64,000 nucleotides of DNA, taken from contig JAEUHS010000058.1 of the NCBI GenBank assembly GCA_016794035.1, positions 14,854 through 78,853 of the forward strand. Direction: 5' to 3'. Positions within the stretch are counted from its first letter, which is position 1; every line of letters begins with the position of its first letter. The translations under genes were made by a program, and so were the position numbers. The notes below the pieces were generated by a model. That model was not told the DNA's origin, made no database searches, and saw nothing but the letters and a program-made list of their open reading frames with translations. This DNA is from Planctomycetota bacterium (GTDB lineage: Bacteria; Planctomycetota; UBA1135; UBA2386). This document shows, in pieces, positions 1 to 64,000 of the stretch.

Positions 1-859
1 GCCGCCGGAACCAGGTCGTCTGCCGGCGGATCAACTGATGCGTATTGCGACGGATGCGGTTGCGCAGCTCCTCGCGGTCCTTGAAGCGGCCGCGCAGGAA
101 CAACCGGCACTCGGCGTAGCCGATCGCCGCGCCGCTGGTCGGCGAGAAGCCGCCGCCGCGCTCGATCGCCTCGGTCTCCGCCAGCAGGCCGCGTTCGAGC
201 ATCGTCTCGGTGCGCTGCCGCACCCGCGCGTGCAGTTCGTCCCGCTCGCGCTGCACGGCGACGATGCGACAGGGGCGCAGCCAGCCGTCGCGGTCGAAGT
301 GGTCCTGCTGCGCGCTGATCGGCCGCCCGGTCAGTTGCAGCACCTCGAGTGCGCGTACGACGCGGCGCAGGTCGCGCCGGTCGATGCGCTGCGCGGCGAC
401 CGGGTCGGCGGCCTGCAGTTCGGCGTACAGCACGCCCGGCGAGCCGCTCTCGCGCGCCGCCAGCGCCTGCCGCAGCTCCGGGTCGGCCGCCGGGCCCTGC
501 ATCATGCCCTTGAAGAACGCCATCAGGTACAGCGGCGTGCCGCCGACGAACAGGGCGCGACGCCCGCGGCCGTGGATGTCGTCGAGCGCGGCGGCGGCGG
601 CTTCGCACCAGCGCGCGGTGTCGAACGTCGCGCTCGGCGCCACGAGGTCGATCAGGTGGTGCGGCACGCGCGCCCGCTCCGCGGCCGACGGCTTGGCGGT
701 GCCGATGTCCATCTGGCGATAGACCGCCATCGAGTCCATCGACACGATCTCGAGGTCGAGGCGTTCCGCGAGCTGCAGCGCGAGCGCGCTCTTGCCCGAG
801 GCGGTCGGGCCGGTGACCACCCAGAGGGGGGCCGGGGTCGATTCGGTGGCGGCGTTCAC
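1..859 (-). CDS. miaA: tRNA dimethylallyltransferase (MiaA); 3' end cut off by the window edge
   Basis: My own minus-strand translation from the GTG at 857-859 reads VNAATESTPAPLWVVTGPTASGKSALALQLAERLDLEIVSMDSMAVYRQMDIGTAKPS...RALFVGGTPLYL... It carries the P-loop GPTASGKS and the DSM.VYR..DIGTAKP motif typical of MiaA. The frame stays open to position 1. It is not in the ORF track; track ORF 38..1732(+) is its antisense shadow. Confidence 0.85.
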   Translation of the reverse strand, partial: MNAATESTPAPLWVVTGPTASGKSALALQLAERLDLEIVSMDSMAVYRQMDIGTAKPSAAERARVPHHLIDLVAPSATFDTARWCEAAAAALDDIHGRGRRALFVGGTPLYLMAFFKGMMQGPAADPELRQALAARESGSPGVLYAELQAADPVAAQRIDRRDLRRVVRALEVLQLTGRPISAQQDHFDRDGWLRPCRIVAVQRERDELHARVRQRTETMLERGLLAETEAIERGGGFSPTSGAAIGYAECRLFLRGRFKDREELRNRIRRNTHQLIRRQTTWFRR

Positions 860-938
860 GGCGGCTGGGAACTCGGGAAGTTAGCGCGGTTGGCTTTGCA
901 CGTCGCCAGCCGAGCCCTTACCCTCCGCCGCCCGCCGC

Positions 939-1706
939 ATGCTCGCGTTCATCTCCGACATCCACAGCAACGTCGAGGCGCTGACGGTCTGCCTGCAGGA
1001 GATCGACCGCCTCGGCTGCCAGCGGATCATCTGCCTCGGCGACGTGATCGGCTACGGCCCGGAGCCGCGCGAGACCCTGCGCACCGTCATGCAGCGGGCC
1101 GAGTTCTCGCTGCTCGGCAACCACGAACACGGGGCGATGTTCTACGCCTCGGACTTCAACCCGCGCGCGCGCGCGGCGATCGACTGGACCCGCGACCAGC
1201 TGAGCCGCCGCGACTGCCCGCGCGAGGAGAACATGAAGTTCTGGAACTACCTCGACCAGATGCCCAAGGAGCATCGCGAGGGCAGGATCCTGCTGGTGCA
1301 CGGTTCGCCGCGCGATCCGGTGCGCGAGTATCTGGTGCCGCGCGACGCGACCGACACGCAGAAGATGAGCGAGTGCTTCGCCAAGATGGGCGACGCCAGG
1401 CTGTGCTTCGTCGGCCACAGCCACGTGCCGGGCGTCTACCTGCAGAGCGGCGGCTTCCTGCTGCCGGCCGACATCGGCATGGAGTGGCGGGTCACCGAGC
1501 CGGCGATGGTCAACATCGGCTCGGTCGGCCAGCCGCGCGACGGCGACCCGCGTGCGTCGTTCGTCACCTACGACGGCACCGACGGCACCGACGGCGTCGT
1601 GCGCTTCCATCGCGTCGCCTACGACACCGAGGCGGTGATGGCGAAGATCCGCGCGATTCCCGAATTGCCCGACTACCTGGCCGATCGGTTGGCGCAGGGT
1701 CGGTGA
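939..1706 (+). CDS. Metallophosphoesterase (calcineurin-like, YfcE/MJ0936-type)
   Basis: Track ORF of 255 aa with an ATG start. Motifs ISDIHSN, GDVIGYGPEP, GNHE, HGSPRDP and GHSH match the metallophosphoesterase signature series. Confidence 0.8.
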   Translation: MLAFISDIHSNVEALTVCLQEIDRLGCQRIICLGDVIGYGPEPRETLRTVMQRAEFSLLGNHEHGAMFYASDFNPRARAAIDWTRDQLSRRDCPREENMKFWNYLDQMPKEHREGRILLVHGSPRDPVREYLVPRDATDTQKMSECFAKMGDARLCFVGHSHVPGVYLQSGGFLLPADIGMEWRVTEPAMVNIGSVGQPRDGDPRASFVTYDGTDGTDGVVRFHRVAYDTEAVMAKIRAIPELPDYLADRLAQGR

Positions 1707-1794
1707 GTTGCCTCGCCGAGCCCGCGCCCTGATCCTCCTGCGGCCCTGACACCCCTGCGAACGTGCGCCGCGTGCGCGCCGTGATCCGATCCCG

Positions 1795-3483
1795 ATGCAG
1801 AAGCTGCTGCTGTTCCTGTTCCTGCTGTTCCCCGTCGTGCTCGGTCGCGCGCAGAACGACGCGAGCGAAGTCGGCTTCACGCGCGAGTTCGGTGCCCCCG
1901 ACTCGACCGGCAGCTTCCGCGCCCGTTTCTCGAAGCAGGGCGCCGGCCTGGTCTGGCTGCAGACGATGGACCACTTCGTCTCGCTGGCGGCCTCGCGGCA
2001 CACGCCGCACGCGCCCGACGACTACCTGCTGCTGGCGAGCAACGGCAGCGACCATGCGCTGCGCCTGTTCCACGCCGCGGCGACCGCGTCGTTCCCGGTC
2101 GATCCGGCGACGGCGATGTGGAACGTCGAGTCGTTCGAGGGCGGCCTGCGCTTCACGCTCGATTCCACGACCGGCTTGGTGCTCGAGAAGACCATGCGCC
2201 ACGACCCGGCCGGCCGCGGCTTCGTGATCGAGTTCGCGCTGCGCAACCAGTCGTGCTCGGCGACGGAACCGCTCGATCTGCAGTTCACCGGCCCGGCGCT
2301 GGTCAGCCCGTCCGAGTCGTCGTTGTTCGGCAACCTGGCGGTCTCGATCGCCGCGCCGCTGCAGGGGGATGCCGTCACCGCGCCGCCGGCGGCCGGCAAG
2401 GTGCAGGCGCTCGCGCTCGATCCGCGCTCGCTGTCGTTCGCCGGCAGCACCAACCGTTTCTTCGGCGCCTTCCTGTGGCCGCGCGACGAGGCGGCGCGCG
2501 CGGCGTTGCAGCGCTTCGACGTCGACACCGTGCCGCCGCAGGCCGACGACTCGATCCACGTCGCGGCGAACAGCGCGACGCGGGTGCGCTACGGCCTGCA
2601 GCTCGCCGTGCCGCCGATCGGCGGCGAGACGCGCGTCGGCTACGGTCTCTACCTCGGGCCGAAGTCCTACCGCGTGTTCGCGACGCTGCCGACCGCAGCC
2701 GACCAGCAGCGCTTCGCGCCGATCCTCGACGTCGACCTGAATCCGCCGTGCTGCGGTGGCATCACGGTGCCCGGTGGCCGGCCGATGGCGAAGCTGCTGC
2801 TGGCGCTGCTCGGCTGGTTCCACGACGTCATCGGCAACTGGGGCATCGCGATCATCATGTTGACGATCCTGGTGCGCGGCCTGCTGGCACCGGTGAACTT
2901 CCACATGCAGAAGTCGATGCGGAAGTACGGCGCCAAGATGGCGGTGCTGAAGCCGAAGCTCGACGCGCTGAAGAAGCAGTACGGCGACGACCAGAAGGGC
3001 TACCAGCAGGCGATGGTCGCGTTCCAGCGCGAGCACAAGATGATCCCGCCGCTCGGCGGCTGCCTGCCGATCCTGCTGACGATGCCGATCTACATCGGTC
3101 TGTTCACCGCGCTGCGCACCGCCTACGACCTGCGCCACCAGCCGTTCGTGTCCTGGATCGACGACCTCAGCCGTTCCGATGCGCTGTTCGAACTCGGCTT
3201 CTGGCCGCATCACTTCAACCTGCTGCCGCTGGTCTGGATCGGCCTGTTCGTGACGATGTCGCTGCGCCAGCCGCTGCCGACCGACCCGCAGCAGCGGCAG
3301 ATGCAGTCGATGATGCGCTACATGCCGATCCTGTTCGGCCTGATGCTCTACGGCTACGCGTCGGCGCTGATGCTCTACATGGTCACCTCGATGGTCTGGT
3401 CGCTGATCGAGAGCTCGATCACGAAGAAGATCCTCGGCCCCATGGACCCCAACGTCGCCGCGATGGCGCCGACGCCGATGTGA
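1795..3483 (+). CDS. yidC: Membrane protein insertase YidC
   Basis: 562 aa. It has a hydrophobic N-terminus, a large periplasmic region, then the conserved core GNWGIAIIMLTILVRGLLAPV, KMAVLKPKLDALKKQYGDD and PLGGCLPILLTMPIYIGLF. Confidence 0.9.
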   Translation: MQKLLLFLFLLFPVVLGRAQNDASEVGFTREFGAPDSTGSFRARFSKQGAGLVWLQTMDHFVSLAASRHTPHAPDDYLLLASNGSDHALRLFHAAATASFPVDPATAMWNVESFEGGLRFTLDSTTGLVLEKTMRHDPAGRGFVIEFALRNQSCSATEPLDLQFTGPALVSPSESSLFGNLAVSIAAPLQGDAVTAPPAAGKVQALALDPRSLSFAGSTNRFFGAFLWPRDEAARAALQRFDVDTVPPQADDSIHVAANSATRVRYGLQLAVPPIGGETRVGYGLYLGPKSYRVFATLPTAADQQRFAPILDVDLNPPCCGGITVPGGRPMAKLLLALLGWFHDVIGNWGIAIIMLTILVRGLLAPVNFHMQKSMRKYGAKMAVLKPKLDALKKQYGDDQKGYQQAMVAFQREHKMIPPLGGCLPILLTMPIYIGLFTALRTAYDLRHQPFVSWIDDLSRSDALFELGFWPHHFNLLPLVWIGLFVTMSLRQPLPTDPQQRQMQSMMRYMPILFGLMLYGYASALMLYMVTSMVWSLIESSITKKILGPMDPNVAAMAPTPM

Positions 3484-3523
3484 GGCTCGCAGCGGGCGGC
3501 CGCGGGGACGCAGCCGTGGGTGC

Positions 3524-4552
3524 TCAGGCCGGCAGCACGAAGTCGAACTGCACCGTGCCGTCGCGCAGGCGCTGCACGGTGGCCTGGCCGCGGTGGCCGA
3601 GGAACACGGTCTGGGCGAGGAACAGGCCCAGGCCCAGCCCGGGGGCGCGCAGCGCGCGGCTCGGGTAGAACGGCTCGAAGCTGTGCGGCAGCTGCCAGGT
3701 CGCCAGTTCGTGGCCGCTGGCCTCGAGGCGCAGGCGGCGACCGGCGGGCAGGGCATCGAGTCGGACGCGGCACTGCGCGCCGAGCACGGCGAGGTCGTCG
3801 GCGAACTGCAGCAGGCCGAGCAGCGCGGCGCCCAGCTGCTCGGGATCGCCCGGGACCGTGTGGCCGCCCGCGGCGATGGTCAGCGTCGCGTGCTCGCGGT
3901 CGCTGCGGCGGGCGGCGACCGCGGCGCTGAGCAGCAGGGCGAGGTCGACCGGTTCGCGCCGCGCGGGGCCGTGCGCGGCTTCGGCGACCAGGCGCAGGCG
4001 ATCGACGCCGGCCTGGATGCGCTGCACGCCGGCGAGGGCGCTGTCGAGTTGCTCGCGATGCCCGGCGGCGTTCGGGTCGAGGCTGCCGCGCAGCAGCTGC
4101 AGATGGCCGGCGACGAACATCAACGGGTTGTTGATCTCGTCGGCGACCCCGCGCGCCAGGTCGTGGAACACCTCGGGCCGCGGCCGGTTGCCGCCGAGCC
4201 GCGCCTGCTCGAGCACGGCCGCGAGCTGGCCGGGGGCGTCGGGCACCAGCAGCTGCGCGCCGAGCCGGGCCGCCAGCGGTGCGTCCCGCAGCTCGTGGGC
4301 GGCGTCGGTCACCAGCACCACGCCCATCGCCGGCCACAGGTTTCTCAGGGCCCGCAGGGCGCCGACCTCCTCGGCGGGGTCGGGCCCGAACGCGATGCAC
4401 AGCACGTCGGCCTGGAACTGCACGACCGCCTCGCTGTCGTTGCACAACGACGACCAGCGGCGCACTTCGGGGTTCAGCGGCAGCGCGCGCAGGTCGGCGA
4501 GCAGGCGGTCCGTAGCGGGGCCGACGACGGCGATTCGGGCGGGCCGATCCAT
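3524..4552 (-). CDS. Histidine-kinase-like protein with an N-terminal receiver-like domain; H-box His replaced by Asp
   Basis: Track ORF 3524..4606; likely start is MDRPARIAVVG at 4552. The DHp region reads FHDLARGVADEINNPLMFVAGHLQLL, versus the canonical AHEINNPL. The C-terminal HATPase-like region reads FEPFY...GLGLGLFLAQ. The G1-box region reads EASGHEL rather than D-x-G-x-G. Confidence 0.6.
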   Translation of the reverse strand: MDRPARIAVVGPATDRLLADLRALPLNPEVRRWSSLCNDSEAVVQFQADVLCIAFGPDPAEEVGALRALRNLWPAMGVVLVTDAAHELRDAPLAARLGAQLLVPDAPGQLAAVLEQARLGGNRPRPEVFHDLARGVADEINNPLMFVAGHLQLLRGSLDPNAAGHREQLDSALAGVQRIQAGVDRLRLVAEAAHGPARREPVDLALLLSAAVAARRSDREHATLTIAAGGHTVPGDPEQLGAALLGLLQFADDLAVLGAQCRVRLDALPAGRRLRLEASGHELATWQLPHSFEPFYPSRALRAPGLGLGLFLAQTVFLGHRGQATVQRLRDGTVQFDFVLPA

Positions 4553-4684
4553 GGGTGCGGGGCCGCGGCTGGCTCCGTGGCAGCGCCGCAAGCTCGTTCG
4601 CCACAAGCTATCGCGTCATCCGTCCGGTGTCACCATAGCGGCGCGCGCTCCAGCCGTCGCGCGCGTGTGGCCGATAGCACGGCG

Positions 4685-5065
4685 GTGACCGGGGACGGTG
4701 ACGAGCAGGACGCGGCTTCGGCGCCGCACGCGAACGGCGGCCATCGGCCGCCGCTGCGCGCCGTCGACGGTCCGCTCGGTCCCGCCGAACCGCCGCGGGC
4801 GACGCGGCTGCGGCGGGAGTTCAAGGGTCTCACGGTCGCCGACCTGCACTGCGCCGACCTGGTCGAACGCCTGCCCGGCCGCGTGCGCACGGCGCTGCGC
4901 CACCTGCAGCGCGGCGATCTGGCGGCCGCCGACCGCGTGCTGCCCGGCGAGTTCGCGCCGGTGCTGGCCGGGCCGTGGCAGCAGCGTCGACGCCGACAGC
5001 AGCGCGCGCTGGTGATCGTCTTGCTCGTGCTCCTCCTGGCGACGACGGTCGCCCTCTACTGGTGA
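4685..5065 (+). CDS. Hypothetical small protein with a C-terminal transmembrane anchor
   Basis: This is the tail of track ORF 3593..5065. It has high third-position GC and ends in the hydrophobic segment ALVIVLLVLLLATTVALYW. The start is uncertain (in-frame GTG at 4685 or 4667). I recognise no family. Confidence 0.35.
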   Translation: MTGDGDEQDAASAPHANGGHRPPLRAVDGPLGPAEPPRATRLRREFKGLTVADLHCADLVERLPGRVRTALRHLQRGDLAAADRVLPGEFAPVLAGPWQQRRRRQQRALVIVLLVLLLATTVALYW

Positions 5066-5135
5066 GCGCGCCGCCGGGAAAGCGCGCGGAGAACACTCGC
5101 GCCGGGGCGTGCGCCGGTTCACCATCTGCGAGGAC

Positions 5136-6164
5136 ATGGTGAGCGAGCCGGTTCTTCCACCGTCGCAGCGGCGCCCGGCGCCGGAGCCGAGGCCAGCGAC
5201 CGGCAAGGCCCGGCCGGTGATCAGCGTCGTCGTGCCGATCTACAACGAGCACGACAACGTCGAGGCGCTGCACTCGGCGCTGACGCACGCGCTGGTCGCG
5301 ATGGGTCGCGCCTACGAGATCGTGCTGGTCGACGACGGCAGCCGCGACGGCACGCGCGACGTCCTGCGCGCCCTGGCCGCGAACGACCCGCACCTGCGCC
5401 TGCTGCTGTTCCGCCGCAACTACGGTCAGACCGCGGCGATGGCCGCCGGCTTCGCCGCCTGCCGGGGCCGCATCGTCGTGTCGATGGACGGCGACCTGCA
5501 GAACGACCCGGCCGACATCGCCCGTCTGGTCGAGAAGCTCGAGCAGGGCTACGACGTCGTCTGCGGCTGGCGCCGGCACCGGCAGGACCGCGTCGCCACG
5601 CGCCTGATCCCGAGCCGCATCGCCAACTTCCTGATCTCGCGCGTCACCGGCGCGCGCATCCACGACACCGGCTGTTCGCTGAAGGCCTACCGCGGCTGGG
5701 TCGTGCGCAGCCTCGTGCTCTACTCCGACATGCACCGCTTCCTGGCGGCGCTCGGCGTCGGTCTCGGCGCGCGCATCACCGAACTGCCGGTGCGCCACCA
5801 CCCGCGTCTCGCGGGCAAGTCGAAGTACGGGCTCGGCCGCGTGTTCCGGGTGCTGATGGACCTGGTCGGCATCAAGATGCTGATCCAGTTCGCGGCGCAT
5901 CCGATCCGCTGGTTCACGCTGTTGGCGCTGCCGCTGTTCGTGCTGTCGCCTATGATGTTCCTGCTCGGCTTCGTCAAGGCGACGCGCGAACACGGCTGGG
6001 TCTGGTTCGGCGACTACGACATGGCCGCGGTCGCCGCCGGCGCCGTCATGCTGCTGACGGCCGCCAACGTGTTCCTGCTCGGTTTCCTGGCCGAACTGCA
6101 GGTCAAGGTGTCGAAGTTCTTCCGCCAGCGCATCTCGGTCACGGCGCGCGAGGCCTCGCGATGA
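5136..6164 (+). CDS. Family-2 glycosyltransferase, polyprenyl-phosphate sugar transferase type (GtrB/DPM1-like) with C-terminal TM helices
   Basis: Motifs are ISVVVPIYNEHDNV, EIVLVDDGSRDGT, NYGQTAAMAAGF and the catalytic SMDGDLQNDP. Two C-terminal hydrophobic helices follow. I prefer the ATG at 5136 (preceded by GAGGA); the track start is the GTG at 5109. Confidence 0.8.
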   Translation: MVSEPVLPPSQRRPAPEPRPATGKARPVISVVVPIYNEHDNVEALHSALTHALVAMGRAYEIVLVDDGSRDGTRDVLRALAANDPHLRLLLFRRNYGQTAAMAAGFAACRGRIVVSMDGDLQNDPADIARLVEKLEQGYDVVCGWRRHRQDRVATRLIPSRIANFLISRVTGARIHDTGCSLKAYRGWVVRSLVLYSDMHRFLAALGVGLGARITELPVRHHPRLAGKSKYGLGRVFRVLMDLVGIKMLIQFAAHPIRWFTLLALPLFVLSPMMFLLGFVKATREHGWVWFGDYDMAAVAAGAVMLLTAANVFLLGFLAELQVKVSKFFRQRISVTAREASR

Positions 6165-8299
6165 ACGGTCCGCTGATCTCGGTCGTCGTCGCCATCAGCG
6201 GGCCCGAGGCGCACCCGCGCGAGGTCGTCGAAGGCATCGGCACGGCGCTGCAGGCGGCGGGCTACCAGTGCGAGTTCGTGTTCGTGCTCGACGGTCCCGC
6301 CCAGCGTTTCGCCGGCGAACTGCGCGACCTCGCGGCGCGCTGGACGCTGCGCATCGTGCAGCTCGAGGGCGGTGGCCTCGGCGAGTCGATCGCGCTGTCG
6401 GCCGGCGTCGCCAAGGCGCAGGGGGAGCACATCGTCAACGTGCCGCCGTACCTGCAGCTCGAGCCCGACGAGGTCGTCAAGGTGGTCGCGGCGCTCGAGG
6501 CCGGCGCCGACTGCGTCGCGACCTGGCGCCGGTCGCGCATCGATCCCTGGTTGAACCAGCTGCAGTCCCGGTTCTTCAACTGGCTGCTGCGCTGGATCAT
6601 GAACATGCCGTTCCACGACCTGAACTCGGGCACGCGCGGCTTCCGCCGCCACGTGCTCGAGGAGGTGGCCGTCTACGGCGAGCTGTACCGCTTCCTGCCG
6701 GTGATGGCGCAGCGCCAGGGCTTCCGCGTCGTCGAGGTGCAGGTCCGGCACCGCGAGGAGAAGGGGCGCGCCGGCTTCTTCGGCGTCGGCGTCTATCTGC
6801 GCCGGCTGCTCGACATCCTCGCGATCACGTTCCTGACGCGCTTCACGCAGCGGCCGCTGCGGTTCTTCGGCTACCTCGGCTTCGCGTCGATGGCGATCGG
6901 CGCGCCGGTCGCGCTGTGGTACGTCTACGACCGCCTCGCGGTGCCGGGCGCGTCGTTGTCCGACAAGCCGGGCTTCGTGATCGGCGCGATCCTGGCGGCG
7001 TTCGGCGTGCAGCTGATCGGCTTCGGGCTGATCGGCGAGATCATCATCTTCACGCAGGCGCCGAACCTGCGCGACTACAAGCTCGAGGCCATCATCGAGG
7101 GTGGCGCGCAGGACGCCGAGCGGCCGCCGGCGCACGGTGCCACCGCGATCGTCGACCCGCCGCCGGTGTCGCCGCCGGAGGCCGCGGCGCCGCGGCCGGT
7201 GGCGGTGACCGCCGCCGAGCCGGAGCTGCCGCTGCGCGTGCGCGGCCTGCTGCCCGGCGAGGACTCGCGCTGGGACGCCTACGTCAGCCGCCACGCGCTC
7301 GGCACCCACTTCCACCGCAGCGGCTGGGCGCGCGTGGTCGGCGACACGTTCCGCCATCAGCCGCACCACCTCGTCGTCGAGCAGGGCCGCCGCTGGCTCG
7401 GCGTGCTGCCGCTGTTCCTGACCAAGAGCCCGTTCCTGGGCCGCAACCTGGTCAGCGTGCCGTACGCGGTCTACGGCGGCGTGCTCGGCGACAGCGAGGC
7501 GGCGCAGGCGGCGCTGCTCGCGCACGCCGCGCAGCTGGGGCACGAACTCGAGGTCGGCTACGTCGAGCTGCGGCACCTCGAACTGCGCCCCGGCGAGCGG
7601 CCGCGTTCGCCGCTGTACGTGACGTTCCGCTGCGAGCTGCCCGAGGATCCGGCCGAGGTGATGCTGCGCATCCCGAAGAAGGCGCGCGCCGAGGTCCGCT
7701 GTGCGCGCGAACCCGCGGCGCCGGCGATCGAGGGCAAGCGCCGCCAGTCGTTCGGCATCCGCGTGACGCCGGACGGTTCGGTCGACGAGTTGTTCGCGCT
7801 GTTCGCCCAGAACAAACGGCGGCTCGGTTCGCCGGCGCTGCCGCGGCGCTGGTTCCAGGGCCTCGTCGACGAGTTCGGCAAGGCGGCCGTGATCCACCGC
7901 GCCGTCGAGCCGGGCGGCCGCACGCTCGCGGCCGTGATGTCGTTCTGCTTCAAGGACACCGTCTACGCCTACTACTCGGGCTCGCTCGACGACGTGCACG
8001 ACACCGGCGTCAACAACTGGATCTACTGCGCGATCATGGAGTGGGCGATCGAGCAGGGCTACCGCCGCTTCGACTTCGGCCGCAGCCGCGCCGACTCCGG
8101 GCCGGCCCGGTTCAAGAAGAACATGGGCTTCGAGGCCGAGCCGCTGCACTACGAGTACCTGCTGGTCGCGGCGGGCGCGCGGCTGCCGGACTTCCATCCG
8201 AGCAACCCGCGGCTGGACCTGCCGCGCCGGATCTGGTCGAACATGCCGATGTTCCTCGCCAACCGCCTCGGCGCGCGCCTGTCGCGCTACCTGCCGTGA
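6161..8299 (+). CDS. Fusion protein: GtrB-like GT2 domain (degenerate DxD) + 2 TM helices + FemAB-family (PEP-CTERM-associated type) acyl/aminoacyl-transferase domain
   Basis: 712 aa. The N-terminal part ISVVVAISGP...FVFVLDG...NVPPYLQLEPD is GT2-like but lacks the D-x-D seen in the upstream paralog. The C-terminal 340 aa (WDAYVSRH..HFHRSGW..LGVLPLFLTKSPFLGRNLVSVPYAVYGG...FDFGRSRADSGPARFKKNMGFEAEPLHYEYL...NPRLDLPRRIWSNMP) matches my recollection of the FemAB-related PEP-CTERM-associated family. The ATGA overlaps the upstream stop. Confidence 0.75.
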   Translation: MNGPLISVVVAISGPEAHPREVVEGIGTALQAAGYQCEFVFVLDGPAQRFAGELRDLAARWTLRIVQLEGGGLGESIALSAGVAKAQGEHIVNVPPYLQLEPDEVVKVVAALEAGADCVATWRRSRIDPWLNQLQSRFFNWLLRWIMNMPFHDLNSGTRGFRRHVLEEVAVYGELYRFLPVMAQRQGFRVVEVQVRHREEKGRAGFFGVGVYLRRLLDILAITFLTRFTQRPLRFFGYLGFASMAIGAPVALWYVYDRLAVPGASLSDKPGFVIGAILAAFGVQLIGFGLIGEIIIFTQAPNLRDYKLEAIIEGGAQDAERPPAHGATAIVDPPPVSPPEAAAPRPVAVTAAEPELPLRVRGLLPGEDSRWDAYVSRHALGTHFHRSGWARVVGDTFRHQPHHLVVEQGRRWLGVLPLFLTKSPFLGRNLVSVPYAVYGGVLGDSEAAQAALLAHAAQLGHELEVGYVELRHLELRPGERPRSPLYVTFRCELPEDPAEVMLRIPKKARAEVRCAREPAAPAIEGKRRQSFGIRVTPDGSVDELFALFAQNKRRLGSPALPRRWFQGLVDEFGKAAVIHRAVEPGGRTLAAVMSFCFKDTVYAYYSGSLDDVHDTGVNNWIYCAIMEWAIEQGYRRFDFGRSRADSGPARFKKNMGFEAEPLHYEYLLVAAGARLPDFHPSNPRLDLPRRIWSNMPMFLANRLGARLSRYLP

Positions 8300-8568
8300 A
8301 CCAGCCCGACTCGAAGGCCGCTCCGCAGCCGACCCCGCAGCCGATCCCGCCGCGGCCCCAGGTCGAACACACGCACTGGTCGTTCGCGCTGGTCGCCTTC
8401 TACCTCAGCTGCGCGGCGACCACGCTCGGCGCCGGCGTCGCGGCCTCCGGCTTCCTGTTCTTCGAGTCGATCGGCTGGCTCGTGTTCGGCTGCGTGCTGT
8501 CGCTCGCCGGCATCGTCGGCTGCTTCGTGTCGCTGACCGCCGCGCGCAAGCCGGCGGCCAGGAACTGA
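8296..8568 (+). CDS. Small membrane protein (2 predicted TM helices)
   Basis: This is the tail of track ORF 6268..8568. The GTG at 8296 overlaps the TGA of the upstream gene (GTGA). The sequence WSFALVAFYLSCAATTLGAGVAASGFLFFESIGWLVFGCVLSLAGIVGCFVSL is strongly hydrophobic. Confidence 0.45.
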   Translation: MNQPDSKAAPQPTPQPIPPRPQVEHTHWSFALVAFYLSCAATTLGAGVAASGFLFFESIGWLVFGCVLSLAGIVGCFVSLTAARKPAARN

Positions 8569-9126
8569 TCAGCCGCGGGCCAGCAGCCAGTCGACCGCGG
8601 CGGCGAGGTCGTCCGCCTCGTGGTCCGGCACGAAGCCGGCCGCGCGCAGCTTGTCGCGCTCGTCGGCGAACGGTTTGCCGCTGCGCACGTGGATCGTCGT
8701 GATCGGCAGACCGCGTGCCGGCAGCAGGTCGCGCGCGCTGTCGCCGATCAGCACGCTGCCGGCGAACGTGACGCCGAGCAGTTGCCGGGCCTCGTGCAGC
8801 AGGCCCGGCGCCGGCTTGCGGCAGGTGCAGGCGCCGCCGTAGCCGTGACCGCCGTCGGGATGGTGCGGGCAATGCAGGTACGCCAGCGGCAGACGCCGCA
8901 GACGTTCGTGCAGGGCGGCATGGATGCGCGCCAGCTCGCCCTCGTCGAAGAGGCCGCGCGCGATGCCGCTCTGGTTGGTCAGCACGACCGGCCGGTAGCC
9001 GGCCGCGTCGAGGCGCCCCAGCGCCGCCGGCACGCCCGGCAGCACCTCGAGGTCGGCGACCCGCCGCACGAAGTCGACGTCGCGGTTCAGCGTGCCGTCG
9101 CGATCGAGGAACGCGGCGCGCGTCAC
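8569..9126 (-). CDS. gmhB: D-glycero-D-manno-heptose 1,7-bisphosphate phosphatase (HAD-IIIA)
   Basis: The GTG start at 9126 gives VTRAAFLDRDGTLN. Further motifs are VVLTNQSGIARG, the zinc-finger-like CPHHP...CTCRKPAPG, and IGDSARD. The upstream part of track ORF 8569..9534 is a shadow. Confidence 0.8.
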   Translation of the reverse strand: MTRAAFLDRDGTLNRDVDFVRRVADLEVLPGVPAALGRLDAAGYRPVVLTNQSGIARGLFDEGELARIHAALHERLRRLPLAYLHCPHHPDGGHGYGGACTCRKPAPGLLHEARQLLGVTFAGSVLIGDSARDLLPARGLPITTIHVRSGKPFADERDKLRAAGFVPDHEADDLAAAVDWLLARG

Positions 9127-9593
9127 AGCGGCGGCTGCCGGGCAGCGGCGGCGGCGCGCGCGGCCAGCAGTTCGAAGCCGAGCAGCGGTTCGTCGTCGCG
9201 GTAGAGCTTGACGTAGAGGTCGCCGGGCACCATCGCGCCGCGCACCGCGAACGGGAACACGAAGTCGCCGCCGGTCCAGAACAGCGGCAGCGGCGGCAGC
9301 ACCACGTCGTACGCGCCGTCGATCCACTTCGAGGTGTAGCCCTCGGTGTACTGGTAGAGGCGGCGCACTGCGGGCCGGTGGCCCTCGAGGGTCAGCCGCA
9401 CCAGGTGGTCGCGACCGAAGTTGCCGCCGATCGCCAGGGTCGCGGGCGTGGTGCGGCCGGTGTCCCGCCCGTCGACCTCGATGCGGGCGCCGAGCGGGTC
9501 GCTGGTGATCAGCACCTGCTCGCGGCTGGACCACCAGGTGCAGGCGCCGGCGGCGAGCAGCGGCAGCAAGACGAGCGAACGCATGGTCCGCAT
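9123..9593 (-). CDS. PEGA-domain lipoprotein
   Basis: The start MRTMRSLVLLPLLAAGAC has a signal peptide plus a lipobox-like AGAC. ITSDPLGARIEVDGRDTGRTTPATL is a PEGA motif. The stop overlaps the gmhB start by 4 nt. Confidence 0.7.
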   Translation of the reverse strand: MRTMRSLVLLPLLAAGACTWWSSREQVLITSDPLGARIEVDGRDTGRTTPATLAIGGNFGRDHLVRLTLEGHRPAVRRLYQYTEGYTSKWIDGAYDVVLPPLPLFWTGGDFVFPFAVRGAMVPGDLYVKLYRDDEPLLGFELLAARAAAAARQPPL

Positions 9594-9641
9594 CCTATCG
9601 GCCGTCGTCTGCCCCGTCCTCGCGCCGCGCGTGGATTCGGC

Positions 9642-9955
9642 CAGAACTGATGTCTTGCGTGTGCGCGCTCGGGGCGCGTGCCCTGACATGCATCGGCGGG
9701 GTCGGATTTCACGCAGATTCCTGCCGAATGGCGTGGTTTCGCCGCGGCAGCGGATCGGGTGGATGCTGCGTTCGCTCCAGCCCCGGCGCCAGGCGAGGAC
9801 TGCCGGAGGTGCCAGGGCCCCGGGCAGCCGTCGCAGGCACCACGTCGGACACCGGTGGCGCGCGTCGCGATTGCACCGGCGTCGGGGCTCGGTGTGCCGA
9901 TCCGCGCCACGGTGGTACTCCTGCCGCAGAATGCACACTCAGGCCATCAGTTCTG
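9642..9955. repeat. 23-nt imperfect inverted-repeat pair flanking about 270 bp; possible MITE or closing helix of a structured RNA
   Basis: The left arm 9642-9664 is CAGAACTGATGTCTTGCGTGTGC. The right arm 9933-9955 is GCACACTCAGGCCATCAGTTCTG. 20/23 positions are Watson-Crick complementary, plus one G-T. The outer 11 bp are perfect and unusually AT-rich for this DNA. The flanks ATTCGGC (9635-9641) and AATCGGC (9956-9962) form a 6/7 direct repeat. Confidence 0.3.
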
Positions 9956-10189
9956 AATCGGCCGGCGCCGCCCCGGGCGACGCGCGGCGCCGGGCAGGCT
10001 CCGGCAGCCGCGGTGCGCGGCCCGGCTGGTGCGCCGGCCGGCCGCAGATCCGCCAGCGAACGCTTCGCTGCCGCGGGCCGATCCGGTAGCATCGTGCTTC
10101 TGATGCTGGCGCCGCGGCGGGTCGGTCACCCGCCGGTCCTCGATGGGCGCAGGCGTTCGCTGGAGCCCGGTCGGCTCCCTGGAGGATCG

Positions 10190-11392
10190 ATGGTCATTCG
10201 TGCAATCGTGGGTGGCGGTGCCGCAGGCCGGTGCCGTCGCAGTTCGTCCCTGTCGTTCGTGCTGGCGCTGTCGTTGCTCGTGGGCGCGACGGCGACCGCC
10301 CAGGAAGCTGGCGGCGAGGTTCCGCCCGGCGACACGCCGCCGGCGCCGGTCGTCGAGGCGCAGGCTCCCGCCGCCGCCGCGCAGCAGCTCGGGCGCGTGG
10401 TCGCCGACAAGGTCAGCCTGCGCTGCTGGCCGTCGACCGCCGCGGTGCCGCCGGTGTTCGAGGACGTGTTGGTCAAGGATCAGGTCGTGGCGCTCGGCCG
10501 CAGCGAGAACGGCTTCCGCCAGGTGCTGCCGCCGCTGGGTCCGATCGGCTACGTCAGCCGGAAGTTCGCCGAGGCCGACGCCGACGGCCGGGTCAAGACC
10601 AAGGGCACCAAGGTCGCGTTCCGCTACCGGCCGCGCAGCAGCGAGGCGCCGGTGACGTTGCTCGAGGACGCGACCGAGCTGCACGTGATCGAGGAGCAGG
10701 CGGATTGGTACCGCTGCCGCGTGCCGACGATCGAGGCGTGGGTCGCCGAGAACGAGGTGCAGGTCGGTGACGCCGCCGACGCGGCGCTGATCGCGGGCTA
10801 CGCCGCGTGGCAGCAGCAGCAGCAGGCCGAGATCGCGACGCGGCTCGAGGGCATCGCCGCGGCGAAGCGGCTCGCGGCGCAGAACGAACTCGACCTGCAG
10901 CAGGTCCGGGTGATCGAGCAGGCATTCGCGCAGGAGCTGACCAAGACCGTGACCGAGCAGTCGTTCGATCCGCTCGACCAGGCGCTCGACAAGCTGACGG
11001 CGACGCTGTCGCCGGAGTCGGCGGCGCAGAGCGCCGTGCAGGGACTGAGAAAGCGCATCGAAACGCAGCGCTGGATCGCCGAGGCGACCGCGGTGCGCGA
11101 CAGCAAGCCGGCGACGGTGCCGCCGCCGCCGCCGGAGCCGAAGGACGAGCTCGCGCGCTTCCAGTCGATCGGCTGGCTGCGCTACGAACGGCGCCTCGGC
11201 GGGCCCGGCATCTACTACCTCGAGAAGGGCGGTCGCCGGCAGTGCCTGGTGTCGTGCAACACCGGCCGCTACGACCTGTCGCTGTTCGTCGACCGGGAGA
11301 TCGGCCTCAGCGGCCCGCGCCGGCACCCGGCGACCGAGACGCTGAGCGTGCTCGACGCCGAGCGCCTCGAGGTGCTCGGCTCGCCGCGCTAG
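10190..11392 (+). CDS. Secreted protein with SH3-like N-terminal domains and a coiled-coil middle region
   Basis: The ATG at 10190 is preceded by GGAGGA. The signal-like N-terminus is LSFVLALSLLVGATATAQE. The repeats VSLRCWPS...VKDQVVALGRSENGFRQV and VAFRYRP...LHVIEEQADWYRCRV resemble bacterial SH3 domains. The upstream 180 codons of track ORF 9650..11392 look non-coding. Confidence 0.6.
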   Translation: MVIRAIVGGGAAGRCRRSSSLSFVLALSLLVGATATAQEAGGEVPPGDTPPAPVVEAQAPAAAAQQLGRVVADKVSLRCWPSTAAVPPVFEDVLVKDQVVALGRSENGFRQVLPPLGPIGYVSRKFAEADADGRVKTKGTKVAFRYRPRSSEAPVTLLEDATELHVIEEQADWYRCRVPTIEAWVAENEVQVGDAADAALIAGYAAWQQQQQAEIATRLEGIAAAKRLAAQNELDLQQVRVIEQAFAQELTKTVTEQSFDPLDQALDKLTATLSPESAAQSAVQGLRKRIETQRWIAEATAVRDSKPATVPPPPPEPKDELARFQSIGWLRYERRLGGPGIYYLEKGGRRQCLVSCNTGRYDLSLFVDREIGLSGPRRHPATETLSVLDAERLEVLGSPR

Positions 11393-11649
11393 TCCGGACG
11401 ATGCACGCGCAGCCGGCGGCGGGACCCGCTCGGCCGCACGCTGCCGGCGTTGCGCGGCGGAACCCGTGCTCAGCGGGGCAGGCGCCGCGCTTGCCGGAGA
11501 ACCTGCCGCGCGCCTGGTCCCCAGGCGGGAGCGCGGGCACTCCCTCGTGACCGCAGGAGTCGTCCCGGCTGGGCCGGCGCGCCGGGTGACGCCGATGCGG
11601 TCGGCGCTTCCGTCGCCGGCGCAGGCGGGGCGCAGCCGCGCGCGCGCGA

Positions 11650-13233
11650 ATGCCGAAGAAGCGACGGTCGCGCGTGAACCCGTTGCCTCTCCACCTGCCG
11701 CCCCGCCGCCGGGCGTCCGCCGTCGCGGCGCTGCTGTTCGGCGCCCTGGTCACCGCCCAGGCGCCGGCTCCGGGCGGCGGCGGGCCGACGGCGTCGTCGT
11801 GGTGCCAGCAGGGCGACGCGCTGCTCGACCACGAGGATCCGGTCGGGGCCTGGCGGGCGTTCCGCCGCGCGATCGAGCACGACGCCGAGCCGCAGCCGGC
11901 GCAGATCGGGCTCGGGCGCGCGCACCTGATGCTCGGCAACAGCGTGTTCGCCTGCTCGTATGCCGAGGCGGCGCTGCAGGCGCTGCCGTCGAGCCAGCAG
12001 GGCATGGCGCTGTGCGTGCGGGCGCTGATCCGGGCGCGCGCGTTCGACGAGGCGGTGACGCGTGCGACCTCGTTCGTGCGGCGCACGCTCGACCCCGAGC
12101 CCGAACTGCTGGCGGCGCGCGCGTCGGCGCTGTTCCGCGTGCAGCGCATCGACGAGGCGGCGGCCGGCTACCGCGACGTGATCGCGCTCGACCCCTTGCA
12201 TGCCGAGGGCCACCTGCGGCTCGGCTCCGGCCTGCTGCCGCCGGTGGTGGCGACGATCACGGCCGATCTGCGCGCCGCCGCCGACGCCGCGGCCGCCGGT
12301 GACCTCGAACGCGCGATCTCGCTGCTGCGCCGCGTGCTGACCCGCGAGCCGGGGCACCCGATCGCGCACCGCCTGCTCGGCGAGGCGCTGCTGGCCGAGC
12401 GCACCGCGAACAGCATGGCGGCGGAGGAACCCGCGTTCCGCGAGCTGGCGGCCGCGCTGCCGGTGCCCGACGTGCGCTCGCTGCCGGTCGGGCAGTTCGT
12501 GCGCGGCTACGAACGCCTGTCGCCGGCGCGCCGGCTCGTCGTCGACCGCACCGCGGCCCTGTTCGCGACGCAGTTGCCGCGCCTGATCGCGGTTGGCGGC
12601 AGCCACGACCTGCTGCTCGAGCTGGAGCGCACGACCGACGCCGAGGCGCGCGCTGCCCTGCGCGGGCGGCGCACGTTCGACGGACGGGTCTGGGACGACG
12701 TGCGCGGCGTCGGCGGCATCCAGGCGGCGACCGGCATCGAGGCGCTCGACGACGTCACCAGCTTCGGCTTCGACACGCTGGCGCACGAGGTCGCGCACCA
12801 GGTGCATCTGCACGCGTTCACGCGCGCGCAGCGGCTGCGCATCCGCACGCTCTACCAGCAGGCGCTCGCCGACGGCAGGTGCCTCGACTACTACGCGGCC
12901 AGCAACGAGGCCGAGTACTTCGGCCAGGGCATCGAGGCGTTCGTCAGCCTCGGCAAGCGCCCTGGCGGCGAGACGACGCACGGGCACACGCGCTTCGAGC
13001 TCTACGCGGTCGATCGCGACCTGCACGACTTCATCGCCTCGGTCGTCGACCACGATCCGCTGCGCGAGCCGGCGGTGCGCGAACGCCTGCTGACCGCCGC
13101 CGTCGCGGTGGCGATCCGCTGCGGCCGCCCGGCCGAGGCCATCACCGCCGCATCGATGCTGCCGCCGGGCGAACGACGCGACCGGCTGCTGGCGACTTCC
13201 CGCCGGGCCGCGGCGGACGCGCGTTGCCACTGA
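11650..13233 (+). CDS. Secreted TPR-repeat protein with a C-terminal HExxH zinc-metallopeptidase-like domain (MtfA/M90-like)
   Basis: 527 aa. It has an N-terminal signal-like segment and TPR-like helices (WRAFRRAIEHD..., AAAGYRDVIALDPLHAEGHLRLG). The C-terminal part LAHEVAHQVH ... DYYAASNEAEYFGQGIEAFV resembles the HExxH plus downstream Glu arrangement of MtfA-type peptidases. Confidence 0.65.
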   Translation: MPKKRRSRVNPLPLHLPPRRRASAVAALLFGALVTAQAPAPGGGGPTASSWCQQGDALLDHEDPVGAWRAFRRAIEHDAEPQPAQIGLGRAHLMLGNSVFACSYAEAALQALPSSQQGMALCVRALIRARAFDEAVTRATSFVRRTLDPEPELLAARASALFRVQRIDEAAAGYRDVIALDPLHAEGHLRLGSGLLPPVVATITADLRAAADAAAAGDLERAISLLRRVLTREPGHPIAHRLLGEALLAERTANSMAAEEPAFRELAAALPVPDVRSLPVGQFVRGYERLSPARRLVVDRTAALFATQLPRLIAVGGSHDLLLELERTTDAEARAALRGRRTFDGRVWDDVRGVGGIQAATGIEALDDVTSFGFDTLAHEVAHQVHLHAFTRAQRLRIRTLYQQALADGRCLDYYAASNEAEYFGQGIEAFVSLGKRPGGETTHGHTRFELYAVDRDLHDFIASVVDHDPLREPAVRERLLTAAVAVAIRCGRPAEAITAASMLPPGERRDRLLATSRRAAADARCH

Positions 13234-13251
13234 GGACCGGGCGGGACGCGA

Positions 13252-13646
13252 TCAGCGCAGGTGGGCCAGCAGCGCCGACGCGAAAGCCAGCACGGTCAAG
13301 AAGCCGCACCTGTCGGTGACGGTCGTCAGGATCGGGCCAGACGCGAGCGCCGGGTCCCGGCCGAGCCGTTTGAGCAGCAGCGGCACGAGGCCGCCGATCG
13401 ACACGGCGACCAGGGTGCCGCCTCGGGCATCTGCTCGACCAGGTCGGCGGCGTCGTCGGGCTGCAGCAGCGTGAACAGGCGGGTCTGCCGGTCCTCGGGC
13501 AGGCGCGAGATCGCCAGCACCGCGTCGCCGCCGCGCAGCGTCGTCAGGAAGTCGCGCAGTTGTTCGGTTCGGCCGTCGGCGAGCAGCTGCTCGAGCACCT
13601 CCCAGGGTGTGCGGTCGCTCGGGGCGGCGTCGAGTGGCGGCTGCAT
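13252..13646 (-). pseudogene. mgtE: mgtE (Mg2+ transporter) remnant with an internal deletion and frameshift
   Basis: Frame A from the ATG at 13646 reads MQPPLDAAPSDRTPWEVLEQLLADGRTEQLRDFLTTLRGGDAVLAISRLPEDRQTRLFTLLQPDDAADLVEQMPEA, which is MgtE N-domain-like. From about 13416 a different frame reads TLVAVSIGGLVPLLLKRLGRDPALASGPILTTVTDRCGFLTVLAFASALLAHLR, the MgtE C-terminal TM hairpin with the DPA.ASGP..TT.TD motif. The roughly 320 codons of CBS and TM core that normally lie between are absent. Confidence 0.6.
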
Positions 13647-13745
13647 CCGCCTCGGTAGGCACGGCGGCCGCGAGTCACCAGTCGAGCCTGGCGATGGTGT
13701 GCGACCGCCGATTTGTCTGCCACCGTTCGGCCGTTCGGGACACTG

Positions 13746-14447
13746 ATGCAGCGCATGGACGATGTCGAGGTCGGGCAACGGGCGGTGCGGCACGGGCCGC
13801 GCGAACGCATGCTGCAGCTCGGGGAGCCGCGGCTCAGCGACGCCGAGTGCGTGGCGCTGATCCTGCGCACCGGTGCGCCGGGCGAGCCGGCGGAGCAGGT
13901 GGCGCAGCGGCTGCTGCGGCGGTTTGGCGGTCTGCCGGGGCTCGCGGTGGCGAGCCTGCGCGAGCTGGCCGCGGAACGCGGCCTCGGGCCGGCGCGCGCG
14001 GCGGCGCTCGGCGCGGCGTTCGGTCTGGCGCGGCGGCTCGGCGAGGCGGCGCTGCGGCCGGGCACGGTCGTGCGGCACGGCGGCGACGTCGCGCGGGTGG
14101 TGCGGGACTCGGCGCGCGGCACCCGGCGCGAGAGCTTCTTCGCCGTGCTGCTCGACGCGCGGCATCGTGTGCTCGCCGTGCACGTGGTCAGCACCGGCAG
14201 CATCGATGCGGCGCCGGTGCACCCGCGCGAGGTGTTCTCGCCGGCGATCCGCGATGGGGCGGCCGCGGTGGTCGTCGCCCACAACCATCCGTCCGGCGAC
14301 CCGGCGCCGAGCGCCGAGGACCGGCTGGTCACCGATCGCCTGCGCGACGTCGGTCGGCTGGTCGGTATCGAGCTGTTCGACCACCTCGTCGTCGGCGCCG
14401 AGCGCTACTACAGTTTCGCCGACGAGGCCTTCTTCCCGTTCCCGTGA
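13746..14447 (+). CDS. radC: RadC-family JAB-domain protein
   Basis: Motifs are RPRERMLQLGEPRLSDAECVALILRTG, the HhH-like LRELAAERGLGPARAAAL, and the JAMM motif VVVAHNHPSGDPAPSAEDRLVT. The track start at 13713 is a TTG; I prefer the ATG at 13746 (or 13755). Confidence 0.8.
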   Translation: MQRMDDVEVGQRAVRHGPRERMLQLGEPRLSDAECVALILRTGAPGEPAEQVAQRLLRRFGGLPGLAVASLRELAAERGLGPARAAALGAAFGLARRLGEAALRPGTVVRHGGDVARVVRDSARGTRRESFFAVLLDARHRVLAVHVVSTGSIDAAPVHPREVFSPAIRDGAAAVVVAHNHPSGDPAPSAEDRLVTDRLRDVGRLVGIELFDHLVVGAERYYSFADEAFFPFP

Positions 14448-14528
14448 ACGGTCGCGGTGTTTTCGCGCGATTCCGCCGGATGTCGGCGGGCGGCCGGTTC
14501 TCTCGTGGGACGCAACCGAACGCACCCC

Positions 14529-16928
14529 ATGCAACGCCTGTCCCGAGACCAGTTCGAAGCGCTCGTGCGCGACCACCACGCCGCCGTGCACCGCAGCGCC
14601 GCGCGCTGGGTCGGCGGCGAGACGGCCACCGACGTCACCCAGGACGTCTTCGTGCGCGTGCTCGAGGGCAAGCTGCGGCTGTCCGCCGCCCACAGCGTGC
14701 GGGCGACCCTGTGCTGGCTGGCGACGCGGCTCGCCGCCAACCACAAGCGTTCGCGCTTGCGTCGCACCCACCACGAGGAGAACGCGATGCAGACCGACCC
14801 GACGACCCGTTCCGAACCGACCGATCCCGCGCAGCTCGCCGCCGACGCCGACCTGCACCGCAGCGTCGTCGCGGCCATGGAGTCGCTGCCCGAGGCGCTG
14901 CGCCTGCCGTTGCAGCTGCACTGCCAGGACGAGCTCACGCTGGCCGAGGTCGGTGCCGCGCTGCGCGTGCCGACGTCCACCGCGCACGATCGCGTCCAGC
15001 AGGCGCTGCAGCGGCTGCGCCAGGCGCTGACCGGGCACGGCTTCGCGCTGGCGCTCGGCCGGCTGCCGGAGCTGGTGGCCCGCGTCGAACCGTCGTCGCC
15101 GCTGGGGCTGCAGCAGCGGCTGCTGGCGCTCGGAGAGACGGCGGCCGTGGGCGGCACGGCGTTCGGCGCGCGGCTGGCGCTCGGCGCGGCGGCCGCGGTG
15201 GCGACGGTCGCCGTCGCGGTGCTGGCGTGGTGGCTGCCGCGCGCCGATCCGGCACCGGCGCGCGCCGGCGTCGCCGTGATCGGCGCGCCGGCGGCTGGCG
15301 GCCTCGACGCGGATCGCACGGCGGCGGACACGGACCGCGTCGAGCTCCGCGCGCCCGGGGCGGCGCCGCCGCGCGGCGAGGAGCCTGGTCGGCAGGGCCA
15401 GGGCGAGGTCCGCGTGCGCACCACGTCGGTGTTCCACGGCACCGTGATGGACGCCGGCGCCTGGCCGGTCGCCGGCGCGACGGTGCAGGCCGTCGCCGCC
15501 GGCGGCCTGAAGCCGTTCGAGCTCGCGCACGCGACGATCGACGCGCAGGGGGCGTTCCGGCTCGAGGTCGGGCCCCACACCCTGTATCCCGACGCCGTCC
15601 GCCTGCGCGTGGTCGAAACGGGGCGCCTGCTGCTGGAGACCGACGAACTGGCGCTGCCGCGGGAGGCCGATGCCGCGCCGCTGGCCCTGGTGCTGCCCGC
15701 CGCGGCCGGCACCGCGCTGTCGCGCTACGAGCTGGCGGTCGTGGTGGTCGGGCCGGACGGACTGCCGTTGCCCGGGGTGCCGGTCGCAGCGATGGCCGAC
15801 GCAACGCCGGCGCCACGCCCGGAGCAGGGGGCGATCGAAGCCAGCGGCACCACCGGGGGCGACGGCATCGCGGTCCTGCGCGGCCGGTCGCTGGGTGCGA
15901 AGCGCCTGTTCGTGGACGGCCGGCCGGCCGGTCTCGCGTCGCAGTCCGTCGCGCTGGAGCTCGACCGGGCCGGCGCGCACCGGTGCCAGGTCCAGCTGGC
16001 GACCGGCGGGCGCGTCGCGGTCCACGTCGGCACCGTCGACGGCCAACCCATCGAGTGGGCCAACGTCTGGCTCGAGCATCCGGTCGACGGATGGACGTAC
16101 ACCGGCGATCTCGGCGCCGATGGGCGCGTCGAGTTCACCGGTCTGGGCGGCGGCGACCATACGCTGCACGTCGACGCGGGGGCGGACCTCTCCCCGGCCA
16201 CACGAACGGGTCTGCGCGCGAACGGTCCCGCGGTCGACGTGCGGCTGAAGCGCCGTTCCGACCCGCGGGACGTGGGCGACCACCTGGCGGAGTTGCACGG
16301 CGAACTGGTCGACGCCGAGACCGGCGAGGTGGTCGAGTTCGGCGCGTTCGCGATCGACGTGCTGCCGGTGCGCGACGGGGTCTCGACGCTGCCGAGCGAT
16401 CGTGTGCTGCCGCGCGCGCCCGCACAGCAGCTGGACGGCGGCGGCCGGTTCGTCGCGTTCCACGAGGTCGGGCTGGACGCCGGCCGCTGGGCGTTGGTCG
16501 CCGAGGTGCCCGGCTACGCGCCGGCGGTCGTCGAGTTCGCGTTGCGCGACGGGGAGATGCGCACCGGCCTGCGCGTGCCGCTGCTGCGCGGCGGCGAGCT
16601 GCGCGGCCGCGTGCTCGATGATGCCGGGCAGCCGGTGGCGGGCGCGCGGGTGTTCCCGCTCGGCACCGGCGAACTCGCCGATCGTTGCCTCGCGGGCTGG
16701 CGGGCGCTGTCGGCCGGCGCCGCGGACCGGTCGCCCGATCCCTCCCTCGTGTGCGCGGTGGCCTACACCGACGAGACCGGTGGCTTCGAGCTGCCGCGCG
16801 TTCCGCCCGGGATCGAGCTCCGTCTGGTGGCACACCAGCGCGCTGCGGGCGCCGGCGCAACCGCGCCGCTGGTCGTGCGCGCGGGCGAGCTGCAGACGGG
16901 CCTGGAGATCCGGCTGGGCCGTCGGTGA
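14529..16928 (+). CDS. ECF sigma-70 domain fused to a TM helix and a roughly 560-aa extracytoplasmic region of CarboxypepD_reg-like beta-sandwich repeats
   Basis: 799 aa. Residues 1-167 hold sigma regions 2 and 4 (TDVTQDVFVRVL...; LPEALRLPLQLHCQDELTLAEVGAALRVPTSTAHDRVQQALQRLR). The TM segment is at about aa 213-236 (ARLALGAAAAVATVAVAVLAWWL). Repeated segments of the type FHGTVMDAGAWPVAGATVQAV and LRGRVLDDAGQPVAGARVFPL follow. Confidence 0.7.
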   Translation: MQRLSRDQFEALVRDHHAAVHRSAARWVGGETATDVTQDVFVRVLEGKLRLSAAHSVRATLCWLATRLAANHKRSRLRRTHHEENAMQTDPTTRSEPTDPAQLAADADLHRSVVAAMESLPEALRLPLQLHCQDELTLAEVGAALRVPTSTAHDRVQQALQRLRQALTGHGFALALGRLPELVARVEPSSPLGLQQRLLALGETAAVGGTAFGARLALGAAAAVATVAVAVLAWWLPRADPAPARAGVAVIGAPAAGGLDADRTAADTDRVELRAPGAAPPRGEEPGRQGQGEVRVRTTSVFHGTVMDAGAWPVAGATVQAVAAGGLKPFELAHATIDAQGAFRLEVGPHTLYPDAVRLRVVETGRLLLETDELALPREADAAPLALVLPAAAGTALSRYELAVVVVGPDGLPLPGVPVAAMADATPAPRPEQGAIEASGTTGGDGIAVLRGRSLGAKRLFVDGRPAGLASQSVALELDRAGAHRCQVQLATGGRVAVHVGTVDGQPIEWANVWLEHPVDGWTYTGDLGADGRVEFTGLGGGDHTLHVDAGADLSPATRTGLRANGPAVDVRLKRRSDPRDVGDHLAELHGELVDAETGEVVEFGAFAIDVLPVRDGVSTLPSDRVLPRAPAQQLDGGGRFVAFHEVGLDAGRWALVAEVPGYAPAVVEFALRDGEMRTGLRVPLLRGGELRGRVLDDAGQPVAGARVFPLGTGELADRCLAGWRALSAGAADRSPDPSLVCAVAYTDETGGFELPRVPPGIELRLVAHQRAAGAGATAPLVVRAGELQTGLEIRLGRR

Positions 16929-16932
16929 CCGC

Positions 16933-17892
16933 TCAGCGGCGATCGATCCGCGCCTCGACGATCGCCAGCAGGTAATCGCCGTCGACCTTCTGCGTCGCCA
17001 GTACGACCAGGTCGCCGGCCGCCACGCGCGTCGTCTGCCGGAAGTGCACGCCGGTCGTGCGCGGCAGCTGGATCGTCACCGGTGTGCCAGTGCCGATGTC
17101 GGCCTGGAACTCCTGGATCGGCCGCTGCAGCTGCTGCGACTGCACGTCGCAGCACATGCCGATCAGGCCATCGTCCAGCACCATGGCGCAGAACTCGACC
17201 ATGATGCCATCCCAGACGACGCCGACGATCGGGTCGGCGATCAGCTGGTCGCCGTGGCGTGTCAGGGTGTAGTCCTGCACGTAGCCGGTCTGTGTCTGCA
17301 TCGACATCGTGGCGCGCTGCAGCGGCGCCACCGTCAGCCTCGGTGCGTCGATGGTCTCGCCGCCGGCGACGACATGCCGCAGCCCCTCCGCCCGCGCCGC
17401 CGGGATCACCGCGTCGAACACGCCTTCGGCACCGGCCCTGGCGCTCAACATCGGCTTGACGCGCTGCTCGAACACGCTCGCCTGCATGCCGACGATCCGC
17501 ACGGTCGTCGTCACCAGCAGATCGCGCCGGGCGACCGCGTTCGCCATCAGTCGCTCGAGGCTCGCCACCTGCGCCGGGTTGCCCAGCAGCGTCAGCCAGC
17601 GGCCACCGAGCACCTGCAGGTCGTCGCCGGGCCCGAGCGCCGGGGTGACGAACGGCCGCAGGAACTCGGCGAGGTACTGGTGGTCACCCGCGACCGATGG
17701 CGCGCCGGCAGCCGCGGCGCCGGCGGCGTCTGCGGCCGGTTGCTCCGGCGCGTCGTCCTCGAGCCACGGAGCCTGGGTCGTCTGCAGGTCGAACACCTGC
17801 AGGATCCGTCCCTTGCCGTCCGGCACCGGCATGTTCTGCGCGGCGACGAACGAGGTGGCGAGCAGAAGGGGCAGCAGGCAGCGAGGCGTCAT
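16933..17892 (-). CDS. Secreted hypothetical protein (third gene of the ECF sigma / anti-sigma operon)
   Basis: The start MTPRCLLPLLLATSFVAAQN is a signal peptide. The ATGA overlaps the upstream stop. I recognise no family. The upstream 114 codons of track ORF 16933..18234 are a shadow. Confidence 0.55.
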   Translation of the reverse strand: MTPRCLLPLLLATSFVAAQNMPVPDGKGRILQVFDLQTTQAPWLEDDAPEQPAADAAGAAAAGAPSVAGDHQYLAEFLRPFVTPALGPGDDLQVLGGRWLTLLGNPAQVASLERLMANAVARRDLLVTTTVRIVGMQASVFEQRVKPMLSARAGAEGVFDAVIPAARAEGLRHVVAGGETIDAPRLTVAPLQRATMSMQTQTGYVQDYTLTRHGDQLIADPIVGVVWDGIMVEFCAMVLDDGLIGMCCDVQSQQLQRPIQEFQADIGTGTPVTIQLPRTTGVHFRQTTRVAAGDLVVLATQKVDGDYLLAIVEARIDRR

Positions 17893-18311
17893 CGGCGTTG
17901 GCTCCGGCGTTCGTAGGTCTCGAGGGTCGTGGTCGCGCTGACCACCAGTCGCTGGCGCAGCGAGTACTGCACGGCGGCGTAGGCGCGTGGTCGGATCTCG
18001 CGCAGTTCGGCGCCGAAGATCACCGGCCGTGGCGCCGTTCCGGCGGCGCGCACTCGCGGCCAGGCGACCGCGACGGCGATCGCCGCGGCGGCTGCCACCG
18101 CCATGCCCGCGAGCCAGCCAGCCGAGCGCCGGTGCCGGCGCGTTCGCGGCGCGACCTCGGGCAACCGGCGCAGCGTCTCGCGCAGCCGCGCGAACGCCGG
18201 CAGTCGCTGCGGGTGGGCGGCGAGGAACGCGCACACCTCGGCGTCGTCGAGCGGATCGCGCCGCGCGTCGAAGCAGGCGTGCACGCGGCGGTCGAAGTCG
18301 GCGGCGTTCAT
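17889..18311 (-). CDS. Putative anti-sigma factor (single-pass membrane protein)
   Basis: The start MNAADFDRRVHACFDARRDPLDD overlaps the sigma gene stop (ATGA). The central TM segment is WLAGMAVAAAAAIAVAVAW. Its size and position directly after an ECF sigma gene fit an anti-sigma factor. Confidence 0.5.
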   Translation of the reverse strand: MNAADFDRRVHACFDARRDPLDDAEVCAFLAAHPQRLPAFARLRETLRRLPEVAPRTRRHRRSAGWLAGMAVAAAAAIAVAVAWPRVRAAGTAPRPVIFGAELREIRPRAYAAVQYSLRQRLVVSATTTLETYERRSQRR

Positions 18312-18808
18312 GGCTCGTTCTCCTGCAGGCGCTGTCGCGCCCGGTGCAGGTGGGACTTGATGGTGTTCAGCGGCATGCCGTGTTCGAGGGCCAGGTCCTG
18401 CAGCGAACGCCCGTGGGCGTGGAAGCCCAGCAGCAGAGCACGCTCGATCGGCGACAGCGGCAGCAGCCGGTGCTGCAGTTCGTCGCGCAGTTCGCTGGCG
18501 CAGGCACGGGCCGGCGCCGGGAACGTGTCGGGCCCCGCGTCGGTGCGCGGCTGCCGGCGCTGCCGGCGGCGGTGGTCGCAATAGCAGCGGAACGCGGCCT
18601 GCAGCAGCCACGCGGCGCCGTTGCCGGCGGGGTCGTAGCTGCGGCGCAGTCGCCAGACCTTGGCCAGCGTCTCCTGCAGCACGTCGTCGGCGTCCGCGGC
18701 CGAACCGCACAAGCGGCGCAGCAGCTGGCGCAGGCTCGGCTCGTGGTCGGCCAGCAGGGCCGCGAACTCGGTGTCGACGTCGCGCAGGGGCTGGGTTCCG
18801 AGGGGCAT
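18308..18808 (-). CDS. ECF-type RNA polymerase sigma-70 family factor
   Basis: 166 aa. Region 2 is DADDVLQETLAKVWRLRRSYD. Region 4 is LSPIERALLLGFHAHGRSLQDLALEHGMPLNTIKSHLHRARQRL. Confidence 0.85.
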   Translation of the reverse strand: MPLGTQPLRDVDTEFAALLADHEPSLRQLLRRLCGSAADADDVLQETLAKVWRLRRSYDPAGNGAAWLLQAAFRCYCDHRRRQRRQPRTDAGPDTFPAPARACASELRDELQHRLLPLSPIERALLLGFHAHGRSLQDLALEHGMPLNTIKSHLHRARQRLQENEP

Positions 18809-18870
18809 CGGGTGCCCGTTCTACCGCCGGAGTCCCACGAAGGTTGCAGCAGCACCGATCTCCTGCCGGG

Positions 18871-19938
18871 TCACTTCGCGGCGCGGAACTGGTCGTCGTC
18901 GACGGGCGCATCCACGGCGACCTCCTGCCGCGCCTCGTCGAGCGTGGGCGCCGGCTTGCCGTCGAAGGTGGCGCGCACCCTGTGGGGCACCAGGATGCCG
19001 TCGTGCGACTCGAAGTCGTCGAACGCCAGGTCCAGCGCCCCGAACCAGAGCTGTGGTCCGCGGGCGCGGCAGCTCAGCGTCAGCACGCGACCATCGGCAC
19101 CGACCCCCAGCGTGACCACCGCGCCGTCGAGCCACAGCTCACAGCGGTCAACGGCCGTGCCGCCGACCTTGGTCTTGCCGACGGCGGTGGCAGCATGGGG
19201 CCCGTCGAGGGCGCGGCGCAGCGCCACGACGGGGTCGCGCAGCAGCTGGTGCGTGGCTTCGCGGCGGGCGCTCTGGTGCATCGGCTCGGTCTTGTCCTGT
19301 GCGACCGAGAACGCGGCATCGGCCGTCACCACGTTTGCGAAGTGCCACTGCTGCTTGGCCTGCAGGTAGTCGTGCTCGGTGCGCCAGCGTTCGGGAAAGG
19401 CGATGCGCAGCCGCCAGACCTGCGTCGTGTCGCCTTCGACGCGACGGTGTTCGTGGGCATACGTGCGCCAGGCCCGCAGCCGATCGCCGCCGCCGTGGGC
19501 CGCCACCGCGCGCGCGAGCAGCGCGGCGCCGGCTGGATCCCCCGGTGGCCGCGGCACGTCGGCATCGAGGAACCGGGCCGGTTGGTTGCGGAAGCCGTCG
19601 CGGCACTGGTCGCTGGCGAACACGTAGATGCGTCCGTCGTGCACGAGCCACCGCGCCGGGTCGCCGGCGCCGCTGAGCGGCCCCATGCGGGCGCAGGCGC
19701 CGCCGAACTGGATTGCGTGGCGTTCCGGTTCGGCGCGGAACGTCGCCAGGTTGTCGGCGGTGGCGAAGCGGTAGCGGAAGCGGCCGAGCGGCAGTTCCAA
19801 GTCGGCGGCGCCCGCCCGCTCCTCGCCGCGCGCCAGGTCGATCGGATCGAGGCCGGTCAGGGCCAGCTCCTGGCCCGGCAGGACCATCGGCGACAGGAGG
19901 ACGGCGATCAGGACCAGGTGGTGGGGTCGATGCTGCAT
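18871..19938 (-). CDS. Secreted hypothetical protein with an N-terminal YHS-like segment
   Basis: The start MQHRPHHLVLIAVLLSPMVLPG is a signal peptide. FGGACARMG...DGRIYVFASDQCRDGFRNQPARFL resembles a YHS/TRASH-like fold. The rest is unassigned. An alternative start lies at 19974. Confidence 0.5.
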   Translation of the reverse strand: MQHRPHHLVLIAVLLSPMVLPGQELALTGLDPIDLARGEERAGAADLELPLGRFRYRFATADNLATFRAEPERHAIQFGGACARMGPLSGAGDPARWLVHDGRIYVFASDQCRDGFRNQPARFLDADVPRPPGDPAGAALLARAVAAHGGGDRLRAWRTYAHEHRRVEGDTTQVWRLRIAFPERWRTEHDYLQAKQQWHFANVVTADAAFSVAQDKTEPMHQSARREATHQLLRDPVVALRRALDGPHAATAVGKTKVGGTAVDRCELWLDGAVVTLGVGADGRVLTLSCRARGPQLWFGALDLAFDDFESHDGILVPHRVRATFDGKPAPTLDEARQEVAVDAPVDDDQFRAAK

Positions 19939-20107
19939 GGGGCGATGACGAGCGGAGGGACCGGGAATCGACATGCCGCGCGGTCGGCGGTCAATCCCGG
20001 GCTCGATCCAGGCTCCGGCAGCCGCCGGCAGCCCGGGCTCGCGTTGGCCGACGGCATCCTGTATGCCACCGCGTGCGGAGCCAGCCCTGCGTCGAACCGA
20101 GCGAATC

Positions 20108-21688
20108 GTGGCGCCTGCTGCAGCCGGAACCACGGGGTTCACCGGCTGGCAGTGGGTGGTGTTGTTGTCGGCCACCGCCGTCGCCGTAGCGCTGCGCCTG
20201 CACGACCTCGGCACCTGGTCGATGTGGATCGACGAGGCGCACACCTGGCGCGATGCCACCATGCCGCTGCGGGGCCCGCACGGCTTCCTGCGCAGTGACC
20301 GTGCGCTGTACCCGCTGACGTTCCTCGGCCTGCGCGGTCTGCTGGCGCTCGGCTGGAGCGCCGACGAGTACTCGCTGCGGCTGCCGTTTGCGGTCGTGGG
20401 CATCCTGACGGTGCCGCTGATGGCGTTCTGCGGCCGGCGCCTGGTGGGCCCGTGGCCGGCGGTGCTGTCGACCTGGTTGCTGGCCCTGGACCCGTGGCAC
20501 ATCTTCTGGAGCCAGAACGCGCGCGGCTACGTGCTGACGTGCTGCCTCGCGGCCGTCGCCTGCAACCGGGCGCATGCCTACGCCACCACGCTGCGCACGC
20601 GCGACCTGATGGCGACGGGCGCGGCGATCGCGATCGCGGCGCTGTCGCACCTCAGCGGCGCGCTGCTCGCCGCCGGGCTGCTGGCGTTCCTGCTGCTGCG
20701 CCGCGTCGAGCGGCTGCATCGCCGCTCCGTCGTGCGCGCGATCGTGGTCGCCGCGGTGGTGGCCGCGGTGCTGCCGTGGGCGATGCGCGAGTGGGCGCCG
20801 ATCCAGGGCTTCCTGCACAGCAAGGACGACCCGTCGCTGCTGCATCTGCTGCAGACGACCGCGTTCTACTTCCGGCCGACGATCCTGCTCGCCGCCGGCG
20901 CCGGGCTGGTGTTCGCCTGGGGCTGGCTGGGCCGCGAGAAGGCGCTGCTGCTCGGCTGCCTCGCGGCGGTGCCGTTCTACGTGCTGCTGGTGATCGGCGG
21001 CCAGCTGGCGAAGGTCACCGCGCGCTACGCGATCTGCACGCTGCCGGTGCTGGCCTGGCTGGCGGCGCTGGCCTGCACGCGCATCGGCGGCCTCGTCGCC
21101 GGCTCGTCGGTCCGGCACCGCGGTCGGCTCTACCCGGCGGGTCTGGCGTTGCCGCTGCTGCTGGTGGCGGATCATCTGCAGCACGCGGTCGGCTACTACA
21201 CCGATCAGCACGGCCAGCGCGCGCGGTGGCGCGAGGCCTGCGCGTTCGTGCGGGCCGAGGCGGGGAACCAGCCGATGCGCGTGCTGACGGTCAACGAACC
21301 GACGATCGTCTACTACCTGTGGCCGCAGCACTGGTCCTCGGGCAGTGGTGACGCGGACCCGATGGCCGTCATCGAAGTCCTCGTGGAATGGAAACTGCAC
21401 GGCATCGACGCGGACGCGAGCGGCAAGCCGGTCGTGCGGCACGAACCGGGCGCGACCAACCACCTGCGGTGGCACGAGGCCGAGGCGGCGCGGCGGGGGG
21501 CGAAGTTCTTCGTGCTGGTGACGATGCCGGAACTCGAGGAGATCGATCGCAGCATCGACCCGAAGTTCGATCAGCCGGGCGCCCTGCTGCGCGCCCTGCA
21601 GGCCGACTACGAGCTGGTGTTGCACCTGCCGTGCTGGGTCGGCCCCAAGGACGAGAGCGTCTACGTCTACGTGCCGAAGGCGCGCTGA
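20108..21688 (+). CDS. Polytopic membrane glycosyltransferase, family 39 / ArnT-PMT_2-like
   Basis: It has multiple TM helices and an N-terminal region WSMWIDEAHTWRD...YPLTFLGLRGL...LRLPFAVVGILTVPLM...LALDPWHIFWSQNARGY typical of ArnT/PMT_2 enzymes. A soluble C-terminal domain follows. The start is uncertain (GTG at 20108; track start 19973). Confidence 0.65.
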   Translation: MAPAAAGTTGFTGWQWVVLLSATAVAVALRLHDLGTWSMWIDEAHTWRDATMPLRGPHGFLRSDRALYPLTFLGLRGLLALGWSADEYSLRLPFAVVGILTVPLMAFCGRRLVGPWPAVLSTWLLALDPWHIFWSQNARGYVLTCCLAAVACNRAHAYATTLRTRDLMATGAAIAIAALSHLSGALLAAGLLAFLLLRRVERLHRRSVVRAIVVAAVVAAVLPWAMREWAPIQGFLHSKDDPSLLHLLQTTAFYFRPTILLAAGAGLVFAWGWLGREKALLLGCLAAVPFYVLLVIGGQLAKVTARYAICTLPVLAWLAALACTRIGGLVAGSSVRHRGRLYPAGLALPLLLVADHLQHAVGYYTDQHGQRARWREACAFVRAEAGNQPMRVLTVNEPTIVYYLWPQHWSSGSGDADPMAVIEVLVEWKLHGIDADASGKPVVRHEPGATNHLRWHEAEAARRGAKFFVLVTMPELEEIDRSIDPKFDQPGALLRALQADYELVLHLPCWVGPKDESVYVYVPKAR

Positions 21689-21731
21689 GACCCGACTTGC
21701 CCCGTCGTGCCGTTGTGCCGATCATCGGCGC

Positions 21732-22913
21732 ATGCGCAGCATCCTGGCGTCGTTCCTCGTTCTGGCTCCCTTCGCCGGCGCCTGCGCGCAGGAGCCGGCC
21801 GGGCGGCCGCGCGACGACGCGCCGTTCGAGCCGAGCGACTTCGTGCGGTTCGTGACCGAGGGCGACGGTGGCCACCTCGACACGGCGATCACGACCTACC
21901 GCAAGGGCGACGTCGAGCTGCGGCTGTTCGGCGCCGTGCACATCGCCGACCAGACCTGCTACGACACGCTCAACGATCGCTTCACCACCTGCGACGCGCT
22001 GCTCTACGAGCTGGTCGGGCCGGAGAACTACCGGCCGACCAAGGACCGCGACCAGAACGGCCTCAACCCGATCGCCATGCTGCAGAACGGGCTCAAGAAC
22101 GCGCTCGAGCTGCAGTTCCAGCTCGACGGCATCGACTACTCGCCGGCCAACTTCGTGCACGCCGACATGACACCGCAGGAGTTCGCGGCCAGCATGGCCG
22201 AGCGCGGCGAGAGCCTGCTGACGATCATGCTGAACATGATGGCCAGCGGCATGCAGATGCAGCGGGACCGGGCCGAGAGCGGCGAGCCGGCGGCGGCCGC
22301 GCCCGACCTCGTCACCGCGTTCCGCAACGGCGAGGGCCGCCACCTGCTGCGCATGTCGTTCGCCGCGCAGATGGAACAGATCGAGGTGATGGCCGTCGGC
22401 GGCAAGGACGGCAGCACGCTGCTCGAGGGCCGCAACGAGAAGTGCCTGCAGGTGCTGCAGCGCGAGCTGGCCGCCGGCAAGAAGAGGATCGGCATCTACT
22501 ACGGCGCCGCGCACCTGCCGCACATGGAGCGGCGTCTCGTGCAGGACCTCGGCTTCGAGAAGACCGGCCAGGAATGGCTCGTCGCCTGGGATTGCACGAA
22601 GCGCCCGGACAAGAAGTACGACCGCGAGCTCTACGCGCAGCGCCGCCGCTGCAAGCAGGAGCTGGGCGAACTCGCGGCCGCGGCGAAGGCGCTGCGCGCG
22701 GCCGCGCCGACGGTGCCGACCGTACAGGAACTGGCTGCCGCCGAAGTAGGTGGTGCGCGCGTCTACCAGGGGCCGGTGCAGGACCCATGGGGGCACGACT
22801 ACGTGATCCGGGCGCGCCCCAGCGGCGTGCGCTGGGAGGTCCTGAGCCTCGGTGAGGACGGACTCGCGGACACCGACGACGACCTGGTGGCGCAGGAACC
22901 GCGCCGTCGCTGA
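21732..22913 (+). CDS. Secreted TraB/GumN-family domain fused to a type II secretion GspG-like C-terminal domain
   Basis: The signal is MRSILASFLVLAPFAGAC. The TraB/GumN-like blocks are LRLFGAVHIADQTCYDTL...ALLYELV and LEGRNEKCLQVL...IGIYYGAAHLPHMERRL. The C-terminus DPWGHDYVIRARPSGVRWEVLSLGEDGLADTDDDLV matches the DPWG..Y...S.G.DG...T.DD signature of pseudopilin GspG C-terminal domains. Confidence 0.6.
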   Translation: MRSILASFLVLAPFAGACAQEPAGRPRDDAPFEPSDFVRFVTEGDGGHLDTAITTYRKGDVELRLFGAVHIADQTCYDTLNDRFTTCDALLYELVGPENYRPTKDRDQNGLNPIAMLQNGLKNALELQFQLDGIDYSPANFVHADMTPQEFAASMAERGESLLTIMLNMMASGMQMQRDRAESGEPAAAAPDLVTAFRNGEGRHLLRMSFAAQMEQIEVMAVGGKDGSTLLEGRNEKCLQVLQRELAAGKKRIGIYYGAAHLPHMERRLVQDLGFEKTGQEWLVAWDCTKRPDKKYDRELYAQRRRCKQELGELAAAAKALRAAAPTVPTVQELAAAEVGGARVYQGPVQDPWGHDYVIRARPSGVRWEVLSLGEDGLADTDDDLVAQEPRRR

Positions 22914-22917
22914 TCGC

Positions 22918-23667
22918 TCAGGCAGCCGGCGGCACCTGTGGCCCGTGCAGTGCGACCGGTTTGCCGTGGCGGCGCAGGCGCAGGTTCAGCATCTCGACGA
23001 ACAGCGAGAAGCCCATCGCGAAGTAGACGTAGCCCTTCGGGATGTGCAGCTCCCACGCTTCGCCGACCAGCGTGAAGCCGATCAGCAGCAGGAAGCTGAG
23101 GGCGAGCATCTTCACCGTCGGATGGCGCTCGACGAAGGTGCAGATCGGGTTGACGAAGGCGACCATGATGCCGACCGAGATCAACACCGCGATCACCATG
23201 ATCGCGATGTGATCGACCATGCCGACGGCGGTGATCACGGAGTCGAGGGAGAACACGAGGTCGAGCAGCGCGATCTGCAGCAGGACCTGGCCGAACGCCA
23301 CCGGGCGTCCGGTCGAGTGCCCGTCGCCGGCATCGCCTTCCAGCTTGTGGTGGATCTCGGTGACGCTCTTCCACATCAGGAACAGGCCGCCGCCGAGCAG
23401 GATCAGGTCGCGCACCGAAACTTCGTGGCCGTCGATCGCGAACAGCGGCGCAGTGGCACGCATGATCCACGTGATCGTGAACAGCAGCGCGATGCGCATG
23501 CCCATCGCCAGCAGCAGGCCGAGGCGACGGCCGCGGGTCTGCTGCTCCTTCGGCAGGCGACCGGTCAGGATCGACACGAAGACGATGTTGTCGATGCCCA
23601 GCACCGTCTCGAGGAAGGTGAGGGTGAGCAGCGCGACCCAGGCCTGCGGTTCGGTGATCCACTCCAT
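22918..23667 (-). CDS. TerC-family integral membrane protein
   Basis: 249 aa. LLTLTFLETVLGIDNIVFVSI and LLDLVFSLDSVITAVGM are the two TerC repeats. Confidence 0.85.
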   Translation of the reverse strand: MEWITEPQAWVALLTLTFLETVLGIDNIVFVSILTGRLPKEQQTRGRRLGLLLAMGMRIALLFTITWIMRATAPLFAIDGHEVSVRDLILLGGGLFLMWKSVTEIHHKLEGDAGDGHSTGRPVAFGQVLLQIALLDLVFSLDSVITAVGMVDHIAIMVIAVLISVGIMVAFVNPICTFVERHPTVKMLALSFLLLIGFTLVGEAWELHIPKGYVYFAMGFSLFVEMLNLRLRRHGKPVALHGPQVPPAA

Positions 23668-23700
23668 GCCGCGCGAACGTAGCCGCGCCGGCGCCGGCCG

Positions 23701-25227
23701 TCAGTTCGATTCGTCGCCGCCGGCCGAGTCGAGCAGGCGCTGCAGGCGCGCGGCGTCGGCACGCACGGTGATCGTCCTGGTCTGCGACGGCACCACCGCG
23801 CCGGCCGGCAGGCCCTTCGGCTTCTTGACGTGCTTTCGGTGGGTGTAGATCACGTCGATGCGGCTCTCGCCGCGCGCCTTGCTGAAGTGCACCGCGAGCA
23901 CAGCCGCGTCGAGCAGCGTCTCGAGGCTGGCGGTCTTCTGCTTCGGCAGCCGGACGACGACGTGCGAGCCGGCGCGGCCGCCGCCGACGTGCAGCCACAG
24001 GTCGTTGCCGTTGGCGGTGCGCAGCGTCAGCCGGTCGTTCTGTTCGTTGTCGCGGCCGACCAGGATCTGGTAGCCCTCGGCCGAGACGAAGCGGCGGTAG
24101 TTCTCGGCGCGCGGGATGCTCGCCGCCGGCTGCTTCTGCCGGGTCGTCACCTTGGGCTGCGGCAGCGCGCCCTGCCGCTGCAACTCGGCGGCGATGCCGG
24201 CCAGGGCCTCGTCGACGGCCGGCGTGGCCGCGGTCAGCGCCTGGAGCCGGTCGTCGATCGCCGCCAGCGCCAGCACGGTCGCGCTCGCCTCGGCATGGCG
24301 CCGCTCGGCGATGGCGCGGCCCGCATCGAGCCGGCGCGCCTTGTCGTAGAGCGCCTGCGCCTGCACGATCACCGGTCGCGCCGGATCGAGTTCGATGCGC
24401 CGCGGGTGGCCGTCGTGGTCGGGGTCGGGCACCGACATCGAGCTGGCGCCGCGCGGCACGCCGCCGGCGAACGCCAGCATCAGATCTGCCTGCGTGCGCA
24501 GCGCCTGCGCACGGCCGGCGTCGGCGAGGCCGCGCGCCATGCCGTCGGCCTTGGCGCGCGCCTTCTGCAGCGCGCGTCGGGTCGCGAGCGACAGCCGTTC
24601 GTGTTCGAGGGTGAACTCGAGCGCGAGGTCCAGCGCCGCATAGAACGCGTCGATCGCCGGCAGCACCGGCGCGGCGAAACGGCGTGCGCCGTCGTCGCGC
24701 GGCTCGCCGCTGGCCGGCGGCGGCTGATAGGTGTCGCCGGGCCGCACGGTACGCACCGCGGTCTCGACCGAGCGCGACAGGGCGAGCACGCGCTGGCCGG
24801 CGTCGACCAGCGCCCAGAGTCCGCGGCTGCCGAACAGCTCGACGGCCAGCCGCCGCGGCCCGCGGTCGCCGGCGAACACGAACTCGCAGCGCCGTTCGCC
24901 GGTCGGGTGCACGACCTCGACCAGTCGGCTGCCGGCCAACTCGCGGTGCAGCAGGTCCTGCACCGGGCCGCGCACCAGCGCCGCCTTGGCGAACCGGCGC
25001 GTGGTGGTGGCGACGCGCGCGCGGCTGCTGCCGAGCGCGATCTGCACGAACACCTTGCGGTCCTGGTCGGCGGCATGCAGCACCAGCAGCAGGTCCTCGG
25101 GGCCCGCCGCCGTGCGCACCGGCACGGCATCGACGACGACCGTGCCGACCAGCGACCGCAACGCGGTGGTGGCGTCGTGCAGTTCGGCGGCCGAGAGGCC
25201 GCGCGCGGCCGGCCCCGGACGCTGCAC
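23701..25227 (-). CDS. NFACT-family protein (FbpA/RqcH-like, ribosome quality control type)
   Basis: 508 aa with a GTG start. It has an NFACT-N-like N-terminus, a coiled-coil middle, and a C-terminal NFACT-R/DUF814 block YQILVGRDNEQNDRLTLRTANGNDLWLHVGGGRAGSHVVV...AAVLAVHFSKARGESRIDVIYT. Confidence 0.75.
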   Translation of the reverse strand: MQRPGPAARGLSAAELHDATTALRSLVGTVVVDAVPVRTAAGPEDLLLVLHAADQDRKVFVQIALGSSRARVATTTRRFAKAALVRGPVQDLLHRELAGSRLVEVVHPTGERRCEFVFAGDRGPRRLAVELFGSRGLWALVDAGQRVLALSRSVETAVRTVRPGDTYQPPPASGEPRDDGARRFAAPVLPAIDAFYAALDLALEFTLEHERLSLATRRALQKARAKADGMARGLADAGRAQALRTQADLMLAFAGGVPRGASSMSVPDPDHDGHPRRIELDPARPVIVQAQALYDKARRLDAGRAIAERRHAEASATVLALAAIDDRLQALTAATPAVDEALAGIAAELQRQGALPQPKVTTRQKQPAASIPRAENYRRFVSAEGYQILVGRDNEQNDRLTLRTANGNDLWLHVGGGRAGSHVVVRLPKQKTASLETLLDAAVLAVHFSKARGESRIDVIYTHRKHVKKPKGLPAGAVVPSQTRTITVRADAARLQRLLDSAGGDESN

Positions 25228-25230
25228 GGG

Positions 25231-25698
25231 CTACCGCTTCAGTTCCTCGACCGGATCGTAGATCCAGCCGTAGCCGGCGTAGTCGTAGTCGACGAGGCCT
25301 TCGGGGAAGAACAGCTTCAATTCGCGCGCGGCGGCCTCGGGGCTGTCGCTGCCGTGCACGAGGTTGTAGCTGCGGCTGACGCCGAAGTCGCCGCGGATCG
25401 TGCCCGGCGCGGCGTCGGCGCCGAAGGTGGCGCCCATCAGCGTGCGGCAGATCTTGATCGCGTCGATGCCCTCGAGCGCGAGCGCGACGACCGGCGAGCT
25501 GGTCATGAACTTCACCAGGCCGGGGTAGAACTTGCGTTCGCGATGCGCCTCGTAGTGCTTCGCCGCCAGTTCGGGCGTGATCTTCATGAGCTTCATGGCG
25601 ACGATCTTGAGTCCCTTGGTTTCGAAGCGACTCAGGATCTGGCCGGTGAGGCCGCGCTGTACGGCGTCGGGCTTCAGCAGGATGAGGGTGCGTTCCAT
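25231..25698 (-). CDS. ndk: Nucleoside diphosphate kinase
   Basis: MERTLILLKPDAVQRGL...YNLVHGSDSPEAAARE contains the NDK active-site His context (N.VHGSDS). The upstream part of the track ORF is a shadow. Confidence 0.95.
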   Translation of the reverse strand: MERTLILLKPDAVQRGLTGQILSRFETKGLKIVAMKLMKITPELAAKHYEAHRERKFYPGLVKFMTSSPVVALALEGIDAIKICRTLMGATFGADAAPGTIRGDFGVSRSYNLVHGSDSPEAAARELKLFFPEGLVDYDYAGYGWIYDPVEELKR

Positions 25699-25725
25699 GG
25701 ATCGGATGCGAGCAAAAGGGCGAGG

Positions 25726-26373
25726 ATGATACCAGCCGACCGGTGCCGGACCGCCGGCATTTCGCGGCGCCCGGGCGCGTGGGCGGCGGCGATGCTGCTG
25801 CTGCTGGGGGGGTGCCTCGCGCCCGGCGAGACGTCGCTGCTGCGCCTCGCCAGGGAGCGGCAGGCCGGCGCGCAGGAGGCCGAGCAGGCGCAGCGCGAGC
25901 GCCGTCTGCAGCTCGCGCGGCAGGAGACCGCGGACACGCTGGCGGCGATCGCCGCGGCGAAGGCCGAGACCGTGCGCTGCGCGGCCCGGCTGCGGGCCGT
26001 GCGCGCCGACCTCGAGCTCGAGCTCGCGCGCCTGCACGGCGCGGAAGTCGACCTCGAGGCCGCACGCGCGCGCGCGATGGCGGTCGAACACGAACTGCAA
26101 CCGCTGCGCGCGCTCGAGCAGCAACTGGTCGACCTGGAGCGGCTGCAGGCCGAGACCGCGCAGCGCGTCGGCGCGCTGCAGACCGAGGTCGATGCGACGG
26201 CGCGCGCGGCCGCCGCGCGCGAAGGCGAACTGAAGCGGCGCCTGCAGGCGCTGCAGGCGCAGCTGGCCGCGGCGCAGCGGTTCGACGCGGCGATGGCGGC
26301 CGCCGAGGCCGCCGCCCGCGAGGTGCTGCAGGCGCTGACCCCGCCGGCCGATGCGGCCGAGGCGCCGAAGTGA
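25726..26373 (+). CDS. Coiled-coil lipoprotein
   Basis: The ATG is at 25726. AAAMLLLLGGC is a lipobox. The remaining roughly 185 aa are A/E/R/L/Q-rich heptad-like sequence. This is the tail of track ORF 23830..26373. Confidence 0.55.
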   Translation: MIPADRCRTAGISRRPGAWAAAMLLLLGGCLAPGETSLLRLARERQAGAQEAEQAQRERRLQLARQETADTLAAIAAAKAETVRCAARLRAVRADLELELARLHGAEVDLEAARARAMAVEHELQPLRALEQQLVDLERLQAETAQRVGALQTEVDATARAAAAREGELKRRLQALQAQLAAAQRFDAAMAAAEAAAREVLQALTPPADAAEAPK

Positions 26374-26386
26374 GCCGTCCGCGCCC

Positions 26387-27796
26387 CTACGGCCACTCGT
26401 GGTGGAAGAACTCGCCGGCCGGCTTGTCGGTGCGCTCGAACGTGTGCGCGCCGAACAGGTCGCGCTGCGCCTGGGTCAGGTTCTGCGGCAGCTTGGCGCG
26501 GCGGTAGGAGTCGAAGTAGCTGAGGCTCGCGCCCATCGCCAGCGTCGGCACGCCGTGTTCCGCCGCCAATGCGACCACCTTGCGCCACGCGCCCTGATGT
26601 TCCTGCAGGAAGCCGCCCAGCTCCGGGTCGAGCAGCAGGTTCGCCAGGCGCTTCCGCTTGCCGAACGCGGCCTGGATGCGGCCGAGGAAGCGCGCGCGGA
26701 TGATGCAGCCGCCCTTCCAGATGCGGGCGATCTCGCCGAAGTCGAGGCCCCACCCTTTCTCGGCATCGGCGGTGGCCAGCAGGTCGAGGCCCTGCGCGTA
26801 CGAGCAGATCTTGCTGCAGTAGAGGGCGTCGCGCACCGCATCGACCAGCTCGGCCGGCGCCTTCGTCGCCCTCGGGCCGTGCAGCACCTTGCTGGCGGCG
26901 ACGCGCTGCTCCTTCTGCGAGCTGAGGCAGCGGGCGTCGACCGCCGCGGCCATGGTCGGCACCGCGACGCCGTAGCGCAGCGCCATCTCCGAGGTCCACT
27001 TGCCGGTGCCCTTCTGGCCGGCGCGGTCGACGATCACGTCGACCATCGGCTGCCGCGTCGCCGGGTCGGTGGCGCGCAGGATGCGCGCGGTGATCTCGAT
27101 CAGGAACGACTCGAGGAAGCCCTTGTTCCAGTTCGCGAACGTGTCGGCCATCTGCGGATACGACATGCCGAGCACGTTCTGCATCAGATCGAAGCACTCG
27201 GCGATCAGCTGCATGTCGCCGTACTCGATGCCGTTGTGGACCATCTTCGTGAAGTGGCCGGCGGCGCCGGTGCCGACGTGGGTCACGCAGGGGCCGTCCT
27301 CGACCTGGGCGGCGATCCTGGTCAGGATCGGCGCCAGCTCGTCGTAGGCGCTCCGTTCGCCGCCGGGCATCAGGCTCGGACCGTTGAGCGCGCCTTCCTC
27401 GCCGCCGGACACGCCCATGCCGACGAAGCGGAAGCCCTTCGCCTGCAGCTCGCGCGCGCGGCGCTCGGTGTCGTCGGGATGGCTGTTGCCGGTGTCGATG
27501 ATCAGGTCGCCGGGTTCGAGCACTGGCAGGAACTGCGCGATCGTGTCGTCGACCGGCTTCCCGGCCTTGACCAGCAGCAGCAGGCGGCGCGGGCGCTCGA
27601 GCGACGCGGCGACCTCCTGCGGCGTGCGCGCACCGAACATCGGCCAGCCCTTCCCGGCGCGCGCCAGCGTGGCCTCGGTCTTGTCGTGGGAACGGTTCCA
27701 CACGGTGACCGGGATGCCGTTGCGGGCGATGTTGAGGGCGAGGTTCTGGCCCATCACGGCCAGACCGACGACGCAGATCTTGGAGTTGGCTTGCAT
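26387..27796 (-). CDS. gnd: 6-phosphogluconate dehydrogenase, decarboxylating
   Basis: 469 aa starting MQANSKICVVGLAVMGQNLALN (Rossmann fold). Further motifs are GMGVSGGEEGALNGPSLMPGG, GHFTKMVHNGIEYGDMQLI and GQKGTGKWT. The other 813 codons of track ORF 26387..30235 are a shadow. Confidence 0.95.
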   Translation of the reverse strand: MQANSKICVVGLAVMGQNLALNIARNGIPVTVWNRSHDKTEATLARAGKGWPMFGARTPQEVAASLERPRRLLLLVKAGKPVDDTIAQFLPVLEPGDLIIDTGNSHPDDTERRARELQAKGFRFVGMGVSGGEEGALNGPSLMPGGERSAYDELAPILTRIAAQVEDGPCVTHVGTGAAGHFTKMVHNGIEYGDMQLIAECFDLMQNVLGMSYPQMADTFANWNKGFLESFLIEITARILRATDPATRQPMVDVIVDRAGQKGTGKWTSEMALRYGVAVPTMAAAVDARCLSSQKEQRVAASKVLHGPRATKAPAELVDAVRDALYCSKICSYAQGLDLLATADAEKGWGLDFGEIARIWKGGCIIRARFLGRIQAAFGKRKRLANLLLDPELGGFLQEHQGAWRKVVALAAEHGVPTLAMGASLSYFDSYRRAKLPQNLTQAQRDLFGAHTFERTDKPAGEFFHHEWP

Positions 27797-27879
27797 GCGT
27801 TCTCGTGGGCGACGCGCGCACTGTAGCGTCGACCTCGCATGCGCCCGACTGCTTTGTCGGGATGCCGCGGCCGCTGCGA

Positions 27880-29082
27880 TCAGCGGTTGCCGGTCACCGC
27901 GGCGCGCGCCGGATCGGGCAGCGCCTGCAGCCAGTCGGCCCAGCGGCGCGGATCGCCGCCCGGGTCCTGGTTGGTCAGCTGCTGCAGCGCCTTCTGGTAT
28001 GCGCGCACGATCACGACCTCCTCGTAGACACCGGCGACGGTGACGTCGAGCACGCTGCCGCTCTGCAGCACGTCGACCTTCGGGTCGGCGATGAACGCCG
28101 CCTGGGCGACCTCGACGTCGTAGTCGCGGATGTAGGCCTGCTGCTGGAGGAAGGCGACGTGCGCGCGCACGCCCGGGCTCGCGGCCGCCAGGTTGACGCC
28201 GGCGTTGGGGCCCGCGAGTACGAGCAGTTCGACCGCGTCGCGACTGCCGAGTCCGGCGAACGCCTCGGCGGTCCGTACGCGGACCTTGCTGTTGCTGTGC
28301 ATCAGGCCGGGCGCGAGGTAGCGCACCGCGGCGGCATCGTCGTGGCCGCGCGCGATGTCGATCGCGGCGCGGCGGACCTTGCTGCTGCCGTCCAGCACCG
28401 CGGTGCGCAGCACGCAGCGGTCGTTGCCGGCGAGCTCGCGCCGCTGCAGCGCCGCCAGCGCGGCGATGCGCTGGCGCTCGGCGCCGGTCCGGCGGGCTTC
28501 GTTGCGCAGGTCCTGGTCGGCGTTCGGTTCGCGCACCAGCAGCATCTCGATCGCCGCCGCGCGGCCGGGGCTGGTGTCGGCGCGCATGCGATCGAGCAGC
28601 TGGTGCACGCGGATCCTGGTCGGGGCGCTGCGCCACTTGCGGGCCAGCACCTCGGGCTCGAGGTCGGCGAGCAGGTCGTCGAGGCGGCGCTGCAGCGACG
28701 CCGCGCCCGCGTCGTTGGCGGGCGAGGCGGCCGCGAGCCCGGTCACGACCCGATCGAGGTGGCGCCACATCTCCGGCTCGAGCCCGGTCTCGCGCGCCAG
28801 CAGCGCCAGCTGCAGGTTGGCGAACGTGCTGGTGCCGACCTCTCGCGCCTTGGCCGCCAGATCCTGGCGCAGTTCGTTGTCGGTGCGCCGCGTCGTCACC
28901 CGGTCCTTCTGCACCACGACGACGCCGTCGCGGGTGGTGACCTCGAGTGTGTCGCCGCGTTCGACGACCTTGCCGACCAGGACCCTGCCGTCGTCGAGGC
29001 GCACTTCGTCGGCGAGCACGACCGGCAGCGGAGCGGCGACGGCGAACAGCAGGAACAGACAGGATCGGGATAGTGCCATCAT
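27880..29082 (-). CDS. Secreted HEAT-repeat protein
   Basis: The signal is MMALSRSCLFLLFAVAAPLPVVLA. HEAT/PBS-lyase-like repeats include SKVRRAAIDIARGHDDAAAVRYL and SKVRVRTAEAFAGLGSRDAVELL. Confidence 0.6.
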   Translation of the reverse strand: MMALSRSCLFLLFAVAAPLPVVLADEVRLDDGRVLVGKVVERGDTLEVTTRDGVVVVQKDRVTTRRTDNELRQDLAAKAREVGTSTFANLQLALLARETGLEPEMWRHLDRVVTGLAAASPANDAGAASLQRRLDDLLADLEPEVLARKWRSAPTRIRVHQLLDRMRADTSPGRAAAIEMLLVREPNADQDLRNEARRTGAERQRIAALAALQRRELAGNDRCVLRTAVLDGSSKVRRAAIDIARGHDDAAAVRYLAPGLMHSNSKVRVRTAEAFAGLGSRDAVELLVLAGPNAGVNLAAASPGVRAHVAFLQQQAYIRDYDVEVAQAAFIADPKVDVLQSGSVLDVTVAGVYEEVVIVRAYQKALQQLTNQDPGGDPRRWADWLQALPDPARAAVTGNR

Positions 29083-29166
29083 CGCGGGCTCGGGATCGGT
29101 TCGAGAGGGCGTTTCGCCGGGCTGTCGCTATGCTGCGCGGCACCGGCGCCGGGCGCGCGGCGAAGC

Positions 29167-30057
29167 ATGAAGCGTACCATTCTCGTAGTCGCGGTCCTCG
29201 GCGTCCTGGATCTGGCTCCGGTTGGGGCCCAGCAGCCCGCGGTCCCGCCCGGCGAGCCCGCACAAGCCGGTCCCATCGACGAGATTGTGGCGGCGATGCG
29301 CGCGGCGGAAGGGCGCGCGCGCAGCGTCGTGGTCGAGCTGTCGACGTCCGGCCACCTGCCCGGCGGGCTCGAACTGTCGACGCGCGGCGTGCTGCATGTC
29401 CTGCGCGGAGCACAGCCCGCGGTGCACACCGCGGTCGAGTTCTCGTTCGCCGACGGGCTCGGTGGCCGCGTCGAGTCGGCGCAGACCGCTGCCGGCATCG
29501 TGATCTACGAGGAGAACCCGGCGTTCGGCGAGCTCTACCTGCGGCTGGAGCCGCCGGTGGTCGCCGACCTCGAATGGGCGGGCGCGGTGCTGCAGCGGTC
29601 CGACCTGCCGGGCATGGCCGACAGCCGTGCCGCCGCGCCGCTGGGCAGCACCATGCTGGCCGAACTGCAGCGCCACTTCGACCTCGCCGCGACCGACCGC
29701 CGCGAACGCGGCGGCGAGGCCGGGCAGTGGTTCGCCGGCGCGCGCCGCGCCGGTCTCGAGGACCAGGACACCGAGCTGCCGCAGGCGGATCGCGTCGAGC
29801 TGTTCGTGCGCGATCGTGATCACGCGTTGCTCGAAGTCGCGCAGCTGCAGGGCGACAAGCCCCTGCAGCGCATCGTCGTCGAACGCCTCGACGTCGACAC
29901 CGACATCCCGGCCGCGACGTTCGAGGTCGACGGCCGCGGCCAGCGCCTGCGCGACGTGCAGCAGCATCTGCCGATGTGGGACCAGATCCAGCAGGTCCTG
30001 CGGCAGGCCGAAGCCAAGGCCCCCGAAGGGCAAGTCCGCCCCAGCAACCGCAAGTAG
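29167..30057 (+). CDS. Secreted hypothetical protein (possibly LolA-like fold)
   Basis: 296 aa with signal MKRTILVVAVLGVLDLAPVGAQQ. I recognise no confident family motif. The fold suggestion rests only on size and composition. Confidence 0.5.
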   Translation: MKRTILVVAVLGVLDLAPVGAQQPAVPPGEPAQAGPIDEIVAAMRAAEGRARSVVVELSTSGHLPGGLELSTRGVLHVLRGAQPAVHTAVEFSFADGLGGRVESAQTAAGIVIYEENPAFGELYLRLEPPVVADLEWAGAVLQRSDLPGMADSRAAAPLGSTMLAELQRHFDLAATDRRERGGEAGQWFAGARRAGLEDQDTELPQADRVELFVRDRDHALLEVAQLQGDKPLQRIVVERLDVDTDIPAATFEVDGRGQRLRDVQQHLPMWDQIQQVLRQAEAKAPEGQVRPSNRK

Positions 30058-30077
30058 CACGCGCCTGGTCGCGCACC

Positions 30078-30265
30078 TGCGGTTGCCGGCACCGCGCCCG
30101 GCCGCGACAGTCCGCGGCAGCCCGCACCGCGCCACGTCCGCGACCGCCCGCGGCAGCCCGCACCGCGCCACGTCCGCGACCGCCCGCGGTTGCCCGCACC
30201 GCGCTACGTCCGCGACCGCCCGCGGTTGCCCGCACCGCGCTACGGCCGCGACCACCCGCGGTTGC
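30078..30265. repeat. 36-bp tandem repeat, about 5.2 copies, in a convergent intergenic gap
   Basis: Unit CGCGG(C/T)(A/T)GCCCGCACCGCGC(C/T)ACG(T/G)CCGCGACC(G/A)CC. Copies at 30113-30148 and 30149-30184 are identical. Copy 30185-30220 differs from them at 3 positions, and 30221-30256 differs from that copy at 2. A degenerate copy lies at 30078-30112 and a 9-nt partial copy at 30257. Each unit contains the inverted arms CGCGG-N9-CCGCG. Confidence 0.9.
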
Positions 30266-30282
30266 TGGCCGCTCAGCCGCGC

Positions 30283-30310
30283 GCCGCTGCGGCGCGTCGG
30301 CTGCAGCGGC
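30283..30310 (-). terminator. Candidate hairpin terminator downstream of prfC
   Basis: GCCGCTGC-N12-GCAGCGGC gives an 8-bp GC stem starting 10 nt after the prfC stop. There is no U-tract. Confidence 0.3.
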
Positions 30311-30319
30311 CCATTCGCC

Positions 30320-31903
30320 CTACCCCTCTTCTTCGGCCGGCGGCGACTCGAGCAGTTCGAGCCCCTTGTAGCGCGACTTGGCGTACTCGATCTCGAAGTC
30401 GGAGTGGAACAGCGCGACGAAGCGGCCGGCCTCGTCCTTGACGACCATCGGCAGCACCTCGAGCACCTCGTCGGTGACGTGGTCGACCCAGCGCGCGCGG
30501 GTCCAGGCCTTGCGGTCGAGGCGCAGCTGCACGCCGTACTCGTTCTCGAGCCGCCACTGGAACACCTCGAGCTGCAGTTCGCCGATCGCGCCCAGCACGG
30601 GTTCGCGGGCGCCGAAGCGCGGCCAGAAGATCTGTACGACGCCCTCCTCGCCGAGCTGTTCGAGCCCCTTGCCGAAGCCCTTCGACATCGACGGCTCGCG
30701 CGGCGCCACCTGCGCGAAGATCTCGGGTGCGAAGCGCGGGAAGTTGCGCACCTCGAAGCTCGGGCCCGAACTCAGCACGTCGCCGACGCGGAACATGCCC
30801 GGGTTGATCAGGCCGATCACGTCGCCGGGCCAGGCGTCTTCGATCGACACGCGCTCCTGGGCGAAGAAACGGTGCGGGTGCGACAGCCGCACTTCGCGCG
30901 ACAGCCGCAGGTGTCTGGCCGACATGCCGCGCTCGAAGTGGCCCGAACAGACGCGCAGGAACGCGATGCGGTCGCGGTGCATCTTGTCCATGTTGGCCGC
31001 GACCTTGTAGACGAAGCCGGAGAAGAACGGCGCGTTGGGCGGCACCTCGCCGTCCAGCGTCGGCAGCGGACCCGGCGGCGGCGCGATCTCGAGGAAGCGC
31101 TGCAGGATGTTCTCGACGCCGAAGTTGACCAGCGCGCTGCAGAAGAACATCGGCGAGATGCGCTGCTGCAGGAACGCCGACATCTCGAACGGCTGCACGC
31201 AGGTCTCGACCATCGCCAGATCCTCGAGCAGCTGCGCGTGCGCCCTCTCGCCGAGCGCCTGCCGCAGCTGCGGATCCGACGGTCCGGTGGTCTGCACGCT
31301 GGCTCGGGTCGCGTTGTGCGCGGTGCGCTCGAACAACGACACCTGCTGGTCGCGCAGCGAGTAGACGCCGCGGAAGTCGTCGCCGGAGCCGATCGGCCAG
31401 GTCGCCGGCACGATGGTGATGCCGAGCACCTTCTCGACCTCGTCCATCAGGTCGAGCGGCGCGCGCGCCGGCCGGTCCATCTTGTTGACGACGGTGACGA
31501 TCGGAATGCCGCGGTCGCGGCAGACCTTGAACAGCTTGATCGTCTGCGGCTCGACGCCCTTGGCGCCGTCGATCAGCATCAGCGCCGCGTCGGCGGCGAC
31601 CAGGGTGCGGTAGGTGTCCTCGCTGAAGTCCTGGTGGCCCGGCGTGTCGAGCAGGTTGATGCAGTGGCCCTGGTATTCGAACTGCAGCGCCGAACTGGTG
31701 ATCGAGATGCCGCGCTTCTTCTCCAGCTCCATCCAGTCCGAGGTCGCGTGCGCGCCGCCGCGGCGGGCCTTCACCGAGCCGGCCTCGCGGATGGCGCCGC
31801 CGTACAGCAGCAGCTTCTCGGTCAGCGTCGTCTTGCCGGCGTCCGGGTGCGAGATGATCGCGAACGTGCGCCGGCGCTGGATCTCGGTGTCGATGTCGGC
31901 CAT
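30320..31903 (-). CDS. prfC: Peptide chain release factor 3
   Basis: 527 aa. RRTFAIISHPDAGKTTLTEKLLLYGGAI, DTPGHQDF and NKMDR are the GTPase G1/G3/G4 motifs in the RF3-typical arrangement. Confidence 0.95.
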   Translation of the reverse strand: MADIDTEIQRRRTFAIISHPDAGKTTLTEKLLLYGGAIREAGSVKARRGGAHATSDWMELEKKRGISITSSALQFEYQGHCINLLDTPGHQDFSEDTYRTLVAADAALMLIDGAKGVEPQTIKLFKVCRDRGIPIVTVVNKMDRPARAPLDLMDEVEKVLGITIVPATWPIGSGDDFRGVYSLRDQQVSLFERTAHNATRASVQTTGPSDPQLRQALGERAHAQLLEDLAMVETCVQPFEMSAFLQQRISPMFFCSALVNFGVENILQRFLEIAPPPGPLPTLDGEVPPNAPFFSGFVYKVAANMDKMHRDRIAFLRVCSGHFERGMSARHLRLSREVRLSHPHRFFAQERVSIEDAWPGDVIGLINPGMFRVGDVLSSGPSFEVRNFPRFAPEIFAQVAPREPSMSKGFGKGLEQLGEEGVVQIFWPRFGAREPVLGAIGELQLEVFQWRLENEYGVQLRLDRKAWTRARWVDHVTDEVLEVLPMVVKDEAGRFVALFHSDFEIEYAKSRYKGLELLESPPAEEEG

Positions 31904-31960
31904 CGGGGGCGAAGAGAGTAGCGGTGCCCCCGGCGATTGCGAGGCTCGCGGCGCCAGCGC

Positions 31961-32824
31961 CTAGCGCGGTGCGGCACCGCCCGTCGGCGGCAGCAGACGG
32001 GACGCCCAGTCGCGCTGTTGGGGCGGGCCGCTGGCGGCGAGTTCGGCGAGCCAGCGCGCGCGGTGCGGGTGGTCGGGATGGTGGCAGACGAGGTGGGCCA
32101 GCATCGTGTCCCGGTGGTGGCGCCGGGTCGCCGGCTCGGGAACCGGGGCGTCCGTGGGCGCGGCCGTGCCGGCAGCCGGCGCGGTTTCGATGGCGGCGAG
32201 GAAGCCCGCATCGGCCGGTGCCCGGTCCTTGCCGGCAACCATCACCGGGATCTCGGGCAGCGTCAGGCCCAACACCTTCGGCTCGCACAAGCTCAGCTTG
32301 AGCTGCACCGTGCCGGCCGCATCGACGACGATCGCCGGGTTCGGCAGGTCGCCGAACATGGCCCGGCTCTGGTCGCCGAGGTCGTCGATCCAGACGTCGA
32401 CGTCGAGTCCGTATTCGGCGATCGTGCGGCGCGCGAGTGCCACCCGTTCCGCGTAGGTCGTTGGCTGTGGCACGTCACAGAACGCCAGCTGCCGCGCGTG
32501 GGGTTCGCGCTGGTAGACGACGACGAAGCGAACGTCGGTGCGATCGCGATACTGCGCGAGGAGATCCCGCAGACCTGCGGCGTTACGACGGAACGGCGGT
32601 CAAGTGTAGCTGCCGCCGATCAGCACGATGGTCCGGCCCCGTTCGAGCAGGAGGCTGCGCGGACGGCCGTCGAGGTCCCACAGGCAGAGGTCCGGAGCCG
32701 GCGTGCCGACCGCGGGCGCGGCCTGGGCGAACACCGTGCCCGAGTACTGGTCGATCCACCGCTTCTCCATCTGGGCCGGCAGGGCGGCGGTCAGCAGCAC
32801 GGCGACGAGGCATGTGATGCGCAT
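31961..32824 (-). CDS. Deiodinase-like thioredoxin-fold protein with an in-frame TGA (candidate selenocysteine) at 32600..32602
   Basis: Track ORFs 32600..33061 and 31961..32473 are in the same frame. I checked the frame codon by codon: the only stop is the TGA, and 42 open codons follow before the second ORF's nominal GTG. The joined product is MRITCLVAVLLTAALPAQ...RTIVLIGGSYT-[TGA]-PPFRRNAAGLRDLLAQYRDRTDVRFVVVYQREPHARQ... This matches the deiodinase active-site motif G-S-x-T-U/C-P-P-F and the following Y.D..V.F..VY..E.H block. A GGAG lies 11 nt before the ATG at 32824. Confidence 0.65.
32567..32580 (-). promoter_or_regulatory. Candidate bacterial SECIS apical hairpin
   Basis: The mRNA after the UGA reads CCGCCGUUCCGUCGUAACG-CCGCAGGUCUGCGG. 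This is a 5-6 bp stem with a GGUC apex. The 10-nt core GCAGGUCUGC begins 21 nt after the UGA and is identical, as I recall it, to the apex of the E. coli fdhF SECIS (GGUUGCAGGUCUGCACC), in the same codon phase. Confidence 0.5.
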
Positions 32825-32843
32825 CGTGGAACTCCGGTAGCGG

Positions 32844-33938
32844 TCAGGGACGAGCAGCGGGAACGGGGCCGACGGCGGGGTCCGTGTTCTGCCGCAGCAC
32901 GCGGAAGCCGACGTCGTCGGCGCGCACCTCGGGGCGCAGGCGCATGCGCATCGAGTTGCGGACGAAGATGCCGTCGAGCACGAACGATCCACCACGCAGG
33001 GCACGATACCCGTCTTCGCCCTCGCCTGCCGGATGCCGGCCGCCGTAGGCCGCGCGCACAAACACGTCGCCGGTCCACTCGAAGGCGTTGCCGGTCATGT
33101 CCAGCAGCCCGAAGCCGTTCGCGGGAAACCTGCCGGTGGGCAGCAGGTTGCCGCTCTCCTGGTTGGCGGCCGCCGTGCGGTAGGTGTCGCCGTACGCGTA
33201 GACCCGGGAGCCGGGGCCGCGCGCGGCCTTCTCCCATTCGGTCTCGGTCGGCAGCCGATGCACCACGCCGGTGCTCTGCGTGCGCCAGCGGCAGTAGGCG
33301 GCGGCGCCCTCCCAGCTCACCGTGACGACCGGCAGCTCCGGCGCGTTCGTCGTGAACCCGCCGTGCGCCGCGTCCCGATGGACCCGGCACTTGTGACCCG
33401 CCAGGTCGAGCCAGGCGTCCGCCACGGCGTCCGGCCGCAGCGCGTTCAGGAAGGCCGCGAACTGGGCGTTGGTGGTCTCGCGCTCGGCGAGCCAGAAGCC
33501 CGGCAGCGCCGGCGTCGACACCGGCCGTTCGTCTTCCTGGCCGATGCCGAGGTCGTCGCCGCGCAGCGTGATGCCCGGCGGGATCCAGCACCAGCCGGGT
33601 TCCGGCGCCGGCGCCGGCCACATGGTCAGCGACAGCGTCGCCGGTGGCGTGAAGCCGAGTTCGGCGACCGGCAGCGGCAGCGGCAGCGACGGCGCGCCGT
33701 CGCCGATGGCCACCGCGTAGCGCCCGGGCAGGAGGTCGAGCGTGATCGTCGCGCCGTCCCCGAGCCCGGTCTCGGCGCCCCAGCCGTCGCGCACCGCGCG
33801 GCACAGACGCAGGTTCGCGCCGGTGCGGTTGTCGAGCACGACCCGGCGCGGTTCGGGCGCGCCAGATGCGCGCGTGGCCGTGGCGAGGCAGTCGCAGGCG
33901 CCGGCCGACAGAACGGCCGCGAGGACGGCGGCGTGCAT
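32844..33938 (-). CDS. Secreted/lipoprotein formylglycine-generating-enzyme (FGE-sulfatase/SUMF1) domain protein
   Basis: The start is MHAAVLAAVLSAGAC. The C-terminal domain carries ERETTNAQFAAFL, VTVSWEGAAAYCRW, RLPTETEWEKAARG, GLLDMTGNAFEWT and LRGGSF, the FGE-sulfatase signature blocks. Confidence 0.75.
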   Translation of the reverse strand: MHAAVLAAVLSAGACDCLATATRASGAPEPRRVVLDNRTGANLRLCRAVRDGWGAETGLGDGATITLDLLPGRYAVAIGDGAPSLPLPLPVAELGFTPPATLSLTMWPAPAPEPGWCWIPPGITLRGDDLGIGQEDERPVSTPALPGFWLAERETTNAQFAAFLNALRPDAVADAWLDLAGHKCRVHRDAAHGGFTTNAPELPVVTVSWEGAAAYCRWRTQSTGVVHRLPTETEWEKAARGPGSRVYAYGDTYRTAAANQESGNLLPTGRFPANGFGLLDMTGNAFEWTGDVFVRAAYGGRHPAGEGEDGYRALRGGSFVLDGIFVRNSMRMRLRPEVRADDVGFRVLRQNTDPAVGPVPAARP

Positions 33939-33990
33939 GCGGCCGACCTCGCGCCGCGCCGCGGGCGACGCCGCGATCGTCGGGCGCGGG

Positions 33991-34872
33991 TCAGACCTTG
34001 TCCGGATCCTGGCCACGCAGCACCGAGTTGCCGTCGAACGTCTCGCGCAGATTGGCGCGCGCGGGCTGCGCCAGCATCGCCTCGTCGAGCCGCCCGCTCT
34101 GGGCGAAGAACGCGATCGGGTTGTGCCAGACCAGCTGGTCGATGCGGTCGCGCGCGACGCCGGCCTGCTCGAGCTTGACCACCGTGCGCGGCACCATCAT
34201 CGGATCGCTGACGCCCCAGTCGGCGGCGCTGTTGATCACCATGCGCTCGACGCCGTACTCGAGCACGATGCTGGTCATGCGCGCCGGGTCCATCTTGGTG
34301 TTCGGGTAGATCGAGAACCCCGACCAGCAGCCGAGGTCGCGCGTGATCTTGATGGTCTCCTCGTTGCCGTGGTCGAGCAGCACGCGCTCCATCGGGAAGT
34401 TGCAGTCCCGCACGATCGCGATGCAGCGCTCGAAGCCCTTCTTCTTGTCGCGGTGTGGCGTGTGCACCAGGGCCGGCAGCGAGTGCTTGCGCGCCAGTTC
34501 GAGCTGCGCGGCCATGAACGTCTCCTCGGCCTTGGTCTGGTCGTCGAGGCCGATCTCGCCGACGCCCAGGCACGAGTCCTTCTCGCAATAGCGCGGCAGG
34601 ATCGCCAGCACGTCCTTGTTGACGCGGTCGTCGTTCGCCTCGCGCGGGTTCAGCGCCATCGTGCAGAAGTGGTGGATGCCGAACTGCTGCGCGCGGTGGC
34701 GTTCCCAGCCGATCAGCGTCTCGAAGTAGTCGACGAAGCTGCCGACCGAGGTGCGCGGCTGGCCGAGCCAGAACGCCGGCTCGAGCACCGCGCGTACGCC
34801 GGCGAGGCTCAGCCGCTCGTAGTCGTCGGTGATGCGGCTGAACATGTGGATGTGCGGTTCGAAGATCGGCAT
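33991..34872 (-). CDS. TatD-family metal-dependent hydrolase (resembles the EboB type)
   Basis: 293 aa. MPIFEPHIHMFSRITDDYERL...EPAFWLGQPRT...GVGEIGLDDQT...LVHTPHRDKKKG...NSAADWGVSDP. The N-terminal HxH and the overall pattern match my recollection of the TatD hydrolases encoded in ebo operons. Confidence 0.7.
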   Translation of the reverse strand: MPIFEPHIHMFSRITDDYERLSLAGVRAVLEPAFWLGQPRTSVGSFVDYFETLIGWERHRAQQFGIHHFCTMALNPREANDDRVNKDVLAILPRYCEKDSCLGVGEIGLDDQTKAEETFMAAQLELARKHSLPALVHTPHRDKKKGFERCIAIVRDCNFPMERVLLDHGNEETIKITRDLGCWSGFSIYPNTKMDPARMTSIVLEYGVERMVINSAADWGVSDPMMVPRTVVKLEQAGVARDRIDQLVWHNPIAFFAQSGRLDEAMLAQPARANLRETFDGNSVLRGQDPDKV

Positions 34873-34918
34873 CGTTGGGTCGGCGGGTGCTGGGTGGGTG
34901 GCTGGACCGCGGGCGTGG

Positions 34919-35746
34919 CTAGCGGGCGAGGCGCTGCAGCACGGCGCGCACGTCGCCGCGCGGTTCGCGCGGCAGCCGTTCGGCGGCGAACGGGGCGAGG
35001 TCGGTGCGAGCGAGCGCGAGCAGGCCCTCGGCGGCGGCGAGGCGCACGCCGTCGTCGCCGTGTTCGAGTCCGCCGACCAGGCGCGCGACCGCGCCGGGAC
35101 ACGGCGCCGCGCCGATCAGCCGCCAGGTGTCACGCCAGACCGGGCGACCGGCGGCCTCGCGTTCGGTCGCGAGGTCGATCAGCATGCGCGACAGTTCGGG
35201 GTTGGCGTGTCGCCCGGCGTCGAACACGCGGCGCAGCGGCAGGTCGAGGAACGCGAGCTTCAGCAGCAGTCGGTTCGCGGCGGCCGGGTCGAAGCCGGCG
35301 TGGCCGACCGCGCGCGCGAACAGGTCGCTGTCGCAGACCCCGGCCTCGAGGTGCAGCACGATGTTGCTGCGCTGGACCTCGCCGAACAGGCGCGTGGTGA
35401 CCGCGGCGACCGGCAGCACGGGCAGCGTGCGCAGCAGCATCGCGCGCTCCTCGATGTCGCCGTGCGCGTAGAGGTCCAGCAGTTCGGCCTCGGTGGCGGC
35501 GGTCGTCAGCAGCAGCCAGGCGGCCGCGAGATCGCAGCGCCGGAACGCGTCGAGGTCGAGGCGGCCGGGGCCGAGTGCCGTCACGCCGCCGCGCACGGGC
35601 TCGCGTCCCACCTTGCGCGGCAGACCGGGGAACACCACCGCGAGTCGGGCGCGATCGGCCTGGATGCCGGCGGCGGCGGGCTGCAGGGTGCCGAGCGCCT
35701 CGGCACCGAGGCGTGCGGCGAGGTCGTCGAGGGTGCTGGGCTTCAC
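34919..35746 (-). CDS. Hypothetical protein (possibly EboA-like, judged by position only)
   Basis: 275 aa with a GTG start, high GC3 and helical repeat character. I recognise no motif. It lies directly upstream of the EboB-type TatD gene, where eboA normally sits. Confidence 0.4.
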   Translation of the reverse strand: MKPSTLDDLAARLGAEALGTLQPAAAGIQADRARLAVVFPGLPRKVGREPVRGGVTALGPGRLDLDAFRRCDLAAAWLLLTTAATEAELLDLYAHGDIEERAMLLRTLPVLPVAAVTTRLFGEVQRSNIVLHLEAGVCDSDLFARAVGHAGFDPAAANRLLLKLAFLDLPLRRVFDAGRHANPELSRMLIDLATEREAAGRPVWRDTWRLIGAAPCPGAVARLVGGLEHGDDGVRLAAAEGLLALARTDLAPFAAERLPREPRGDVRAVLQRLAR

Positions 35747-35857
35747 GGGCGCACCTTACCAACCCGCGAACGCGCCGTCACTGCGCGCTGGTTCGGCGGC
35801 GAGATCCGCGTCGGCTGCGGCGTGCTTCCCCAACTGGTGACCGCTAGGCTGCCGCCG

Positions 35858-36913
35858 ATGGAGTTTCCCGCCTGGGACCCGGTGCTGTTCGACATTCCGG
35901 GTCTGCCGATCGACATCCGCTGGTACGGCATGATGTACGTGGTCGGCTTCGTCGCCGGGCAGTGGATCCTGGTGCGGCTCGCGCGCGCCGGCTTCTTCCC
36001 CGTCAAACCCGAGGCCGCGCCCGACCTGATCTTCTACTGCGTGTTCGGGGTCATGCTCGGCGGCCGCACCGGCTACGCGCTGTTCTACCAGCACAGCCTG
36101 CTGAACCCGCTGGAGTTCGTGCAGGTCTGGAAGGGCGGGCTGGCGTTCCACGGCGGGCTCGCCGGCGTCGCGGTCGCGATCTGGCTGTTCTGCCGCAAGT
36201 ACCAGATCCGCTGGATGCGCGTCGCCGATGCCTGCGCCCTGGCGGTGACGCCCGGCATCCTCGCGGTGCGCTGCGCGAACTTCATCAACGGCGAACTGTT
36301 CGGGCGCGTGACCCAGAAGGGGGTCGGCTGGGCGATGCAGTTCCCGACCGACGATCGCGCGCTGTCGCTGCTCGGCATCGCCGACGACTGGACCATGCGC
36401 GACCGCGAACTGTGCATCCAGGTCGCCTACGGCAAGCGCACGTTCGACGACGTCAAGGGTCTGCTCAGCCAGGTCGACGGGCACGGCAAGGCGATCGACT
36501 GGAGCGCGGTCGTGCCGAAGCTCGACTGGCAGCACGTGCGCAGCCTCACCGACGTCGACGGCCACCCGCTGGTGCCGTATCGCCACCCGTCGCAGCTCTA
36601 CGAGGGACTCGGGGAGGGCCTGCTGCTGGGCCTCGTGATGCTCGCGCTCTACCTGCTGACGCGGCGACGACCGTGGCGACCGGGTCGCTACGGCGTGGTG
36701 TTCCTGCTCGGCTACGCGGTGGTGCGCTCGTCGCTCGAGTTCGTGCGGGAGCCCGATTCCTGGCTCGGCGTGGTGTGGCTCGGCATGACGATGGGACAGA
36801 TCCTCAGCGCCGGCCTCGTCGTCGGCGCGATGCTGATGCTGTTCTGGCCGCAGCGCGGCGCGGCGGCACCGTCCGGGGGCGGTCCTGGCCATCCGCCGCC
36901 GGCGACGGAATAA
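35858..36913 (+). CDS. lgt: Prolipoprotein diacylglyceryl transferase
   Basis: Motifs are IRWYGMMYVVGFVAG, GGRTGYALFY, WKGGLAFHGGLAGV, RCANFINGELFGR and HPSQLYEGLGEG. At 351 aa it is longer than typical Lgt proteins, owing to an insertion of about 70 aa after GELFGR. Confidence 0.9.
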   Translation: MEFPAWDPVLFDIPGLPIDIRWYGMMYVVGFVAGQWILVRLARAGFFPVKPEAAPDLIFYCVFGVMLGGRTGYALFYQHSLLNPLEFVQVWKGGLAFHGGLAGVAVAIWLFCRKYQIRWMRVADACALAVTPGILAVRCANFINGELFGRVTQKGVGWAMQFPTDDRALSLLGIADDWTMRDRELCIQVAYGKRTFDDVKGLLSQVDGHGKAIDWSAVVPKLDWQHVRSLTDVDGHPLVPYRHPSQLYEGLGEGLLLGLVMLALYLLTRRRPWRPGRYGVVFLLGYAVVRSSLEFVREPDSWLGVVWLGMTMGQILSAGLVVGAMLMLFWPQRGAAAPSGGGPGHPPPATE

Positions 36914-36973
36914 TGACGCGCCGCGGGCCGTCCTCCGCCACCTGCCGATCCGCGGCCCGCCTGCCAGCCTCAG

Positions 36974-39874
36974 ATGACCATGCCCCGCTTCCGAACCGCG
37001 CTGTCGTTGACGTTCCTGGTGGCCTTGACGGTCGGCTGCGACAACGTCGGGCGGGCGTTCGGGCCGAACACCCAGCCGGACCCCGGCGGTGGCACGGCGG
37101 GGGAGTCGACGATCGAAGTCGTGCCGGTCGGCGGCGACCTGCGCGACGGCCGGCCGAAGGTGAAGGCCGCGTTCCCCAACGGCAGCGGCTGGCCGACCCT
37201 GGTGCCGATCGTGATCGAGTTCAGCGAGAGCCTGAACCAGGCCTCGATCCTGCCGACCGCGCCGACCGCGACCGACGGTCGCATCGTCCTGCGCGTGCGC
37301 GGCAGCACCCAGGCGTTGCCGTGCCAGTACGACTTCCTCGCCAACGGTCGCGTGCTGGTGATGCGCCCCGTCACGGCCCTGTCGAACGCACAGGTCGCCA
37401 CCTACGAGGTGGTGCTGCTGCCCGACGGACGGGACGCCGACGGCGTGCGCTTCCTGGTCAACGGCAGCGAGCAGATCCTGACCGACTTCCAGGTCAATCA
37501 GGCCACCTCGTTCACCGACGGTCGCATCCTGACCACGTTCCCGCGCGACAACTCGAGCGACATCACCCGCGAGACCGACTATCTGGTCTTCTTCGATCGG
37601 CCGGCCAACGAGGCCTCGATCAACGCGACGAACATGCGCCTGCGACGGCGCGGCGGCGGTGACGTCGCGGTGTCGCGCACCCTGCCGCTGACCACGGTCG
37701 GCGTCAACGACTCGCGCGTCGTGCGGCTGCGGCCGCAGGACCGGCTGCTGGCGGCGACCACGCACGAGTTCGTCTGCGACGACACGGTGACGTTCGGCAC
37801 CGACGGCAAGCTCGACTTCCGCGGCCGCACGCCGTTCGCCGTGTTCGACACCGTCGGCGTCGCCGCGCCGTCGCTGGTCGAACTGGGCAACCCGGTCACC
37901 GGCTTCCCGAACAAGGTCAACCTGACGAACTTCGCCAACCCCGTGCTGCACGTGACCTCGGCGGTCGATGCCGCGGCCGGTGACCGCATCGTGGCGCGCA
38001 TCTACGGCGGCAAGGCGGACACGTCGAACACGGCCGACATGACGTTCGTCGAGCGCACGGCGGTCCTGCCGGCAGCGGGGGAGCAGACGGTGGCGATCGA
38101 GTTCCCCGGTCTGCTCGGCACTATGGCCCGGCCCAAGTTCGACGACGGCGAGCTGACGTTCGCGGTGCAGGCGCAGCGCGGCGGCGAGCACAGCGGCTTC
38201 GTCCACAACAGCGGCAGCGACGACGCGGCGTTCGACATCACGCTGCCGACGTTGAGCCGCGCCGGACCGCCGAGCGTCGGCACCAGCTTCGACGTCGTCA
38301 CCGACCAGGAATCGCTGGCGTTCTACGGTACGGCCAGCGAGGCGGTCGGCAAGGTGACGCTGACCGACGGCATGGTCTCGGCCGAGCTGTTCGCGTCGTC
38401 CGACGACGGCCGGTTCCTGGTGCGACCGGTGGCGCTCGGGCGCCTGACGGCGCCGCGCACGTATTCGCTGACCCTGCAGGACCGCGCCGGCAACTTCGCC
38501 CCGGGCGCCGTCTCGGGCCAGATCGTGCAGCGCGGCGTCCTGACCGGCACCGTCGCCGACGAACTGACGGTCGAGGTCTACGACCACCGCACGCTGCAGC
38601 CGATCCCCGGCGCGAAGGTGCTGGTCGAGCCGGCGCCGCCGACGGTGCCGTCGACCGGCCGTCAGGTCGGCACGACGGGCAGCAACGGCCGGTTCACGTT
38701 CACGGGCCTGACCGCGCCCAGTCACACGATCACCGTCGTGCAGCCGGGCTTCCATCTGCTGACGATCTACGACACGGCGGCGGCGTTCGCGTCGCTGCCG
38801 CTGCGGCCGCTCAGCAACGTCACCGCGACCCTGCGCGGCAACGTGCTGTTCACGCAGGCGCCGGGCACGACGGTGCTGGTCGGCAGCACGGCGTTCGACG
38901 ATGCGAACGAGTTCGCGGTGCGCACGGCCGACGCGTCGCCGACGACGATTCCCGCGACCAGCATCACGCCGAATCGCCCCGCGATCGTGACTGCGTTCGG
39001 CGGCGTCCTCGAGCCGACCATGCGCCCGGCGTTCACCCTGCAGGGCTTCCAGTCGCTCGGCAACGACGGCATGTCGCTGGCCCCGCCGCCGCTGCCGCCG
39101 GCCGCGGGTGCGGCGTCCGAACAGAGCCTGGTGCTGCTGCCGAGCACCGGGCAGATCGGGCTCCTGTTCCAGCCGGTGCCGCTGGACTTCAGTCTGGCGA
39201 CGGGCCTCGACACCGCCAATCTGGTCGGTGGCGGGCCGTTGGTGCGCGTCACGGCGTCGTTGCGGGGCTTCGCGGCACAGGCGCTGATGGGCGTCGGTTT
39301 CGCGGTCCTCACCACCGGCAGCACGTTCAACATCGACGGCAACTGGACGCTGCCCGGCTTCATCGCCTTCACGCCGTTCGACGCCAACGCACTGGCCTGG
39401 ATCGTCGCCGACGCGCGGGACGGCGCGGGGCGCATCAGCCGCACCCGGATCCGCTTCAACACCCTGACCGGCCTCGACGAGAACCGGGTGCCGCCGCAGG
39501 CGATCCCCGCCGTCACCGTGCCGACGGGGCCGTCTGTCGGCTCGCCGGCGGTCGAGTTCGCCGACGTGCTCGACCCGGCCGCGGTGCTCAGCACTCTGTG
39601 CACCGTCGACGTGGTCGCCGAGGACGCGGCCGGCCGGCGGTGGACGCTGCTGGTGGCCGACAGCGATGCCGCCGGCCTCACCAAGACGGTGCAGTTCCCC
39701 GATCTGACCGGTGCGGGCGTGACCGGGCTGCAGACCGGCACGTGGAACGTGCGACCCGAGGCCCGCACCTGGGTGTCGGTCGGGGCGACCGCCGACGAGT
39801 TCGTGCTGGCCGATCGCCGTCGCCTCGAGGTCGCCTACTCGCGCGGCCTCGCGGTCCCGTTCACGATCCAGTGA
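36974..39874 (+). CDS. Large surface lipoprotein with Ig-like/beta-sandwich repeats
   Basis: 966 aa. The signal plus lipobox is LTFLVALTVGC. SbsA/Big-like segments appear (KVKAAFPNGSGWPTLVPIVIEFSESLNQASI) and a CarboxypepD_reg-like segment (LTGTVADELTVEVYDHRTLQPIPGAKVLVEP...GRFTFTGL). Confidence 0.65.
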   Translation: MTMPRFRTALSLTFLVALTVGCDNVGRAFGPNTQPDPGGGTAGESTIEVVPVGGDLRDGRPKVKAAFPNGSGWPTLVPIVIEFSESLNQASILPTAPTATDGRIVLRVRGSTQALPCQYDFLANGRVLVMRPVTALSNAQVATYEVVLLPDGRDADGVRFLVNGSEQILTDFQVNQATSFTDGRILTTFPRDNSSDITRETDYLVFFDRPANEASINATNMRLRRRGGGDVAVSRTLPLTTVGVNDSRVVRLRPQDRLLAATTHEFVCDDTVTFGTDGKLDFRGRTPFAVFDTVGVAAPSLVELGNPVTGFPNKVNLTNFANPVLHVTSAVDAAAGDRIVARIYGGKADTSNTADMTFVERTAVLPAAGEQTVAIEFPGLLGTMARPKFDDGELTFAVQAQRGGEHSGFVHNSGSDDAAFDITLPTLSRAGPPSVGTSFDVVTDQESLAFYGTASEAVGKVTLTDGMVSAELFASSDDGRFLVRPVALGRLTAPRTYSLTLQDRAGNFAPGAVSGQIVQRGVLTGTVADELTVEVYDHRTLQPIPGAKVLVEPAPPTVPSTGRQVGTTGSNGRFTFTGLTAPSHTITVVQPGFHLLTIYDTAAAFASLPLRPLSNVTATLRGNVLFTQAPGTTVLVGSTAFDDANEFAVRTADASPTTIPATSITPNRPAIVTAFGGVLEPTMRPAFTLQGFQSLGNDGMSLAPPPLPPAAGAASEQSLVLLPSTGQIGLLFQPVPLDFSLATGLDTANLVGGGPLVRVTASLRGFAAQALMGVGFAVLTTGSTFNIDGNWTLPGFIAFTPFDANALAWIVADARDGAGRISRTRIRFNTLTGLDENRVPPQAIPAVTVPTGPSVGSPAVEFADVLDPAAVLSTLCTVDVVAEDAAGRRWTLLVADSDAAGLTKTVQFPDLTGAGVTGLQTGTWNVRPEARTWVSVGATADEFVLADRRRLEVAYSRGLAVPFTIQ

Positions 39875-40531
39875 ATGGCCGCTCCTGCTCGAGGCATCGC
39901 GCTGCTGTCGGGCGGGCTGGACTCCGGCGTCGCGGCGGCGACGTTCGCGCGGCAACCCGGCCGCGTGCTGGCGGCCTGTCTGTTCGTCGCCTACGGCCAG
40001 CGCGCGGCGCGGCCCGAGGCCGAGGCCGCCAGCCGGCTGGCGCGCCGGCTCGCGGCGCCGCTGCTGACGATCGAGCTGCCGTGGCTCGGCGACCTCGCGC
40101 GGTCCAGCGGCAGCCGGCTGATCCGCGGCACCGGCGATCTGCCGCACGGCACCGAGCGAGTCCCCGGTGATGCCGCCAGCGCGGCCGCGGTCTGGGTGCC
40201 GGCGCGCAACGTCGTGTTCGTCGCCATCGCGGCAGCGCACGCCGAGGCGATGGGGGCGCGATTCGTGGTGACCGGCTTCAACCGCGAGGAGGCGGCGACG
40301 TTCGCCGACAACTCGGCGGCGTTCGTCGCGGCCAGCGACACGATGCTGGCGCTCGGCACCCGCACCGGCGTGCAGGTCACGAGTCCGACGCTGGCCCTGG
40401 ACAAGGCGGAGATCGTCGCCTCGGCGCGCGCGCTCGGCTTCACCGCCGCGGACTTCTGGTCGTGCTACGAGGGTGGCGCCGCCCCCTGCGGCCGCTGCGA
40501 ATCGTGCCTGCGCAGCCGCTGGACGCGTTGA
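39875..40531 (+). CDS. queC: 7-cyano-7-deazaguanine synthase
   Basis: ALLSGGLDSGVAAA is the PP-loop (SGGxDS). VPARNVVF is present, and the C-terminal zinc-Cys cluster is WSCYEGGAAPCGRCESC. Confidence 0.85.
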   Translation: MAAPARGIALLSGGLDSGVAAATFARQPGRVLAACLFVAYGQRAARPEAEAASRLARRLAAPLLTIELPWLGDLARSSGSRLIRGTGDLPHGTERVPGDAASAAAVWVPARNVVFVAIAAAHAEAMGARFVVTGFNREEAATFADNSAAFVAASDTMLALGTRTGVQVTSPTLALDKAEIVASARALGFTAADFWSCYEGGAAPCGRCESCLRSRWTR

Positions 40532-40538
40532 TCGACGT

Positions 40539-41360
40539 ATGCTGCCGCGCCGCGGCATGGTCTCGATCTTCGGCATCGTCAACGTCACGCGCGACTCGTT
40601 CTCCGACGGCGGTCGCTTCCTCGAGCCCGCCGCGGCGCTCGCGCAGGCGGAGCGGCTGCTGACGGACGGCGCCGACGTGATCGACGTCGGTGCCGAGTCG
40701 ACGCACCCGGACGCCGAGGACGTCGACGAAGACGCGGAGATCCGGCGCCTGACCCCGGTCGTGCAGGGCCTGCTCGCGCGCGGGGCGAACGTCAGCGTCG
40801 ACACCTGCAAGCCGGCGGTGATGGCCGCGATGACGGCGCTCGGCGTGCACTGGCTCAACGACGTGCACGGCTTCCGCACGCCGGCGGCGCTCGCCACGGC
40901 CGCGGCCGCACCGCCGCACGTGCGTTTCGTCGTGATGCACTCGCGCAGCGCCGCCGCGCGCGCCGAACGCCGCGCGCACGGCGCCGGGACGCTGCTGGCG
41001 GAGCTGCACGCGTTCTTCGCCGAGCGCCTCGCCGCGTTCCGGGCCGCGGGCGTCGCGCCGGAACGGCTGGCGTTCGATCCCGGCATGGGCTTCTTCCTCG
41101 GCAGCGGTGCCCAGCCGAGCCTGACGGTGCTGCGGCACCTCGACGAACTCAGGCGCTTCGCGGTGCCGTTGCTGGTGTCCGTGTCGCGCAAGTCGTTCCT
41201 CGGTGAGGTGACGGGTCGGCCCGTCGCGGAGCGTGGACCCGGCACCCTGGCGGCCGAGCTGTGGGCGGCGCGGCACGGCGCCGACTTCGTGCGCACGCAC
41301 GACGTCGCGGCGCTGCGGGCCGGGATCGCGGTCGAACGAGCCATCGCGGCGGCGCCATGA
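40539..41360 (+). CDS. folP: Dihydropteroate synthase
   Basis: Motifs are IFGIVNVTRDSFSDGG, ADVIDVGAESTHP, SVDTCKP, DPGMGFF, LLVSVSRKSF and VRTHDV. Confidence 0.9.
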   Translation: MLPRRGMVSIFGIVNVTRDSFSDGGRFLEPAAALAQAERLLTDGADVIDVGAESTHPDAEDVDEDAEIRRLTPVVQGLLARGANVSVDTCKPAVMAAMTALGVHWLNDVHGFRTPAALATAAAAPPHVRFVVMHSRSAAARAERRAHGAGTLLAELHAFFAERLAAFRAAGVAPERLAFDPGMGFFLGSGAQPSLTVLRHLDELRRFAVPLLVSVSRKSFLGEVTGRPVAERGPGTLAAELWAARHGADFVRTHDVAALRAGIAVERAIAAAP

Positions 41361-42121
41361 TCCCGCTGCGCGACAGCATCCCCGCCAGCCGCACGCCGGT
41401 CGTCAACTACGCGATGATCGGTCTGTGCTCGCTGGTGTTCGCCGCCCAGCTCGCCGACCCGGACGGCGCGCTCGTCGAACGGCTCGGCATGGTGCCGGCG
41501 CGCGTGCTCGAACCCGGCGTCGACCACGTCGTGCGCGGTCTGGGCCGGCCGCACCTGCTGGTGCCGGCGCTGGTGCCGGAGTGGGCGACGCTGCTGACCT
41601 GCACGTTCCTGCACGGCGGCTGGCTGCACTTCATCGGCAACATGCTGTTCCTGTGGATCTTCGGCGACAACGTCGAGGATCGCTTCGGCCGGCTGCCCTA
41701 CCTGGTCTTCTACCTGGTCAGCGGCGCCGCGGCCTCGGCGTCGCACCTGCTCAGCGCGCCCGGCTCGACGGTGCCGACCATCGGCGCCAGCGGCGCGATC
41801 GCCGGCGTCATGGGCGCCTACATGCTGCTGTATCCGCGGTCGCGGGTGCAGATGCTGATCGTGTTCGGCTTCTTCGTCGACGTGATCGTGCTGCCGGCGC
41901 CGTTCTTCCTCGGCTACTGGTTCCTGCTGCAGCTGCTGCAGGGATCGCTGTCGGCCGGAGCCGACGGCGGTGGCGTTGCCTGGTGGGCGCACATCGGCGG
42001 CTTCGTGCTCGGTGCGGCGGTGGCGGCGACCCTGCGCATGCTCGAACGGCTGCGGCCCGAACCCCCGACCGTGGTGCTGTCGCGACAACGCTGGGGCGGC
42101 AACTTCCGGCGTCTGCGGTAG
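41357..42121 (+). CDS. Rhomboid-family intramembrane serine protease
   Basis: The ATGA overlaps the folP stop. Motifs are FLHGGWLHFIGNMLFLWIFG, the catalytic Ser in GASGAIAGVMG, and the His context AHIGGF. Confidence 0.85.
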   Translation: MIPLRDSIPASRTPVVNYAMIGLCSLVFAAQLADPDGALVERLGMVPARVLEPGVDHVVRGLGRPHLLVPALVPEWATLLTCTFLHGGWLHFIGNMLFLWIFGDNVEDRFGRLPYLVFYLVSGAAASASHLLSAPGSTVPTIGASGAIAGVMGAYMLLYPRSRVQMLIVFGFFVDVIVLPAPFFLGYWFLLQLLQGSLSAGADGGGVAWWAHIGGFVLGAAVAATLRMLERLRPEPPTVVLSRQRWGGNFRRLR

Positions 42122-42127
42122 CCGATC

Positions 42128-42179
42128 CGGCCGGGCGCCGGCACGCGCCCAGGGGTCCCGATTCGGGGCCGCCCGGCCG
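42128..42179 (+). terminator. Candidate hairpin after the rhomboid gene
   Basis: CGGCCGGGCG-N32-CGCCCGGCCG gives a 10-bp GC stem with a large loop, starting 7 nt after the stop. There is no U-tract. Confidence 0.2.
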
Positions 42180-42258
42180 CGACGCGATCTCAAGTCCGGG
42201 CCGGGGAAGGCCGAAAGTCATCCCGTCGTGGTGCCGGCAGCGGCCCCGCACGAGGTGC

Positions 42259-42990
42259 ATGGAATCCGTCAACGAAATCAAGGAAGCCCTCTCGGCTCGC
42301 TCCCGCACGGCGACTCTCGACGAGTTGCGCAGCGAAGGGCGGCGTCGGGTGCGCCTCGTTCGGGCCGAGCACATCGCCGCGATGATCAGCGAGGCGGTGC
42401 ACACCGCCATCGAGCAGTCGGGGCTGATCGGGCAGGACGAGGTCGACCGGCTGGTCGACAAGAGCCGTCAGGAGTTCCGTTCGATCCTGAAGGAGCGCGA
42501 GGCCGAGGTGCAGCGCGCGCACGAGATCGAGGAGACGCTGGCGGAACGTGAGACCGAACTCGCGGCGCTGAAGAGCCGCTGCGCCGAGCTGACGGCCGCA
42601 CTCGCGTCGAAGCAGCAGGCTCCGGCCGCCACCGGCGCGGCGGCGCCGTCGGGCGACCTGGTGATGTCGCTGATGCAGGAGATGGCCAACATGAAGGCCA
42701 GCCTGATGCAGCGCGACGCGCAGCCCGCGCCGGCCGCCGGCGCCGCCGACTTCTCGGCGGCGATCGAGAAGCTGGCCGGTTCGCTGAACGACCGGCTCGA
42801 GACGATCGGCAAGAAGATGGGCGTGAGCGCCGCGGTCGAGTCGAACACGCCCATGGACTTCAGCAGCCTGTTCGCCGACGACGGCAAGTCGCTCGAGTCG
42901 AACATGGAGAACATCGAGGTGAAGCAGAAGTCGGCCGGCGGCATCGCCGGCAACCTGGCTCGCCTGAAGAAGCTCAAGGGCGGCAGCTAG
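42259..42990 (+). CDS. Coiled-coil protein with a basic amphipathic C-terminus
   Basis: The ATG at 42259 follows GAGG. There are about 100 aa of heptad-like sequence (KEREAEVQRAHEIEETLAERETELAALKSRCAELTAAL). The C-terminus is KSAGGIAGNLARLKKLKGGS. I recognise no family. Confidence 0.55.
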   Translation: MESVNEIKEALSARSRTATLDELRSEGRRRVRLVRAEHIAAMISEAVHTAIEQSGLIGQDEVDRLVDKSRQEFRSILKEREAEVQRAHEIEETLAERETELAALKSRCAELTAALASKQQAPAATGAAAPSGDLVMSLMQEMANMKASLMQRDAQPAPAAGAADFSAAIEKLAGSLNDRLETIGKKMGVSAAVESNTPMDFSSLFADDGKSLESNMENIEVKQKSAGGIAGNLARLKKLKGGS

Positions 42991-43030
42991 GCCGTCCGGA
43001 CTGGCATTACGGGAAGCAAGGCGGAGAGCA

Positions 43031-44077
43031 ATGACGCAGCATCAGAACCACAACGATCCCAGTGTCGACCATGGCGCCGACACGGCCGTCGCCCTCGGCA
43101 AGGGCCTCGACGTCGGCACCGCGAATCTCGCGGCAGCCGTCCAGAACGACGAAGGCGGCATCACGGTGAACGTGGAGCGCAACGCGTTCCTCGACATCCC
43201 CAGTGACGTCTACAGCAAGAACATGCTGACGAAGCTGAAGGTGCCCTACGTGGTGCACAACAACAAGCTCGTCGTCATCGGCGAGGCCGCGTTCGAGCTG
43301 GCCAACGTGTTCGGGCGCGAGACGCGCCGGCCGATGGCGGACGGACTGATCAGCCCCAACGAGCAGGACGCGCTGCCGATGATGAAGATGATCATCGGCA
43401 AGATCCTCGGCGAGCCGCGGGTGCAGGGTGAGCACTGCTACTTCTGCGTGCCGGCCCCGTCGCTGGACGTCGACAACAACGTCGTCTACCACCAGGGTCT
43501 GTTCGAGGGGATGATCAACAAGATGGGCTACACCGCGCACGCCATCAACGAGGCGCACGCGGTCATCTTCGCCGAGCTGGCGGAGAGCGACTTCACCGGC
43601 ATCGGCCTGTCGTTCGGCGGTGGCATGGCCAACGCCTGCATCGCCTACAAGTCGATCCCGTGCCTGTCGTTCTCGGTCGCGCGCGGCGGCGACTGGATCG
43701 ACAAGAACGTCGCCAACGTGCTCGGCTGCCCGCGCAGCAAGGCGACGCACATCAAGGAGCGCGGCATCGACATCCGCGACCCGAAGAGCCGCGAGGAAGA
43801 GGCGGTGTCGATCTACTACCGCAGCCTGATCAACTACGTGCTGCAGAACATCAAGACGCGCTTCGAGTCCGGCAAGAACATGCCGAGCTTCAACAACCCG
43901 ATCGACATCGCCTGCGCCGGTGGCACGTCGATGATCGGCGGCTTCATCGAGGTCTTCCGCGACGAGTTCGCGAAGATCGACTTCCCGCTGCCGGTCGGCC
44001 GCATCTTCCGCAGCGAAGAGGCCCTGACCGCGGTGGCCAAGGGCTGCCTGGTGGCGGCCGCGATCGGCGAGAGCTGA
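43031..44077 (+). CDS. Divergent actin-like ATPase (ASKHA superfamily; MreB/MamK/ParM-like)
   Basis: 348 aa with GGAG 7 nt upstream. Phosphate-1 is GLDVGTANL. The MreB-like block is VVIGEAAFELANVFGRETRRPMADGLIS. Phosphate-2 is GIGLSFGGGMAN. The adenosine motif is IACAGGTSMIGGF. Confidence 0.65.
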   Translation: MTQHQNHNDPSVDHGADTAVALGKGLDVGTANLAAAVQNDEGGITVNVERNAFLDIPSDVYSKNMLTKLKVPYVVHNNKLVVIGEAAFELANVFGRETRRPMADGLISPNEQDALPMMKMIIGKILGEPRVQGEHCYFCVPAPSLDVDNNVVYHQGLFEGMINKMGYTAHAINEAHAVIFAELAESDFTGIGLSFGGGMANACIAYKSIPCLSFSVARGGDWIDKNVANVLGCPRSKATHIKERGIDIRDPKSREEEAVSIYYRSLINYVLQNIKTRFESGKNMPSFNNPIDIACAGGTSMIGGFIEVFRDEFAKIDFPLPVGRIFRSEEALTAVAKGCLVAAAIGES

Positions 44078-44087
44078 TCGGGTCCGC

Positions 44088-44107
44088 GCTGCCGCCCCGG
44101 CGGCAGC
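44088..44107. terminator. Bidirectional hairpin between convergent genes
   Basis: GCTGCCGCC-CC-GGCGGCAGC is a perfect 9-bp inverted repeat (effectively an 8-bp stem with a 4-nt loop). It lies 10 nt after the actin-like gene stop and 5 nt after the chorismate mutase stop. Confidence 0.4.
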
Positions 44108-44112
44108 CGCCT

Positions 44113-44385
44113 TCAGCCGAGTTCGCGCTGCAGCAGTGCGCGCGACTCGGCGAACACCAGCGCGAAGATGCGCTGCAGCGCCGCGCGGTCGAAGCCGCCG
44201 GCGGGCGTCGGCAGCGCCGCCAGCATGCTGGCCTCGCGCGCCGGATCGGCGAGCCCTCGACCCCGGGCCCGCTTCCAGGCGCCGATCGTGCGCGCCAGCC
44301 GCGCCCGCTCGTGCAGCACGGCGGCGAGCCGCGCGTTGCAGACGTCCATCGCGGCGCGCAGTTGTTCGAGTTCGTCGCTCGGCAT
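44113..44385 (-). CDS. Monofunctional chorismate mutase (AroQ class)
   Basis: 90 aa. LEQLRAAMDVCNARLAAVLHERARLARTIGAWKRARG...DPAREASML...IFALVFAESRALQ fits the three-helix AroQ CM_2 pattern (R in helix 1; DP.RE). Confidence 0.75.
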   Translation of the reverse strand: MPSDELEQLRAAMDVCNARLAAVLHERARLARTIGAWKRARGRGLADPAREASMLAALPTPAGGFDRAALQRIFALVFAESRALLQRELG

Positions 44386-44444
44386 GGCGGTGGGATGGGG
44401 GACGCGTTGCGGCGCGCCGCCCGCGCGGATACTACCGTTCGACC

Positions 44445-47054
44445 GTGGCCGACCGTCCGCACAAACCCGAGGTGCTCGCGCCGGCCGGCTCGATGCCGGC
44501 GCTGCTGGCCGCGCTGCGGCACGGCGCCGACGCGGTCTACTTCGGCCTGCAGGACGGCTTCAACGCCCGTGCGCGCGCGGCGAACTTCGCGCTGGCCGAC
44601 CTCGACGCGCTGGCGGCGCGCATCCACCGCGCCGGCGCGCGCGCCTACGTGACGCTGAACACGCTGGTGTTCGAACCCGAACTGCCGGCGATGGAGCGCG
44701 TGCTGCGGGCGATCGCGGCCGCGGGCGTCGACGCGCTGATCGTGCAAGATCCGGCGGTCTGCCTGCTGGCGCGCGCCGTCTGTCCCGAACTCGAGCTGCA
44801 CGCCTCCACGCAGATGACGATCGCCGAGCCGGCGGCGGCGGCGTTCGCGGCGGCGCTCGGCGTCACCCGCGTCGTCGTGCCGCGCGAGCTGTCGGTCGAC
44901 GAGATCCGCGCGTTCGCGGCCGGCACCGACCTCGAACTCGAGGTGTTCGTGCACGGGGCGCTGTGCGTGTCGTGGAGCGGCCAGTGCCTGACCAGCGAGG
45001 CCTGGGGCGGCCGTTCGGCGAACCGCGGCCAGTGCGCGCAGAGCTGCCGCATGCCGTACGAGCTGGTCGTCGACGGCCAGCGATGCGACCTCGGCGAGGT
45101 GCAGTACCTGCTGAGTCCGAAGGACCTCGCCGGGGCGCGCGCGGTGCCCGAGCTGCTGGCCGTCGGAGTGCACGGCCTCAAGATCGAGGGTCGGCAGAAG
45201 GGGCCGCAGTACGTCGCCACCGCGACCGGTGGCTACCGGCGCTGGGTCGACGCGCTCGTCGGCGGCGGCGATCGCAAGGCGGCGGAGCGGCAGCTGGCCG
45301 ACGACCTGCTGCAGATGTCGCTGTCGTACAGCCGCGGCTTCTCGGACGGGTTCCTCGGCGGCAGCGACCACCAGACGCTGGTCGAGGGCCGGTTTCCCAA
45401 GCACCGCGGCGTGCTGGTCGGTCGCGTGCTGCGGGTCAGCGGCGACGCGGTGGTCGTTGGCGCGGACGGCGAAGGGCGGCCGTGGACCGGCGCGCTGGCG
45501 CTCGCCGACCGGCCCGCGGGCCCGACCGGTGCCCGCAGCAGCTCGCTGCCGGCCGCCGGGGACGCGGCGCCGTTGTCGGTGCGTCCCGGCATGGGCGTGG
45601 TGTTCGACCAGGGCGACCCGGAGTCGAAGGACGAGCCCGGTGGCGCGGTGTTCTTCGTCGACCGGCAGGGGGACGAGCTGCGGTTGCGGTTCGGCGCGCC
45701 GGGGCCCGATCTGCGGCGGGTGCGCGCCGGCGACCGGGTGTGGGCGACCAACGATCCGGCGCTCGCGGCGGCGGTCGCGCGCGAGCTGCGCGACGAGACG
45801 GCGGAGCCGGAGGGGCGCCACCTGCTCGACCTTCGCGTCGCGGGCCGCCGCGGCGAGCCGTTGCGCGCCGTCGCCGCCTGTGGCGTTCACGTCGCCCGCG
45901 CGGCGACCACGAGCACGCTGCAGACCGCGCGTACCACCGGTCTCGACGGCACGGTGCTGCGCGACAAGCTGGGCGCGTTCGGCGGCACGCCGTTCCGCCT
46001 GCGCGAGCTCGACACGACCGCGCTCGAGCCGGGGCTGCACGTTCCGGCCAGCGAGCTGAAGGAGCTGCGGCGCGCGCTGGTCGCCGCGCTGCTGCCGCCG
46101 ATCGAACGCGGTCCCGTGCGCACCCTCGCTGCGCGGCCGGCGCTCGCGCGTGTGCGCCACGCGCAGCGCGACCTCGCGGCGGCGCCGCCGGCCGCACCGA
46201 CGGTCGTGCCGCTGGTGCGCGAGGACGCCCAGCTCGAGGCGGTGATCGCCGCTGGCTGCGGCGAGGTCGAACTCGACTGGATGGAGTTCACCGGCCTCGG
46301 CCGCGCCGTCGAACGGGCGCGCACCGCCGGCCTGCGCGTGACGATCGCGACGACGCGCATCGGCAAGCCCGGCGAGGAGGCGCTGGTCGAACGCATCCGC
46401 CGGCTCGCGCCCGACGCGATCCTGGTGCGGCACCTCGGCGCGCTGATGCGCTGTCTGGGCTTCCGGCGCGCCGGCGACACGTTCGCGCTGCACGGCGACT
46501 TCTCGCTGAACGCCACCAACTCGCTGGCGGCGCGCCACCTGCTGGCGCTGGGCCTCGACACGATCACGGCCTCGTTCGACCTCGACGAGCAGCAGCTGTT
46601 CGCGATGGTGGAGCACGTGCCCGCGGGCCGGATCGCGGTCGTCGCGCAGCACCGCATGCCGACGTTCCACACCGAGCACTGCGTCTACTCGCATCTGCTG
46701 AGCAACGGTCGCGACTTCCGTTCGTGCGGCCGCCCGTGCGAACGGCACCGCATCGCGCTGCGCGATCACCAGGGCCGCGAGCACCCCGTGATCGTCGACA
46801 TCGGCTGTCGCAACACCGTGTTCCACCACGCGCCGCAGCAGAGCGCCGCGTGGACCGGGCGCCTGCGACAGGCCGGCGTGCAGCGGTTCCGCGTCGAGTT
46901 CGTGCGCGAGGGTGCCGCCGAGGTCCTGCAGGTGCTCGCCGCGTTCCGCGACCTGCTGGCCGGCACGTGCGATCCGGCGGCGGTGGCGCAGCGCACCGGC
47001 GCGACCAGTCAGTTCGGCGTCGCGCAGGGCGGCATGCGGCTGCTGGCGGAGTGA
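44445..47054 (+). CDS. Peptidase-U32-family protein, long form (RlhA/YdcP-like, with C-terminal extensions)
   Basis: The GTG start at 44445 gives VADRPHKPEVLAPAGS. Motifs are GADAVYFGLQDGFNARARAANF, AYVTLNTLVFE, DALIVQDP, LHASTQM and the Cys-rich VHGALCVSWSGQCLTSEAWGGRSANRGQCAQSCR. It is about 869 aa. The start is uncertain. Confidence 0.8.
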   Translation: MADRPHKPEVLAPAGSMPALLAALRHGADAVYFGLQDGFNARARAANFALADLDALAARIHRAGARAYVTLNTLVFEPELPAMERVLRAIAAAGVDALIVQDPAVCLLARAVCPELELHASTQMTIAEPAAAAFAAALGVTRVVVPRELSVDEIRAFAAGTDLELEVFVHGALCVSWSGQCLTSEAWGGRSANRGQCAQSCRMPYELVVDGQRCDLGEVQYLLSPKDLAGARAVPELLAVGVHGLKIEGRQKGPQYVATATGGYRRWVDALVGGGDRKAAERQLADDLLQMSLSYSRGFSDGFLGGSDHQTLVEGRFPKHRGVLVGRVLRVSGDAVVVGADGEGRPWTGALALADRPAGPTGARSSSLPAAGDAAPLSVRPGMGVVFDQGDPESKDEPGGAVFFVDRQGDELRLRFGAPGPDLRRVRAGDRVWATNDPALAAAVARELRDETAEPEGRHLLDLRVAGRRGEPLRAVAACGVHVARAATTSTLQTARTTGLDGTVLRDKLGAFGGTPFRLRELDTTALEPGLHVPASELKELRRALVAALLPPIERGPVRTLAARPALARVRHAQRDLAAAPPAAPTVVPLVREDAQLEAVIAAGCGEVELDWMEFTGLGRAVERARTAGLRVTIATTRIGKPGEEALVERIRRLAPDAILVRHLGALMRCLGFRRAGDTFALHGDFSLNATNSLAARHLLALGLDTITASFDLDEQQLFAMVEHVPAGRIAVVAQHRMPTFHTEHCVYSHLLSNGRDFRSCGRPCERHRIALRDHQGREHPVIVDIGCRNTVFHHAPQQSAAWTGRLRQAGVQRFRVEFVREGAAEVLQVLAAFRDLLAGTCDPAAVAQRTGATSQFGVAQGGMRLLAE

Positions 47055-47061
47055 GCGCGCG

Positions 47062-47481
47062 TCAGGTCCCGGGCGGCGCCGCGCGCGGCGCCGTGAGCCG
47101 CAGCAGGAAGCCGCAGTAGCACACCGCATAGGCGCAGGCCCCGTGCCAGACGGTGCGCAGCCACAGGCTGGTCTCGCTCGGGTGCTGGCTCTCGACGAAC
47201 AGCTCGAGCAGGCCGCCGAGCAGCCCGGCCGGCACCGCGACGACCGCCGCCGCCAGGGCCGCCAGCGTCACCGGGTTCGAATCGGGTGGCAGCTTGGGCA
47301 TCGGGGCGGGTCGGCTCAGGCGCCGCCCGACTACGTGCAGCGAGAACGCGCCGGCGACGACCACCAGCCACTCCGTCGCGGACAGCGCGATGCCGCGGAA
47401 GTGGGCGACGCCGGCGATCCAGAGCAAGGCCACCAGCACCGGGCACAGGCCCAGGATGCGACGGAACCATCGATTCGACAT
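47062..47481 (-). CDS. Hypothetical membrane protein (4 predicted TM segments)
   Basis: 139 aa, strongly hydrophobic, with high GC3. I recognise no family. Confidence 0.5.
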   Translation of the reverse strand: MSNRWFRRILGLCPVLVALLWIAGVAHFRGIALSATEWLVVVAGAFSLHVVGRRLSRPAPMPKLPPDSNPVTLAALAAAVVAVPAGLLGGLLELFVESQHPSETSLWLRTVWHGACAYAVCYCGFLLRLTAPRAAPPGT

Positions 47482-47494
47482 CGGCAGCCTCGAC

Positions 47495-47821
47495 CTAGAG
47501 CGTGATCACCTTCGCCGCGCGGCCCAGCTCGCGCAGGATCGTGTCCATGTCCGCGACCTTGCCGACGGCCGGCGTGATGCCGAAGTGCTGCAGGCAGGTG
47601 CCGCACGGCACCAGGTCGACGCCGCGTTCCTCCAGCAGCCGCAGCTCGGTCAGCACCGGCGAGTCCGCGGCCACCAGCCTGACGCCGCCGTTGAAGAACA
47701 CGATGGCGGTGAAGTCGGGCAGGCTGATCGACTTCTTCAGGAACGTGCCGAGGATCTTCTGGCCGAGCGGGCGGTCCCCGTGGCCCATCTGGTCCTGGTT
47801 CAAGACGACGATCGTGTCCAT
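47495..47821 (-). CDS. DsrE-like protein resembling the C-terminal domain of selenium-metabolism protein YedF
   Basis: MDTIVVLNQDQMGHGDRPLGQKILGTFLKKS...IVFFNGGVRLVAADSPVLTELRLLEERGVDLVPCGTCLQHFGI...VGKVADMDTI. This matches my recollection of the DsrE-like half of the YedF selenium-metabolism family (the ...G.G...LG..L...F...FlN.GV.L......L..L...GV.i..CGTCL...... pattern). There is no SirA/TusA-like N-domain. An alternative ATG lies at 47860. Confidence 0.55.
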   Translation of the reverse strand: MDTIVVLNQDQMGHGDRPLGQKILGTFLKKSISLPDFTAIVFFNGGVRLVAADSPVLTELRLLEERGVDLVPCGTCLQHFGITPAVGKVADMDTILRELGRAAKVITL

Positions 47822-47931
47822 CGCGGCATCGTCGTCAGCCGGCGGCCGGCCCGCCAGCATCGAACATCGTGCTTTCGCGGCGGCGGTGCCATCCGTAGCC
47901 TCAGCGGCCTGCGCCGCTCTACCGAAACCTC

Positions 47932-49197
47932 ATGAACGTCCTCGTCGTCGGCTCCGGTGGCCGTGAGCACGCCCTGTGCTGGAAGATCCGGCAGTCGCCC
48001 CTGGTCGAGCGGCTGTTCTGCGCGCCTGGCAACCCCGGCACCGCCGCGGTGGCCGACAACGTCGACGTCGCCGCCGAGGACCTGCAGGGCCTGCTGCGGT
48101 TCGCGCAGGCCGAGCAGATCGACCTGACGGTGGTCGGGCCCGAGGGGCCGCTCTGCGACGGCATCGTCGACGTGTTCCGGCAGCACAAGCGGCTCTGCTT
48201 CGGCCCGGACAAGCTGGCCGCCGAGATCGAGGGCAGCAAGTCGTTCGCGCGCGAGCTGTGTCGCAAGCACCGCATTCCGGGACCGAACTACTGGACCTTC
48301 GACGACCACCTGCTGGCGCGGTCGTTCCTCGACAATCGCGACGACGGGCCGATCGTCGTCAAGGCGTCGGGCCTCGCCGCCGGCAAGGGCGTCACCGTCT
48401 GCAGGAACAGCGAGGAGGCCAAGGTCGCGGCCGCCGAGTGCCTCGAGAAGCAGCGCTTCGGCAAGGCGGGGGCCACGGTCGTGTTCGAGGAGTTCCTCGA
48501 GGGCACCGAGGTGTCGGTGATCACGCTGACCGACGGCGAGACGATCGTGCCGCTGGAGACCGCGCAGGACCACAAGGCGGTCGGCGACGGCGACAAGGGG
48601 CCCAACACCGGCGGCATGGGCGTGGTGACGCCGGTGACCGTGATGCCGCGCATGGCGGCGCAGATCGAGAGCCAGATCGTGTTCCCGACCGTGCACGCGC
48701 TGAACCGTGAGGGACGCCGGTATCGCGGTTTCCTCTACAGCGGCCTGATGCTGACCGCGCAGGGCCCGCGCGTGCTGGAGTACAACTGCCGGCTCGGCGA
48801 CCCCGAGACGCAGCCGCTGCTGCTGCGACTGCAGAGCGATCTGGTGCCGCTGCTGCTGGCCACCGCCGAAGGCAAGCTGGCGAGCCAGCAGGCACCGGTC
48901 TGGGACCCGCGCCCGGCGGTCTGCGTCGTCGCCTGCAGCGGCGGCTACCCCGGCGCCTACAAGCAGGGCGTGCCGATCTTCGGGCTCGGTCGCATCCAGA
49001 CCGGTCCCGAGCTGCAGGTCTTCCACGCCGGCACGGCGAAGAAGGGCGGCGACCTGCAGACCGCAGGCGGCCGCGTGCTGGCGGTGACGGCGCTCGGGGC
49101 CGACGTCGAAGCCGCGCGTCGGTCCGCCTACGCAGCGCTCGAGCAGATCGAGTTCGAGGGCATGCACTACCGATCCGACATCGGTCGGCGGGGGTGA
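47932..49197 (+). CDS. purD: Phosphoribosylamine--glycine ligase
   Basis: 421 aa. Motifs are MNVLVVGSGGREHAL, PGNPGTA, VVKASGLAAGKGV, GPNTGGMG, LYSGLMLT..GP.VLEYNCRLGDPE and GGRVL. Confidence 0.95.
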   Translation: MNVLVVGSGGREHALCWKIRQSPLVERLFCAPGNPGTAAVADNVDVAAEDLQGLLRFAQAEQIDLTVVGPEGPLCDGIVDVFRQHKRLCFGPDKLAAEIEGSKSFARELCRKHRIPGPNYWTFDDHLLARSFLDNRDDGPIVVKASGLAAGKGVTVCRNSEEAKVAAAECLEKQRFGKAGATVVFEEFLEGTEVSVITLTDGETIVPLETAQDHKAVGDGDKGPNTGGMGVVTPVTVMPRMAAQIESQIVFPTVHALNREGRRYRGFLYSGLMLTAQGPRVLEYNCRLGDPETQPLLLRLQSDLVPLLLATAEGKLASQQAPVWDPRPAVCVVACSGGYPGAYKQGVPIFGLGRIQTGPELQVFHAGTAKKGGDLQTAGGRVLAVTALGADVEAARRSAYAALEQIEFEGMHYRSDIGRRG

Positions 49198-49198
49198 G

Positions 49199-49684
49199 AT
49201 GGTCGCGGCCGTGCGCTATCCTGCCGGGCCGGTGAGGCCCGAGCAGGAACAGCACATCGTCGAGAGCCACCTGCGCCAGCGCGGCTTCCGCTGGACGACC
49301 CAGCGCGCCCTGATCGTGCGCATGGCGCTGGGCACGCACGACCACTTCACCGCCGAGAACCTGCTCGAGCGTTGCCGCAAGATCGCGCCGAAGGTCTCGC
49401 GCGCCACCGTCTACCGCACGTTGGCGGTGCTCGAAGAGGCCGGCTTCGTCGCGGGCCTCGACACCGGCGGCGGCGGCCGGCGCTTCGAGCACGTGCTCGG
49501 CCACGAACACCACGACCACATGGTGTGCACTGTGTGCGGCCGTATCTTCGAGTTCCGTGACGGGGAGCTCGAACGGCGGCAGGAGATCGCCGCGCGCCGG
49601 ATCGGCTTCCGCATCGAACGCCACAGCCTGCGCATCCACGGCACCTGCCGCGCCTGCCAGCGCGCCCAGCGGGGGGGGACGTGA
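49199..49684 (+). CDS. Fur-family transcriptional regulator
   Basis: 161 aa. The winged-helix part is SRATVYRTLAVLEEAGFV. The metal sites are HEHHDHMVCTVCGRIFEF and HGTCRAC. It starts 1 nt after the purD stop. Confidence 0.8.
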   Translation: MVAAVRYPAGPVRPEQEQHIVESHLRQRGFRWTTQRALIVRMALGTHDHFTAENLLERCRKIAPKVSRATVYRTLAVLEEAGFVAGLDTGGGGRRFEHVLGHEHHDHMVCTVCGRIFEFRDGELERRQEIAARRIGFRIERHSLRIHGTCRACQRAQRGGT

Positions 49685-51075
49685 CGTCGGCGCGGGTGCT
49701 GGTGGTCGACGACGAACCGGACCTGGCCGAATCGTGCGCCTGGTTCCTCGAACGCGCCGGCTACGCGGCACGCACCGCGAACTCCGCGGCGCAGGCGCTG
49801 GAGCGCATGGCGGCGGAGCCGTTCGCGGTCGTCGTCACCGACGTGCGCATGCCGCGCATGACCGGCATGGAGCTGCTGGGCGCGATCAAGCAGCGCGACC
49901 CCGACGTCGAGGTGCTGCTGCTGACGGGCTATCCGGACCTGCAGATGGCGGTCGCGGCGATCAAGCAGGGAGCGTTCGACTACCTGGCCAAGCCCTATGC
50001 CGAGAAGGACCTGCTCGAGCGCGTCGCCAAGGCGCTCGCGCATCGGCAGATGAAGGACCGGAACGAGGGCCTGAAGGAGCGCCTGCGTTCGGGGGTCGAA
50101 GGGCGCCGGCTGATCCACCGCTCGACGGCGTTCGCCGACGTCGTGCGCATGGTGGAACGCGCGGCGCGCACCGACGCCTCGGTGCTGCTGCTCGGCGAGA
50201 GCGGCACCGGCAAGGAGCTGCTCGCGCACCACCTGCACGACAGCAGCGCGCGCGTGGACAAGCCGTTCGTGCCGGTCGACTGCGCGTCGATCCCCGCCGA
50301 ACTGGTCGAGAGCGAACTGTTCGGCCACGTCAAGGGCGCCTTCACCGGCGCCGCCGGCGACAAGCTGGGCCTGTTCCAGGTCGCCGACGGCGGCACGTTG
50401 TTCTTCGACGAGGTCGGCGAACTGCCGCTGACGTTCCAGCCCAAGCTGCTGCGCGCGATCCAGGAACGGTCGGTGCGGCCGGTCGGCGGCAGCGAACAGC
50501 TCGCGGTCGACGTGCGCATCGTCGCCGCGACCAACCGCAACCTGCAGCGCGAGGTCGACGAGGGCCGCTTCCGCGCCGACCTGTTCTACCGGCTCGACGT
50601 GGTGCGCATCGACGTGCCGCCGCTGCGCGGCCGTCCCGGCTGCGTCGATGCGCTGCTCGAACACTTCCTGCAGCGCTTCGGCGGCCCGCACGGCATCGAT
50701 CGCGTGGCGCCGGCGGCGATGGAGGTGCTGCGCGCCTGCCACTGGCCCGGCAACGTGCGGCAGCTGCGCAACGCGATCGAGCGCGCCTGTGCGCTCGGCC
50801 ATGCGCCCGAGCTGCGGCTCGAGGACCTGCCGCCCGAACTGCGTGACGGCGGGCAGGCCGCGGCCAGCGACGTCGACAGCGGCGCCGCCTCCGGCACCTT
50901 CCAGGAGATGAAGGCGCGCCGCATCGCGGCGATGGAACAGAGCTACCTCGAAGGGCTGCTGAAGAAGCACCAGGGCAACGTCACGCACTGCAGCGAGGAG
51001 GCCGGCATGGCCCGCAGCGCGTTCCAGAAGCTGATGCAGAAGTACGGCATCCGCAGCAGCGACTTCCGCACGTGA
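49681..51075 (+). CDS. Sigma-54-dependent response regulator (NtrC family)
   Basis: The receiver is VLVVDDEPD...[16 protein letters not shown]...LTGY. The AAA+ part is [17 protein letters not shown] and [18 protein letters not shown]-terminal HTH is present. The GTGA overlaps the Fur-family gene stop. Confidence 0.9.
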
Positions 51076-51087
51076 TGGCCGCGTGCG

Positions 51088-51867
51088 TCAGCGCGCCCTG
51101 GCCACGGCCGACCGTTCGCCGAGCAGCACGCTCGGCTTCTTCGGCGGGGTCAGATGCCGCGCCGCACCGGCCTGCACGTGGGCGACGGCCTCGGCGACGT
51201 CGTCGGTGAGCAGGATGCGGTCGAGGTCGGCGGCGGCGATGGTGCCGTGCGTCACCATCGTGTCGCGCAGGAACGCGAGCAGCGGCTGCCAGAACTCGAC
51301 GCCCATCAGCACCAGCGGGAAGTCCTCGATCTTCCGGGTCTGGATCAGCGTCGCCGCCTCGAACAGTTCGTCCATGGTGCCGAAGCCGCCGGGCAGCACC
51401 ACGAAGGCGTAGCTGTATTTCACCAGCATCACCTTGCGGACGAAGAAGTAGCGGAACTCGAGGAAGCGATCGAGATACGGGTTCGGCTGCTGCTCGTGTG
51501 GCAGCGTGATGTTGCAGCCGACGCTGAGCCCGCCCGTCTCGCGCGCGCCGCGGTTGGCCGCCTCCATGATGCCGGGGCCACCGCCGGTCATCACCGTCAG
51601 CCCCGCCTGCGCCAGCCCGGCGCCCAGCTTGCGCGCCAGCTGGTAGTGGGGGTGGTCCTCACCGAAGCGAGCCGAGCCGAACACCGTCACGCACGGCGGC
51701 AGGAAGTGCAGCGCGCGGAAGCCCTTGATGAACTCGCCGAAGATCCGGACCGCGCGCAGGAACTCGCCGACACGGCTGCGGGGACCGGCGAGGAAGTGCC
51801 GTTCGCCGGGGTCGCGCGAGGTCTTGCCCCACTCGTGCCGGTGCGGCGGCTGGGCGGGGGACGTCAT
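51088..51867 (-). CDS. LOG-family / TIGR00730 Rossmann-fold nucleotide-binding protein
   Basis: Motifs are [25 protein letters not shown] and [14 protein letters not shown]. Confidence 0.85.
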
Positions 51868-51964
51868 CGGCAGGCCAGTCCGAGTGCTTCCCGGCCGGTC
51901 GACAGGTGCCCGATCGCGGCGCGACGCCGCGCACGATCCGCCCCGCCAGACCGGTGCGCGACCA

Positions 51965-52165
51965 TCACTTCTTCTTGCCGTCCTTCTTGGTGCCGCCGGA
52001 GAGCAGCAGGATCAGGCCCAGCACGGTGGCGCCGCCGCGGATGCCCCAGGCGGCGGGCTCGCCCCACGTGCCGATCCAGGCCAGTTGCTCGACCTGCATC
52101 GCCATGAAGTGCACGACGAGGGTGGCGACGCCGAACGAGAACAGCAGCAGACCGAGCATGCGCAT
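51965..52165 (-). CDS. Small membrane protein (2 TM helices, Lys-rich tail)
   Basis: 66 aa with very high GC3. The sequence is [23 protein letters not shown]...[23 protein letters not shown]. Confidence 0.4.
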
Positions 52166-52225
52166 GGCGCCGCAGAATAGCGGTCGCGCCGGCGACGGCC
52201 CAACGCCGAGTGGCGGCTTCGCCGC

Positions 52226-53026
52226 TCAGCCTTCCGCCCGGGCGAGCCGCACCATCTCGCGGAACACCACCATGCCGTCGCCGTCGAGCGGCAGCTGGCC
52301 GCGCTCGATCTGGGTGCGGCGCCAGTCGGGCATGTGCGTCGGCAGGTAGCTGCGATCGGGGTGCGGCATCACACCGAGCACGCGGCCGCTGCGATCGGTC
52401 AGGCCCGCCATGGCGAGCGGCGTGCCGTTCGGGTTCTGCGGGTAGCGTTCGGTCGGCTGACCCTGTGCGTCGACGTAGAGCGCCGCGGCGTAGCCCTCGT
52501 CGAGCAGCAGCCGCTGCAGCGCCGGATCGCGTGCGACCAGGCGGCCTTCGCCGTGCGCCGCCGGCCAGCGCAACGTCAAGCCGGCCGGCAGGAACAGGCA
52601 GCGCGACTTCGTCGTCTGCAGCGTGACCCAGCGACACTCGTAGTGGTTGCTGAGGTTGTGCGTCAGCGTCACTTCCTCCTCGAGCCTGCCCTGGGTGCAC
52701 GGCAGCAGGCCGAGCCGGACCAGCACCTGGAAGCCGTTGCAGATGCCGAGCACGAGCCCGCCGCGCTGGGTGAACTTCAGGATGCGTTCGCCGAGCGCGG
52801 CCTTGATCTCCTGCGCCAGCACGCGGCCCGAGCTGATGTCGTCGCCGTACGAGAAGCCGCCCGGTACGGCGAGGATCGCATACGCGTCGAGCCGTTCGGG
52901 CTGCGCCAGCAGCTGCTGGCTGTGCACGAACGAAGGTGCGCCGCCGGCACGCGCGAACGCGTGCAGCGTCTCGCGTTCGCAGTTGATGCCGGGCGCGCGC
53001 AGGATCAGGCACTTGGGCGCGCTCAT
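52226..53026 (-). CDS. purQ: Phosphoribosylformylglycinamidine synthase, glutamine amidotransferase subunit
   Basis: MSAPKCLILRAPGINCERE..., the nucleophile in GICNGFQVL, and MPHPDR. The ATGA overlaps the purL stop. Confidence 0.9.
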   Translation of the reverse strand: MSAPKCLILRAPGINCERETLHAFARAGGAPSFVHSQQLLAQPERLDAYAILAVPGGFSYGDDISSGRVLAQEIKAALGERILKFTQRGGLVLGICNGFQVLVRLGLLPCTQGRLEEEVTLTHNLSNHYECRWVTLQTTKSRCLFLPAGLTLRWPAAHGEGRLVARDPALQRLLLDEGYAAALYVDAQGQPTERYPQNPNGTPLAMAGLTDRSGRVLGVMPHPDRSYLPTHMPDWRRTQIERGQLPLDGDGMVVFREMVRLARAEG

Positions 53027-55917
53027 CGGGCCGCCTCCACGAGGGTGCCGTCGAGGTCGAGCGGCCGTTTCCATGCGCGTTCGACGGCGTCGAGCGGCAC
53101 CTTGGCGAGCCCCTTGCCGTCGTGGTGGAACACCAGCTCGGGCGCTCGGGTCAGCTCGCCGATGACCGCGAACGGCACCTGGTGCAGGTTCGCGCGCAGG
53201 TCGGCGAGGCGGTCGGGGGCGACTTCGAGCAGCAGCCGGCTCTGCGACTCGCTGAACAGGATCTGCTCGGGACGATGCACGCCCGGGCCGGTCGGGACCA
53301 GCGCCAGATCGACGCGCGCGCCGAGCCGGCCGCCGAGCGCCATCTCCGCGACCGCGACGCCGAGCCCGCCTTCGCTGAGGTCGTGCGCCGACAGCACGCA
53401 GCGCGCCGCGATCGCGCGGTGGCAGCCGATCAGCACGTCGCGGCCGAGCTGGTGGTCGACGCGCGGCACGTTCTGGCCGAGTTCGCCCTTGGTCTTGTAG
53501 TAGACGCTGCCGCCGAGTTCGTCCTTGGTGACGCCGACCAGCACCAGCAGCGAACCGGCGCGCTTGCCGTCGCTGGTCAGGGTCGCGCGCACGTCGCCGA
53601 TCACCGACATCGCGGTCACCAGGATGCAGCCGGGAATGCGGATCGTGCGGTCGGCGGCCCGGAACTCGTTGTGCAGCGAGTCCTTGCCGGACACGAACGG
53701 CGTCCGGTAGGTCATCGCCAGCGCGCACAGCGCCTCGGTCGCGCGCACCAGCTCGCCGAGCGCCTGCGGGTCGCGCGTGTTGCCCCAGCAGTAGTTGTCG
53801 AGGATCGCCGTGTAGTCCGGATCGCCGCCGGCGGCGACGAGGTTGCGCATCGCCTCGTCGAGCGAGCACTCGGCCATCGCCGCCGGATCGACCTTGCTGT
53901 AGCGCGGGTTGAGGCCGTTGCTGAGCACGACGCCGCGCAGCGAACCCAGCTTGGGCGCCAGCACCGCGGCGTCGGCAGGGCCGTCGGCGCGCACGCCGCA
54001 CAGCGGCTTGCCGGCCGAGCCGGCCTGCACCTCGTGGTCGTACTGGCGCACGATCCACTCCTTGCTGCACACCGCGTAGTCGGAGAGCACGGCCAGCAGC
54101 GCCTTGCCGCAGTCGGTCTCGGGCGGCAGCTTCGGCTCGCTGCGCGGGGGCGGCGCATAGCTCGCGTCCTGGGTGCGCACCGGCAGGCCCTGGTGCAGGA
54201 AGTGCAGATCGAGGTCGGCGTGCACCGTGCCGGCGAACGTCACCACCAGTCGCTGGCTGTCGGTGAAGTGGCCGAGCACGGTCGCCTCGCAGGCCTCCTC
54301 GCGGCAGACCTGCAGCAGCCGGTCGAGCTTCGCCGGCGGCACCGCCAGCACCATGCGTTCCTGGGCCTCGCTGATCCAGACCTCCCACGGCGCCAGTCCC
54401 TGGTACTTCAGCGGCGCGTGCTGCAGCTCGACGGCGGCGCCGAGGCCCTCGGCCATCTCGCCGATCGCCGAGCTGAAGCCGCCGGCGCCGCAGTCGGTGA
54501 TCGACGAGACCAGGTCCTCGTCGGCGCAGCGCAGCACCGCGTCCATCGCCCGGCGTTCGGTGATCGGGTCGCCGATCTGCACCGCGCCCGAACTGACCAT
54601 CTCGCTGTCGGTGTGCAGCGCGAGCGAGCTGAACGTCGCGCCGTGGATGCCGTCGCGGCCGGTGCGACCGCCGAGCGCGACGATCACGTCGCCGGGGTGC
54701 GCCTGCTTGTGCGCACGCGCGGTCGGCAACAGGCCGATGTTGCCGACGTAGACCAGCGGGTTGCCGACGAAGTCGTCGTCGAAGTGCACGCCGCCGTTGA
54801 CGGTCGGGATGCCCATCGGGTTGCCGTAGTCGCGCACGCCGGCGACCACGCCCTTGAGCACCGACAGCGGCGGCAGGCAGCCCGGTGGCACCCGGTCGGC
54901 GGGCAGGTCGGGCGGGGCGAAGCAGAACACGTCGGTGCTGGCGATCGGCCGCGCGCCGAGACCGGTGCCGAGCACGTCGCGGATCACGCCGCCGACGCCG
55001 GTGCCGGCGCCGCCGAACGGCTCGATCGCCGAGGGGCGGTTGTGGGTCTCGACCTTGATGCAGACCGAGTCCTCGTCGTCGAAGCGGATGATGCCGGCGT
55101 TGTCGACGAACACGCTGACGCAGAAGTCGCGGGCCAGCGTGTGCGTGACCCGGGCGATCGTGCTCTTCAGCAGGTTCTCGATCGTACGGCCCTCGAAACG
55201 CACGTTGCCGGTCAGGGTCTTGTGCTTGCAGTGTTCGCTCCAGGTCTGCGCCAGCGTCTCCAGCTCCATGCGCAACGGCGCGCGGCCGAGGCCGGCGAAG
55301 TGCCGCTGGATCGCCAGCATCTCGGCGCCGTCGAGCGCGAGCCCGCCGTCCTGTGACAGCCGTTCGAGGCCGGCACGGTCGAGTTGTGCCAGCGGCACCG
55401 GCAGAGCGCGCAGATCCGGCAGCGGCGGCTCACCGGGCAGGCCGGCGGGCAGCGCGTCGAGCAGGACCTCCTGCACCACGGCGTTGGCCAGCGCCTTCCT
55501 GGCCACCTGCAGCAGGCGCGCCGGATCGACGCGGCCGCGCACGTCGTAGACGCGGTAGGTGCCGGTGGCCACGACCGGCAGCCGCAGGTCGGCCAGCGAC
55601 TTCTGCACCGAGTGTGCCACCGGGTCGGTGACACCGGGGCGTGGCACCACGGCGACCGCATGCCGGCCGGCCGGCGGCGGCGGCGTCGCCCCGGGCGCAT
55701 GCAGCACGAACTCGTCGACGACCGGATCGCACAGCACCGCGGCGGCGAACGCGCGCACCTGCGCTTCGGTCAGCTCGGCCGCGAGCAGGTAGCCGCGCCG
55801 GCTGCGCACGTCCTCGACGCCGTCGAGTGCCGCCGCCCGCAGCGCGCGCAGCGCCGAAGCGCCCATGGGATCCTGCTGATCGGACCTCACGACGACATCG
55901 ATGCGCCACGCCTGCAT
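53023..55917 (-). CDS. purL: Phosphoribosylformylglycinamidine synthase subunit PurL with a fused N-terminal PurS-like domain
   Basis: The N-terminal roughly 80 aa (MQAWRIDVVVRSDQQDPMGASALRAL...LCDPVVDEF) is PurS-like. PurL blocks follow: ETLAQTWSEHCKHKT, ETHNRPSAIEPFGGAGTGVGGVIRD and GGRTGRDGIHGATFSS. An alternative GTG start lies at 55926. Confidence 0.9.
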   Translation of the reverse strand: MQAWRIDVVVRSDQQDPMGASALRALRAAALDGVEDVRSRRGYLLAAELTEAQVRAFAAAVLCDPVVDEFVLHAPGATPPPPAGRHAVAVVPRPGVTDPVAHSVQKSLADLRLPVVATGTYRVYDVRGRVDPARLLQVARKALANAVVQEVLLDALPAGLPGEPPLPDLRALPVPLAQLDRAGLERLSQDGGLALDGAEMLAIQRHFAGLGRAPLRMELETLAQTWSEHCKHKTLTGNVRFEGRTIENLLKSTIARVTHTLARDFCVSVFVDNAGIIRFDDEDSVCIKVETHNRPSAIEPFGGAGTGVGGVIRDVLGTGLGARPIASTDVFCFAPPDLPADRVPPGCLPPLSVLKGVVAGVRDYGNPMGIPTVNGGVHFDDDFVGNPLVYVGNIGLLPTARAHKQAHPGDVIVALGGRTGRDGIHGATFSSLALHTDSEMVSSGAVQIGDPITERRAMDAVLRCADEDLVSSITDCGAGGFSSAIGEMAEGLGAAVELQHAPLKYQGLAPWEVWISEAQERMVLAVPPAKLDRLLQVCREEACEATVLGHFTDSQRLVVTFAGTVHADLDLHFLHQGLPVRTQDASYAPPPRSEPKLPPETDCGKALLAVLSDYAVCSKEWIVRQYDHEVQAGSAGKPLCGVRADGPADAAVLAPKLGSLRGVVLSNGLNPRYSKVDPAAMAECSLDEAMRNLVAAGGDPDYTAILDNYCWGNTRDPQALGELVRATEALCALAMTYRTPFVSGKDSLHNEFRAADRTIRIPGCILVTAMSVIGDVRATLTSDGKRAGSLLVLVGVTKDELGGSVYYKTKGELGQNVPRVDHQLGRDVLIGCHRAIAARCVLSAHDLSEGGLGVAVAEMALGGRLGARVDLALVPTGPGVHRPEQILFSESQSRLLLEVAPDRLADLRANLHQVPFAVIGELTRAPELVFHHDGKGLAKVPLDAVERAWKRPLDLDGTLVEAAR

Positions 55918-56090
55918 GGGCGGCACGATGCCGGTCGGTCATCGGTGGTGCAAGCACGCGGCGCCGCGGAATGCGGCTCGCCGGACATCTGCGCTTTCCG
56001 CTGCGCGGCCCGCATCTGACCACCACACCGGCGCGTGCGCGCGGGTAGACTCCTGGGCCGCCACACCTGTCCCGCCGCCCGATCCGCACC

Positions 56091-57992
56091 ATGCAACGCA
56101 GTCTCGCCTTCGTCACCAGCTTCCTCCTGTTCGTCGCCGCCGCGGCCGCCCAGTGCCTGAGCGTCGCCAGTCCCGGCAGCACGCTCGGCTCCGGCGACGA
56201 GACGCTGTTCGGCCCCGTCGCGATGGGGATCTCGTTCCCGATGGCGGGCGCCGGTGGCCCGTTCACGCACTGCGTCGTCAACACCAACGGCGTGCTCTAC
56301 CTGACCACCGGCGGGGCGGCGGTCGACGCCAACCTGTTCCAGTGGGGCGACACGCCCTCGATCCTGTCCGGGGCCGCCGGCGCGTCGCCGCGCATCGCTC
56401 CGTTCCTGGCGGACCTGGTGACGACGGGCCCGGCTGGCTTCGTCGCCATCGACACCACCGTCCCAGGCCGCTGTGCCGTGACCTGGGTGCAGGCCAAGGA
56501 GTTCCTCGGCGCCGCGACCAAGAACGTGCGCGCCGAACTGTTCAGCAGCGGCGAGATCCGTTTCTCCTACGCGGCGGGCCTCACCTGCGAGTCGCTGCCG
56601 GCGCTGGTCGGCGTGTCGATCGGCAACGCGACCGCGCTGCCGGCGGCCAGCGACCTGTCGGCGGCGCCGCTGACGGCGACCGGCATCACCTGGCAGCAGT
56701 TCGACCCGGCGCTGGTGCCATTCGATCTCGGCGGCACGACGATCGCGTTCACGCCGAGTGGCGCCGGCTACCAGGTCGCCACCGTGTGCGAGGCGGCTTC
56801 GCACCAGGCCTACGGCGCCGGCTGCTATGCGATCGCCCGCGAGTCGTTCTACCAGTCCTTCCCGACCGCGGCGGCCGCGGCCGCGGCGCTGAACGGCCAG
56901 TCGATGCGTCTGCAGCCGACTGCGAACGGCTACAGCGTGACGTGGGGCGGCGGCAGCTACGTCGCGCCGACCATCGCGGCGGTCGCGCTGCCGCTCGGGG
57001 ACGACGACCAGACCGTGATCACGCCGACGATCCCGTTCCCGGTCGGCGGTGGCGCCGCGACGCAGTTGTTCGTGCACGCGAACGGCTTCGTGTCGACGGC
57101 CAGCGGCAACGACGATGGCCCGTGGAACCCACCCTCGCTCACCGACTACACGCCGAGCGCGCAGTTCCGCAACGCGCCGGCGACCGCGTTCTGGTCGTGG
57201 CACGACTACGACCCGACCTCGGGCATCGGCCGCGTCAAGCGTGAGCAGGCGGTGGTCGGGCCCGACACGATCCTCTACGTGACCTGGGACGCGGTCGAGA
57301 GCTACGCGGTGCCGGAGACGGCGAACCCGAGCACGTTCCAGTTCCAGTTCAACCTGACGACCGGCTCCGTCACCTACGTGTGGCAGAACCTGACCGCGAT
57401 CGGCACCGGTCAGAGCCCGACGTTCCCCGAGTCGCACCTGATCGGCTTCTCGCCGGGCGGCGCGTCGTTCGATCCGGGCTCGATCACGCTGGCGACCGCG
57501 CTGCCGCTGACGACGACGCCCGACCTCCTGCCGCTGGTCCTGTCCGCGTCGCCGGCGCCGATCATCAGCGGTGGTGGCACGGGCCCGGCGGCGCTGTGCA
57601 CCTACACGGTCGGCAACGTGCCGGAGTTCGATCCGACCGGGCTGCCCGGCATCGGCGCCTGCACGCTGGTCTGGAGCGTCGCCGGCGCGATTCCGGGTGG
57701 CGTCGATCTCGGCACGTTCCCGACGGACATCGGCATGCCGGGCTGTCCGCTCCATGTCCTCAGCGCCGACGCGTTCGTCGACATCAGCGGGCCGATCGTC
57801 GGTGGCGCCGGCGGCACGCGCAGCTTCTCGATCGCGATGCCGCAGCCGCTGACGCCCGGCCTGGAGTTCTTCGTGCAGGCCTTGTCGCTGCTGCCCGCGG
57901 GCACGCCGGCCGGTGGTTCGAACAACCTGGTCGGCACGCCGTACGGCGCCCGCACCAGCAACGGCCTCGAGATCCACTACCAGCTGTTCTAG
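56091..57992 (+). CDS. Secreted hypothetical protein, possibly with two NIDO-like domains; C-terminus ends in Phe
   Basis: 633 aa with signal MQRSLAFVTSFLLFVAAAAAQ. Segments FPMAGAGGPFTHCVVNTNGVLYL...RIAPFLADL and FPVGGGAATQLFVHANGFVST...FWSWHDYD recall NIDO-type domains, but this is weak. The end is ...GLEIHYQLF. Confidence 0.5.
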   Translation: MQRSLAFVTSFLLFVAAAAAQCLSVASPGSTLGSGDETLFGPVAMGISFPMAGAGGPFTHCVVNTNGVLYLTTGGAAVDANLFQWGDTPSILSGAAGASPRIAPFLADLVTTGPAGFVAIDTTVPGRCAVTWVQAKEFLGAATKNVRAELFSSGEIRFSYAAGLTCESLPALVGVSIGNATALPAASDLSAAPLTATGITWQQFDPALVPFDLGGTTIAFTPSGAGYQVATVCEAASHQAYGAGCYAIARESFYQSFPTAAAAAAALNGQSMRLQPTANGYSVTWGGGSYVAPTIAAVALPLGDDDQTVITPTIPFPVGGGAATQLFVHANGFVSTASGNDDGPWNPPSLTDYTPSAQFRNAPATAFWSWHDYDPTSGIGRVKREQAVVGPDTILYVTWDAVESYAVPETANPSTFQFQFNLTTGSVTYVWQNLTAIGTGQSPTFPESHLIGFSPGGASFDPGSITLATALPLTTTPDLLPLVLSASPAPIISGGGTGPAALCTYTVGNVPEFDPTGLPGIGACTLVWSVAGAIPGGVDLGTFPTDIGMPGCPLHVLSADAFVDISGPIVGGAGGTRSFSIAMPQPLTPGLEFFVQALSLLPAGTPAGGSNNLVGTPYGARTSNGLEIHYQLF

Positions 57993-58013
57993 CCGCCGGT
58001 CTGGGGCGCCCGT

Positions 58014-58037
58014 CGCCGGTTCGCGACGCGACCGGCG
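58014..58037 (+). terminator. Candidate hairpin terminator
   Basis: CGCCGGTTCGCGACGCGACCGGCG forms an imperfect palindrome of about 10 bp with one bulge, 22 nt after the TAG at 57990-57992. There is no U-tract. Confidence 0.3.
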
Positions 58038-58177
58038 TCCGGCCGTCGGGTTCCACCGTGCGGACACGGACCCCGCGGCATGGAACCCGGTGCGACCCGG
58101 CCTCTCGCCGCTGAGCTGCGGCGCGCAGCGCCGGCAGCTCCAGCATGGGCGGGCGTAGCCGCGACCCCGCGCGTTCC

Positions 58178-58993
58178 CTAGTAGCTCTCGCTGCTGTCCG
58201 GGAACGAGCCGCTGCGCACGTCGTCGCAGTAGTCCGCGACGGCCTTGCCGATCGTGTCGGCGAGTTCGAGGTAGCGCCGCGCGAAGCGGGGCTTGAAGCG
58301 CGTGAACAGGCCGAGCAGGTCGTGGGTCACCAGGATCTGGCCATCGACGTGTGGCCCGGCACCGATGCCGATCACCGGGATCTGCACGGCCGCCGCGGTC
58401 TCCTTGCCGAGTTCGGCGGGCACTTTCTCGAGCACCAGCGCGAATGCGCCCGCCTGCTCGAGTGCCCGGGCGTCGTCGACGATGCGCCGGTGCTCGTCGG
58501 CGTCCTGGCCACGCGCGCGGTAGCTGCCGAACTGGTGGATGCTCTGCGGCGTCAGGCCGAGGTGGCCCATCACCGGGATGCCGGCGTCGACCAGCCGCTG
58601 CACGGTCGGCGCGAACGCCGCGCCACCTTCGAGCTTGACCGCCTCGGCCAGGCCTTCCTTCAGCAGGCGGCCGGCGTTGCGCAGCGCGTCCTCGGGGCAG
58701 ACCTGGTAGCTCAGGAACGGCATGTCACCGACGACGAGCGCGCGCTGGGCCGCGCGGCCGACCAGTTCGCAGTGATAGACCATCTGGTCCATCGTCACGG
58801 GCACCGTCGTGTCGCGGCCCTGCAGCACCGTCGCGACGGAGTCGCCGACCAGCAGCACGTCGACGCCGGCGCGGTCGAGCAGGCCGGCGAACAGGTGGTC
58901 GTAGGCGGTCAGCGCCGTGATGCGCTCGCGCCGGGCCTTCTGCGCGCGCAGCGTGGCGGTGGTGACCTTCGGGCTGCTGGCGGGACTGCTCAC
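58178..58993 (-). CDS. panB: 3-methyl-2-oxobutanoate hydroxymethyltransferase
   Basis: Motifs are ITALTAYDHLFAGLLDRAGVDVLLVGDSVATVLQG, VVGDMPF, VKLEGG and GHLGLTPQS. I prefer the in-frame GTG at 58993. The track start at 59071 would overlap pcnB by 68 nt. Confidence 0.85.
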   Translation of the reverse strand: MSSPASSPKVTTATLRAQKARRERITALTAYDHLFAGLLDRAGVDVLLVGDSVATVLQGRDTTVPVTMDQMVYHCELVGRAAQRALVVGDMPFLSYQVCPEDALRNAGRLLKEGLAEAVKLEGGAAFAPTVQRLVDAGIPVMGHLGLTPQSIHQFGSYRARGQDADEHRRIVDDARALEQAGAFALVLEKVPAELGKETAAAVQIPVIGIGAGPHVDGQILVTHDLLGLFTRFKPRFARRYLELADTIGKAVADYCDDVRSGSFPDSSESY

Positions 58994-59003
58994 CGGACGG
59001 GGC

Positions 59004-61541
59004 TCACCAGTCGCCGAAGGTGTCGGGGTCGTCGCTCGGCGGCGGCGGCGGCGGCGCGCTCGGGCCCGCATCGCTGCCGGGCGGCGGCGGCGGCTTGTAG
59101 TCGTCGACCCCGTCCTGTGGCACGCGCGGGCCGCGGCGCTTGGGTCGGCCCTGGCCTTCGACGATGCTGCCGAAGGTCGGCACGCGCTTGGGATCCAGTT
59201 CGACGTCGAACGCGGACAGGTCGAGCGGCGCCGGTTCGATCACGTCGACTTTGCCGCGGCGGTCGCGGTAGCGCGGCACCACGTCCACGTCGCGCGGGTT
59301 CGGCGCACCGCGACGGCGGTGCTCGCGCGAGTCGCGCCGGCCGTTGCGGCCGCGGTGCTCGCGCGGGGGGCGCGGCGGCTGGGGTTGCTGGCGCGGCGCC
59401 TGCGCCTGCTGCTGTGGTTGCTGGTGCGGTTCGCCGCCGCCCTGGCCGTCGCGGTTGCGACCGCGCCGGCCGCGTCGGCGGCGTCGGCGGCCGCCCTCGC
59501 GACCGGCATCGCCAGGGGCGGCGCCAGTCTCGGGCGCCGCCTCGCTGTCCAGAGCGGCGTCGGCGTCGCCGGGCTCGGACGCGAGCACTTCCGGATCGAT
59601 GACGACGTCCTCGTCGGTCAGCCGATCGTGGTGGGCCTCGGCGTCGAGCGCCTCGCCGTGGGGGGCGGGCGCATCGCTGGGCGGAAAGCGCGCCTCGTCG
59701 CGCGGACCGCGTCCGCGCCGTCCGCGCCGCCGGCGCCGGCGCCCGCGCGGTTCGCTCTGGGCCGCGACGCCCGGGTCGTGCTCGCCGGCGGGCTCGTCGA
59801 TGGGCTCGTCGACGGGGCTCGGGTAGCGGCCGTCGTCGAGGTACTCCTCGCGCGGCTGCCTACCGTCGTCGCCTTCGTCGGCGTCGCCGAAGGGCAGCCT
59901 CGCCTGGGCCGGCATCGGCGCGTCGGCCGGCGCGCGATCGCCGTCGTCGAGTGCGTCGTCGAGATCGCCGCGCGGCGCGTCGGCCGGGGCGTCGCGTTCG
60001 CCGCGGCCGCGGCCGCGCCGCCGTCGGCGTCGGCGCCGCCTGGCGGGCCGATCTCCCGGTTCGCCCGCGGTCGTCGCGTCGTCGGCCACCGCGTCGTCGG
60101 CCGTCGCGTCGTCCTCGCCGCGAGGCGGTTCCGCGTCGTCGCGCGGCGGGCGGGGGATCGCGGCGCGTGGCAGCACGCGCTCGACGCCAGCCTCGTCGTC
60201 CGCCAGGCCGGCGTCGGCATCCGGCGGCAGGTCGTCGTCGGGTTCGTGCGCGCCGGACTCGTCGTCGTAGGCGGCGGCGTGGCGGCTGCCGCGATCGGCG
60301 AGCTGTTGCCATTCGTCGACGGGGACGCTGCTCTGGCCGAGCGCCTGCGTGCGCAGTTCGAACAGTTCCAGCGCTTCGTCGAAGTAGGGGCCCTGGACGA
60401 ACCCGGCGACGCGGAATCGCTTGCCGGGCTGCAGGAACCGGTGCTGCACGCCACAGATGCGCTTCAGGCAGCCGGCGTCGCGGCGCGGCAGTCGCAGCGC
60501 CAGGCTCAGCGGGCCGAGCAGTTCCTCGGCGACCGACGACGGGCTGCGGCCGGGGCTCTGTTCGACGCGCGCGAGCACCGGGCAGACCAGCAGCACGCCG
60601 AGCAGCACCGCGTTCGACGGCACGTGGCCACCTTGCACGCGATGGTCGAGCGCTTCGAGCAGGCGCCAGAACTCGACGCGCTGTTCGTGGCGGGCGCCCT
60701 GCAGGAAGTCCGCGAGCACCGGCACGATCGAGCGCAGCGCGCCGACGTCGCGCAGCAGCTGGAACGAATCCAGCGCGTGGCCGCCGCGCAGCAGGCGCAG
60801 CACCTCTTCGAGCAGGCGGGGCGGTGCGGCGCGCACCAGGTCGCACGACGTCTCGGCCATCGCGGCGAACGTCTCGGGCTCGATCGAGAAGCCGAGCCGA
60901 CCCGCGAACTTGGCCGCGCGCAGGATGCGCACCGGGTCCTCGCGGAAGCGCACGCGCGGATCGCCGATGGTGCGGATCACGCGGGCGTGCAGGTCGTCGA
61001 GGCCGTTGGTCCAGTCGAGGATGCGGTCGCTGGTGGGATCGAGGAACAGCGCGTTGACCGTGAAGTCGCGGCGCATCGCGTCTTCCTCGGCGGTGCCGAA
61101 TTCGTTGTCGCGCGTGATCAGCAGGTCGTCGTCACCGTTCTCGCCCTGCGGCCCGTTGCCGGGCTGCGGCGTGGTGCGGAACGTCGAGCACTCGAGGATC
61201 TTCGTGTTGTCGTGGAAGTGCAGGTGCGCGAGCTTGAAGCGGCGGCCGATGATGCGGCAGTTGCGCGGGAACACGCGCTTGACCTGCTGCGGACGCGCAC
61301 CGGTGGCGATGTCGTAGTCCTTGGCCGGACGCCCGAGCAGCAGGTCGCGCACGCAGCCGCCGACCAGGTACGCTTCGAAACCCCGCGAGATGAGGCGCTG
61401 CGTGGCGCGCACGGCGTCGGAGTCGAGTCGGCCGAGGTCGGCGCCGGTCGGGGAGAGGATCGTAGGTTCGATCGTCGGAATCCCTTGGAAGGGGGATGGA
61501 TGGAAAGGCCGAGGGTTTACTGGGGCGAACCCGCTCGGCAC
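59004..61541 (-). CDS. pcnB: Poly(A) polymerase / tRNA nucleotidyltransferase family (PcnB-like) with a roughly 430-aa acidic/arginine-rich C-terminal extension
   Basis: The catalytic part is GFEAYLVGGCVRDLLLGRPAKDYDIATGARPQQVKRVFPRNCRIIGRRFKLAHLHF. The C-terminal half is low-complexity D/E/P/A with three R-rich blocks ([39 protein letters not shown]). The start is uncertain. Codons 61413-61541 have low GC3, so the GTG at 61412 is an alternative start. Confidence 0.7.
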   Translation of the reverse strand: MPSGFAPVNPRPFHPSPFQGIPTIEPTILSPTGADLGRLDSDAVRATQRLISRGFEAYLVGGCVRDLLLGRPAKDYDIATGARPQQVKRVFPRNCRIIGRRFKLAHLHFHDNTKILECSTFRTTPQPGNGPQGENGDDDLLITRDNEFGTAEEDAMRRDFTVNALFLDPTSDRILDWTNGLDDLHARVIRTIGDPRVRFREDPVRILRAAKFAGRLGFSIEPETFAAMAETSCDLVRAAPPRLLEEVLRLLRGGHALDSFQLLRDVGALRSIVPVLADFLQGARHEQRVEFWRLLEALDHRVQGGHVPSNAVLLGVLLVCPVLARVEQSPGRSPSSVAEELLGPLSLALRLPRRDAGCLKRICGVQHRFLQPGKRFRVAGFVQGPYFDEALELFELRTQALGQSSVPVDEWQQLADRGSRHAAAYDDESGAHEPDDDLPPDADAGLADDEAGVERVLPRAAIPRPPRDDAEPPRGEDDATADDAVADDATTAGEPGDRPARRRRRRRRRGRGRGERDAPADAPRGDLDDALDDGDRAPADAPMPAQARLPFGDADEGDDGRQPREEYLDDGRYPSPVDEPIDEPAGEHDPGVAAQSEPRGRRRRRRGRRGRGPRDEARFPPSDAPAPHGEALDAEAHHDRLTDEDVVIDPEVLASEPGDADAALDSEAAPETGAAPGDAGREGGRRRRRRGRRGRNRDGQGGGEPHQQPQQQAQAPRQQPQPPRPPREHRGRNGRRDSREHRRRGAPNPRDVDVVPRYRDRRGKVDVIEPAPLDLSAFDVELDPKRVPTFGSIVEGQGRPKRRGPRVPQDGVDDYKPPPPPGSDAGPSAPPPPPPSDDPDTFGDW

Positions 61542-61575
61542 AACCAGATTATCCGGATGCGGCGAGAGACGGGCC

Positions 61576-62244
61576 TCACAACTGCAGGCCGCCGTCGATC
61601 GTCAGCACCTGGCCGGTCAGGTAGGCGGCGTCCGGCGACAGCAGGTGGCGGACCGTGCCGAGCACGTCGGCGGGGCCGCCGAGTCGCCCGGCCGGCACCC
61701 GCGGCAGCAGGCGCCGCTGGCTGTCCCGGTGGCTGTGCGGATGCTCGATCAGGCCCGGCGCGATCACGTTCACGGTGATGCCGGCGGCGGCGACCTCGAG
61801 CGCGAGCGAGCGCGCCAGCTGCACGACCGCGGCCTTGGCCGCGAAATACACCGGCGCCCGGCGCATGCCACGGGCGCGATCGACGCCGGCGGCGGCGAAC
61901 AGGATCACGCGGCCGGGGCGGTCGGCGGCGACCATCGCCGGCACGACCGCCTGCAGCGTGTGGAACACCGTGTCGACGTTGCTGGCGAACAGGTGGCGGT
62001 AGGTCGCCGGATCGGTGCCGAGCAGCGGCCGTTCGGCGAAGTCGCCGACGCAGTGCACCAGCGCGTAGGGGGCGCCGTGCTGCTGCACGAATGCCGCGAA
62101 CGCGCGCTGCACCGCCGCGGGGTCGGTGGCGTCGGTGCCGGTGCGGCGCGTCCACACCGTGCAGCGGCCGGCGTACTCGGCGGCGAGGGCTCTGCCGATG
62201 CCCTGGCCGCCGCCGACGATCAGCACGTGCTCGGCGGCGGTCAC
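61576..62244 (-). CDS. Short-chain dehydrogenase/reductase (SDR)
   Basis: 222 aa. VLIVGGGQGIGRAL is the Rossmann motif, followed by the YFAAKAA catalytic YxxxK and VNVIAPGLI. Confidence 0.85.
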   Translation of the reverse strand: MTAAEHVLIVGGGQGIGRALAAEYAGRCTVWTRRTGTDATDPAAVQRAFAAFVQQHGAPYALVHCVGDFAERPLLGTDPATYRHLFASNVDTVFHTLQAVVPAMVAADRPGRVILFAAAGVDRARGMRRAPVYFAAKAAVVQLARSLALEVAAAGITVNVIAPGLIEHPHSHRDSQRRLLPRVPAGRLGGPADVLGTVRHLLSPDAAYLTGQVLTIDGGLQL

Positions 62245-62251
62245 GGACGGC

Positions 62252-63703
62252 TCACTTCTCGCGCAGCCACGACAGGATCTCCTTCAGCTTCGGCGGGTTG
62301 CCGGTCATCAGCACGCCGACGCGGAAGATCCTGCCGGCCGCCTTGAAGGCGACGAACAGGCTGACGAGGATCAGGGCCGTGGTGACGACGTATTCGACGG
62401 CGGGCGGCGGCCCGCTGGCGCGGTTCATCATCGCGAACGGCGTGTAGATCGGGATGTAGGTGAACACCCGCGCCATCAGCCCGTTCGGCTCCTGCACGAT
62501 CGGGATCATCGCGAACAGCGGCAGCATCAGCAGCAGGAACACGGGCTGCAGCAGGTTCTGGGCCTCCTTCAGGCTGTTGCAGACCGAGCCGATGGCGACC
62601 AGCATGGCGGCGAACAGCAGGTAGCCGGTGAGGAAATAGCCGAGGAACGAGGCGATGTAGAGCGGGTCGCCGACGATCGCGAGCAGGTTGAGTTCGGCGA
62701 AGCTCGGCACGAGCTTCGGTGCGAGCCAGACCCCGATCACGCCGAACACGACCCAGGAACCGACGATCGTCAGGCCGGTGAGGCCGATGCCCCAGATCTT
62801 GCCGGACATCAGCTCGCCCGGCGAGACCGACGACAGTAGCACCTCGATGATGCGGTTGCTCTTCTCCTCGACGGTGTTGGTCAGCAGCATCTGCGCCGCC
62901 GTGAACACCGCGATCCAGAGCAGGTAGACGAACGCGACCGGCGCGAACTTGTTCGCCTTCTCCTCCTTGGTCACCGTCTCGATCTCGGCGCCGGCGCCCG
63001 GCTTCGTCGGCCGGAAGTCGACCTCTTCGCGGATGTGACGCGCCGTCGCGGCGGGGATGTTCGCCTGCTGGATGCGCTGCTGCTGGATGATGCGCGTCGC
63101 CACCCGGCTGTACCAGTTCCCCAGTTCGTTGTCGGTCTGGTTCTCGCTGACGTAGGCCAGGCCGTCCAGCGACGCGACGGGGTCCTTGTCGAAGACGAAG
63201 TAGGCGAACAACTCGCCGTCGCGCACGCGCTGGTTCAGCGCCGCCATCATCTGCTCGCGTTCGAGCCCGGCGACGCCGAGTTCGTCGGGGCTGCGGTATC
63301 GGTACTTCGCCTTGGCGTCCTGCAGCCGCGCCTGCAGCTGCGCGCGCATGGCCTCAGGCATGGCCTGCAGGCCCTGCTCCAGCAGTTCGGGGTGCTCGCG
63401 GACGGCGACGACCTGCGGGTCGCGGTAGTACTCGCTGTCCTTGGGGATCTTGTCGAGTTCCGCGCGCAGGAAGTCCGCCAGCGTGCTGGCTCGCGCCGCC
63501 CGCTCGATCTCGCCACCGATCTTCGACTCGGTGAAGTCGGCGACCGTGTAGGACTGGGTCTGCTTCGTCTTCTGCATCACCCAGCCGATGCCGAGCGCGA
63601 CGACGAAGATCGCCGGGAAGGCCAGGATGCCGAGCCAGAACGTCTTCGTGCGGACGTTGTCGAGGTACTCGCGCTGGGCGACCAGCAGGGTCTTGTTGGC
63701 CAT
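62252..63703 (-). CDS. ABC-2 type transporter permease (NatB-like)
   Basis: The start is MANKTLLVAQREYLDNVRTKTFW. It has one N-terminal TM, a large extracytoplasmic loop and 5 C-terminal TM helices. The upstream 42 codons of the track ORF are a shadow. Confidence 0.8.
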   Translation of the reverse strand: MANKTLLVAQREYLDNVRTKTFWLGILAFPAIFVVALGIGWVMQKTKQTQSYTVADFTESKIGGEIERAARASTLADFLRAELDKIPKDSEYYRDPQVVAVREHPELLEQGLQAMPEAMRAQLQARLQDAKAKYRYRSPDELGVAGLEREQMMAALNQRVRDGELFAYFVFDKDPVASLDGLAYVSENQTDNELGNWYSRVATRIIQQQRIQQANIPAATARHIREEVDFRPTKPGAGAEIETVTKEEKANKFAPVAFVYLLWIAVFTAAQMLLTNTVEEKSNRIIEVLLSSVSPGELMSGKIWGIGLTGLTIVGSWVVFGVIGVWLAPKLVPSFAELNLLAIVGDPLYIASFLGYFLTGYLLFAAMLVAIGSVCNSLKEAQNLLQPVFLLLMLPLFAMIPIVQEPNGLMARVFTYIPIYTPFAMMNRASGPPPAVEYVVTTALILVSLFVAFKAAGRIFRVGVLMTGNPPKLKEILSWLREK

Positions 63704-63705
63704 GG

Positions 63706-64000
63706 TCAGCGTCCTCCGGCGGCGGCGAGCAGGCGCTGGTCGGCCTCTGCGACGGTGCGGATGAACACTTCGTGCAGCGACGGCTCGCGGTAGTCGAAGC
63801 GCTTCACGGTCACCTGCTCGAGCAGCCACCGCAGCGCCTGCTGCGGGTCGGCATCGGGGCGCAGGAAGATCTCGGCGTGCTTGCCGTTGTCGTTGACGCG
63901 CGCGGCGCCGGGCAGGTCCTTCAATGCGCGGCCGTCGCCGTCGTAGTCGAGCTGGATGCCGAGGTCGCGGCCCTGCTTGATCTCGGTCAGCGTGCCGGCG
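63706..64000 (-). CDS. ABC transporter ATP-binding protein, C-terminal part only (5' end beyond the window)
   Basis: The frame is open from the window edge. It reads ...TLTEIKQGRDLGIQLDYDGDGRALKDLPGAARVNDNGKHAEIFLRPDADPQQALRWLLEQVTVKRFDYREPSLHEVFI, which looks like the C-terminal accessory domain of NatA-type ATPases. The stop lies 2 nt before the permease start. Confidence 0.6.
   Translation of the reverse strand, partial: AGTLTEIKQGRDLGIQLDYDGDGRALKDLPGAARVNDNGKHAEIFLRPDADPQQALRWLLEQVTVKRFDYREPSLHEVFIRTVAEADQRLLAAAGGR

What the first reader, a model, noticed from the sequence alone, without database searches (positions are those of the whole stretch)
31961..32824. In-frame TGA at the catalytic position of a deiodinase-like thioredoxin-fold gene: candidate selenoprotein
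The ORF track shows two separate minus-strand ORFs (32600..33061 and 31961..32473). They share one reading frame and are interrupted only by the TGA at 32600-32602. I checked the 42 codons between that TGA and the second ORF's nominal GTG one by one, and none is a stop. The joined protein reads ...RTIVLIGGSYT[TGA]PPFRRNAAGLRDLLAQYRDRTDVRFVVVYQREPHARQ... In iodothyronine deiodinases the active site is G-S-x-T-U-P-P-F, with U being selenocysteine encoded by UGA, followed by a Y.D..F..VYI.EAHP block. The TGA here falls exactly on that residue. Neither half would be a complete fold alone, and the second half has no ribosome-binding site of its own. Gene callers will annotate this as two fragments or a pseudogene.
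Basis: partly seen in the sequence, partly recalled or inferred. Interest (0 to 1): 0.85.

Follow-up and report, generated by a model that had tools for sequence, protein, structure and literature searches.

The report
Exported deiodinase-like selenoprotein gene, split by annotators
The in-frame TGA is almost certainly a selenocysteine codon in a secreted, deiodinase-like redox enzyme that gene callers split into two fragments; this kind of bacterial selenoprotein has been known since 2005, so this is a real but incremental find whose new feature is a conserved partner gene.

Summary
One minus-strand reading frame runs from ATG 32824 to TAG 31961 and is interrupted only by TGA 32602-32600.

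All 36 related loci in public genomes, mostly Planctomycetota MAGs, carry TGA at the same column (GSYT-TGA-PPFRR). It is never a Cys codon or another stop. Protein conservation is equal on both sides of the TGA (60% and 59%).

A 5-6 bp hairpin lies 18 nt downstream (32581-32566) with a GGUC loop. It is kept by compensatory changes and by rare synonymous codons. Its core is identical to the E. coli fdhF SECIS.

The TGA column aligns with the catalytic Sec of mouse deiodinase 3 and with Cys in distant bacterial homologues. An independent metagenome contig (99.5% identical) has the same TGA, and its gene caller split the gene into 74-aa and 160-aa pieces.

The protein has a signal peptide and an uncharacterised helical C-terminal extension. 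In 30 of 32 Planctomycetota loci it follows an FGE-fold gene that lacks the FGE catalytic cysteines, often with an ATGA overlap.

The window contains no selA, selB, selD or tRNA-Sec, and the rest of the genome could not be searched. Verdict: a real, unannotated member of the known prokaryotic deiodinase-like selenoprotein family. Its substrate is unknown.

The parts
32844..34016 (-). Upstream partner gene: exported FGE-sulfatase-fold protein. The likely true start is ATG 33938 (MHAAVLAAVLSAGAC...). It lacks the FGE catalytic Cys pair.
   Evidence: Pfam FGE-sulfatase E=6.9e-48. Alignment to human FGE puts LDG where the Cys pair sits. The gene is directly upstream on the same strand in 30/32 Planctomycetota loci. 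Its stop overlaps the Dio-like start (ATGA) in 14/30 loci. Start region read.
32832..32835 (-). Shine-Dalgarno-like GGAG, 7 nt before the ATG
   Evidence: Read directly from the sequence.
32603..32824 (-). N-terminal coding half (74 codons). It holds the signal peptide (about 32824-32774), the conserved QMEKR motif, the first strands of the thioredoxin fold, and ends in GGSYT.
   Evidence: Translation. Signal peptide plus QMEKR is present in WIN and L001-L032. Mean identity to 32 relatives is 60%. JGI calls it as a separate 74-aa gene.
32600..32602 (-). TGA read as selenocysteine (residue 75)
   Evidence: TGA sits in this column in 37/37 sequences. It aligns with Dio3 Sec170/Cys and with Cys in distant homologues.
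32566..32581 (-). SECIS-type hairpin GCCGCA-GGUC-UGCGGG. The loop is 32575-32572 and the stem starts 18 nt after the TGA.
   Evidence: Sequence read. 89.7% of cells are paired, 4 of 6 pairs show compensatory changes, and 0/500 shuffles reach the covariation score. RNAalifold finds the same helix. Rare codons GCA and GGT are kept in 24/34 sequences. The core GCAGGTCTGC is identical to the E. coli fdhF SECIS.
32255..32599 (-). Rest of the thioredoxin/deiodinase fold (residues 76-190), including the YQREPHA block (E107 at 32506-32504, H109 at 32500-32498)
   Evidence: Alignment to 4TR3. E107 and H109 are at least 97% conserved, and the codons were checked. In the AF2 model the helix starts directly after U.
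31964..32254 (-). C-terminal helical extension (residues 191-287; HHR..MLAHL..P.H..R..WL.ELA..GP..QR.WA). No known family matches it.
   Evidence: Conserved motif in alignment A1. The model shows four confident helices. No Pfam hit and no structural match.
31961..31963 (-). True stop codon TAG

Best explanation
32824-31961(-) is one gene for a 287-residue selenoprotein.

Shown: UGA 32602-32600 sits at the catalytic position of a deiodinase-type thioredoxin fold, at the N-cap of helix alpha1 in the motif G-S-Y-T-U-P-P-F. A conserved hairpin with a G-containing 4-nt loop follows it.

Inferred: SelB carrying Sec-tRNA(Sec) binds that hairpin and inserts selenocysteine, as in E. coli fdhF. The protein is exported through the Sec pathway by a signal peptide present in every Planctomycetota-clade member. 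It works outside the cytoplasm together with the FGE-fold protein encoded immediately upstream.

Inferred mechanism: the selenolate attacks an electrophilic atom of the substrate, either a peroxide oxygen or a halogen. The conserved Glu107/His109 (equivalent to Dio3 Glu200/His202) and Ser72/Thr74 deliver the proton. The resulting selenenic or selenenyl species is then reduced by an external donor, because no second Cys is conserved. Relatives fused to a CxxC thioredoxin-like domain or to a multihaem cytochrome c point to thiol or haem electron donors.

My estimates: genuine Sec codon 0.9. Sec-based extracytoplasmic oxidoreductase, given that, 0.85. Specific reaction: peroxide reduction about 0.3, reductive dehalogenation about 0.2, redox step on a substrate bound by the FGE-fold partner about 0.3, other 0.2.
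For: - Single frame with one TGA.
- 36/36 related loci have TGA in the same column, never TGY, TAA or TAG.
- Conservation is equal upstream and downstream of the TGA: 60% and 59%.
- Hairpin covariation: 4/6 pairs compensatory, 0/500 shuffles, and the slid controls are far lower. RNAalifold finds the same helix.
- Rare codons are retained: GCA is 4% of Ala codons and GGT is 9.6% of Gly codons in this window, yet each is used in 24/34 homologues. TTA (0.1% of Leu) appears exactly where it restores a base pair.
- The hairpin core is identical to the verified E. coli fdhF SECIS.
- U aligns with the Dio3 catalytic residue.
- Cys forms GSYTCPPF exist in distant homologues.
- A profile of this clade recovers PF00837 proteins: 58 of 61 long hits.
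- TGA is the ordinary stop of 20 of the 24 window ORFs whose stop I read, so the code is not reassigned.
- An independent contig has the same TGA.
- Signal peptides in all members.
- Operon partner in 30/32 loci, with ATGA overlap in 14/30.
- Fusions to Thioredoxin_7 and to multihaem cytochrome c.
- Some Planctomycetes have complete selA/selB/selD sets (PMC4807772).
Against: - No selA, selB, selD or tRNA-Sec in the 64 kb window or in the flanks of the 36 loci. The rest of the genome could not be searched.
- The hairpin alone is not thermodynamically unusual in this 72% GC context: z = -1.6 for 21 nt and +1.2 for 45 nt.
- No Rfam family matches.
- Part of the nucleotide conservation could come from the conserved peptide NAAGLR.
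- The Pfam deiodinase score is 0.4 bit below the curated cut-off.
- The window copy has Leu at a Trp that is at least 85% conserved (residue 179), so this allele may be impaired.
- The outgroups L034 and L036 show no comparable hairpin.
- There is no biochemical evidence for any substrate.
Confidence: 0.88

Rival explanations
1. Pseudogene or sequencing/assembly error: the TGA is a recent nonsense mutation or a miscalled TGC/TGT.
For: Gene callers treat it as two fragments. The window copy also has an odd Trp179Leu change.
Against: The TGA is in the same column in 36/36 loci from different MAGs and phyla. An independent contig has the same TGA. Both halves are equally conserved. The downstream hairpin shows compensatory changes.
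Confidence: 0.01
2. The TGA is a genuine stop. The locus encodes a 74-residue exported peptide plus a separately initiated C-terminal protein, that is, a split thioredoxin fold assembled from two chains.
For: Annotators call two ORFs. No Sec machinery was seen in the window.
Against: No start codon is conserved after the TGA: called starts vary from M at 'MKEY' to 'MRFVV' to 'MAF'. There is no RBS before the GTG. The C-terminal piece would lack a signal peptide, while the N-terminal piece has one. The 42 codons between the TGA and the GTG are among the best conserved, PPFRRNAAGLR. Cys homologues are single chains.
Confidence: 0.03
3. The UGA is decoded without selenium, by near-cognate or suppressor read-through (Trp, Cys or Gly) or by a lineage-wide reassignment of UGA.
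For: The UGA-C context is known to be a leaky terminator (general knowledge). The Sec machinery is unverified.
Against: TGA is the normal stop of 20 of the 24 window ORFs whose stop I read, and of most homologues' own genes. This rival does not explain a conserved hairpin with a G-containing loop at a fixed distance. The position is the catalytic Cys/Sec of the fold, where Trp or Gly would be inactive.
Confidence: 0.04

Closest known systems
Prokaryotic 'deiodinase-like protein' selenoprotein family (Zhang, Fomenko & Gladyshev 2005, Sargasso Sea; PF00837; listed in the 2022 and 2026 reviews)
   Same: A bacterial thioredoxin-fold protein related to iodothyronine deiodinases. It has Sec at the catalytic position, a bacterial SECIS directly downstream, Cys-containing homologues, and a proposed redox function.
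   Different: The reviews list the family motif as UxxC, whereas this clade has U-P-P-F with no second Cys. This clade also scores at or just below the PF00837 cut-off. It carries a signal peptide with a QMEKR motif, an unmatched helical C-terminal extension, and a conserved FGE-fold operon partner. I found none of these features described in the searched literature.
Mouse type 3 iodothyronine deiodinase catalytic domain (PDB 4TR3/4TR4)
   Same: Best solved relative (E=1.1e-5). GSxT-U/C-PPF aligns residue for residue. The YxxE.H block and the PQ...ER segment after it are shared.
   Different: The match is local, covering residues 39-165 at low overall identity. The animal enzymes are membrane-anchored and act on thyroid hormones, which are not expected in bacteria. 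Here there is a cleavable signal peptide and a different C-terminus. Dio3's second Cys next to Sec (GSCTU) is Tyr here.
E. coli fdhF SECIS element
   Same: A hairpin immediately 3' of the UGA inside the coding sequence, with a 4-nt GGUC loop. The 10-nt core GCAGGUCUGC is identical.
   Different: The loop begins 6 nt (two codons) further from the UGA: position 28 against position 22. The stem is shorter, and the bulged U of the fdhF element (from my own knowledge of that element) has no counterpart here. Binding by SelB is untested.
Peroxiredoxin / TlpA-ResA-type thiol:disulfide oxidoreductases
   Same: Same thioredoxin fold with the catalytic residue at the start of helix alpha1. These are the best structural matches of the model and give weak Pfam AhpC-TSA and Redoxin hits. 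Many TlpA/ResA proteins are also extracytoplasmic.
   Different: The scores are below the family cut-offs (18.7 against 26, and 13.8 against 26.6). There is no CxxC and no resolving Cys. The deiodinase-type insertion is present.
NCBIfam NF038285 'deiodinase family protein'
   Same: Shares the catalytic domain (E=1.4e-21, profile positions 173-323).
   Different: It scores 77 bits against a cut-off of 250, and the 170-residue N-terminal part of that family is absent.

Membership tests
Bacterial (SelB/SECIS-dependent) selenoprotein gene | In-frame UGA with protein-level conservation on both sides | tested here: met
   One TGA in the frame. 37/37 sequences have TGA in that column. Mean identity is 60% upstream and 59% downstream.
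Bacterial (SelB/SECIS-dependent) selenoprotein gene | UGA column occupied by Cys in homologues | tested here: met
   P0045 has GSYTCPPFRRE and P0046 has GSYTCPKLR. 24 of 32 spanning representative hits have Cys there. The Dio3 crystal construct also has Cys.
Bacterial (SelB/SECIS-dependent) selenoprotein gene | Stem-loop directly downstream of the UGA, with a small apical loop containing G | tested here: met
   Hairpin at 32581-32566 with loop GGUC. G28 is at least 90% conserved. Covariation beats 500/500 shuffles. RNAalifold finds the same helix. The feature is as described in PMC1088965. The single-sequence energy is not significant.
Bacterial (SelB/SECIS-dependent) selenoprotein gene | selA, selB, selD and tRNA-Sec present in the same genome | not testable with these tools
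   None in the window or in the flanks of related loci. The rest of the genome is not available. Some Planctomycetes have the full set (PMC4807772).
Bacterial (SelB/SECIS-dependent) selenoprotein gene | Selenium actually incorporated | not testable with these tools
   Needs 75Se labelling or mass spectrometry.
Iodothyronine deiodinase family (Pfam PF00837) | Score at or above Pfam's gathering cut-off (27 bits) | tested here: inconclusive
   The window protein scores 26.6 bits, E=4.4e-6. Clade members L021 (28.8) and L033 (35.7) pass. A profile of the clade retrieves proteins of which 58/61 hit PF00837, best 4e-45.
Iodothyronine deiodinase family (Pfam PF00837) | Catalytic motif G-S-x-T-U/C-P-P-F, and the Y-x-x-E-x-H block of the deiodinase insertion | tested here: met
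   Residue-by-residue alignment with 4TR3. T74, U75, P76, P77, E107 and H109 are at least 97% conserved in 33 sequences.
Iodothyronine deiodinase family (Pfam PF00837) | Reductive deiodination of iodothyronines | not testable with these tools
   Enzymology is required. The 2005 paper considered it unlikely for bacteria.
NCBIfam NF038285 deiodinase_rel | Score at or above the curated cut-off (250 bits) over the full 347-position profile | tested here: not met
   77.4 bits, covering only profile positions 173-323.
Peroxiredoxin (AhpC-TSA / Redoxin) | Pfam cut-offs and a peroxidatic Cys in the PxxxTxxC motif | tested here: not met
   18.7 against 26 bits, and 13.8 against 26.6 bits. The motif here is T-U, not TxxC.
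Formylglycine-generating enzyme (for the upstream partner gene) | The two catalytic, copper-binding cysteines of the C-terminal motif | tested here: not met
   Alignment to human FGE puts V-L-D-G-I-F and a gap where MCHRSYCYRYR lies. L-D-G is conserved across the 31 partner proteins. The fold itself is present (Pfam E=6.9e-48).

The most novel reading that the evidence does not exclude
The FGE-fold protein and the Sec-containing deiodinase-like protein may form a dedicated two-protein extracytoplasmic system. They are translationally coupled in many Planctomycetota. In this reading the FGE-fold subunit binds a substrate, and the selenoenzyme performs deiodinase-type chemistry on it: reductive dehalogenation, or reduction of an oxidised or modified group. 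Electrons would come from periplasmic thiol or haem donors. That would give the first physiological context and a testable substrate route for bacterial deiodinase homologues, whose function has been open since 2005.
Probability: 0.15. Interest if true: 0.7.

Novelty: new member of a known kind. Interest (0 to 1): 0.4.

Why it matters
It corrects a systematic annotation error. All 44 close homologues in a 5.8-billion-protein database are stored as C-terminal fragments named 'hypothetical protein' or left unnamed. The same locus in a JGI metagenome is split into 74-aa and 160-aa genes.

It shows that one Planctomycetota clade uses Sec at this site without exception (32 of 32 loci).

It also gives bacterial deiodinase-like selenoproteins a first set of functional handles:
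- export through a signal peptide;
- a conserved, often translationally coupled FGE-fold partner;
- an unknown helical domain;
- natural fusions to thioredoxin-like and multihaem cytochrome domains.

The kind of selenoprotein itself is not new.

Tried and rejected
- Rfam found nothing for a SECIS, either at gathering thresholds over the whole window or at E<=10 over 32480-32680. The only hits were two chance matches on the opposite strand.
- Single-sequence folding of the region is no better than shuffles, so the SECIS argument rests on comparison between sequences.
- tRNA-Sec was not found in the window or in the 36 loci.
- A Pfam scan of about 56 window ORFs found no selA, selB or selD. The only AIRS-domain protein (53026-55938) is PurL, not SelD.
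Only the C-terminal ORF was modelled.
- Foldseek against the PDB gave only weak thioredoxin-fold hits and nothing for the helical extension. Pfam also gave nothing for the extension.
- A search for a second SECIS-like site in the window found none.
- Other same-frame adjacent ORF pairs (RadC/sigma-70, TerC/NFACT/NDK, Lgt/Big_5/QueC) are separate genes, not further selenoproteins.
- I considered that the upstream gene is a true formylglycine-generating enzyme and rejected it, because the catalytic cysteines are absent.
- Literature searches for this clade, or for any link between deiodinase-like proteins and FGE, found nothing.

Full report
**Observation.** The minus strand between 33061 and 31961 contains the two listed ORFs, 32600..33061 and 31961..32473, in one frame. 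Translating across them gives a single internal stop within ...RTIVLIGGSYT*PPFRRNAAGLRDLLAQYRDRTDVRFVVVYQREPHARQ.... The stop is TGA at 32602-32600. The 42 codons down to the nominal GTG at 32473 are all sense codons. The upstream ORF's nominal TTG start lies inside the neighbouring gene in another frame. The real start is ATG 32824, which has GGAG 7 nt upstream and lies 19 nt after the neighbour's stop. The joined product is 287 residues long.

**The TGA is neither chance nor error.**
- A scan of one genome per species found 36 related loci. Thirty-two are of the same type as the window, nearly all labelled Planctomycetota MAGs. The four outgroups are one Armatimonadota MAG and three uncultured bacteria.
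- In all 36, the frame continues through a TGA in exactly the same column: G-S-Y-T-TGA-P-P-F-R-R. It is never TGC or TGT, and never TAA or TAG.
- The window protein's mean identity to its 32 close relatives is 60% for mature residues 19-74 upstream of the TGA and 59% for residues 76-190 downstream. Both halves are therefore under the same protein-level constraint.
- An independently assembled JGI metagenome contig (3300009870, Ga0131092_10003797) is 99.5% identical to the window and has the same TGA and the same downstream sequence. Its gene caller produced a 74-residue gene and a 160-residue gene.
- All 44 close hits in the large protein database start downstream of the TGA, for example MRFVVVYQREPHARQ... 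and MKEYDGRDD... Those that carry a name are called 'hypothetical protein'.
- TGA is the ordinary stop of 20 of the 24 window ORFs whose stop I read, so the genetic code is not reassigned.

**SECIS.** Eighteen nucleotides after the TGA lies the hairpin GCCGCA-GGUC-UGCGGG (32581-32566).
- In an ungapped alignment of 34 sequences, 89.7% of the cells pair and four of the six pairs show changes on both sides. Examples are C-G to U-A in L005 and L018-L020, G-C to U-A at the closing pair, and a fully different CCUCCA/UGGAGG stem in the Armatimonadota sequence.
- No shuffle out of 500 reaches the observed covariation score or percentage paired. Sliding the 3' partner drops pairing to 20-54%. RNAalifold predicts the same helix on its own.
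- The first loop position is G in at least 90% of sequences. A small apical loop containing G is the feature described for bacterial SECIS elements in PMC1088965.
- Synonymous sites argue for a constraint at the RNA level. GCA makes up 4% of Ala codons and GGT makes up 9.6% of Gly codons in this window's genes, yet 24 of 34 homologues use GCA and 24 use GGT in the hairpin. TTA (0.1% of Leu codons) appears in L018 and L019 exactly where it restores a pair.
- The 10-nt core GCAGGUCUGC is identical to the apical hairpin of the E. coli fdhF SECIS. I verified that sequence against 5,419 E. coli genomes. Here the loop begins 6 nt further from the UGA.
- Caveats: the hairpin is not thermodynamically exceptional in a 72% GC sequence. 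Rfam has no matching model. The outgroups L034 and L036 show no comparable hairpin.

**What the protein is.**
- Pfam gives T4_deiodinase at E=4.4e-6 and 26.6 bits, which is 0.4 bit below the cut-off. AhpC-TSA and Redoxin hits are weaker.
- The best solved relative is the catalytic domain of mouse deiodinase 3 (4TR3, E=1.1e-5). GSYT-U-PPF aligns with GSCT-C(Sec170)-PPF. YQREPH aligns with YIEEAH, so Glu107 and His109 correspond to Dio3 Glu200 and His202 (numbering from my knowledge of that structure). VPQP..AERVALAR aligns with IPQH..EDRVSAAR.
- T74, U75, P76, P77, E107 and H109 are conserved in at least 97% of 33 sequences.
- A profile of the clade, searched against 1.84 billion representative proteins, finds 3,999 clusters at E<=1e-3. 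Among the best 143, many are truncated Sec-type calls. Thirty-two span the site, and 24 of those have Cys there (GSYTCPPF or GSYTCPKF) while a few have Ser. Of the 61 long ones, 58 hit PF00837 (best 4e-45), and many are fused to TPR or LTXXQ domains. The window's clade is therefore a divergent, obligately Sec-containing branch of the bacterial deiodinase-like family.
- NCBIfam NF038285 'deiodinase family protein' is related but clearly a different subfamily: 77 bits against a cut-off of 250.
- An AlphaFold model of the C-terminal ORF has mean pLDDT 86.6. It begins with a helix directly after the Sec position, which places U at the N-cap of helix alpha1, the catalytic position of thioredoxin folds. 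It also shows four confident helices in the C-terminal extension. Foldseek finds only TlpA/ResA/DsbE-type thioredoxin folds, weakly, and nothing for the extension. Pfam finds nothing for the extension either.
- Neither half is a complete fold.

**Context.**
- The window protein and all 32 close relatives start with a signal peptide followed by a conserved QMEKR motif, so the protein is exported.
- Directly upstream on the same strand is a gene for an FGE-sulfatase-fold protein (Pfam E=6.9e-48) with its own signal-peptide-like N-terminus.
- This neighbour is present in 30 of the 32 Planctomycetota-type loci, including those where the other flanking genes (TatD, prfC) differ. In 14 of 30 loci its stop overlaps the selenoprotein's start as ATGA. 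This is a conserved two-gene operon.
- The partner is not a formylglycine-generating enzyme. Aligned to human FGE, it has a conserved L-D-G where the two catalytic cysteines should be.
- Natural fusions in relatives attach other domains to the selenoprotein. These are a Thioredoxin_7/CxxC domain (P0019, P0024, P0027), an SGNH hydrolase (P0006, P0022, L007, L008), and, in the Armatimonadota outgroup, a multihaem cytochrome c with a C-terminal membrane helix.
- No Cys other than the Sec position is conserved.

**Mechanism.** What is shown: a Sec codon at the catalytic position of a deiodinase-type fold, a SECIS-type hairpin, export signals, and a conserved partner. The rest is inferred:
1. SelB-dependent insertion of Sec.
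2. Nucleophilic attack of the selenolate on an electrophilic O or halogen.
3. Proton delivery by the conserved Glu/His and Ser/Thr residues.
4. Regeneration by an external thiol or haem donor, as the thioredoxin and cytochrome fusions suggest.

The substrate is unknown. Peroxide reduction, reductive dehalogenation, and a redox step on something bound by the FGE-fold partner are all open.

**What could not be tested.** The window has no tRNA, and none of the ORFs I scanned is SelA, SelB or SelD. The only AIRS protein is PurL. The flanks of the 36 loci have no tRNA-Sec. The literature shows that some Planctomycetes have complete Sec machinery (PMC4807772), so the phylum is compatible.

**Known or new.** 'Deiodinase-like protein' was reported as a bacterial selenoprotein family with Sec and Cys forms and bacterial SECIS elements in 2005 (PMC1088965). 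It is listed in the 2022 and 2026 reviews with the motif UxxC. No function has been established. I found no description of this clade, of its FGE-fold partner, or of its C-terminal domain. The finding is therefore a real, unannotated new member of a known kind. Its subfamily-level features deserve follow-up, but the basic phenomenon would not surprise a specialist.

Noticed in passing
window 42968-44074 (+): An ORF with a very strong Pfam Volactin hit (PF25216, E=4.2e-80, full profile length). As far as I know, volactin was described as an archaeal actin homologue, so a clear bacterial copy in a Planctomycetota-like genome is worth a look.
   Followed up: no
window 32290-32288 (-), residue 179 of the selenoprotein: The window has Leu (TTG) in KLS-L-CEP. 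The 99.5%-identical JGI contig has Trp (TGG), as do at least 85% of the relatives. This is either a real, possibly damaging polymorphism or a base error in the window's assembly.
   Followed up: partly
L002 (JBGARS010000070.1) compared with window 30320-34872: The flanking TatD and prfC products are 99% and 97% identical to the window's. The FGE-fold/selenoprotein pair between them is only 69% and 65% identical. The module either evolves much faster than its surroundings or has been exchanged.
   Followed up: no
window 30320-31903 (-): prfC (release factor 3) lies 57 nt downstream of the selenoprotein gene on the same strand. The same arrangement occurs in 10 related loci. It may be plain synteny, but a termination factor gene next to a UGA-recoding gene is a curious neighbour.
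   Followed up: no
L033 (Armatimonadota MAG JAUWAU010000009.1), about 2920-4150: An outgroup homologue with the same in-frame TGA is fused to a multihaem cytochrome c with six CxxCH motifs and a C-terminal membrane helix. This is a selenoprotein-cytochrome fusion.
   Followed up: partly
L014 (JBERSB010000042.1, labelled Luminiphilus sp.): This MAG is labelled as a gammaproteobacterium, but its locus has TatD and prfC 86-87% identical to the Planctomycetota-type window, plus the same two-gene module. The contig is probably mis-binned.
   Followed up: no
L034 and L036 (uncultured bacteria, low GC): Both have the in-frame TGA in G-A-C-T-TGA-P-P-Y-L, but no hairpin comparable to the Planctomycetota SECIS at the same distance. 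Their recoding signal, if any, is unexplained.
   Followed up: partly
window 53026-55938 (-): A 971-residue ORF combines a PurS-like N-terminus, the FGAR-AT linker and two AIRS/AIRS_C pairs (PurL), with no glutaminase domain detected. This looks like a PurS-PurL fusion.
   Followed up: no

Follow-up and report, generated by a model that had tools for sequence, protein, structure and literature searches.

A conserved hairpin behind an in-frame UGA codon as a probable SECIS element of a deiodinase-like gene in Planctomycetota

Bacterial deiodinase-like selenoproteins with SECIS elements have been documented in an analysis of Sargasso Sea sequences (PMC1088965), and a recent review gives UxxC for this bacterial family (PMC13188914). 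The bSECISearch model of Zhang and Gladyshev (2005), as summarised in PMC13188914, describes the bacterial SECIS as a hairpin with a loop of 3–9 nt, a stem of 4–16 bp, a G among the first two loop positions (G[G/U]) and a spacing of 16–37 nt, and its free-energy threshold is −7.5 kcal/mol or lower (PMC13188914). The reference element for the present comparison is the SECIS of E. coli fdhF (Rfam RF01988, SECIS_2) with its minimal 17-nt hairpin GGUUGCAGGUCUGCACC. The loop nucleotides G23 and U24 are reported to be conserved in the E. coli SECIS, and E. coli SelB needs a bulged U (U17) on the 5' side of the upper stem (PMC8659212). In the structural literature on SelB the hairpins have 6–8 bp and a conserved G in the loop, some 20 nt away from the UGA, and a flexible hinge tolerates differences in spacing (PMC4605307). 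It is also known that some Planctomycetes carry selA, selB, selC and selD together with several selenoproteins (PMC4807772).

The window analysed here is a stretch of 64,000 nucleotides from a Planctomycetota bacterium (contig JAEUHS010000058.1) with a G+C content of 72%. A gene on its minus strand contains an in-frame UGA, around which the mRNA reads GGC AGC UAC ACU UGA CCG CCG UUC CGU CGU AAC GCC GCA GGU CUG CGG GAU. All the features that the initial annotation had described for this UGA and for the hairpin behind it were found in place (Table 1). The hairpin has a continuous stem of 5 bp (C-G, C-G, G-C, C-G, A-U) and a GGUC loop with A-U as the closing pair. Its base begins 19 nt past the UGA and its loop occupies nt 28–31 counted from the U of the UGA, which gives a UGA-to-loop spacing of 24 nt. 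A GGAG sequence lies 8 nt 5' of the start codon, the N-terminus of the protein has a signal-peptide-like segment, and the protein around the TGA reads TIVLIGGSYT-U-PPFRRNAAGLRDLLAQYRDR. It should be noted here that TGA is the genuine stop codon of purL, the FGE-like gene, TatD and NFACT in the window. As it ends these four genes, UGA is not globally reassigned and the genetic code is standard. No other convincing selenoprotein gene was found in the window, either by in-frame TGAs with high GC3 on both sides or by GGUC-loop hairpins behind a TGA. At 72% GC, GC3 does not distinguish sense frames from antisense ones, and gene annotation was therefore confined to selected long ORFs by Pfam.

Table 1. 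Positions in the window of the gene, its neighbours and the RNA features discussed in the text
Feature	Position	Strand	Basis
In-frame UGA, predicted selenocysteine codon, motif GSYT-U-PPFRR	32600..32602	-	ORF reading, homologue alignment
Predicted SECIS upper hairpin CCGCA-GGUC-UGCGG = CCGCAGGUCUGCGG	32567..32580	-	Sequence, consensus fold, covariation, rare codons
Parts of the hairpin	5' arm 32580-32576, loop 32575-32572, 3' arm 32571-32567	-	
10-nt core GCAGGUCUGC, same sequence as in the E. coli fdhF SECIS apex	32569..32578	-	Sequence match
Window-specific competing hairpin, -16.6 kcal/mol, predicted more stable	32545..32579	-	Folding
Deiodinase-like thioredoxin-fold selenoprotein gene (predicted), 287 codons including Sec; ATG 32824, TAG 31963-31961	31961..32824	-	ORF, Pfam, NCBIfam, PDB match
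FGE-sulfatase-domain protein gene with signal or lipoprotein-like N-terminus, same operon, 19-nt gap upstream	32844..33938	-	Pfam, ORF
prfC (release factor RF3), 57 nt past the selenoprotein stop	30320..31903	-	ORF, Pfam

The product obtained by reading through the UGA scores 26.6 bits (E = 4.4e-6) with the Pfam family T4_deiodinase (PF00837), for which the gathering cut-off is 27.0. With the NCBIfam family NF038285 (deiodinase_rel) it scores 77.4 bits (E = 1e-21, part of the model covered), which is below the curated cut-off of 250. The best match to a solved structure is the catalytic domain of mouse Dio3 (PDB 4TR3, E = 1.1e-5). In this alignment GSYT-U-PPF corresponds to GSCT-C-PPF and YQREPHA to YIEEAHP, the E-x-H motif. 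The UGA falls on the Sec-to-Cys position of 4TR3 and on the Cys of two database homologues, P0045 and P0046. These two are distant, full-length proteins of the Cys form (GSYTCP...), and the other 44 of the 46 homologues in the databases are gene calls which start just past the position of the UGA. A C-terminal extension of about 90 residues is conserved and has no database match.

The hairpin agrees with the bSECISearch model in place, loop, stem and spacing. It lies inside the ORF and directly 3' of an in-frame UGA that is aligned to Sec/Cys. The loop is GGUC in the window and CGGGUU or CGGGCU in orthologue variants, and the upper stem has 5 bp in the window and 5–9 bp in orthologues. The spacing of 24 nt is common to the window and 47 related loci, and it is 20 nt in one further locus (L054); the initial annotation had put it at about 25 nt, and the model allows 16–37 nt. 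The sole departure from the consensus is that the window copy is a minimal version right at the threshold of −7.5 kcal/mol.

The likeness to the fdhF SECIS is of a more restricted kind. Common to both elements are the 10-nt apex GCAGGUCUGC, the codon phase GCA GGU CUG and a C after the UGA. The fdhF apex given in the initial annotation is correct: a 43-nt sequence with GGTTGCAGGTCTGCACC is 100% identical to fdhF in 5,420 of 5,426 complete E. coli genomes. Both the 10-nt identity and the shared codon phase that it had claimed are true, and the distance of two codons further from the UGA corresponds to the 6 nt between a loop at nt 28–31 here and one at nt 22–25 in fdhF. The counterparts of G23 and U24 are both present, the U being the third position of the rare codon GGU. 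On the other hand, the bulged U of the fdhF SECIS is missing from the planctomycete stem, and the only bulged stem among the orthologues (L026) has a C instead. The minimal hairpin of E. coli starts 11 nt after the UGA as compared to 19 nt in the window, and the host genes belong to different families. The likeness is confined to the apex. A covariance model had been suggested as a check, and the Rfam SECIS models do not match the element: no hit was obtained in the window or in three orthologues at E <= 10 in a permissive search, while SECIS_2 picked up fdhF at 87.1 bits as a positive control in the same type of search. Because of the missing model match, the missing bulged U and the other spacing, the planctomycete element falls outside the fdhF-type Rfam family. 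The SECIS models of Rfam seem to be tied to particular gene families, and the result excludes membership of SECIS_2 or SECIS_3, not a SECIS function.

It was claimed earlier that an identity of 10 nt at such a place is unlikely to be a coincidence. For the bare 10-mer this did not hold, as two matches occur in the window against 0.36 expected, which is not significant. The second copy (54304–54313) is part of purL, without an in-frame TGA. One hairpin with a GGTC loop and a stem of 5 bp or more is seen for roughly every 14 kb of scanned strand. The claim does hold for the position of the hairpin: it is the place behind a Sec-site UGA, combined with conservation in orthologues, that is beyond chance.

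A search through JGI metagenomes and through genomes, one for each species, gave 59 related loci, 55 of which cover the site, and nearly all the genome matches are to Planctomycetota MAGs. TGA was found at the homologous codon in all the 55 site-covering loci, never Cys, and PPFRR follows it. The N-terminal part is conserved in frame and abuts the TGA with 47–85% identity across these 55 loci. The same hairpin at the same spacing was seen in 47 related loci, and a shifted version of it in L054. The A-GGUC-U apex is almost invariant in the sampled Planctomycetota MAGs and metagenome contigs. The comparison with orthologues, which had been named earlier as the way to support a function of the hairpin, thus gave a clearly positive answer, with a fixed spacing behind the TGA, suppression of synonymous change and compensatory changes in the stem.

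Suppression of synonymous change was followed in 45 distinct orthologous sequences. The residues A-A-G-L-R that come after PPFRRN are mostly encoded by GCC GCA GGT CTG CGG. Ala is GCA in 38 of 41 cases, Gly is GGT in 38 of 45 and Arg is CGG in 42 of 44. About 85–93% of the distinct sequences thus retain GCA and GGT, which are rare in the genes of the window, with 5.7% of the Ala codons and 8.9% of the Gly codons, respectively. Given the residues A-A-G-L-R, the probability of this set of codons is about 2e-4. Even an AT-rich orthologue (L034) has the identical 15 nt. The conserved neighbours P-P-F-R-R-N vary synonymously, and the first Arg is encoded by CGT in 19, CGC in 13, CGA in 10 and CGG in 3 sequences. 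The preferred codons GCG and GGC are avoided; the former would keep the pairing by a G-U wobble and the latter alters the loop U only. Such avoidance is consistent with a specific requirement for A-U as the closing pair and for the U of the loop, which corresponds to U24 in E. coli. At the other flank of the UGA, 31 of the 45 sequences use the very rare ACU as the Thr codon immediately 5' of it.

RNAalifold predicted the hairpin as the sole consensus structure. In an 8-pair helix, 80.6% of the cells are paired as compared to 20–52% when the partners are slid. Double changes were observed at 5 pairs and compensatory changes in 24 cells. Every measure of covariation was at or above the top of 500 shuffles, and the slid controls were exceeded as well. 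The pair C-G is replaced by U-A at pair 29-36 in three sequences and at pair 27-38 in one. Lower in the stem, pair 25-40 has 7 double changes and pair 24-41 has 11. Individual orthologues illustrate how the pairing is kept. L009 (GCU GCA GGU CUG CAG) has a U-A pair in place of C-G, for which Arg has given way to Gln. L021, L023 and L024 (UCC GUC GGG UUA/CUA CGG AG) also have U-A for C-G, with the stem extended to CUCCGU/ACGGAG. L027 has a stem of 9 bp, and L026 forms GCUGC-C-GCA-GGUC-UGC-GCAGC with the bulged C mentioned above. The usual register is lost in L054, where GCAACUC-GGUC-GGGUUGC forms a stem of 7–8 bp with its GGUC loop 4 nt nearer to the UGA.

The two Cys homologues behave differently. 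P0046 has S-A-A-G-L-K at this place, encoded with GCG GCC GGG CTG AAG, and P0045 has the unrelated residues E-I-P-A-V-Q; neither has a hairpin. It had been pointed out that a nucleotide sequence shared with Cys-containing orthologues for coding reasons would speak against the hairpin, and this does not apply here, as P0045 and P0046 do not share it. The view that A-G-L is not part of any conserved motif needs correction, however, since A-A-G-L is conserved in the subfamily and also occurs in P0046. Because it is present in one Cys homologue, A-A-G-L is not wholly free of constraint at the protein level. It is thus in part a protein-level feature or a relic, but the nucleotide sequence is specific to the Sec forms.

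Folding of a single sequence gave a different picture. When 32540–32602 of the window was folded alone, as had been proposed in the initial annotation, the hairpin was not favoured, an outcome which that annotation had listed as speaking against its reading: the MFE fold does not contain it, and with z = +1.39 the region folds weaker than its shuffles. The probability of the hairpin in the window's own sequence is below 0.01 in a context of 63 nt. The competing hairpin (Table 1) covers the SECIS hairpin except for the first stem base and takes the same 3' arm. In the window the hairpin has an energy of −7.5 kcal/mol when evaluated within its surroundings, and the 14-mer by itself has −6.1; orthologues range from −7.4 to −17.3 kcal/mol, so that the window copy, the minimal 5-bp version, is among the weakest. 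Under identical parameters the functional 17-nt minihelix of fdhF has −4.2 kcal/mol. The competing hairpin is formed by downstream sequence which is not conserved among orthologues, and in these the SECIS hairpin is the local MFE fold in 44 of 45, with a pairing probability above 0.5 in 31 of 45 (75-nt context). Since orthologues do not share the rival fold and most of them favour the hairpin, the misfit in folding is outweighed, and single-sequence folding was rejected as decisive against the hairpin. It is the comparative evidence, and not the sequence of the window alone, that settles the question of the hairpin.

Our data indicate, with a probability of about 0.9, that the hairpin is the bacterial SECIS of a deiodinase-like selenoprotein gene and serves standard SelB-dependent recoding. 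The hairpin stands at a fixed position and is conserved and covarying at the RNA level, the homologues have Sec or Cys at the UGA, and coding conservation flanks the UGA on both sides. The SECIS reading of the initial annotation is supported by this conservation, by the codon suppression and covariation, and by the difference of the Cys homologues. SelB would be expected to bind the hairpin and selenium to be incorporated, and selA, selB, selC and selD should be present in this genome. By analogy with E. coli and Moorella, SelB-GTP-Sec-tRNA(Sec) would bind the apical loop through its C-terminal winged-helix domains and contact the G and U of GGU. [quoted passage not shown] Translation would then go on to give an exported protein of 287 residues with Sec in a T-U-P-P-F active site. 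Searches of the 64-kb window and of the flanks around related loci, a small fraction of each genome, gave no tRNA-Sec, selA or selB, which is weak evidence against this reading, and tblastn with E. coli SelA and SelB gave matches only to the GTPase domain of RF3.

Three other explanations have to be weighed against this one. The hairpin could promote read-through of the UGA without selenocysteine, by way of a near-cognate tRNA (Trp or Cys) in a leaky UGA-C context, or it could be a translational pause site or a regulatory element acting on the part of the gene past the UGA. UGA-C is the weakest termination context in E. coli. The base 3' of the UGA is always C in the orthologues and the rare ACU is favoured just 5' of it, both of which would suit a leaky codon, and so would the window and locus flanks without sel genes or tRNA-Sec. 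We regard this explanation as improbable, however. The UGA lies exactly at the catalytic Sec/Cys position of the deiodinase/thioredoxin fold, the geometry fits the bacterial SECIS model, and Planctomycetes with the full Sec machinery are known. A generic stimulator would not need an invariant loop, yet the GGU contacted by SelB (PMC8659212) is retained at the cost of rare codons.

It could also be argued that the identity reflects only the coding constraint on A-A-G-L-R together with chance, a palindromic 10-mer pairing trivially without any function as RNA. The second chance copy of the 10-mer in the window, the A-A-G-L of P0046 and a core stem which is mostly invariant rather than covarying are in line with this. 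But the third positions of rare codons are frozen while conserved neighbours vary synonymously, P0046 has the same residues in other codons and no hairpin, and those changes that are seen are coordinated and preserve the pairing. L054, moreover, rebuilds a GGUC hairpin in another register. An explanation by coding alone is thus already largely refuted, and we consider it very improbable. The smallest chance of all is given to a TGA that is a real stop, in a pseudogene, between two separate genes or by an assembly error. Automatic annotation does treat the downstream part as a separate hypothetical protein; against this, 55 independent assemblies share the TGA at the identical codon, and the two halves, which are conserved in a single frame, jointly form one deiodinase-like domain. 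A SelB-dependent SECIS remains our preferred reading. The hairpin is almost certainly this signal, an ordinary and expected element in a known selenoprotein family that was missed by the gene calls in the databases.

Of the neighbouring genes, prfC is syntenic in 14 related loci, and the FGE-like gene lies immediately upstream in 48. The latter suggests that the FGE-like protein and the selenoprotein are a functional pair of exported proteins; a literature search for a link between FGE and deiodinase-like proteins found nothing. A broader proposal can be put forward only tentatively, as we think it somewhat doubtful: the A-GGUC-U apex could mark a lineage-wide class of SECIS in which SelB reads the E. 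coli loop on another stem geometry, and the selenoprotein could be the exported partner of an FGE-like lipoprotein in a conserved two-gene operon. If true, it would be an uncharacterised extracytoplasmic selenoenzyme system that has gone unannotated because every gene call was truncated at the UGA. For annotation, the gene should be treated as one 287-residue selenoprotein; at present the window and dozens of public Planctomycetota MAGs have it as a truncated 'hypothetical protein'. The conserved linkage to the FGE-like gene is a starting point for the role of bacterial deiodinase-like selenoproteins, and the element adds a comparatively validated SECIS from outside the usual model organisms. 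The understanding of selenocysteine decoding as such is unchanged.

Among the known systems, mouse Dio3 has the motifs GS-x-T-[U/C]-PPF and, downstream, E-x-H in common with the planctomycete protein, but the similarity is low and is seen only at E ~1e-5. Thyroid hormone is not expected as a substrate in bacteria, and the eukaryotic SECIS is located in the 3' UTR and is structurally unrelated to the bacterial hairpin. With the bacterial deiodinase-like selenoproteins of the Sargasso Sea and GOS metagenomes (PMC1088965) the planctomycete gene has in common the homology to PF00837, a Sec in the active site of a thioredoxin fold, a bacterial-type SECIS past the UGA and the occurrence of both Sec and Cys forms. 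The planctomycete subfamily differs in having U-P-P-F, as in animal deiodinases, in place of the UxxC of the bacterial family, and also in its score below the NF038285 cut-off, its C-terminal extension, its FGE-like linkage and its signal-peptide-like segment. As regards the RNA, the GGU loop that is read by SelB in E. coli has been kept in a distant phylum in spite of the rare codons it takes, whereas the bulged U and the spacing of the fdhF SECIS have not.

The direct upstream neighbour of the selenoprotein gene is a gene for an FGE-sulfatase-domain protein in 48 related loci among L001-L058 (loci carrying the selenoprotein gene, nearly all from Planctomycetota MAGs or metagenome contigs), with 40-72% amino acid identity. 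Thus, the two genes form a conserved operon. In the window the selenoprotein ATG lies 19 nt past the end of the upstream gene. Comparison with NCBIfam revealed only weak similarity of the FGE-sulfatase-domain protein to GldK, PvdO, EgtB and SenA. The literature was searched for a link between the FGE-sulfatase and deiodinase-like families and no paper was found. The selenoprotein itself carries a conserved C-terminal extension, for which no Pfam or NCBIfam match was obtained; in some homologues GDSL-lipase-like (PF13472) or thioredoxin-like (PF13899/PF13098) domains are fused after it.

Features of the window and their coordinates
Feature	Position	Strand	Remarks
Long open frame, 1,282 codons	26387-30235	-	6-phosphogluconate dehydrogenase match
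prfC (release factor RF3)	30320-31903	-	start 57 nt past the selenoprotein stop codon
Conserved C-terminal extension, ~90 residues of the selenoprotein	31961-32230	-	HHRxxMLAHL...WLxELAxxGPxxQRAWA
Alternative hairpin	32545-32579	-	-16.6 kcal/mol, window-specific
FGE-sulfatase domain (PF03781) gene	32844-33938	-	signal-peptide or lipoprotein-like product
Long open frame, 2,145 codons	35756-42193	-	overlapping plus-strand ORF
Second exact GCAGGTCTGC copy	54304-54313	-	within purL-like ORF 53023-55926

The codon directly 5' of the UGA is the threonine codon ACT (32603-32605, minus strand). ACT occupies this place in 31 of the 45 distinct orthologues and yet accounts for only 3 of the 145 threonine codons in the window genes, so the U immediately before the UGA seems to be under selection. 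The base that follows the UGA is invariably C.

In the window, an alternative hairpin covers the SECIS hairpin except for its first stem base and, by prediction, out-competes it. The orthologues do not conserve this alternative fold. It might reduce the efficiency of Sec insertion in the source organism, or it might play no part during translation. The L054 orthologue (3001-3040) is without the canonical hairpin register, though it has a stem of 7-8 bp with a GGUC tetraloop 4 nt nearer to the UGA; the GGUC loop has therefore been independently re-created at this locus. Another exact copy of GCAGGTCTGC, the 10-nt hairpin core, is a chance occurrence, because it has neither an in-frame TGA nor an extended stem.

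The two very long open frames are probably over-extended or spurious, given that the window has 72% G+C. In the shorter frame the known-family match is confined to the C-terminal third. The longer has no Pfam match, and the plus-strand ORF overlapping it has Big_5 and CarboxypepD_reg domains.

Downstream, prfC is probably co-transcribed with the selenoprotein gene. Fourteen related loci likewise have prfC on the downstream side, at a distance of 0-3 kb and with an amino acid identity of 83-97%; this arrangement probably reflects synteny inside a single lineage. The L010 contig (JBERSB010000042.1) is labelled as a MAG of Luminiphilus (Gammaproteobacteria), yet it contains the planctomycete-type operon; its prfC is 87% identical to that of the window, and the contig is probably mis-binned. 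UGA recoding competes with termination, in which RF3 acts, and for this reason the position of prfC next to a selenoprotein gene is curious.

What the first reader, a model, noticed from the sequence alone, without database searches (positions are those of the whole stretch)
42259..44077. Divergent actin-like ATPase with an upstream coiled-coil partner: possible uncharacterised cytoskeletal pair
ORF 43031..44077 has the actin/ASKHA motif series:
- Phosphate-1 is GLDVGTANL.
- An MreB/MamK-like block is VVIGEAAFEL...RRPMADGLIS.
- The adenosine motif is ACAGGTSMIGG.
- The phosphate-2 motif reads LSFGGGM, with Ser where MreB, ParM and actin have Asp.
There is no mreC/mreD context. 40 nt upstream is a 243-aa coiled-coil protein. 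Its C-terminus (GIAGNLARLKKLKGGS) looks like an amphipathic membrane-targeting helix. A rhomboid protease gene precedes the pair. The actin-like gene is visibly richer in Lys/Asn/Ile codons than its Arg/Ala-rich neighbours. That suggests strong constraint or a different evolutionary history. Filament plus adaptor pairs are the known precedent (ParM/ParR, MamK/MamJ, AlfA/AlfB), but neither protein here matches a family I can name.
Basis: partly seen in the sequence, partly recalled or inferred. Interest (0 to 1): 0.65.

Follow-up and report, generated by a model that had tools for sequence, protein, structure and literature searches.

The report
Planctomycete volactin-type actin with adaptor
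An uncultured wastewater planctomycete carries a co-transcribed gene pair for an actin-like filament protein of the "volactin" family (so far studied only in salt-loving archaea) and an undescribed partner that is always encoded directly in front of it, so the pair is probably a bacterial filament-plus-adaptor system that nobody has studied experimentally.

Summary
Both ORFs and all four quoted motifs are real. The 348-aa protein is not an orphan. It is a full-length member of Pfam PF25216 Volactin (270 bits; MreB_Mbl only 22 bits, below threshold). Its predicted actin fold is closest to MamK and MreB (TM 0.62-0.70, about 19% identity).

The Ser in place of the phosphate-2 Asp is invariant in the clade. 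It is also a hallmark of the whole family (248 of 256 domains).

The low G+C comes from amino-acid content only: GC3 is 0.95, like the neighbours. This indicates constraint, not recent transfer.

The 243-aa partner lies directly upstream in 79 of 80 related Planctomycetota loci, while other neighbours vary. An RNA contig spans the gene junction.

The partner's N-terminal domain is fused to the actin domain in eight other protein clusters, and those fusions lack the C-terminal tail.

That tail (...LKKLKGG) resembles the tail of the 4-TM CdpA-like protein encoded upstream of archaeal volactin genes (hhalign P 4e-4; 0 of 300 shuffles reach the score). It also resembles the tail of a winged-helix-like protein upstream of a CPR volactin gene.

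I read the tail as the filament-docking element rather than a membrane anchor. Cargo and cellular role are unknown.

The parts
42226..42258 (+). Inferred promoter-proximal region and short 5' leader of the two-gene operon, with GAGG 3 nt before the ATG.
   Evidence: Metatranscriptome contigs begin at 42251, 42259 and 42268. Depth is 0 at 42112-42225 in three of four runs. Sequence. No sigma-70 consensus was found.
42259..42990 (+). Partner (adaptor) gene, 243 aa. It belongs to no Pfam, NCBIfam or PDB family.
   Evidence: It lies immediately upstream and on the same strand in 79 of 80 related loci, at 31-83% identity.
42259..42504 (+). Partner head: the conserved N-terminal domain (res 1-82; MESVNEIKEALSARSRTATLDELRSEGRRRVRLVRAEHIAAMI...). 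It is predicted as three short helices leading into the long helix.
   Evidence: Conservation. AF2 on a relative. A profile of this domain hits the N-termini of eight actin-fused proteins, E 4.8e-10 to 3.9e-3.
42505..42813 (+). Variable helical and disordered spacer (res 83-185), rich in Ala, Gln and Glu. Its length varies among orthologues.
   Evidence: Only generic coiled-coil hits were found.
42814..42987 (+). Partner tail module (res 186-243): KMGVSAAVE...LESNMENIEVKQKSAGGIAGNLARLKKLKGGS. It is the best-conserved part of the partner and the inferred filament-docking element.
   Evidence: Conservation. hhalign to the tail of archaeal volactin-adjacent DUF7139/CdpA-like proteins gives score 25.6, P 4.4e-4; 300 column shuffles give mean 10.9, max 17.5. 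The tail is absent from the fused forms. In the relative that was folded, the corresponding segment is predicted as a strand plus a helix at pLDDT 64-74, flanked by disorder.
42991..43030 (+). 40-nt intergenic spacer with a GGAG ribosome-binding site 6 nt before the actin ATG.
   Evidence: Sequence. The RNA contig X25 record 2 (477 nt, 2 differences) spans 42920-43396 across it.
43031..44077 (+). Volactin-family actin-like ATPase gene, 348 aa.
   Evidence: PF25216: 270.3 bits, E 3.4e-80, profile positions 3-321 of 321. AF2 plus Foldseek: MamK 5ljv TM 0.70, MreB 4czk 0.68. Identity is 65-98% across 80 loci.
43103..43129 (+). Phosphate-1 motif GLDVGTANL (res 25-33).
   Evidence: D27, G29, T30, A31 and N32 are invariant in 76 of 76 sequences.
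43607..43627 (+). Phosphate-2 motif LSFGGGM (res 193-199), with Ser194 where MreB, ParM and actin have Asp.
   Evidence: S194 is invariant in 76 of 76 and present in 248 of 256 across the family. The comparison with MreB, ParM, FtsA and actin is in Suppl. Fig. 8b of PMC10869688.
43910..43942 (+). Adenosine motif ACAGGTSMIGG (res 294-304).
   Evidence: G297, G298, T299 and G304 are invariant.
44088..44107 (.). G+C-rich hairpin GCTGCCG-CCCCGG-CGGCAGC between the convergent actin and chorismate mutase genes. It may be a terminator but has no T-tract.
   Evidence: Read from the sequence. The terminator scan did not call it. RNA depth falls after 44077.

Best explanation
SHOWN.
- 42259-44077 is a self-contained, co-transcribed two-gene unit in the core chromosome of an uncultured, high-G+C Planctomycetota bacterium from activated sludge.
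- Gene 2 encodes a bacterial member of the Volactin family of actin-like ATPases. It has a complete nucleotide-binding motif set, the family-typical Ser at phosphate-2, and unusually strong sequence constraint.
- Gene 1 encodes a dedicated partner built of three parts: a conserved N-terminal head, a variable helical/disordered spacer, and a conserved 58-residue tail ending in LKKLKGG.

INFERRED.
- The actin polymerises with ATP into dynamic cytoplasmic filaments, as shown for Haloferax volactin.
- The partner is its adaptor. The tail docks on the actin subunit or filament, as ParR's C-terminal helix docks on ParM. The head connects the filament to an unknown cargo or anchor.
- Across the family the head is exchangeable: a four-TM CdpA-like domain in archaea, a winged-helix-like domain in a CPR bacterium, and ParB-HTH or HU heads fused directly to the actin in other bacteria.
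- In lineages where the head is fused covalently to the actin, the tail is no longer needed and is gone.

The cellular task (positioning or segregating DNA, a membrane site or another structure, or shape or division in a probably FtsZ-less phylum) is not determined.

The confidence of 0.6 is for the whole statement. The SHOWN part alone I put at about 0.9, and the tail-docks-on-filament mechanism alone at about 0.5.
For: Family and fold
- PF25216 scores 270 bits over its full length, against MreB_Mbl 22 bits (gathering score 27) and TIGR00904 18 bits (cutoff 366).
- The fold is closest to MamK, MreB and BeeR, TM 0.62-0.70.
- The protein is 39-41% identical to haloarchaeal copies.
- In a family tree the window clade is monophyletic (support 1.0) and apart from the archaeal clade.

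Pairing
- The partner is upstream in 79 of 80 loci with a gap of 22-202 nt. The one exception is cut by a contig end. folP, queC, chorismate mutase, rhomboid and U32 are kept in only 12-31 loci.
- A Rosetta-stone pattern: the head profile hits the N-termini of 8 independent actin-fused clusters (P0126 at 4.8e-10, down to P0151 at 3.9e-3). None of them carries the tail.
- The fused proteins are full PF25216 members.

Tail
- It is the most conserved part of a fast-evolving protein.
- hhalign to 124 archaeal volactin-adjacent DUF7139 proteins gives P 4.4e-4, with 0 of 300 column shuffles reaching the score.
- Those archaeal partners already have 4 TM segments (PMC12126565).
- The CPR upstream protein ends in ...AVSFLKKLKGKEGF, 8 nt before its volactin gene. 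The tail HMM scores 4.7 bits; 1 of 500 shuffles reaches it.
- In a read-through pseudo-fusion of a relative (92% identical actin), AF2 predicts the tail as an ordered strand plus helix (pLDDT 64-74) between disordered stretches.

Expression
- RNA contigs with 0-2 differences lie on both genes, and one spans the junction.

Literature
- Volactin forms dynamic filaments tip-anchored at the membrane, and its binding factors are unknown (PMC10869688).
- HVO_2016 lies next to volactin, and CdpA-HA pulls volactin down (PMC12126565).
Against: - No polymerisation, ATPase or binding data exist for any bacterial member.
- I could not see model coordinates, so where (or whether) the tail docks on the actin domain is unknown.
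- The pseudo-fusion was built on a relative (L010), not on the window's own pair, which is out of frame.
- The hhalign probability is only 22-34%. The shared motif is short and basic, so convergence is possible.
- The tail HMM does not detect the upstream ORFs of two huge phages or of the Methanosarcinales partner.
- The hydrophobic moment of the tail (0.21-0.26) is similar to that of the MinD membrane-targeting sequence (0.27), so physical chemistry does not exclude membrane binding.
- The phosphate-2 Ser could mean weak or altered hydrolysis.
- RNA contigs from metatranscriptomes can contain DNA carry-over.
Confidence: 0.6

Rival explanations
1. The C-terminal basic amphipathic helix is a membrane-targeting sequence. 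The partner's head or coiled coil binds the actin, and the partner tethers filaments to the inner face of the membrane, as FtsA or MinD tails do.
For: - The tail is basic (+3 to +4) and amphipathic, with a hydrophobic moment like that of the MinD MTS.
- Haloferax volactin filaments are anchored to the membrane by their tips.
- The head is what stays attached to the actin in fused proteins. That could mean that head and actin are the interacting pair.
Against: - Membrane-targeting helices are usually conserved in character, not residue by residue. Here 58 residues are conserved, including an invariant ESN and GI.
- The homologous tail sits on archaeal partners that are already integral membrane proteins with 4 TM segments, and on a CPR partner whose head looks like a DNA-binding winged helix.
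- The fusions lose exactly the tail.
Confidence: 0.18
2. A ParMRC-like DNA segregation machine. The partner head binds a centromere-like DNA site or the nucleoid, and growing volactin-type filaments push or pull chromosomes apart in a lineage that may lack FtsZ.
For: - Other family members carry DNA-binding heads on the same actin domain: HU (P0200, 37.7 bits) and ParB-HTH (P0128, 21 bits; from Planctomycetota MAGs). There is also a wHTH-like upstream partner in CPR.
- The head here is Arg-rich (GRRRVRLVR).
- Volactin dynamics resemble those of ParM (PMC10869688).
Against: - The head has no detectable DNA-binding fold or family.
- I did not look for a repeat array or centromere-like site next to the operon.
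- The archaeal partner's head is a membrane domain, so cargo differs between lineages.
- The locus is chromosomal housekeeping context, not a plasmid or prophage.
Confidence: 0.2
3. The partner is a regulator of assembly rather than a cargo adaptor. It would be a nucleator, capper or monomer-sequestering factor, in the manner of WH2-domain proteins. Its helix-plus-LKK tail would control when and where the actin polymerises.
For: - The tail resembles, from memory only, the WH2 pattern of an amphipathic helix followed by LKKT/V.
- Volactin polymerisation in Haloferax appears tightly regulated by unknown factors.
- The long helix could dimerise and bring two tails together, which is the usual design of tandem nucleators.
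Against: - The WH2 likeness was not tested, and no WH2 family hit was found.
- Exchangeable heads with membrane or DNA-binding character fit coupling to cargo better than pure regulation.
Confidence: 0.15
4. An ordinary but divergent MreB that guides peptidoglycan synthesis. The upstream gene would be an unrelated neighbour.
For: Foldseek's top hits include MreB, and some sources annotate relatives as 'actin-like ATPase involved in cell morphogenesis'.
Against: - MreB models score below threshold: 22 bits against a gathering score of 27, and 18 against 366.
- Identity to MreB structures is 18-20%.
- There is no mreCD or rodA/pbp2 context.
- The partner is conserved in 79 of 80 loci and fused elsewhere.
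- The archaeal members occur in wall-less organisms.
Confidence: 0.03

Closest known systems
Volactin (VolA, HVO_2015) of Haloferax volcanii with the adjacent CdpA-like membrane protein HVO_2016 (Pfam PF25216; PF23600 CdpA_N/DUF7139)
   Same: - Same Pfam family over its full length (270 bits), 39-41% identity to haloarchaeal copies, and the same motif set with Ser at phosphate-2 in most members.
- Same gene order: a partner of roughly 250-300 aa immediately upstream on the same strand.
- The partner tails align (hhalign P 4e-4, above all 300 shuffles).
   Different: - The organism is a bacterium (Planctomycetota), and the clade is separate from the archaeal one in the tree.
- The partner's head is a soluble helical domain with no TM segment, not a 4-TM CdpA_N domain.
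- The tail motif is at the extreme C-terminus rather than about 50 residues before it.
- H. volcanii VolA itself has Asp at phosphate-2 (Suppl. Fig. 8b).
- There are no functional data for the bacterial pair.
ParM/ParR (ParMRC plasmid segregation, R1 plasmid; PDB 4a62 shows the ParR C-terminal peptide on ParM)
   Same: An actin-like filament plus a small adaptor encoded beside it. In ParMRC the adaptor's C-terminal helix binds the filament subunit and its N-terminal domain binds cargo. This is the working model proposed here.
   Different: - No sequence relation: ParM structures rank far below MreB and MamK (TM about 0.43-0.46).
- The locus is chromosomal and housekeeping, not on a plasmid.
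- No RHH fold or centromere repeats were identified.
- The gene order is adaptor first, then the actin.
MamK/MamJ of magnetotactic bacteria
   Same: MamK is the best structural match (5ljv_A, TM 0.70). It is also a filament with a dedicated acidic or repetitive adaptor that links cargo (magnetosomes) to the filament.
   Different: Identity to MamK is only 17-19%. The MreB_Mbl Pfam model that covers MamK is below threshold here. There are no magnetosome genes, and the partner is unrelated to MamJ.
Saltatorellin, the MamK-like second actin of Saltatorellus (bioRxiv 10.1101/817700)
   Same: A non-MreB actin homologue reported from a planctomycete-related lineage and shown to form filaments in E. 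coli.
   Different: It is a different protein. The primers in the preprint give the termini MTDITTD... and ...YWEQLK, and it is described as MamK-like. The window protein starts MTQHQNH, ends AAIGES and is volactin-type. No partner was described for saltatorellin.
MreB/RodZ
   Same: Actin fold, TM 0.62-0.68 to C. crescentus and T. maritima MreB. MreB is also coupled to the envelope through a dedicated partner.
   Different: The family thresholds are failed. There is no mreCD context and no N-terminal amphipathic helix on the actin. The family includes wall-less archaea.

Membership tests
Volactin family (Pfam PF25216) | Full-length match to the family HMM above the gathering score | tested here: met
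   270.3 bits against a cutoff of 35, E 3.4e-80, profile positions 3-321 of 321. All top homologues carry PF25216.
Volactin family (Pfam PF25216) | Actin/ASKHA fold with phosphate-1, connect, phosphate-2 and adenosine motifs | tested here: met
   AF2 models. Foldseek probability 1.00 to MamK, MreB and actin. The motifs are invariant in 76 orthologues.
Volactin family (Pfam PF25216) | Forms dynamic filaments in vivo (the property for which volactin was named) | not testable with these tools
   Known only for H. volcanii VolA-msfGFP (PMC10869688).
Volactin family (Pfam PF25216) | Role in cell-shape transition (rod to disk) | not testable with these tools
   This is specific to the archaeal model. 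There is no reason to transfer it to a bacterium.
MreB/Mbl (PF06723, TIGR00904) | Score above the family threshold | tested here: not met
   PF06723 scores 22.1 bits against a gathering score of 27, over a partial stretch. TIGR00904 scores 18.3 bits against 365.75.
MreB/Mbl (PF06723, TIGR00904) | Genomic association with mreC/mreD/pbp2/rodA | tested here: not met
   None is within about 5 kb on either side.
ParMRC-type segregation system | Adaptor with a DNA-binding (RHH) N-terminal domain and centromere repeats next to the operon | tested here: inconclusive
   The head has no detectable DNA-binding family. AF2 gives three short helices. Repeats were not searched for.
ParMRC-type segregation system | Adaptor C-terminal helix binds the actin-like subunit | not testable with these tools
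   Indirect support only.
ParMRC-type segregation system | Carried on a plasmid or prophage | tested here: not met
   The context is housekeeping chromosome. The only plasmid hits are haloarchaeal megaplasmids.
CdpA-like / DUF7139 (PF23600) volactin-adjacent partners | N-terminal four-TM CdpA_N domain | tested here: not met
   The partner has no PF23600 hit and no hydrophobic segment.
CdpA-like / DUF7139 (PF23600) volactin-adjacent partners | Cytoplasmic tail with the conserved ...GLKxLKGGE element, encoded immediately upstream of a volactin gene | tested here: met
   hhalign aligns partner residues 186-243 with archaeal residues 188-253: score 25.6, P 4.4e-4, 0 of 300 shuffles at or above it. 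The gene order is the same. The HH probability is only 22-34%, so homology as opposed to convergence remains open.
Membrane-targeting amphipathic helix (MinD/FtsA type) | Terminal amphipathic basic helix sufficient for membrane binding | tested here: inconclusive
   Hydrophobic moment is 0.21-0.26 and charge +3 to +4, similar to the MinD MTS at 0.27. Sufficiency needs an experiment.

The most novel reading that the evidence does not exclude
Volactin-family filaments, in Bacteria and Archaea alike, would be coupled to their cargo by one ancient docking mode. A protein encoded immediately upstream would present a conserved tail of about 55 residues, ending in a basic L-K-x-L-K-G-G helix, that binds the filament. 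Its head would be freely exchanged: a soluble helical domain here, a 4-TM CdpA_N domain in archaea, a winged helix in CPR. In some lineages the head (this one, ParB-HTH or HU) is fused directly to the actin instead.

In this uncultured Planctomycetota clade, whose dcw cluster was noted by another reader to lack ftsQAZ, the pair would be a core, highly constrained cytoskeletal system. It would take over a positioning, segregation or division task normally done by other machinery.
Probability: 0.3. Interest if true: 0.8.

Novelty: new variant of a known kind. Interest (0 to 1): 0.6.

Why it matters
**What is known so far.** Volactin was named in 2024 and has been studied in one haloarchaeon. Its authors state that its binding factors are unknown.

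**What this locus adds.**
- The family has a large, extremely conserved bacterial branch.
- It supplies a concrete candidate for the missing binding factor, one that can be tested with a short peptide.
- It suggests that the CdpA-like neighbour of archaeal volactin uses the same tail.

**Relevance to Planctomycetota.** Their division and cell organisation without FtsZ remain unexplained. A transcribed, strongly constrained actin-plus-adaptor operon is an obvious candidate component.

**Limits.** The family is already named. The filament-plus-adaptor logic has precedents in ParM/ParR and MamK/MamJ. The organism is uncultured. The same module has already been flagged at orthologous loci by this scan.

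Tried and rejected
I could not check whether the genome has mreBCD or ftsZ, or a second volactin paralogue.
2. A sequence search of the actin against PDB gave nothing meaningful (best E 0.55). The fold search was needed.
3. The partner gave only generic coiled-coil noise against Pfam and NCBIfam, and as a 35-sequence profile against PDB and Pfam.
4. The first AF2 model of the actin alone was mediocre (pLDDT 66.9, 31 sequences).
5. A true co-fold was not available.
   - As a substitute I used relatives in which partner and actin are in the same frame. Their DNA was read through the stop codon (tables 25 and 6) to make paired rows, and L010:4146-6044 was folded.
   - This improved the actin domain to pLDDT 85-95 and gave an ordered tail. 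No coordinates are returned, so the docking site could not be read.
6. Saltatorellin was considered as the identity of this protein and rejected, because its termini differ and it is MamK-like.
7. The lokiactin-like actin of 'Ca. Uab amorphum' was considered and rejected as a different clade.
8. Recent horizontal transfer as the cause of the low G+C was rejected, because GC3 is 0.95.
9. The 48-residue tail HMM against three single archaeal partners was not significant. Only the profile-profile comparison with 124 archaeal sequences was.
10. The tail HMM did not detect the upstream ORFs of the two huge phages or of the Methanosarcinales partner. I therefore do not claim the motif for phages.
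11. P0158, P0226 and P0247 look like chimeric or frameshifted assemblies and were not used as evidence.
12. The hydrophobic moment does not discriminate a membrane helix from a protein-binding helix.
Full report
**Observation**

The two ORFs exist as described: 42259..42990 (243 aa) and 43031..44077 (348 aa), same strand, 40 nt apart, with a GGAG 6 nt before the second ATG. All four quoted motif blocks are present.

In 76 orthologues D27, G29, T30, E174, S194, G196-198 and G297-T299 never vary. The neighbours are queC, folP, a rhomboid protease, chorismate mutase, a U32 peptidase and purD. This is a housekeeping context with no mreC/mreD.

The actin gene is 64.8% G+C in a 68-76% neighbourhood.

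**Identity of the actin-like protein**

It is not family-less.
- Pfam PF25216 'Volactin' matches from profile position 3 to 321 of 321, at 270 bits and E 3.4e-80.
- MreB_Mbl (22 bits) and FtsA (23 bits) stay below their gathering scores.
- NCBIfam mreB reaches 18 bits against a cutoff of 366.

Volactin is HVO_2015 of Haloferax volcanii. It is an actin homologue that forms dynamically unstable cytoplasmic filaments anchored to the membrane by their tips and promotes the rod-to-disk transition. Its authors note that its binding factors are unknown (PMC10869688).

Structure predictions gave:
- actin alone: pLDDT 66.9;
- the actin domain inside a deeper paired alignment: pLDDT 85-95.

Foldseek places the domain closest to the MamK filament form (5ljv_A, TM 0.70), C. 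crescentus MreB (0.68) and BeeR (0.67). Eukaryotic actin is at about 0.55. Identity is 17-20%.

Haloarchaeal copies are 39-41% identical to the window protein.

In a FastTree of 256 family domains the window's clade is monophyletic (support 1.0). It is nested among unnamed, bacterial-type sequences and is separate from a clade holding all 121 archaeal sequences.

**The phosphate-2 Ser**

Ser occupies that column in 248 of 256 domains, including 118 of 121 archaeal ones. H. volcanii VolA itself is printed with Asp (GVDFGAGT; Suppl. Fig. 8b). What the Ser does to hydrolysis is unknown.

**Composition**

GC3 of the actin gene is 0.95, the same as its neighbours (0.90-0.95). The G+C deficit lies in codon positions 1 and 2, because 30% of residues are K/N/I/F/Y/M, against 10-17% in the housekeeping neighbours and 19% in the partner. 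Together with 65-98% identity across 80 loci, this points to protein-level constraint holding out against the genome's G+C pressure. It does not point to recent import.

**Organism**

All named relatives are Planctomycetota MAGs. A few carry obviously automatic labels such as 'Brocadiaceae' or 'Luminiphilus'. The stretch occurs almost word for word in many activated-sludge metagenomes.

**The partner is a dedicated partner**

In 79 of 80 related loci a homologue of the 243-aa protein lies immediately upstream on the same strand, with a gap of 22-202 nt. The one exception is cut off by the contig end.

The other neighbours are kept much less often: folP in 31 loci, queC in 24, chorismate mutase in 22, rhomboid in 17 and U32 in 12. 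The partner evolves fast (31-83% identity) while the actin does not.

Its conservation falls into three parts:
- a head of about 80 residues;
- a variable Ala/Gln/Glu-rich spacer;
- a tail of 58 residues (KMGxSxAVE ... LESNMDN.xVKxK..GGIAANLxRLKKLKGGG), which is the best-conserved part.

It has no Pfam, NCBIfam or PDB relative beyond coiled-coil noise.

**Fusions**

An exhaustive HMMER search of 1.84 billion cluster representatives found 1143 family members, 385 of them at E <= 1e-30. Many have extra domains.

A profile of the partner's head hits the N-termini of eight independent actin-fused clusters: P0126 at 4.8e-10, then P0143, P0148, P0169, P0161, P0187, P0155 and P0151 (3.9e-3). None of these contains the tail. 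The two of them that I scanned against Pfam (P0126 and P0143) are bona fide PF25216 proteins.

This Rosetta-stone pattern ties head and actin together functionally. It also shows that the tail is dispensable once the link is covalent.

Other heads fused to the same actin domain:
- ParB-HTH (P0128, 21 bits; its relatives P0133 and P0135 are from Planctomycetota MAGs);
- HU (P0200, 37.7 bits);
- a second actin domain (P0123).

P0138 instead carries a Wzz/BY-kinase module C-terminal to the actin domain.

**Archaeal and CPR contexts**

I retrieved archaeal volactins and read four contexts: Natronomonas, Halapricum, a Methanosarcinales MAG and the Halogeometricum megaplasmid. In the first three the gene immediately upstream on the same strand is a roughly 300-aa four-TM protein with PF23600 (CdpA_N/DUF7139). 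In Halogeometricum it is an unscanned 'hypothetical protein' that resembles them by eye. This agrees with the published remark that CdpA-like HVO_2016 lies next to volactin, and that CdpA-HA pulls volactin down (PMC12126565).

Their cytoplasmic tails carry a conserved ...QVxGLKxLKGGE... element.

Profile-profile alignment of the planctomycete partner against 124 archaeal partners pairs residues 186-243 with archaeal residues 188-253:
- score 25.6, P 4.4e-4, HH probability 22-34%;
- 300 column-shuffled controls gave mean 10.9, sd 2.1, max 17.5;
- the reversed alignment gave 14.1.

In a CPR (Minisyncoccales) genome the gene ending 8 nt before the volactin gene encodes a 146-aa protein. It has a weak winged-helix hit and the C-terminus ...AVSFLKKLKGKEGF. 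A 20-residue tail HMM scores it at 4.7 bits, reached by 1 of 500 shuffles.

The same HMM does not detect the upstream ORFs of two huge uncultured phages that encode volactin-like proteins (LR745208.1 at 42.6% identity, LR756511.1 at 32.4%). It also misses the Methanosarcinales partner. I therefore do not extend the motif to these.

**Pseudo-co-fold**

No multimer prediction was on hand. In 18 relatives the two genes are in the same frame. I read 15 of them through the stop codon (NCBI tables 25 and 6) to obtain naturally paired rows, added unpaired rows, and folded L010:4146-6044. Its actin is 92% and its partner 65% identical to the window's.

The result had mean pLDDT 76.9:

| Region | Residues | Prediction | pLDDT |
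|---|---|---|---|
| Head | 1-55 | three short helices | 56-79 |
| Long helix | 59-141 | one continuous helix | 84-97 |
| Stretches after the long helix | 144-156, 177-191, 214-224 | disordered | below 50 |
| Tail | 249-253 and 257-268 | five-residue strand, then helix | 64-74 |
| Link to actin domain | 269-304 | disordered | below 50 |

A strand needs a pairing strand, and the partner has no other. This hints at docking on the actin domain. However, the tool returns no coordinates, so this is not shown.

**Expression**

Sludge and freshwater metatranscriptome assemblies contain contigs with 0-2 differences on both genes. One 477-nt contig spans 42920-43396, which covers the partner's end, the spacer and the actin's start. 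Contigs begin at 42251-42268. Depth is zero at 42112-42225 in three of four runs.

The pair therefore appears to be its own transcription unit with a short leader, separate from the rhomboid gene. Two caveats apply: contigs are not reads, and DNA carry-over is possible.

**Interpretation**

What is shown: a volactin-family actin and a dedicated, co-transcribed partner.

What is inferred:
- The actin polymerises.
- The partner is its adaptor.
- The tail is the filament-docking element. It is residue-level conserved, it is shared with partners that already have TM anchors or a DNA-type head, and it is lost on fusion.
- The head binds an unknown cargo.

The rivals are listed with their odds.

**Relation to earlier notes of this scan**

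After I had found the archaeal context, a look-up by sequence showed that three follow-up agents had reached essentially the same reading at orthologous loci in other genomes. A fourth first-reader note describes a similar pair. I treat these as agreement, not as evidence.

Another first-reader note on this genome reports a dcw cluster without ftsQAZ. I did not test it.

**Not done**

**Verdict**

This is a real, conserved and expressed two-gene cytoskeletal module. The actin belongs to a named family. The bacterial branch, the partner family and the shared tail are not in the literature I could search. I rate it a new variant of a known kind, with interest 0.6.

Noticed in passing
P0140, P0172, P0174, P0176, P0178, P0190, P0211, P0213, P0217, P0224, P0236 (representative volactin-family proteins): Inteins (Hint plus LAGLIDADG or HNH-like modules) interrupt the volactin domain at five or more different sites, in and just after the phosphate-2 loop. 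One example is ...GISVSC|LTPG...VVHN|CGGGM. Multiple independent insertions at the catalytic loop are typical of highly conserved, important genes. The host organisms are unknown.
   Followed up: partly
P0128, P0133, P0135, P0136, P0137, P0139 (ParB-HTH heads) and P0200 (HU head): These volactin domains carry N-terminal DNA-binding heads: HTH_ParB at 21 bits (just under the gathering score) and Bac_DNA_binding/HU at 37.7 bits. Many of the ParB-HTH forms end in a conserved acidic tail ...[DN][LFI]PL[IF]S. At least P0133 and P0135 are from Planctomycetota MAGs. They look like single-chain DNA-plus-filament proteins.
   Followed up: partly
L087 (Minisyncoccales MAG JBARPC010000005.1), 1-6044: In this CPR genome the volactin gene sits between a wHTH-like partner and two GvpL/GvpF-family genes (one of them fused to DnaJ). 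An ArsA-type ATPase and a CDC48-like AAA ATPase are nearby. This context is quite different from the planctomycete one.
   Followed up: no
P0123, P0124, P0127: These proteins have two volactin domains in tandem. The first copy is degenerate, for example CAGGAF or CGGGPF at phosphate-2.
   Followed up: no
P0138 (1160 aa): A volactin domain is fused N-terminally to a Wzz/GNVR chain-length-determinant module plus a BY-kinase-like P-loop ATPase. This links the actin to a polysaccharide co-polymerase. It was not checked whether this is a gene-calling fusion.
   Followed up: no
L085 (LR745208.1, 485 kb) 2938-3981 and L088 (LR756511.1, 595 kb) 2007-3026: Two huge uncultured phages encode volactin-family proteins, 42.6% and 32.4% identical to the window's. 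In L085 the upstream ORF overlaps the actin start and ends ...DAMGALKAVRKKSHGTTKE. It looks tail-like by eye, but the tail HMM does not detect it.
   Followed up: partly
P0158, P0226, P0247: These predicted proteins join pieces of the actin to pieces of the partner or to unrelated genes. In P0158, actin residues 1-174 run straight into the partner's tail. They are most likely chimeric metagenome assemblies or frameshifted copies.
   Followed up: partly
window 35756..42193 (-) and other long antisense ORFs: At this G+C content very long spurious ORFs run antisense to real genes, for example 2145 aa on the minus strand. The partner's reading frame is open back to 41233. The ATG at 42259 is fixed by the conserved N-terminus and by where the RNA contigs start.
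   Followed up: yes
window 36974..39874 (+): A 966-aa protein, apparently secreted or a lipoprotein, with Big_5 and CarboxypepD_reg domains lies upstream of queC. It is not related to the finding.
   Followed up: no
window 47062..47481 (-) and 47495..47860 (-): A 139-aa hydrophobic protein with no family lies next to a DsrE/DsrF-like protein, between the U32 peptidase gene and purD.
   Followed up: no
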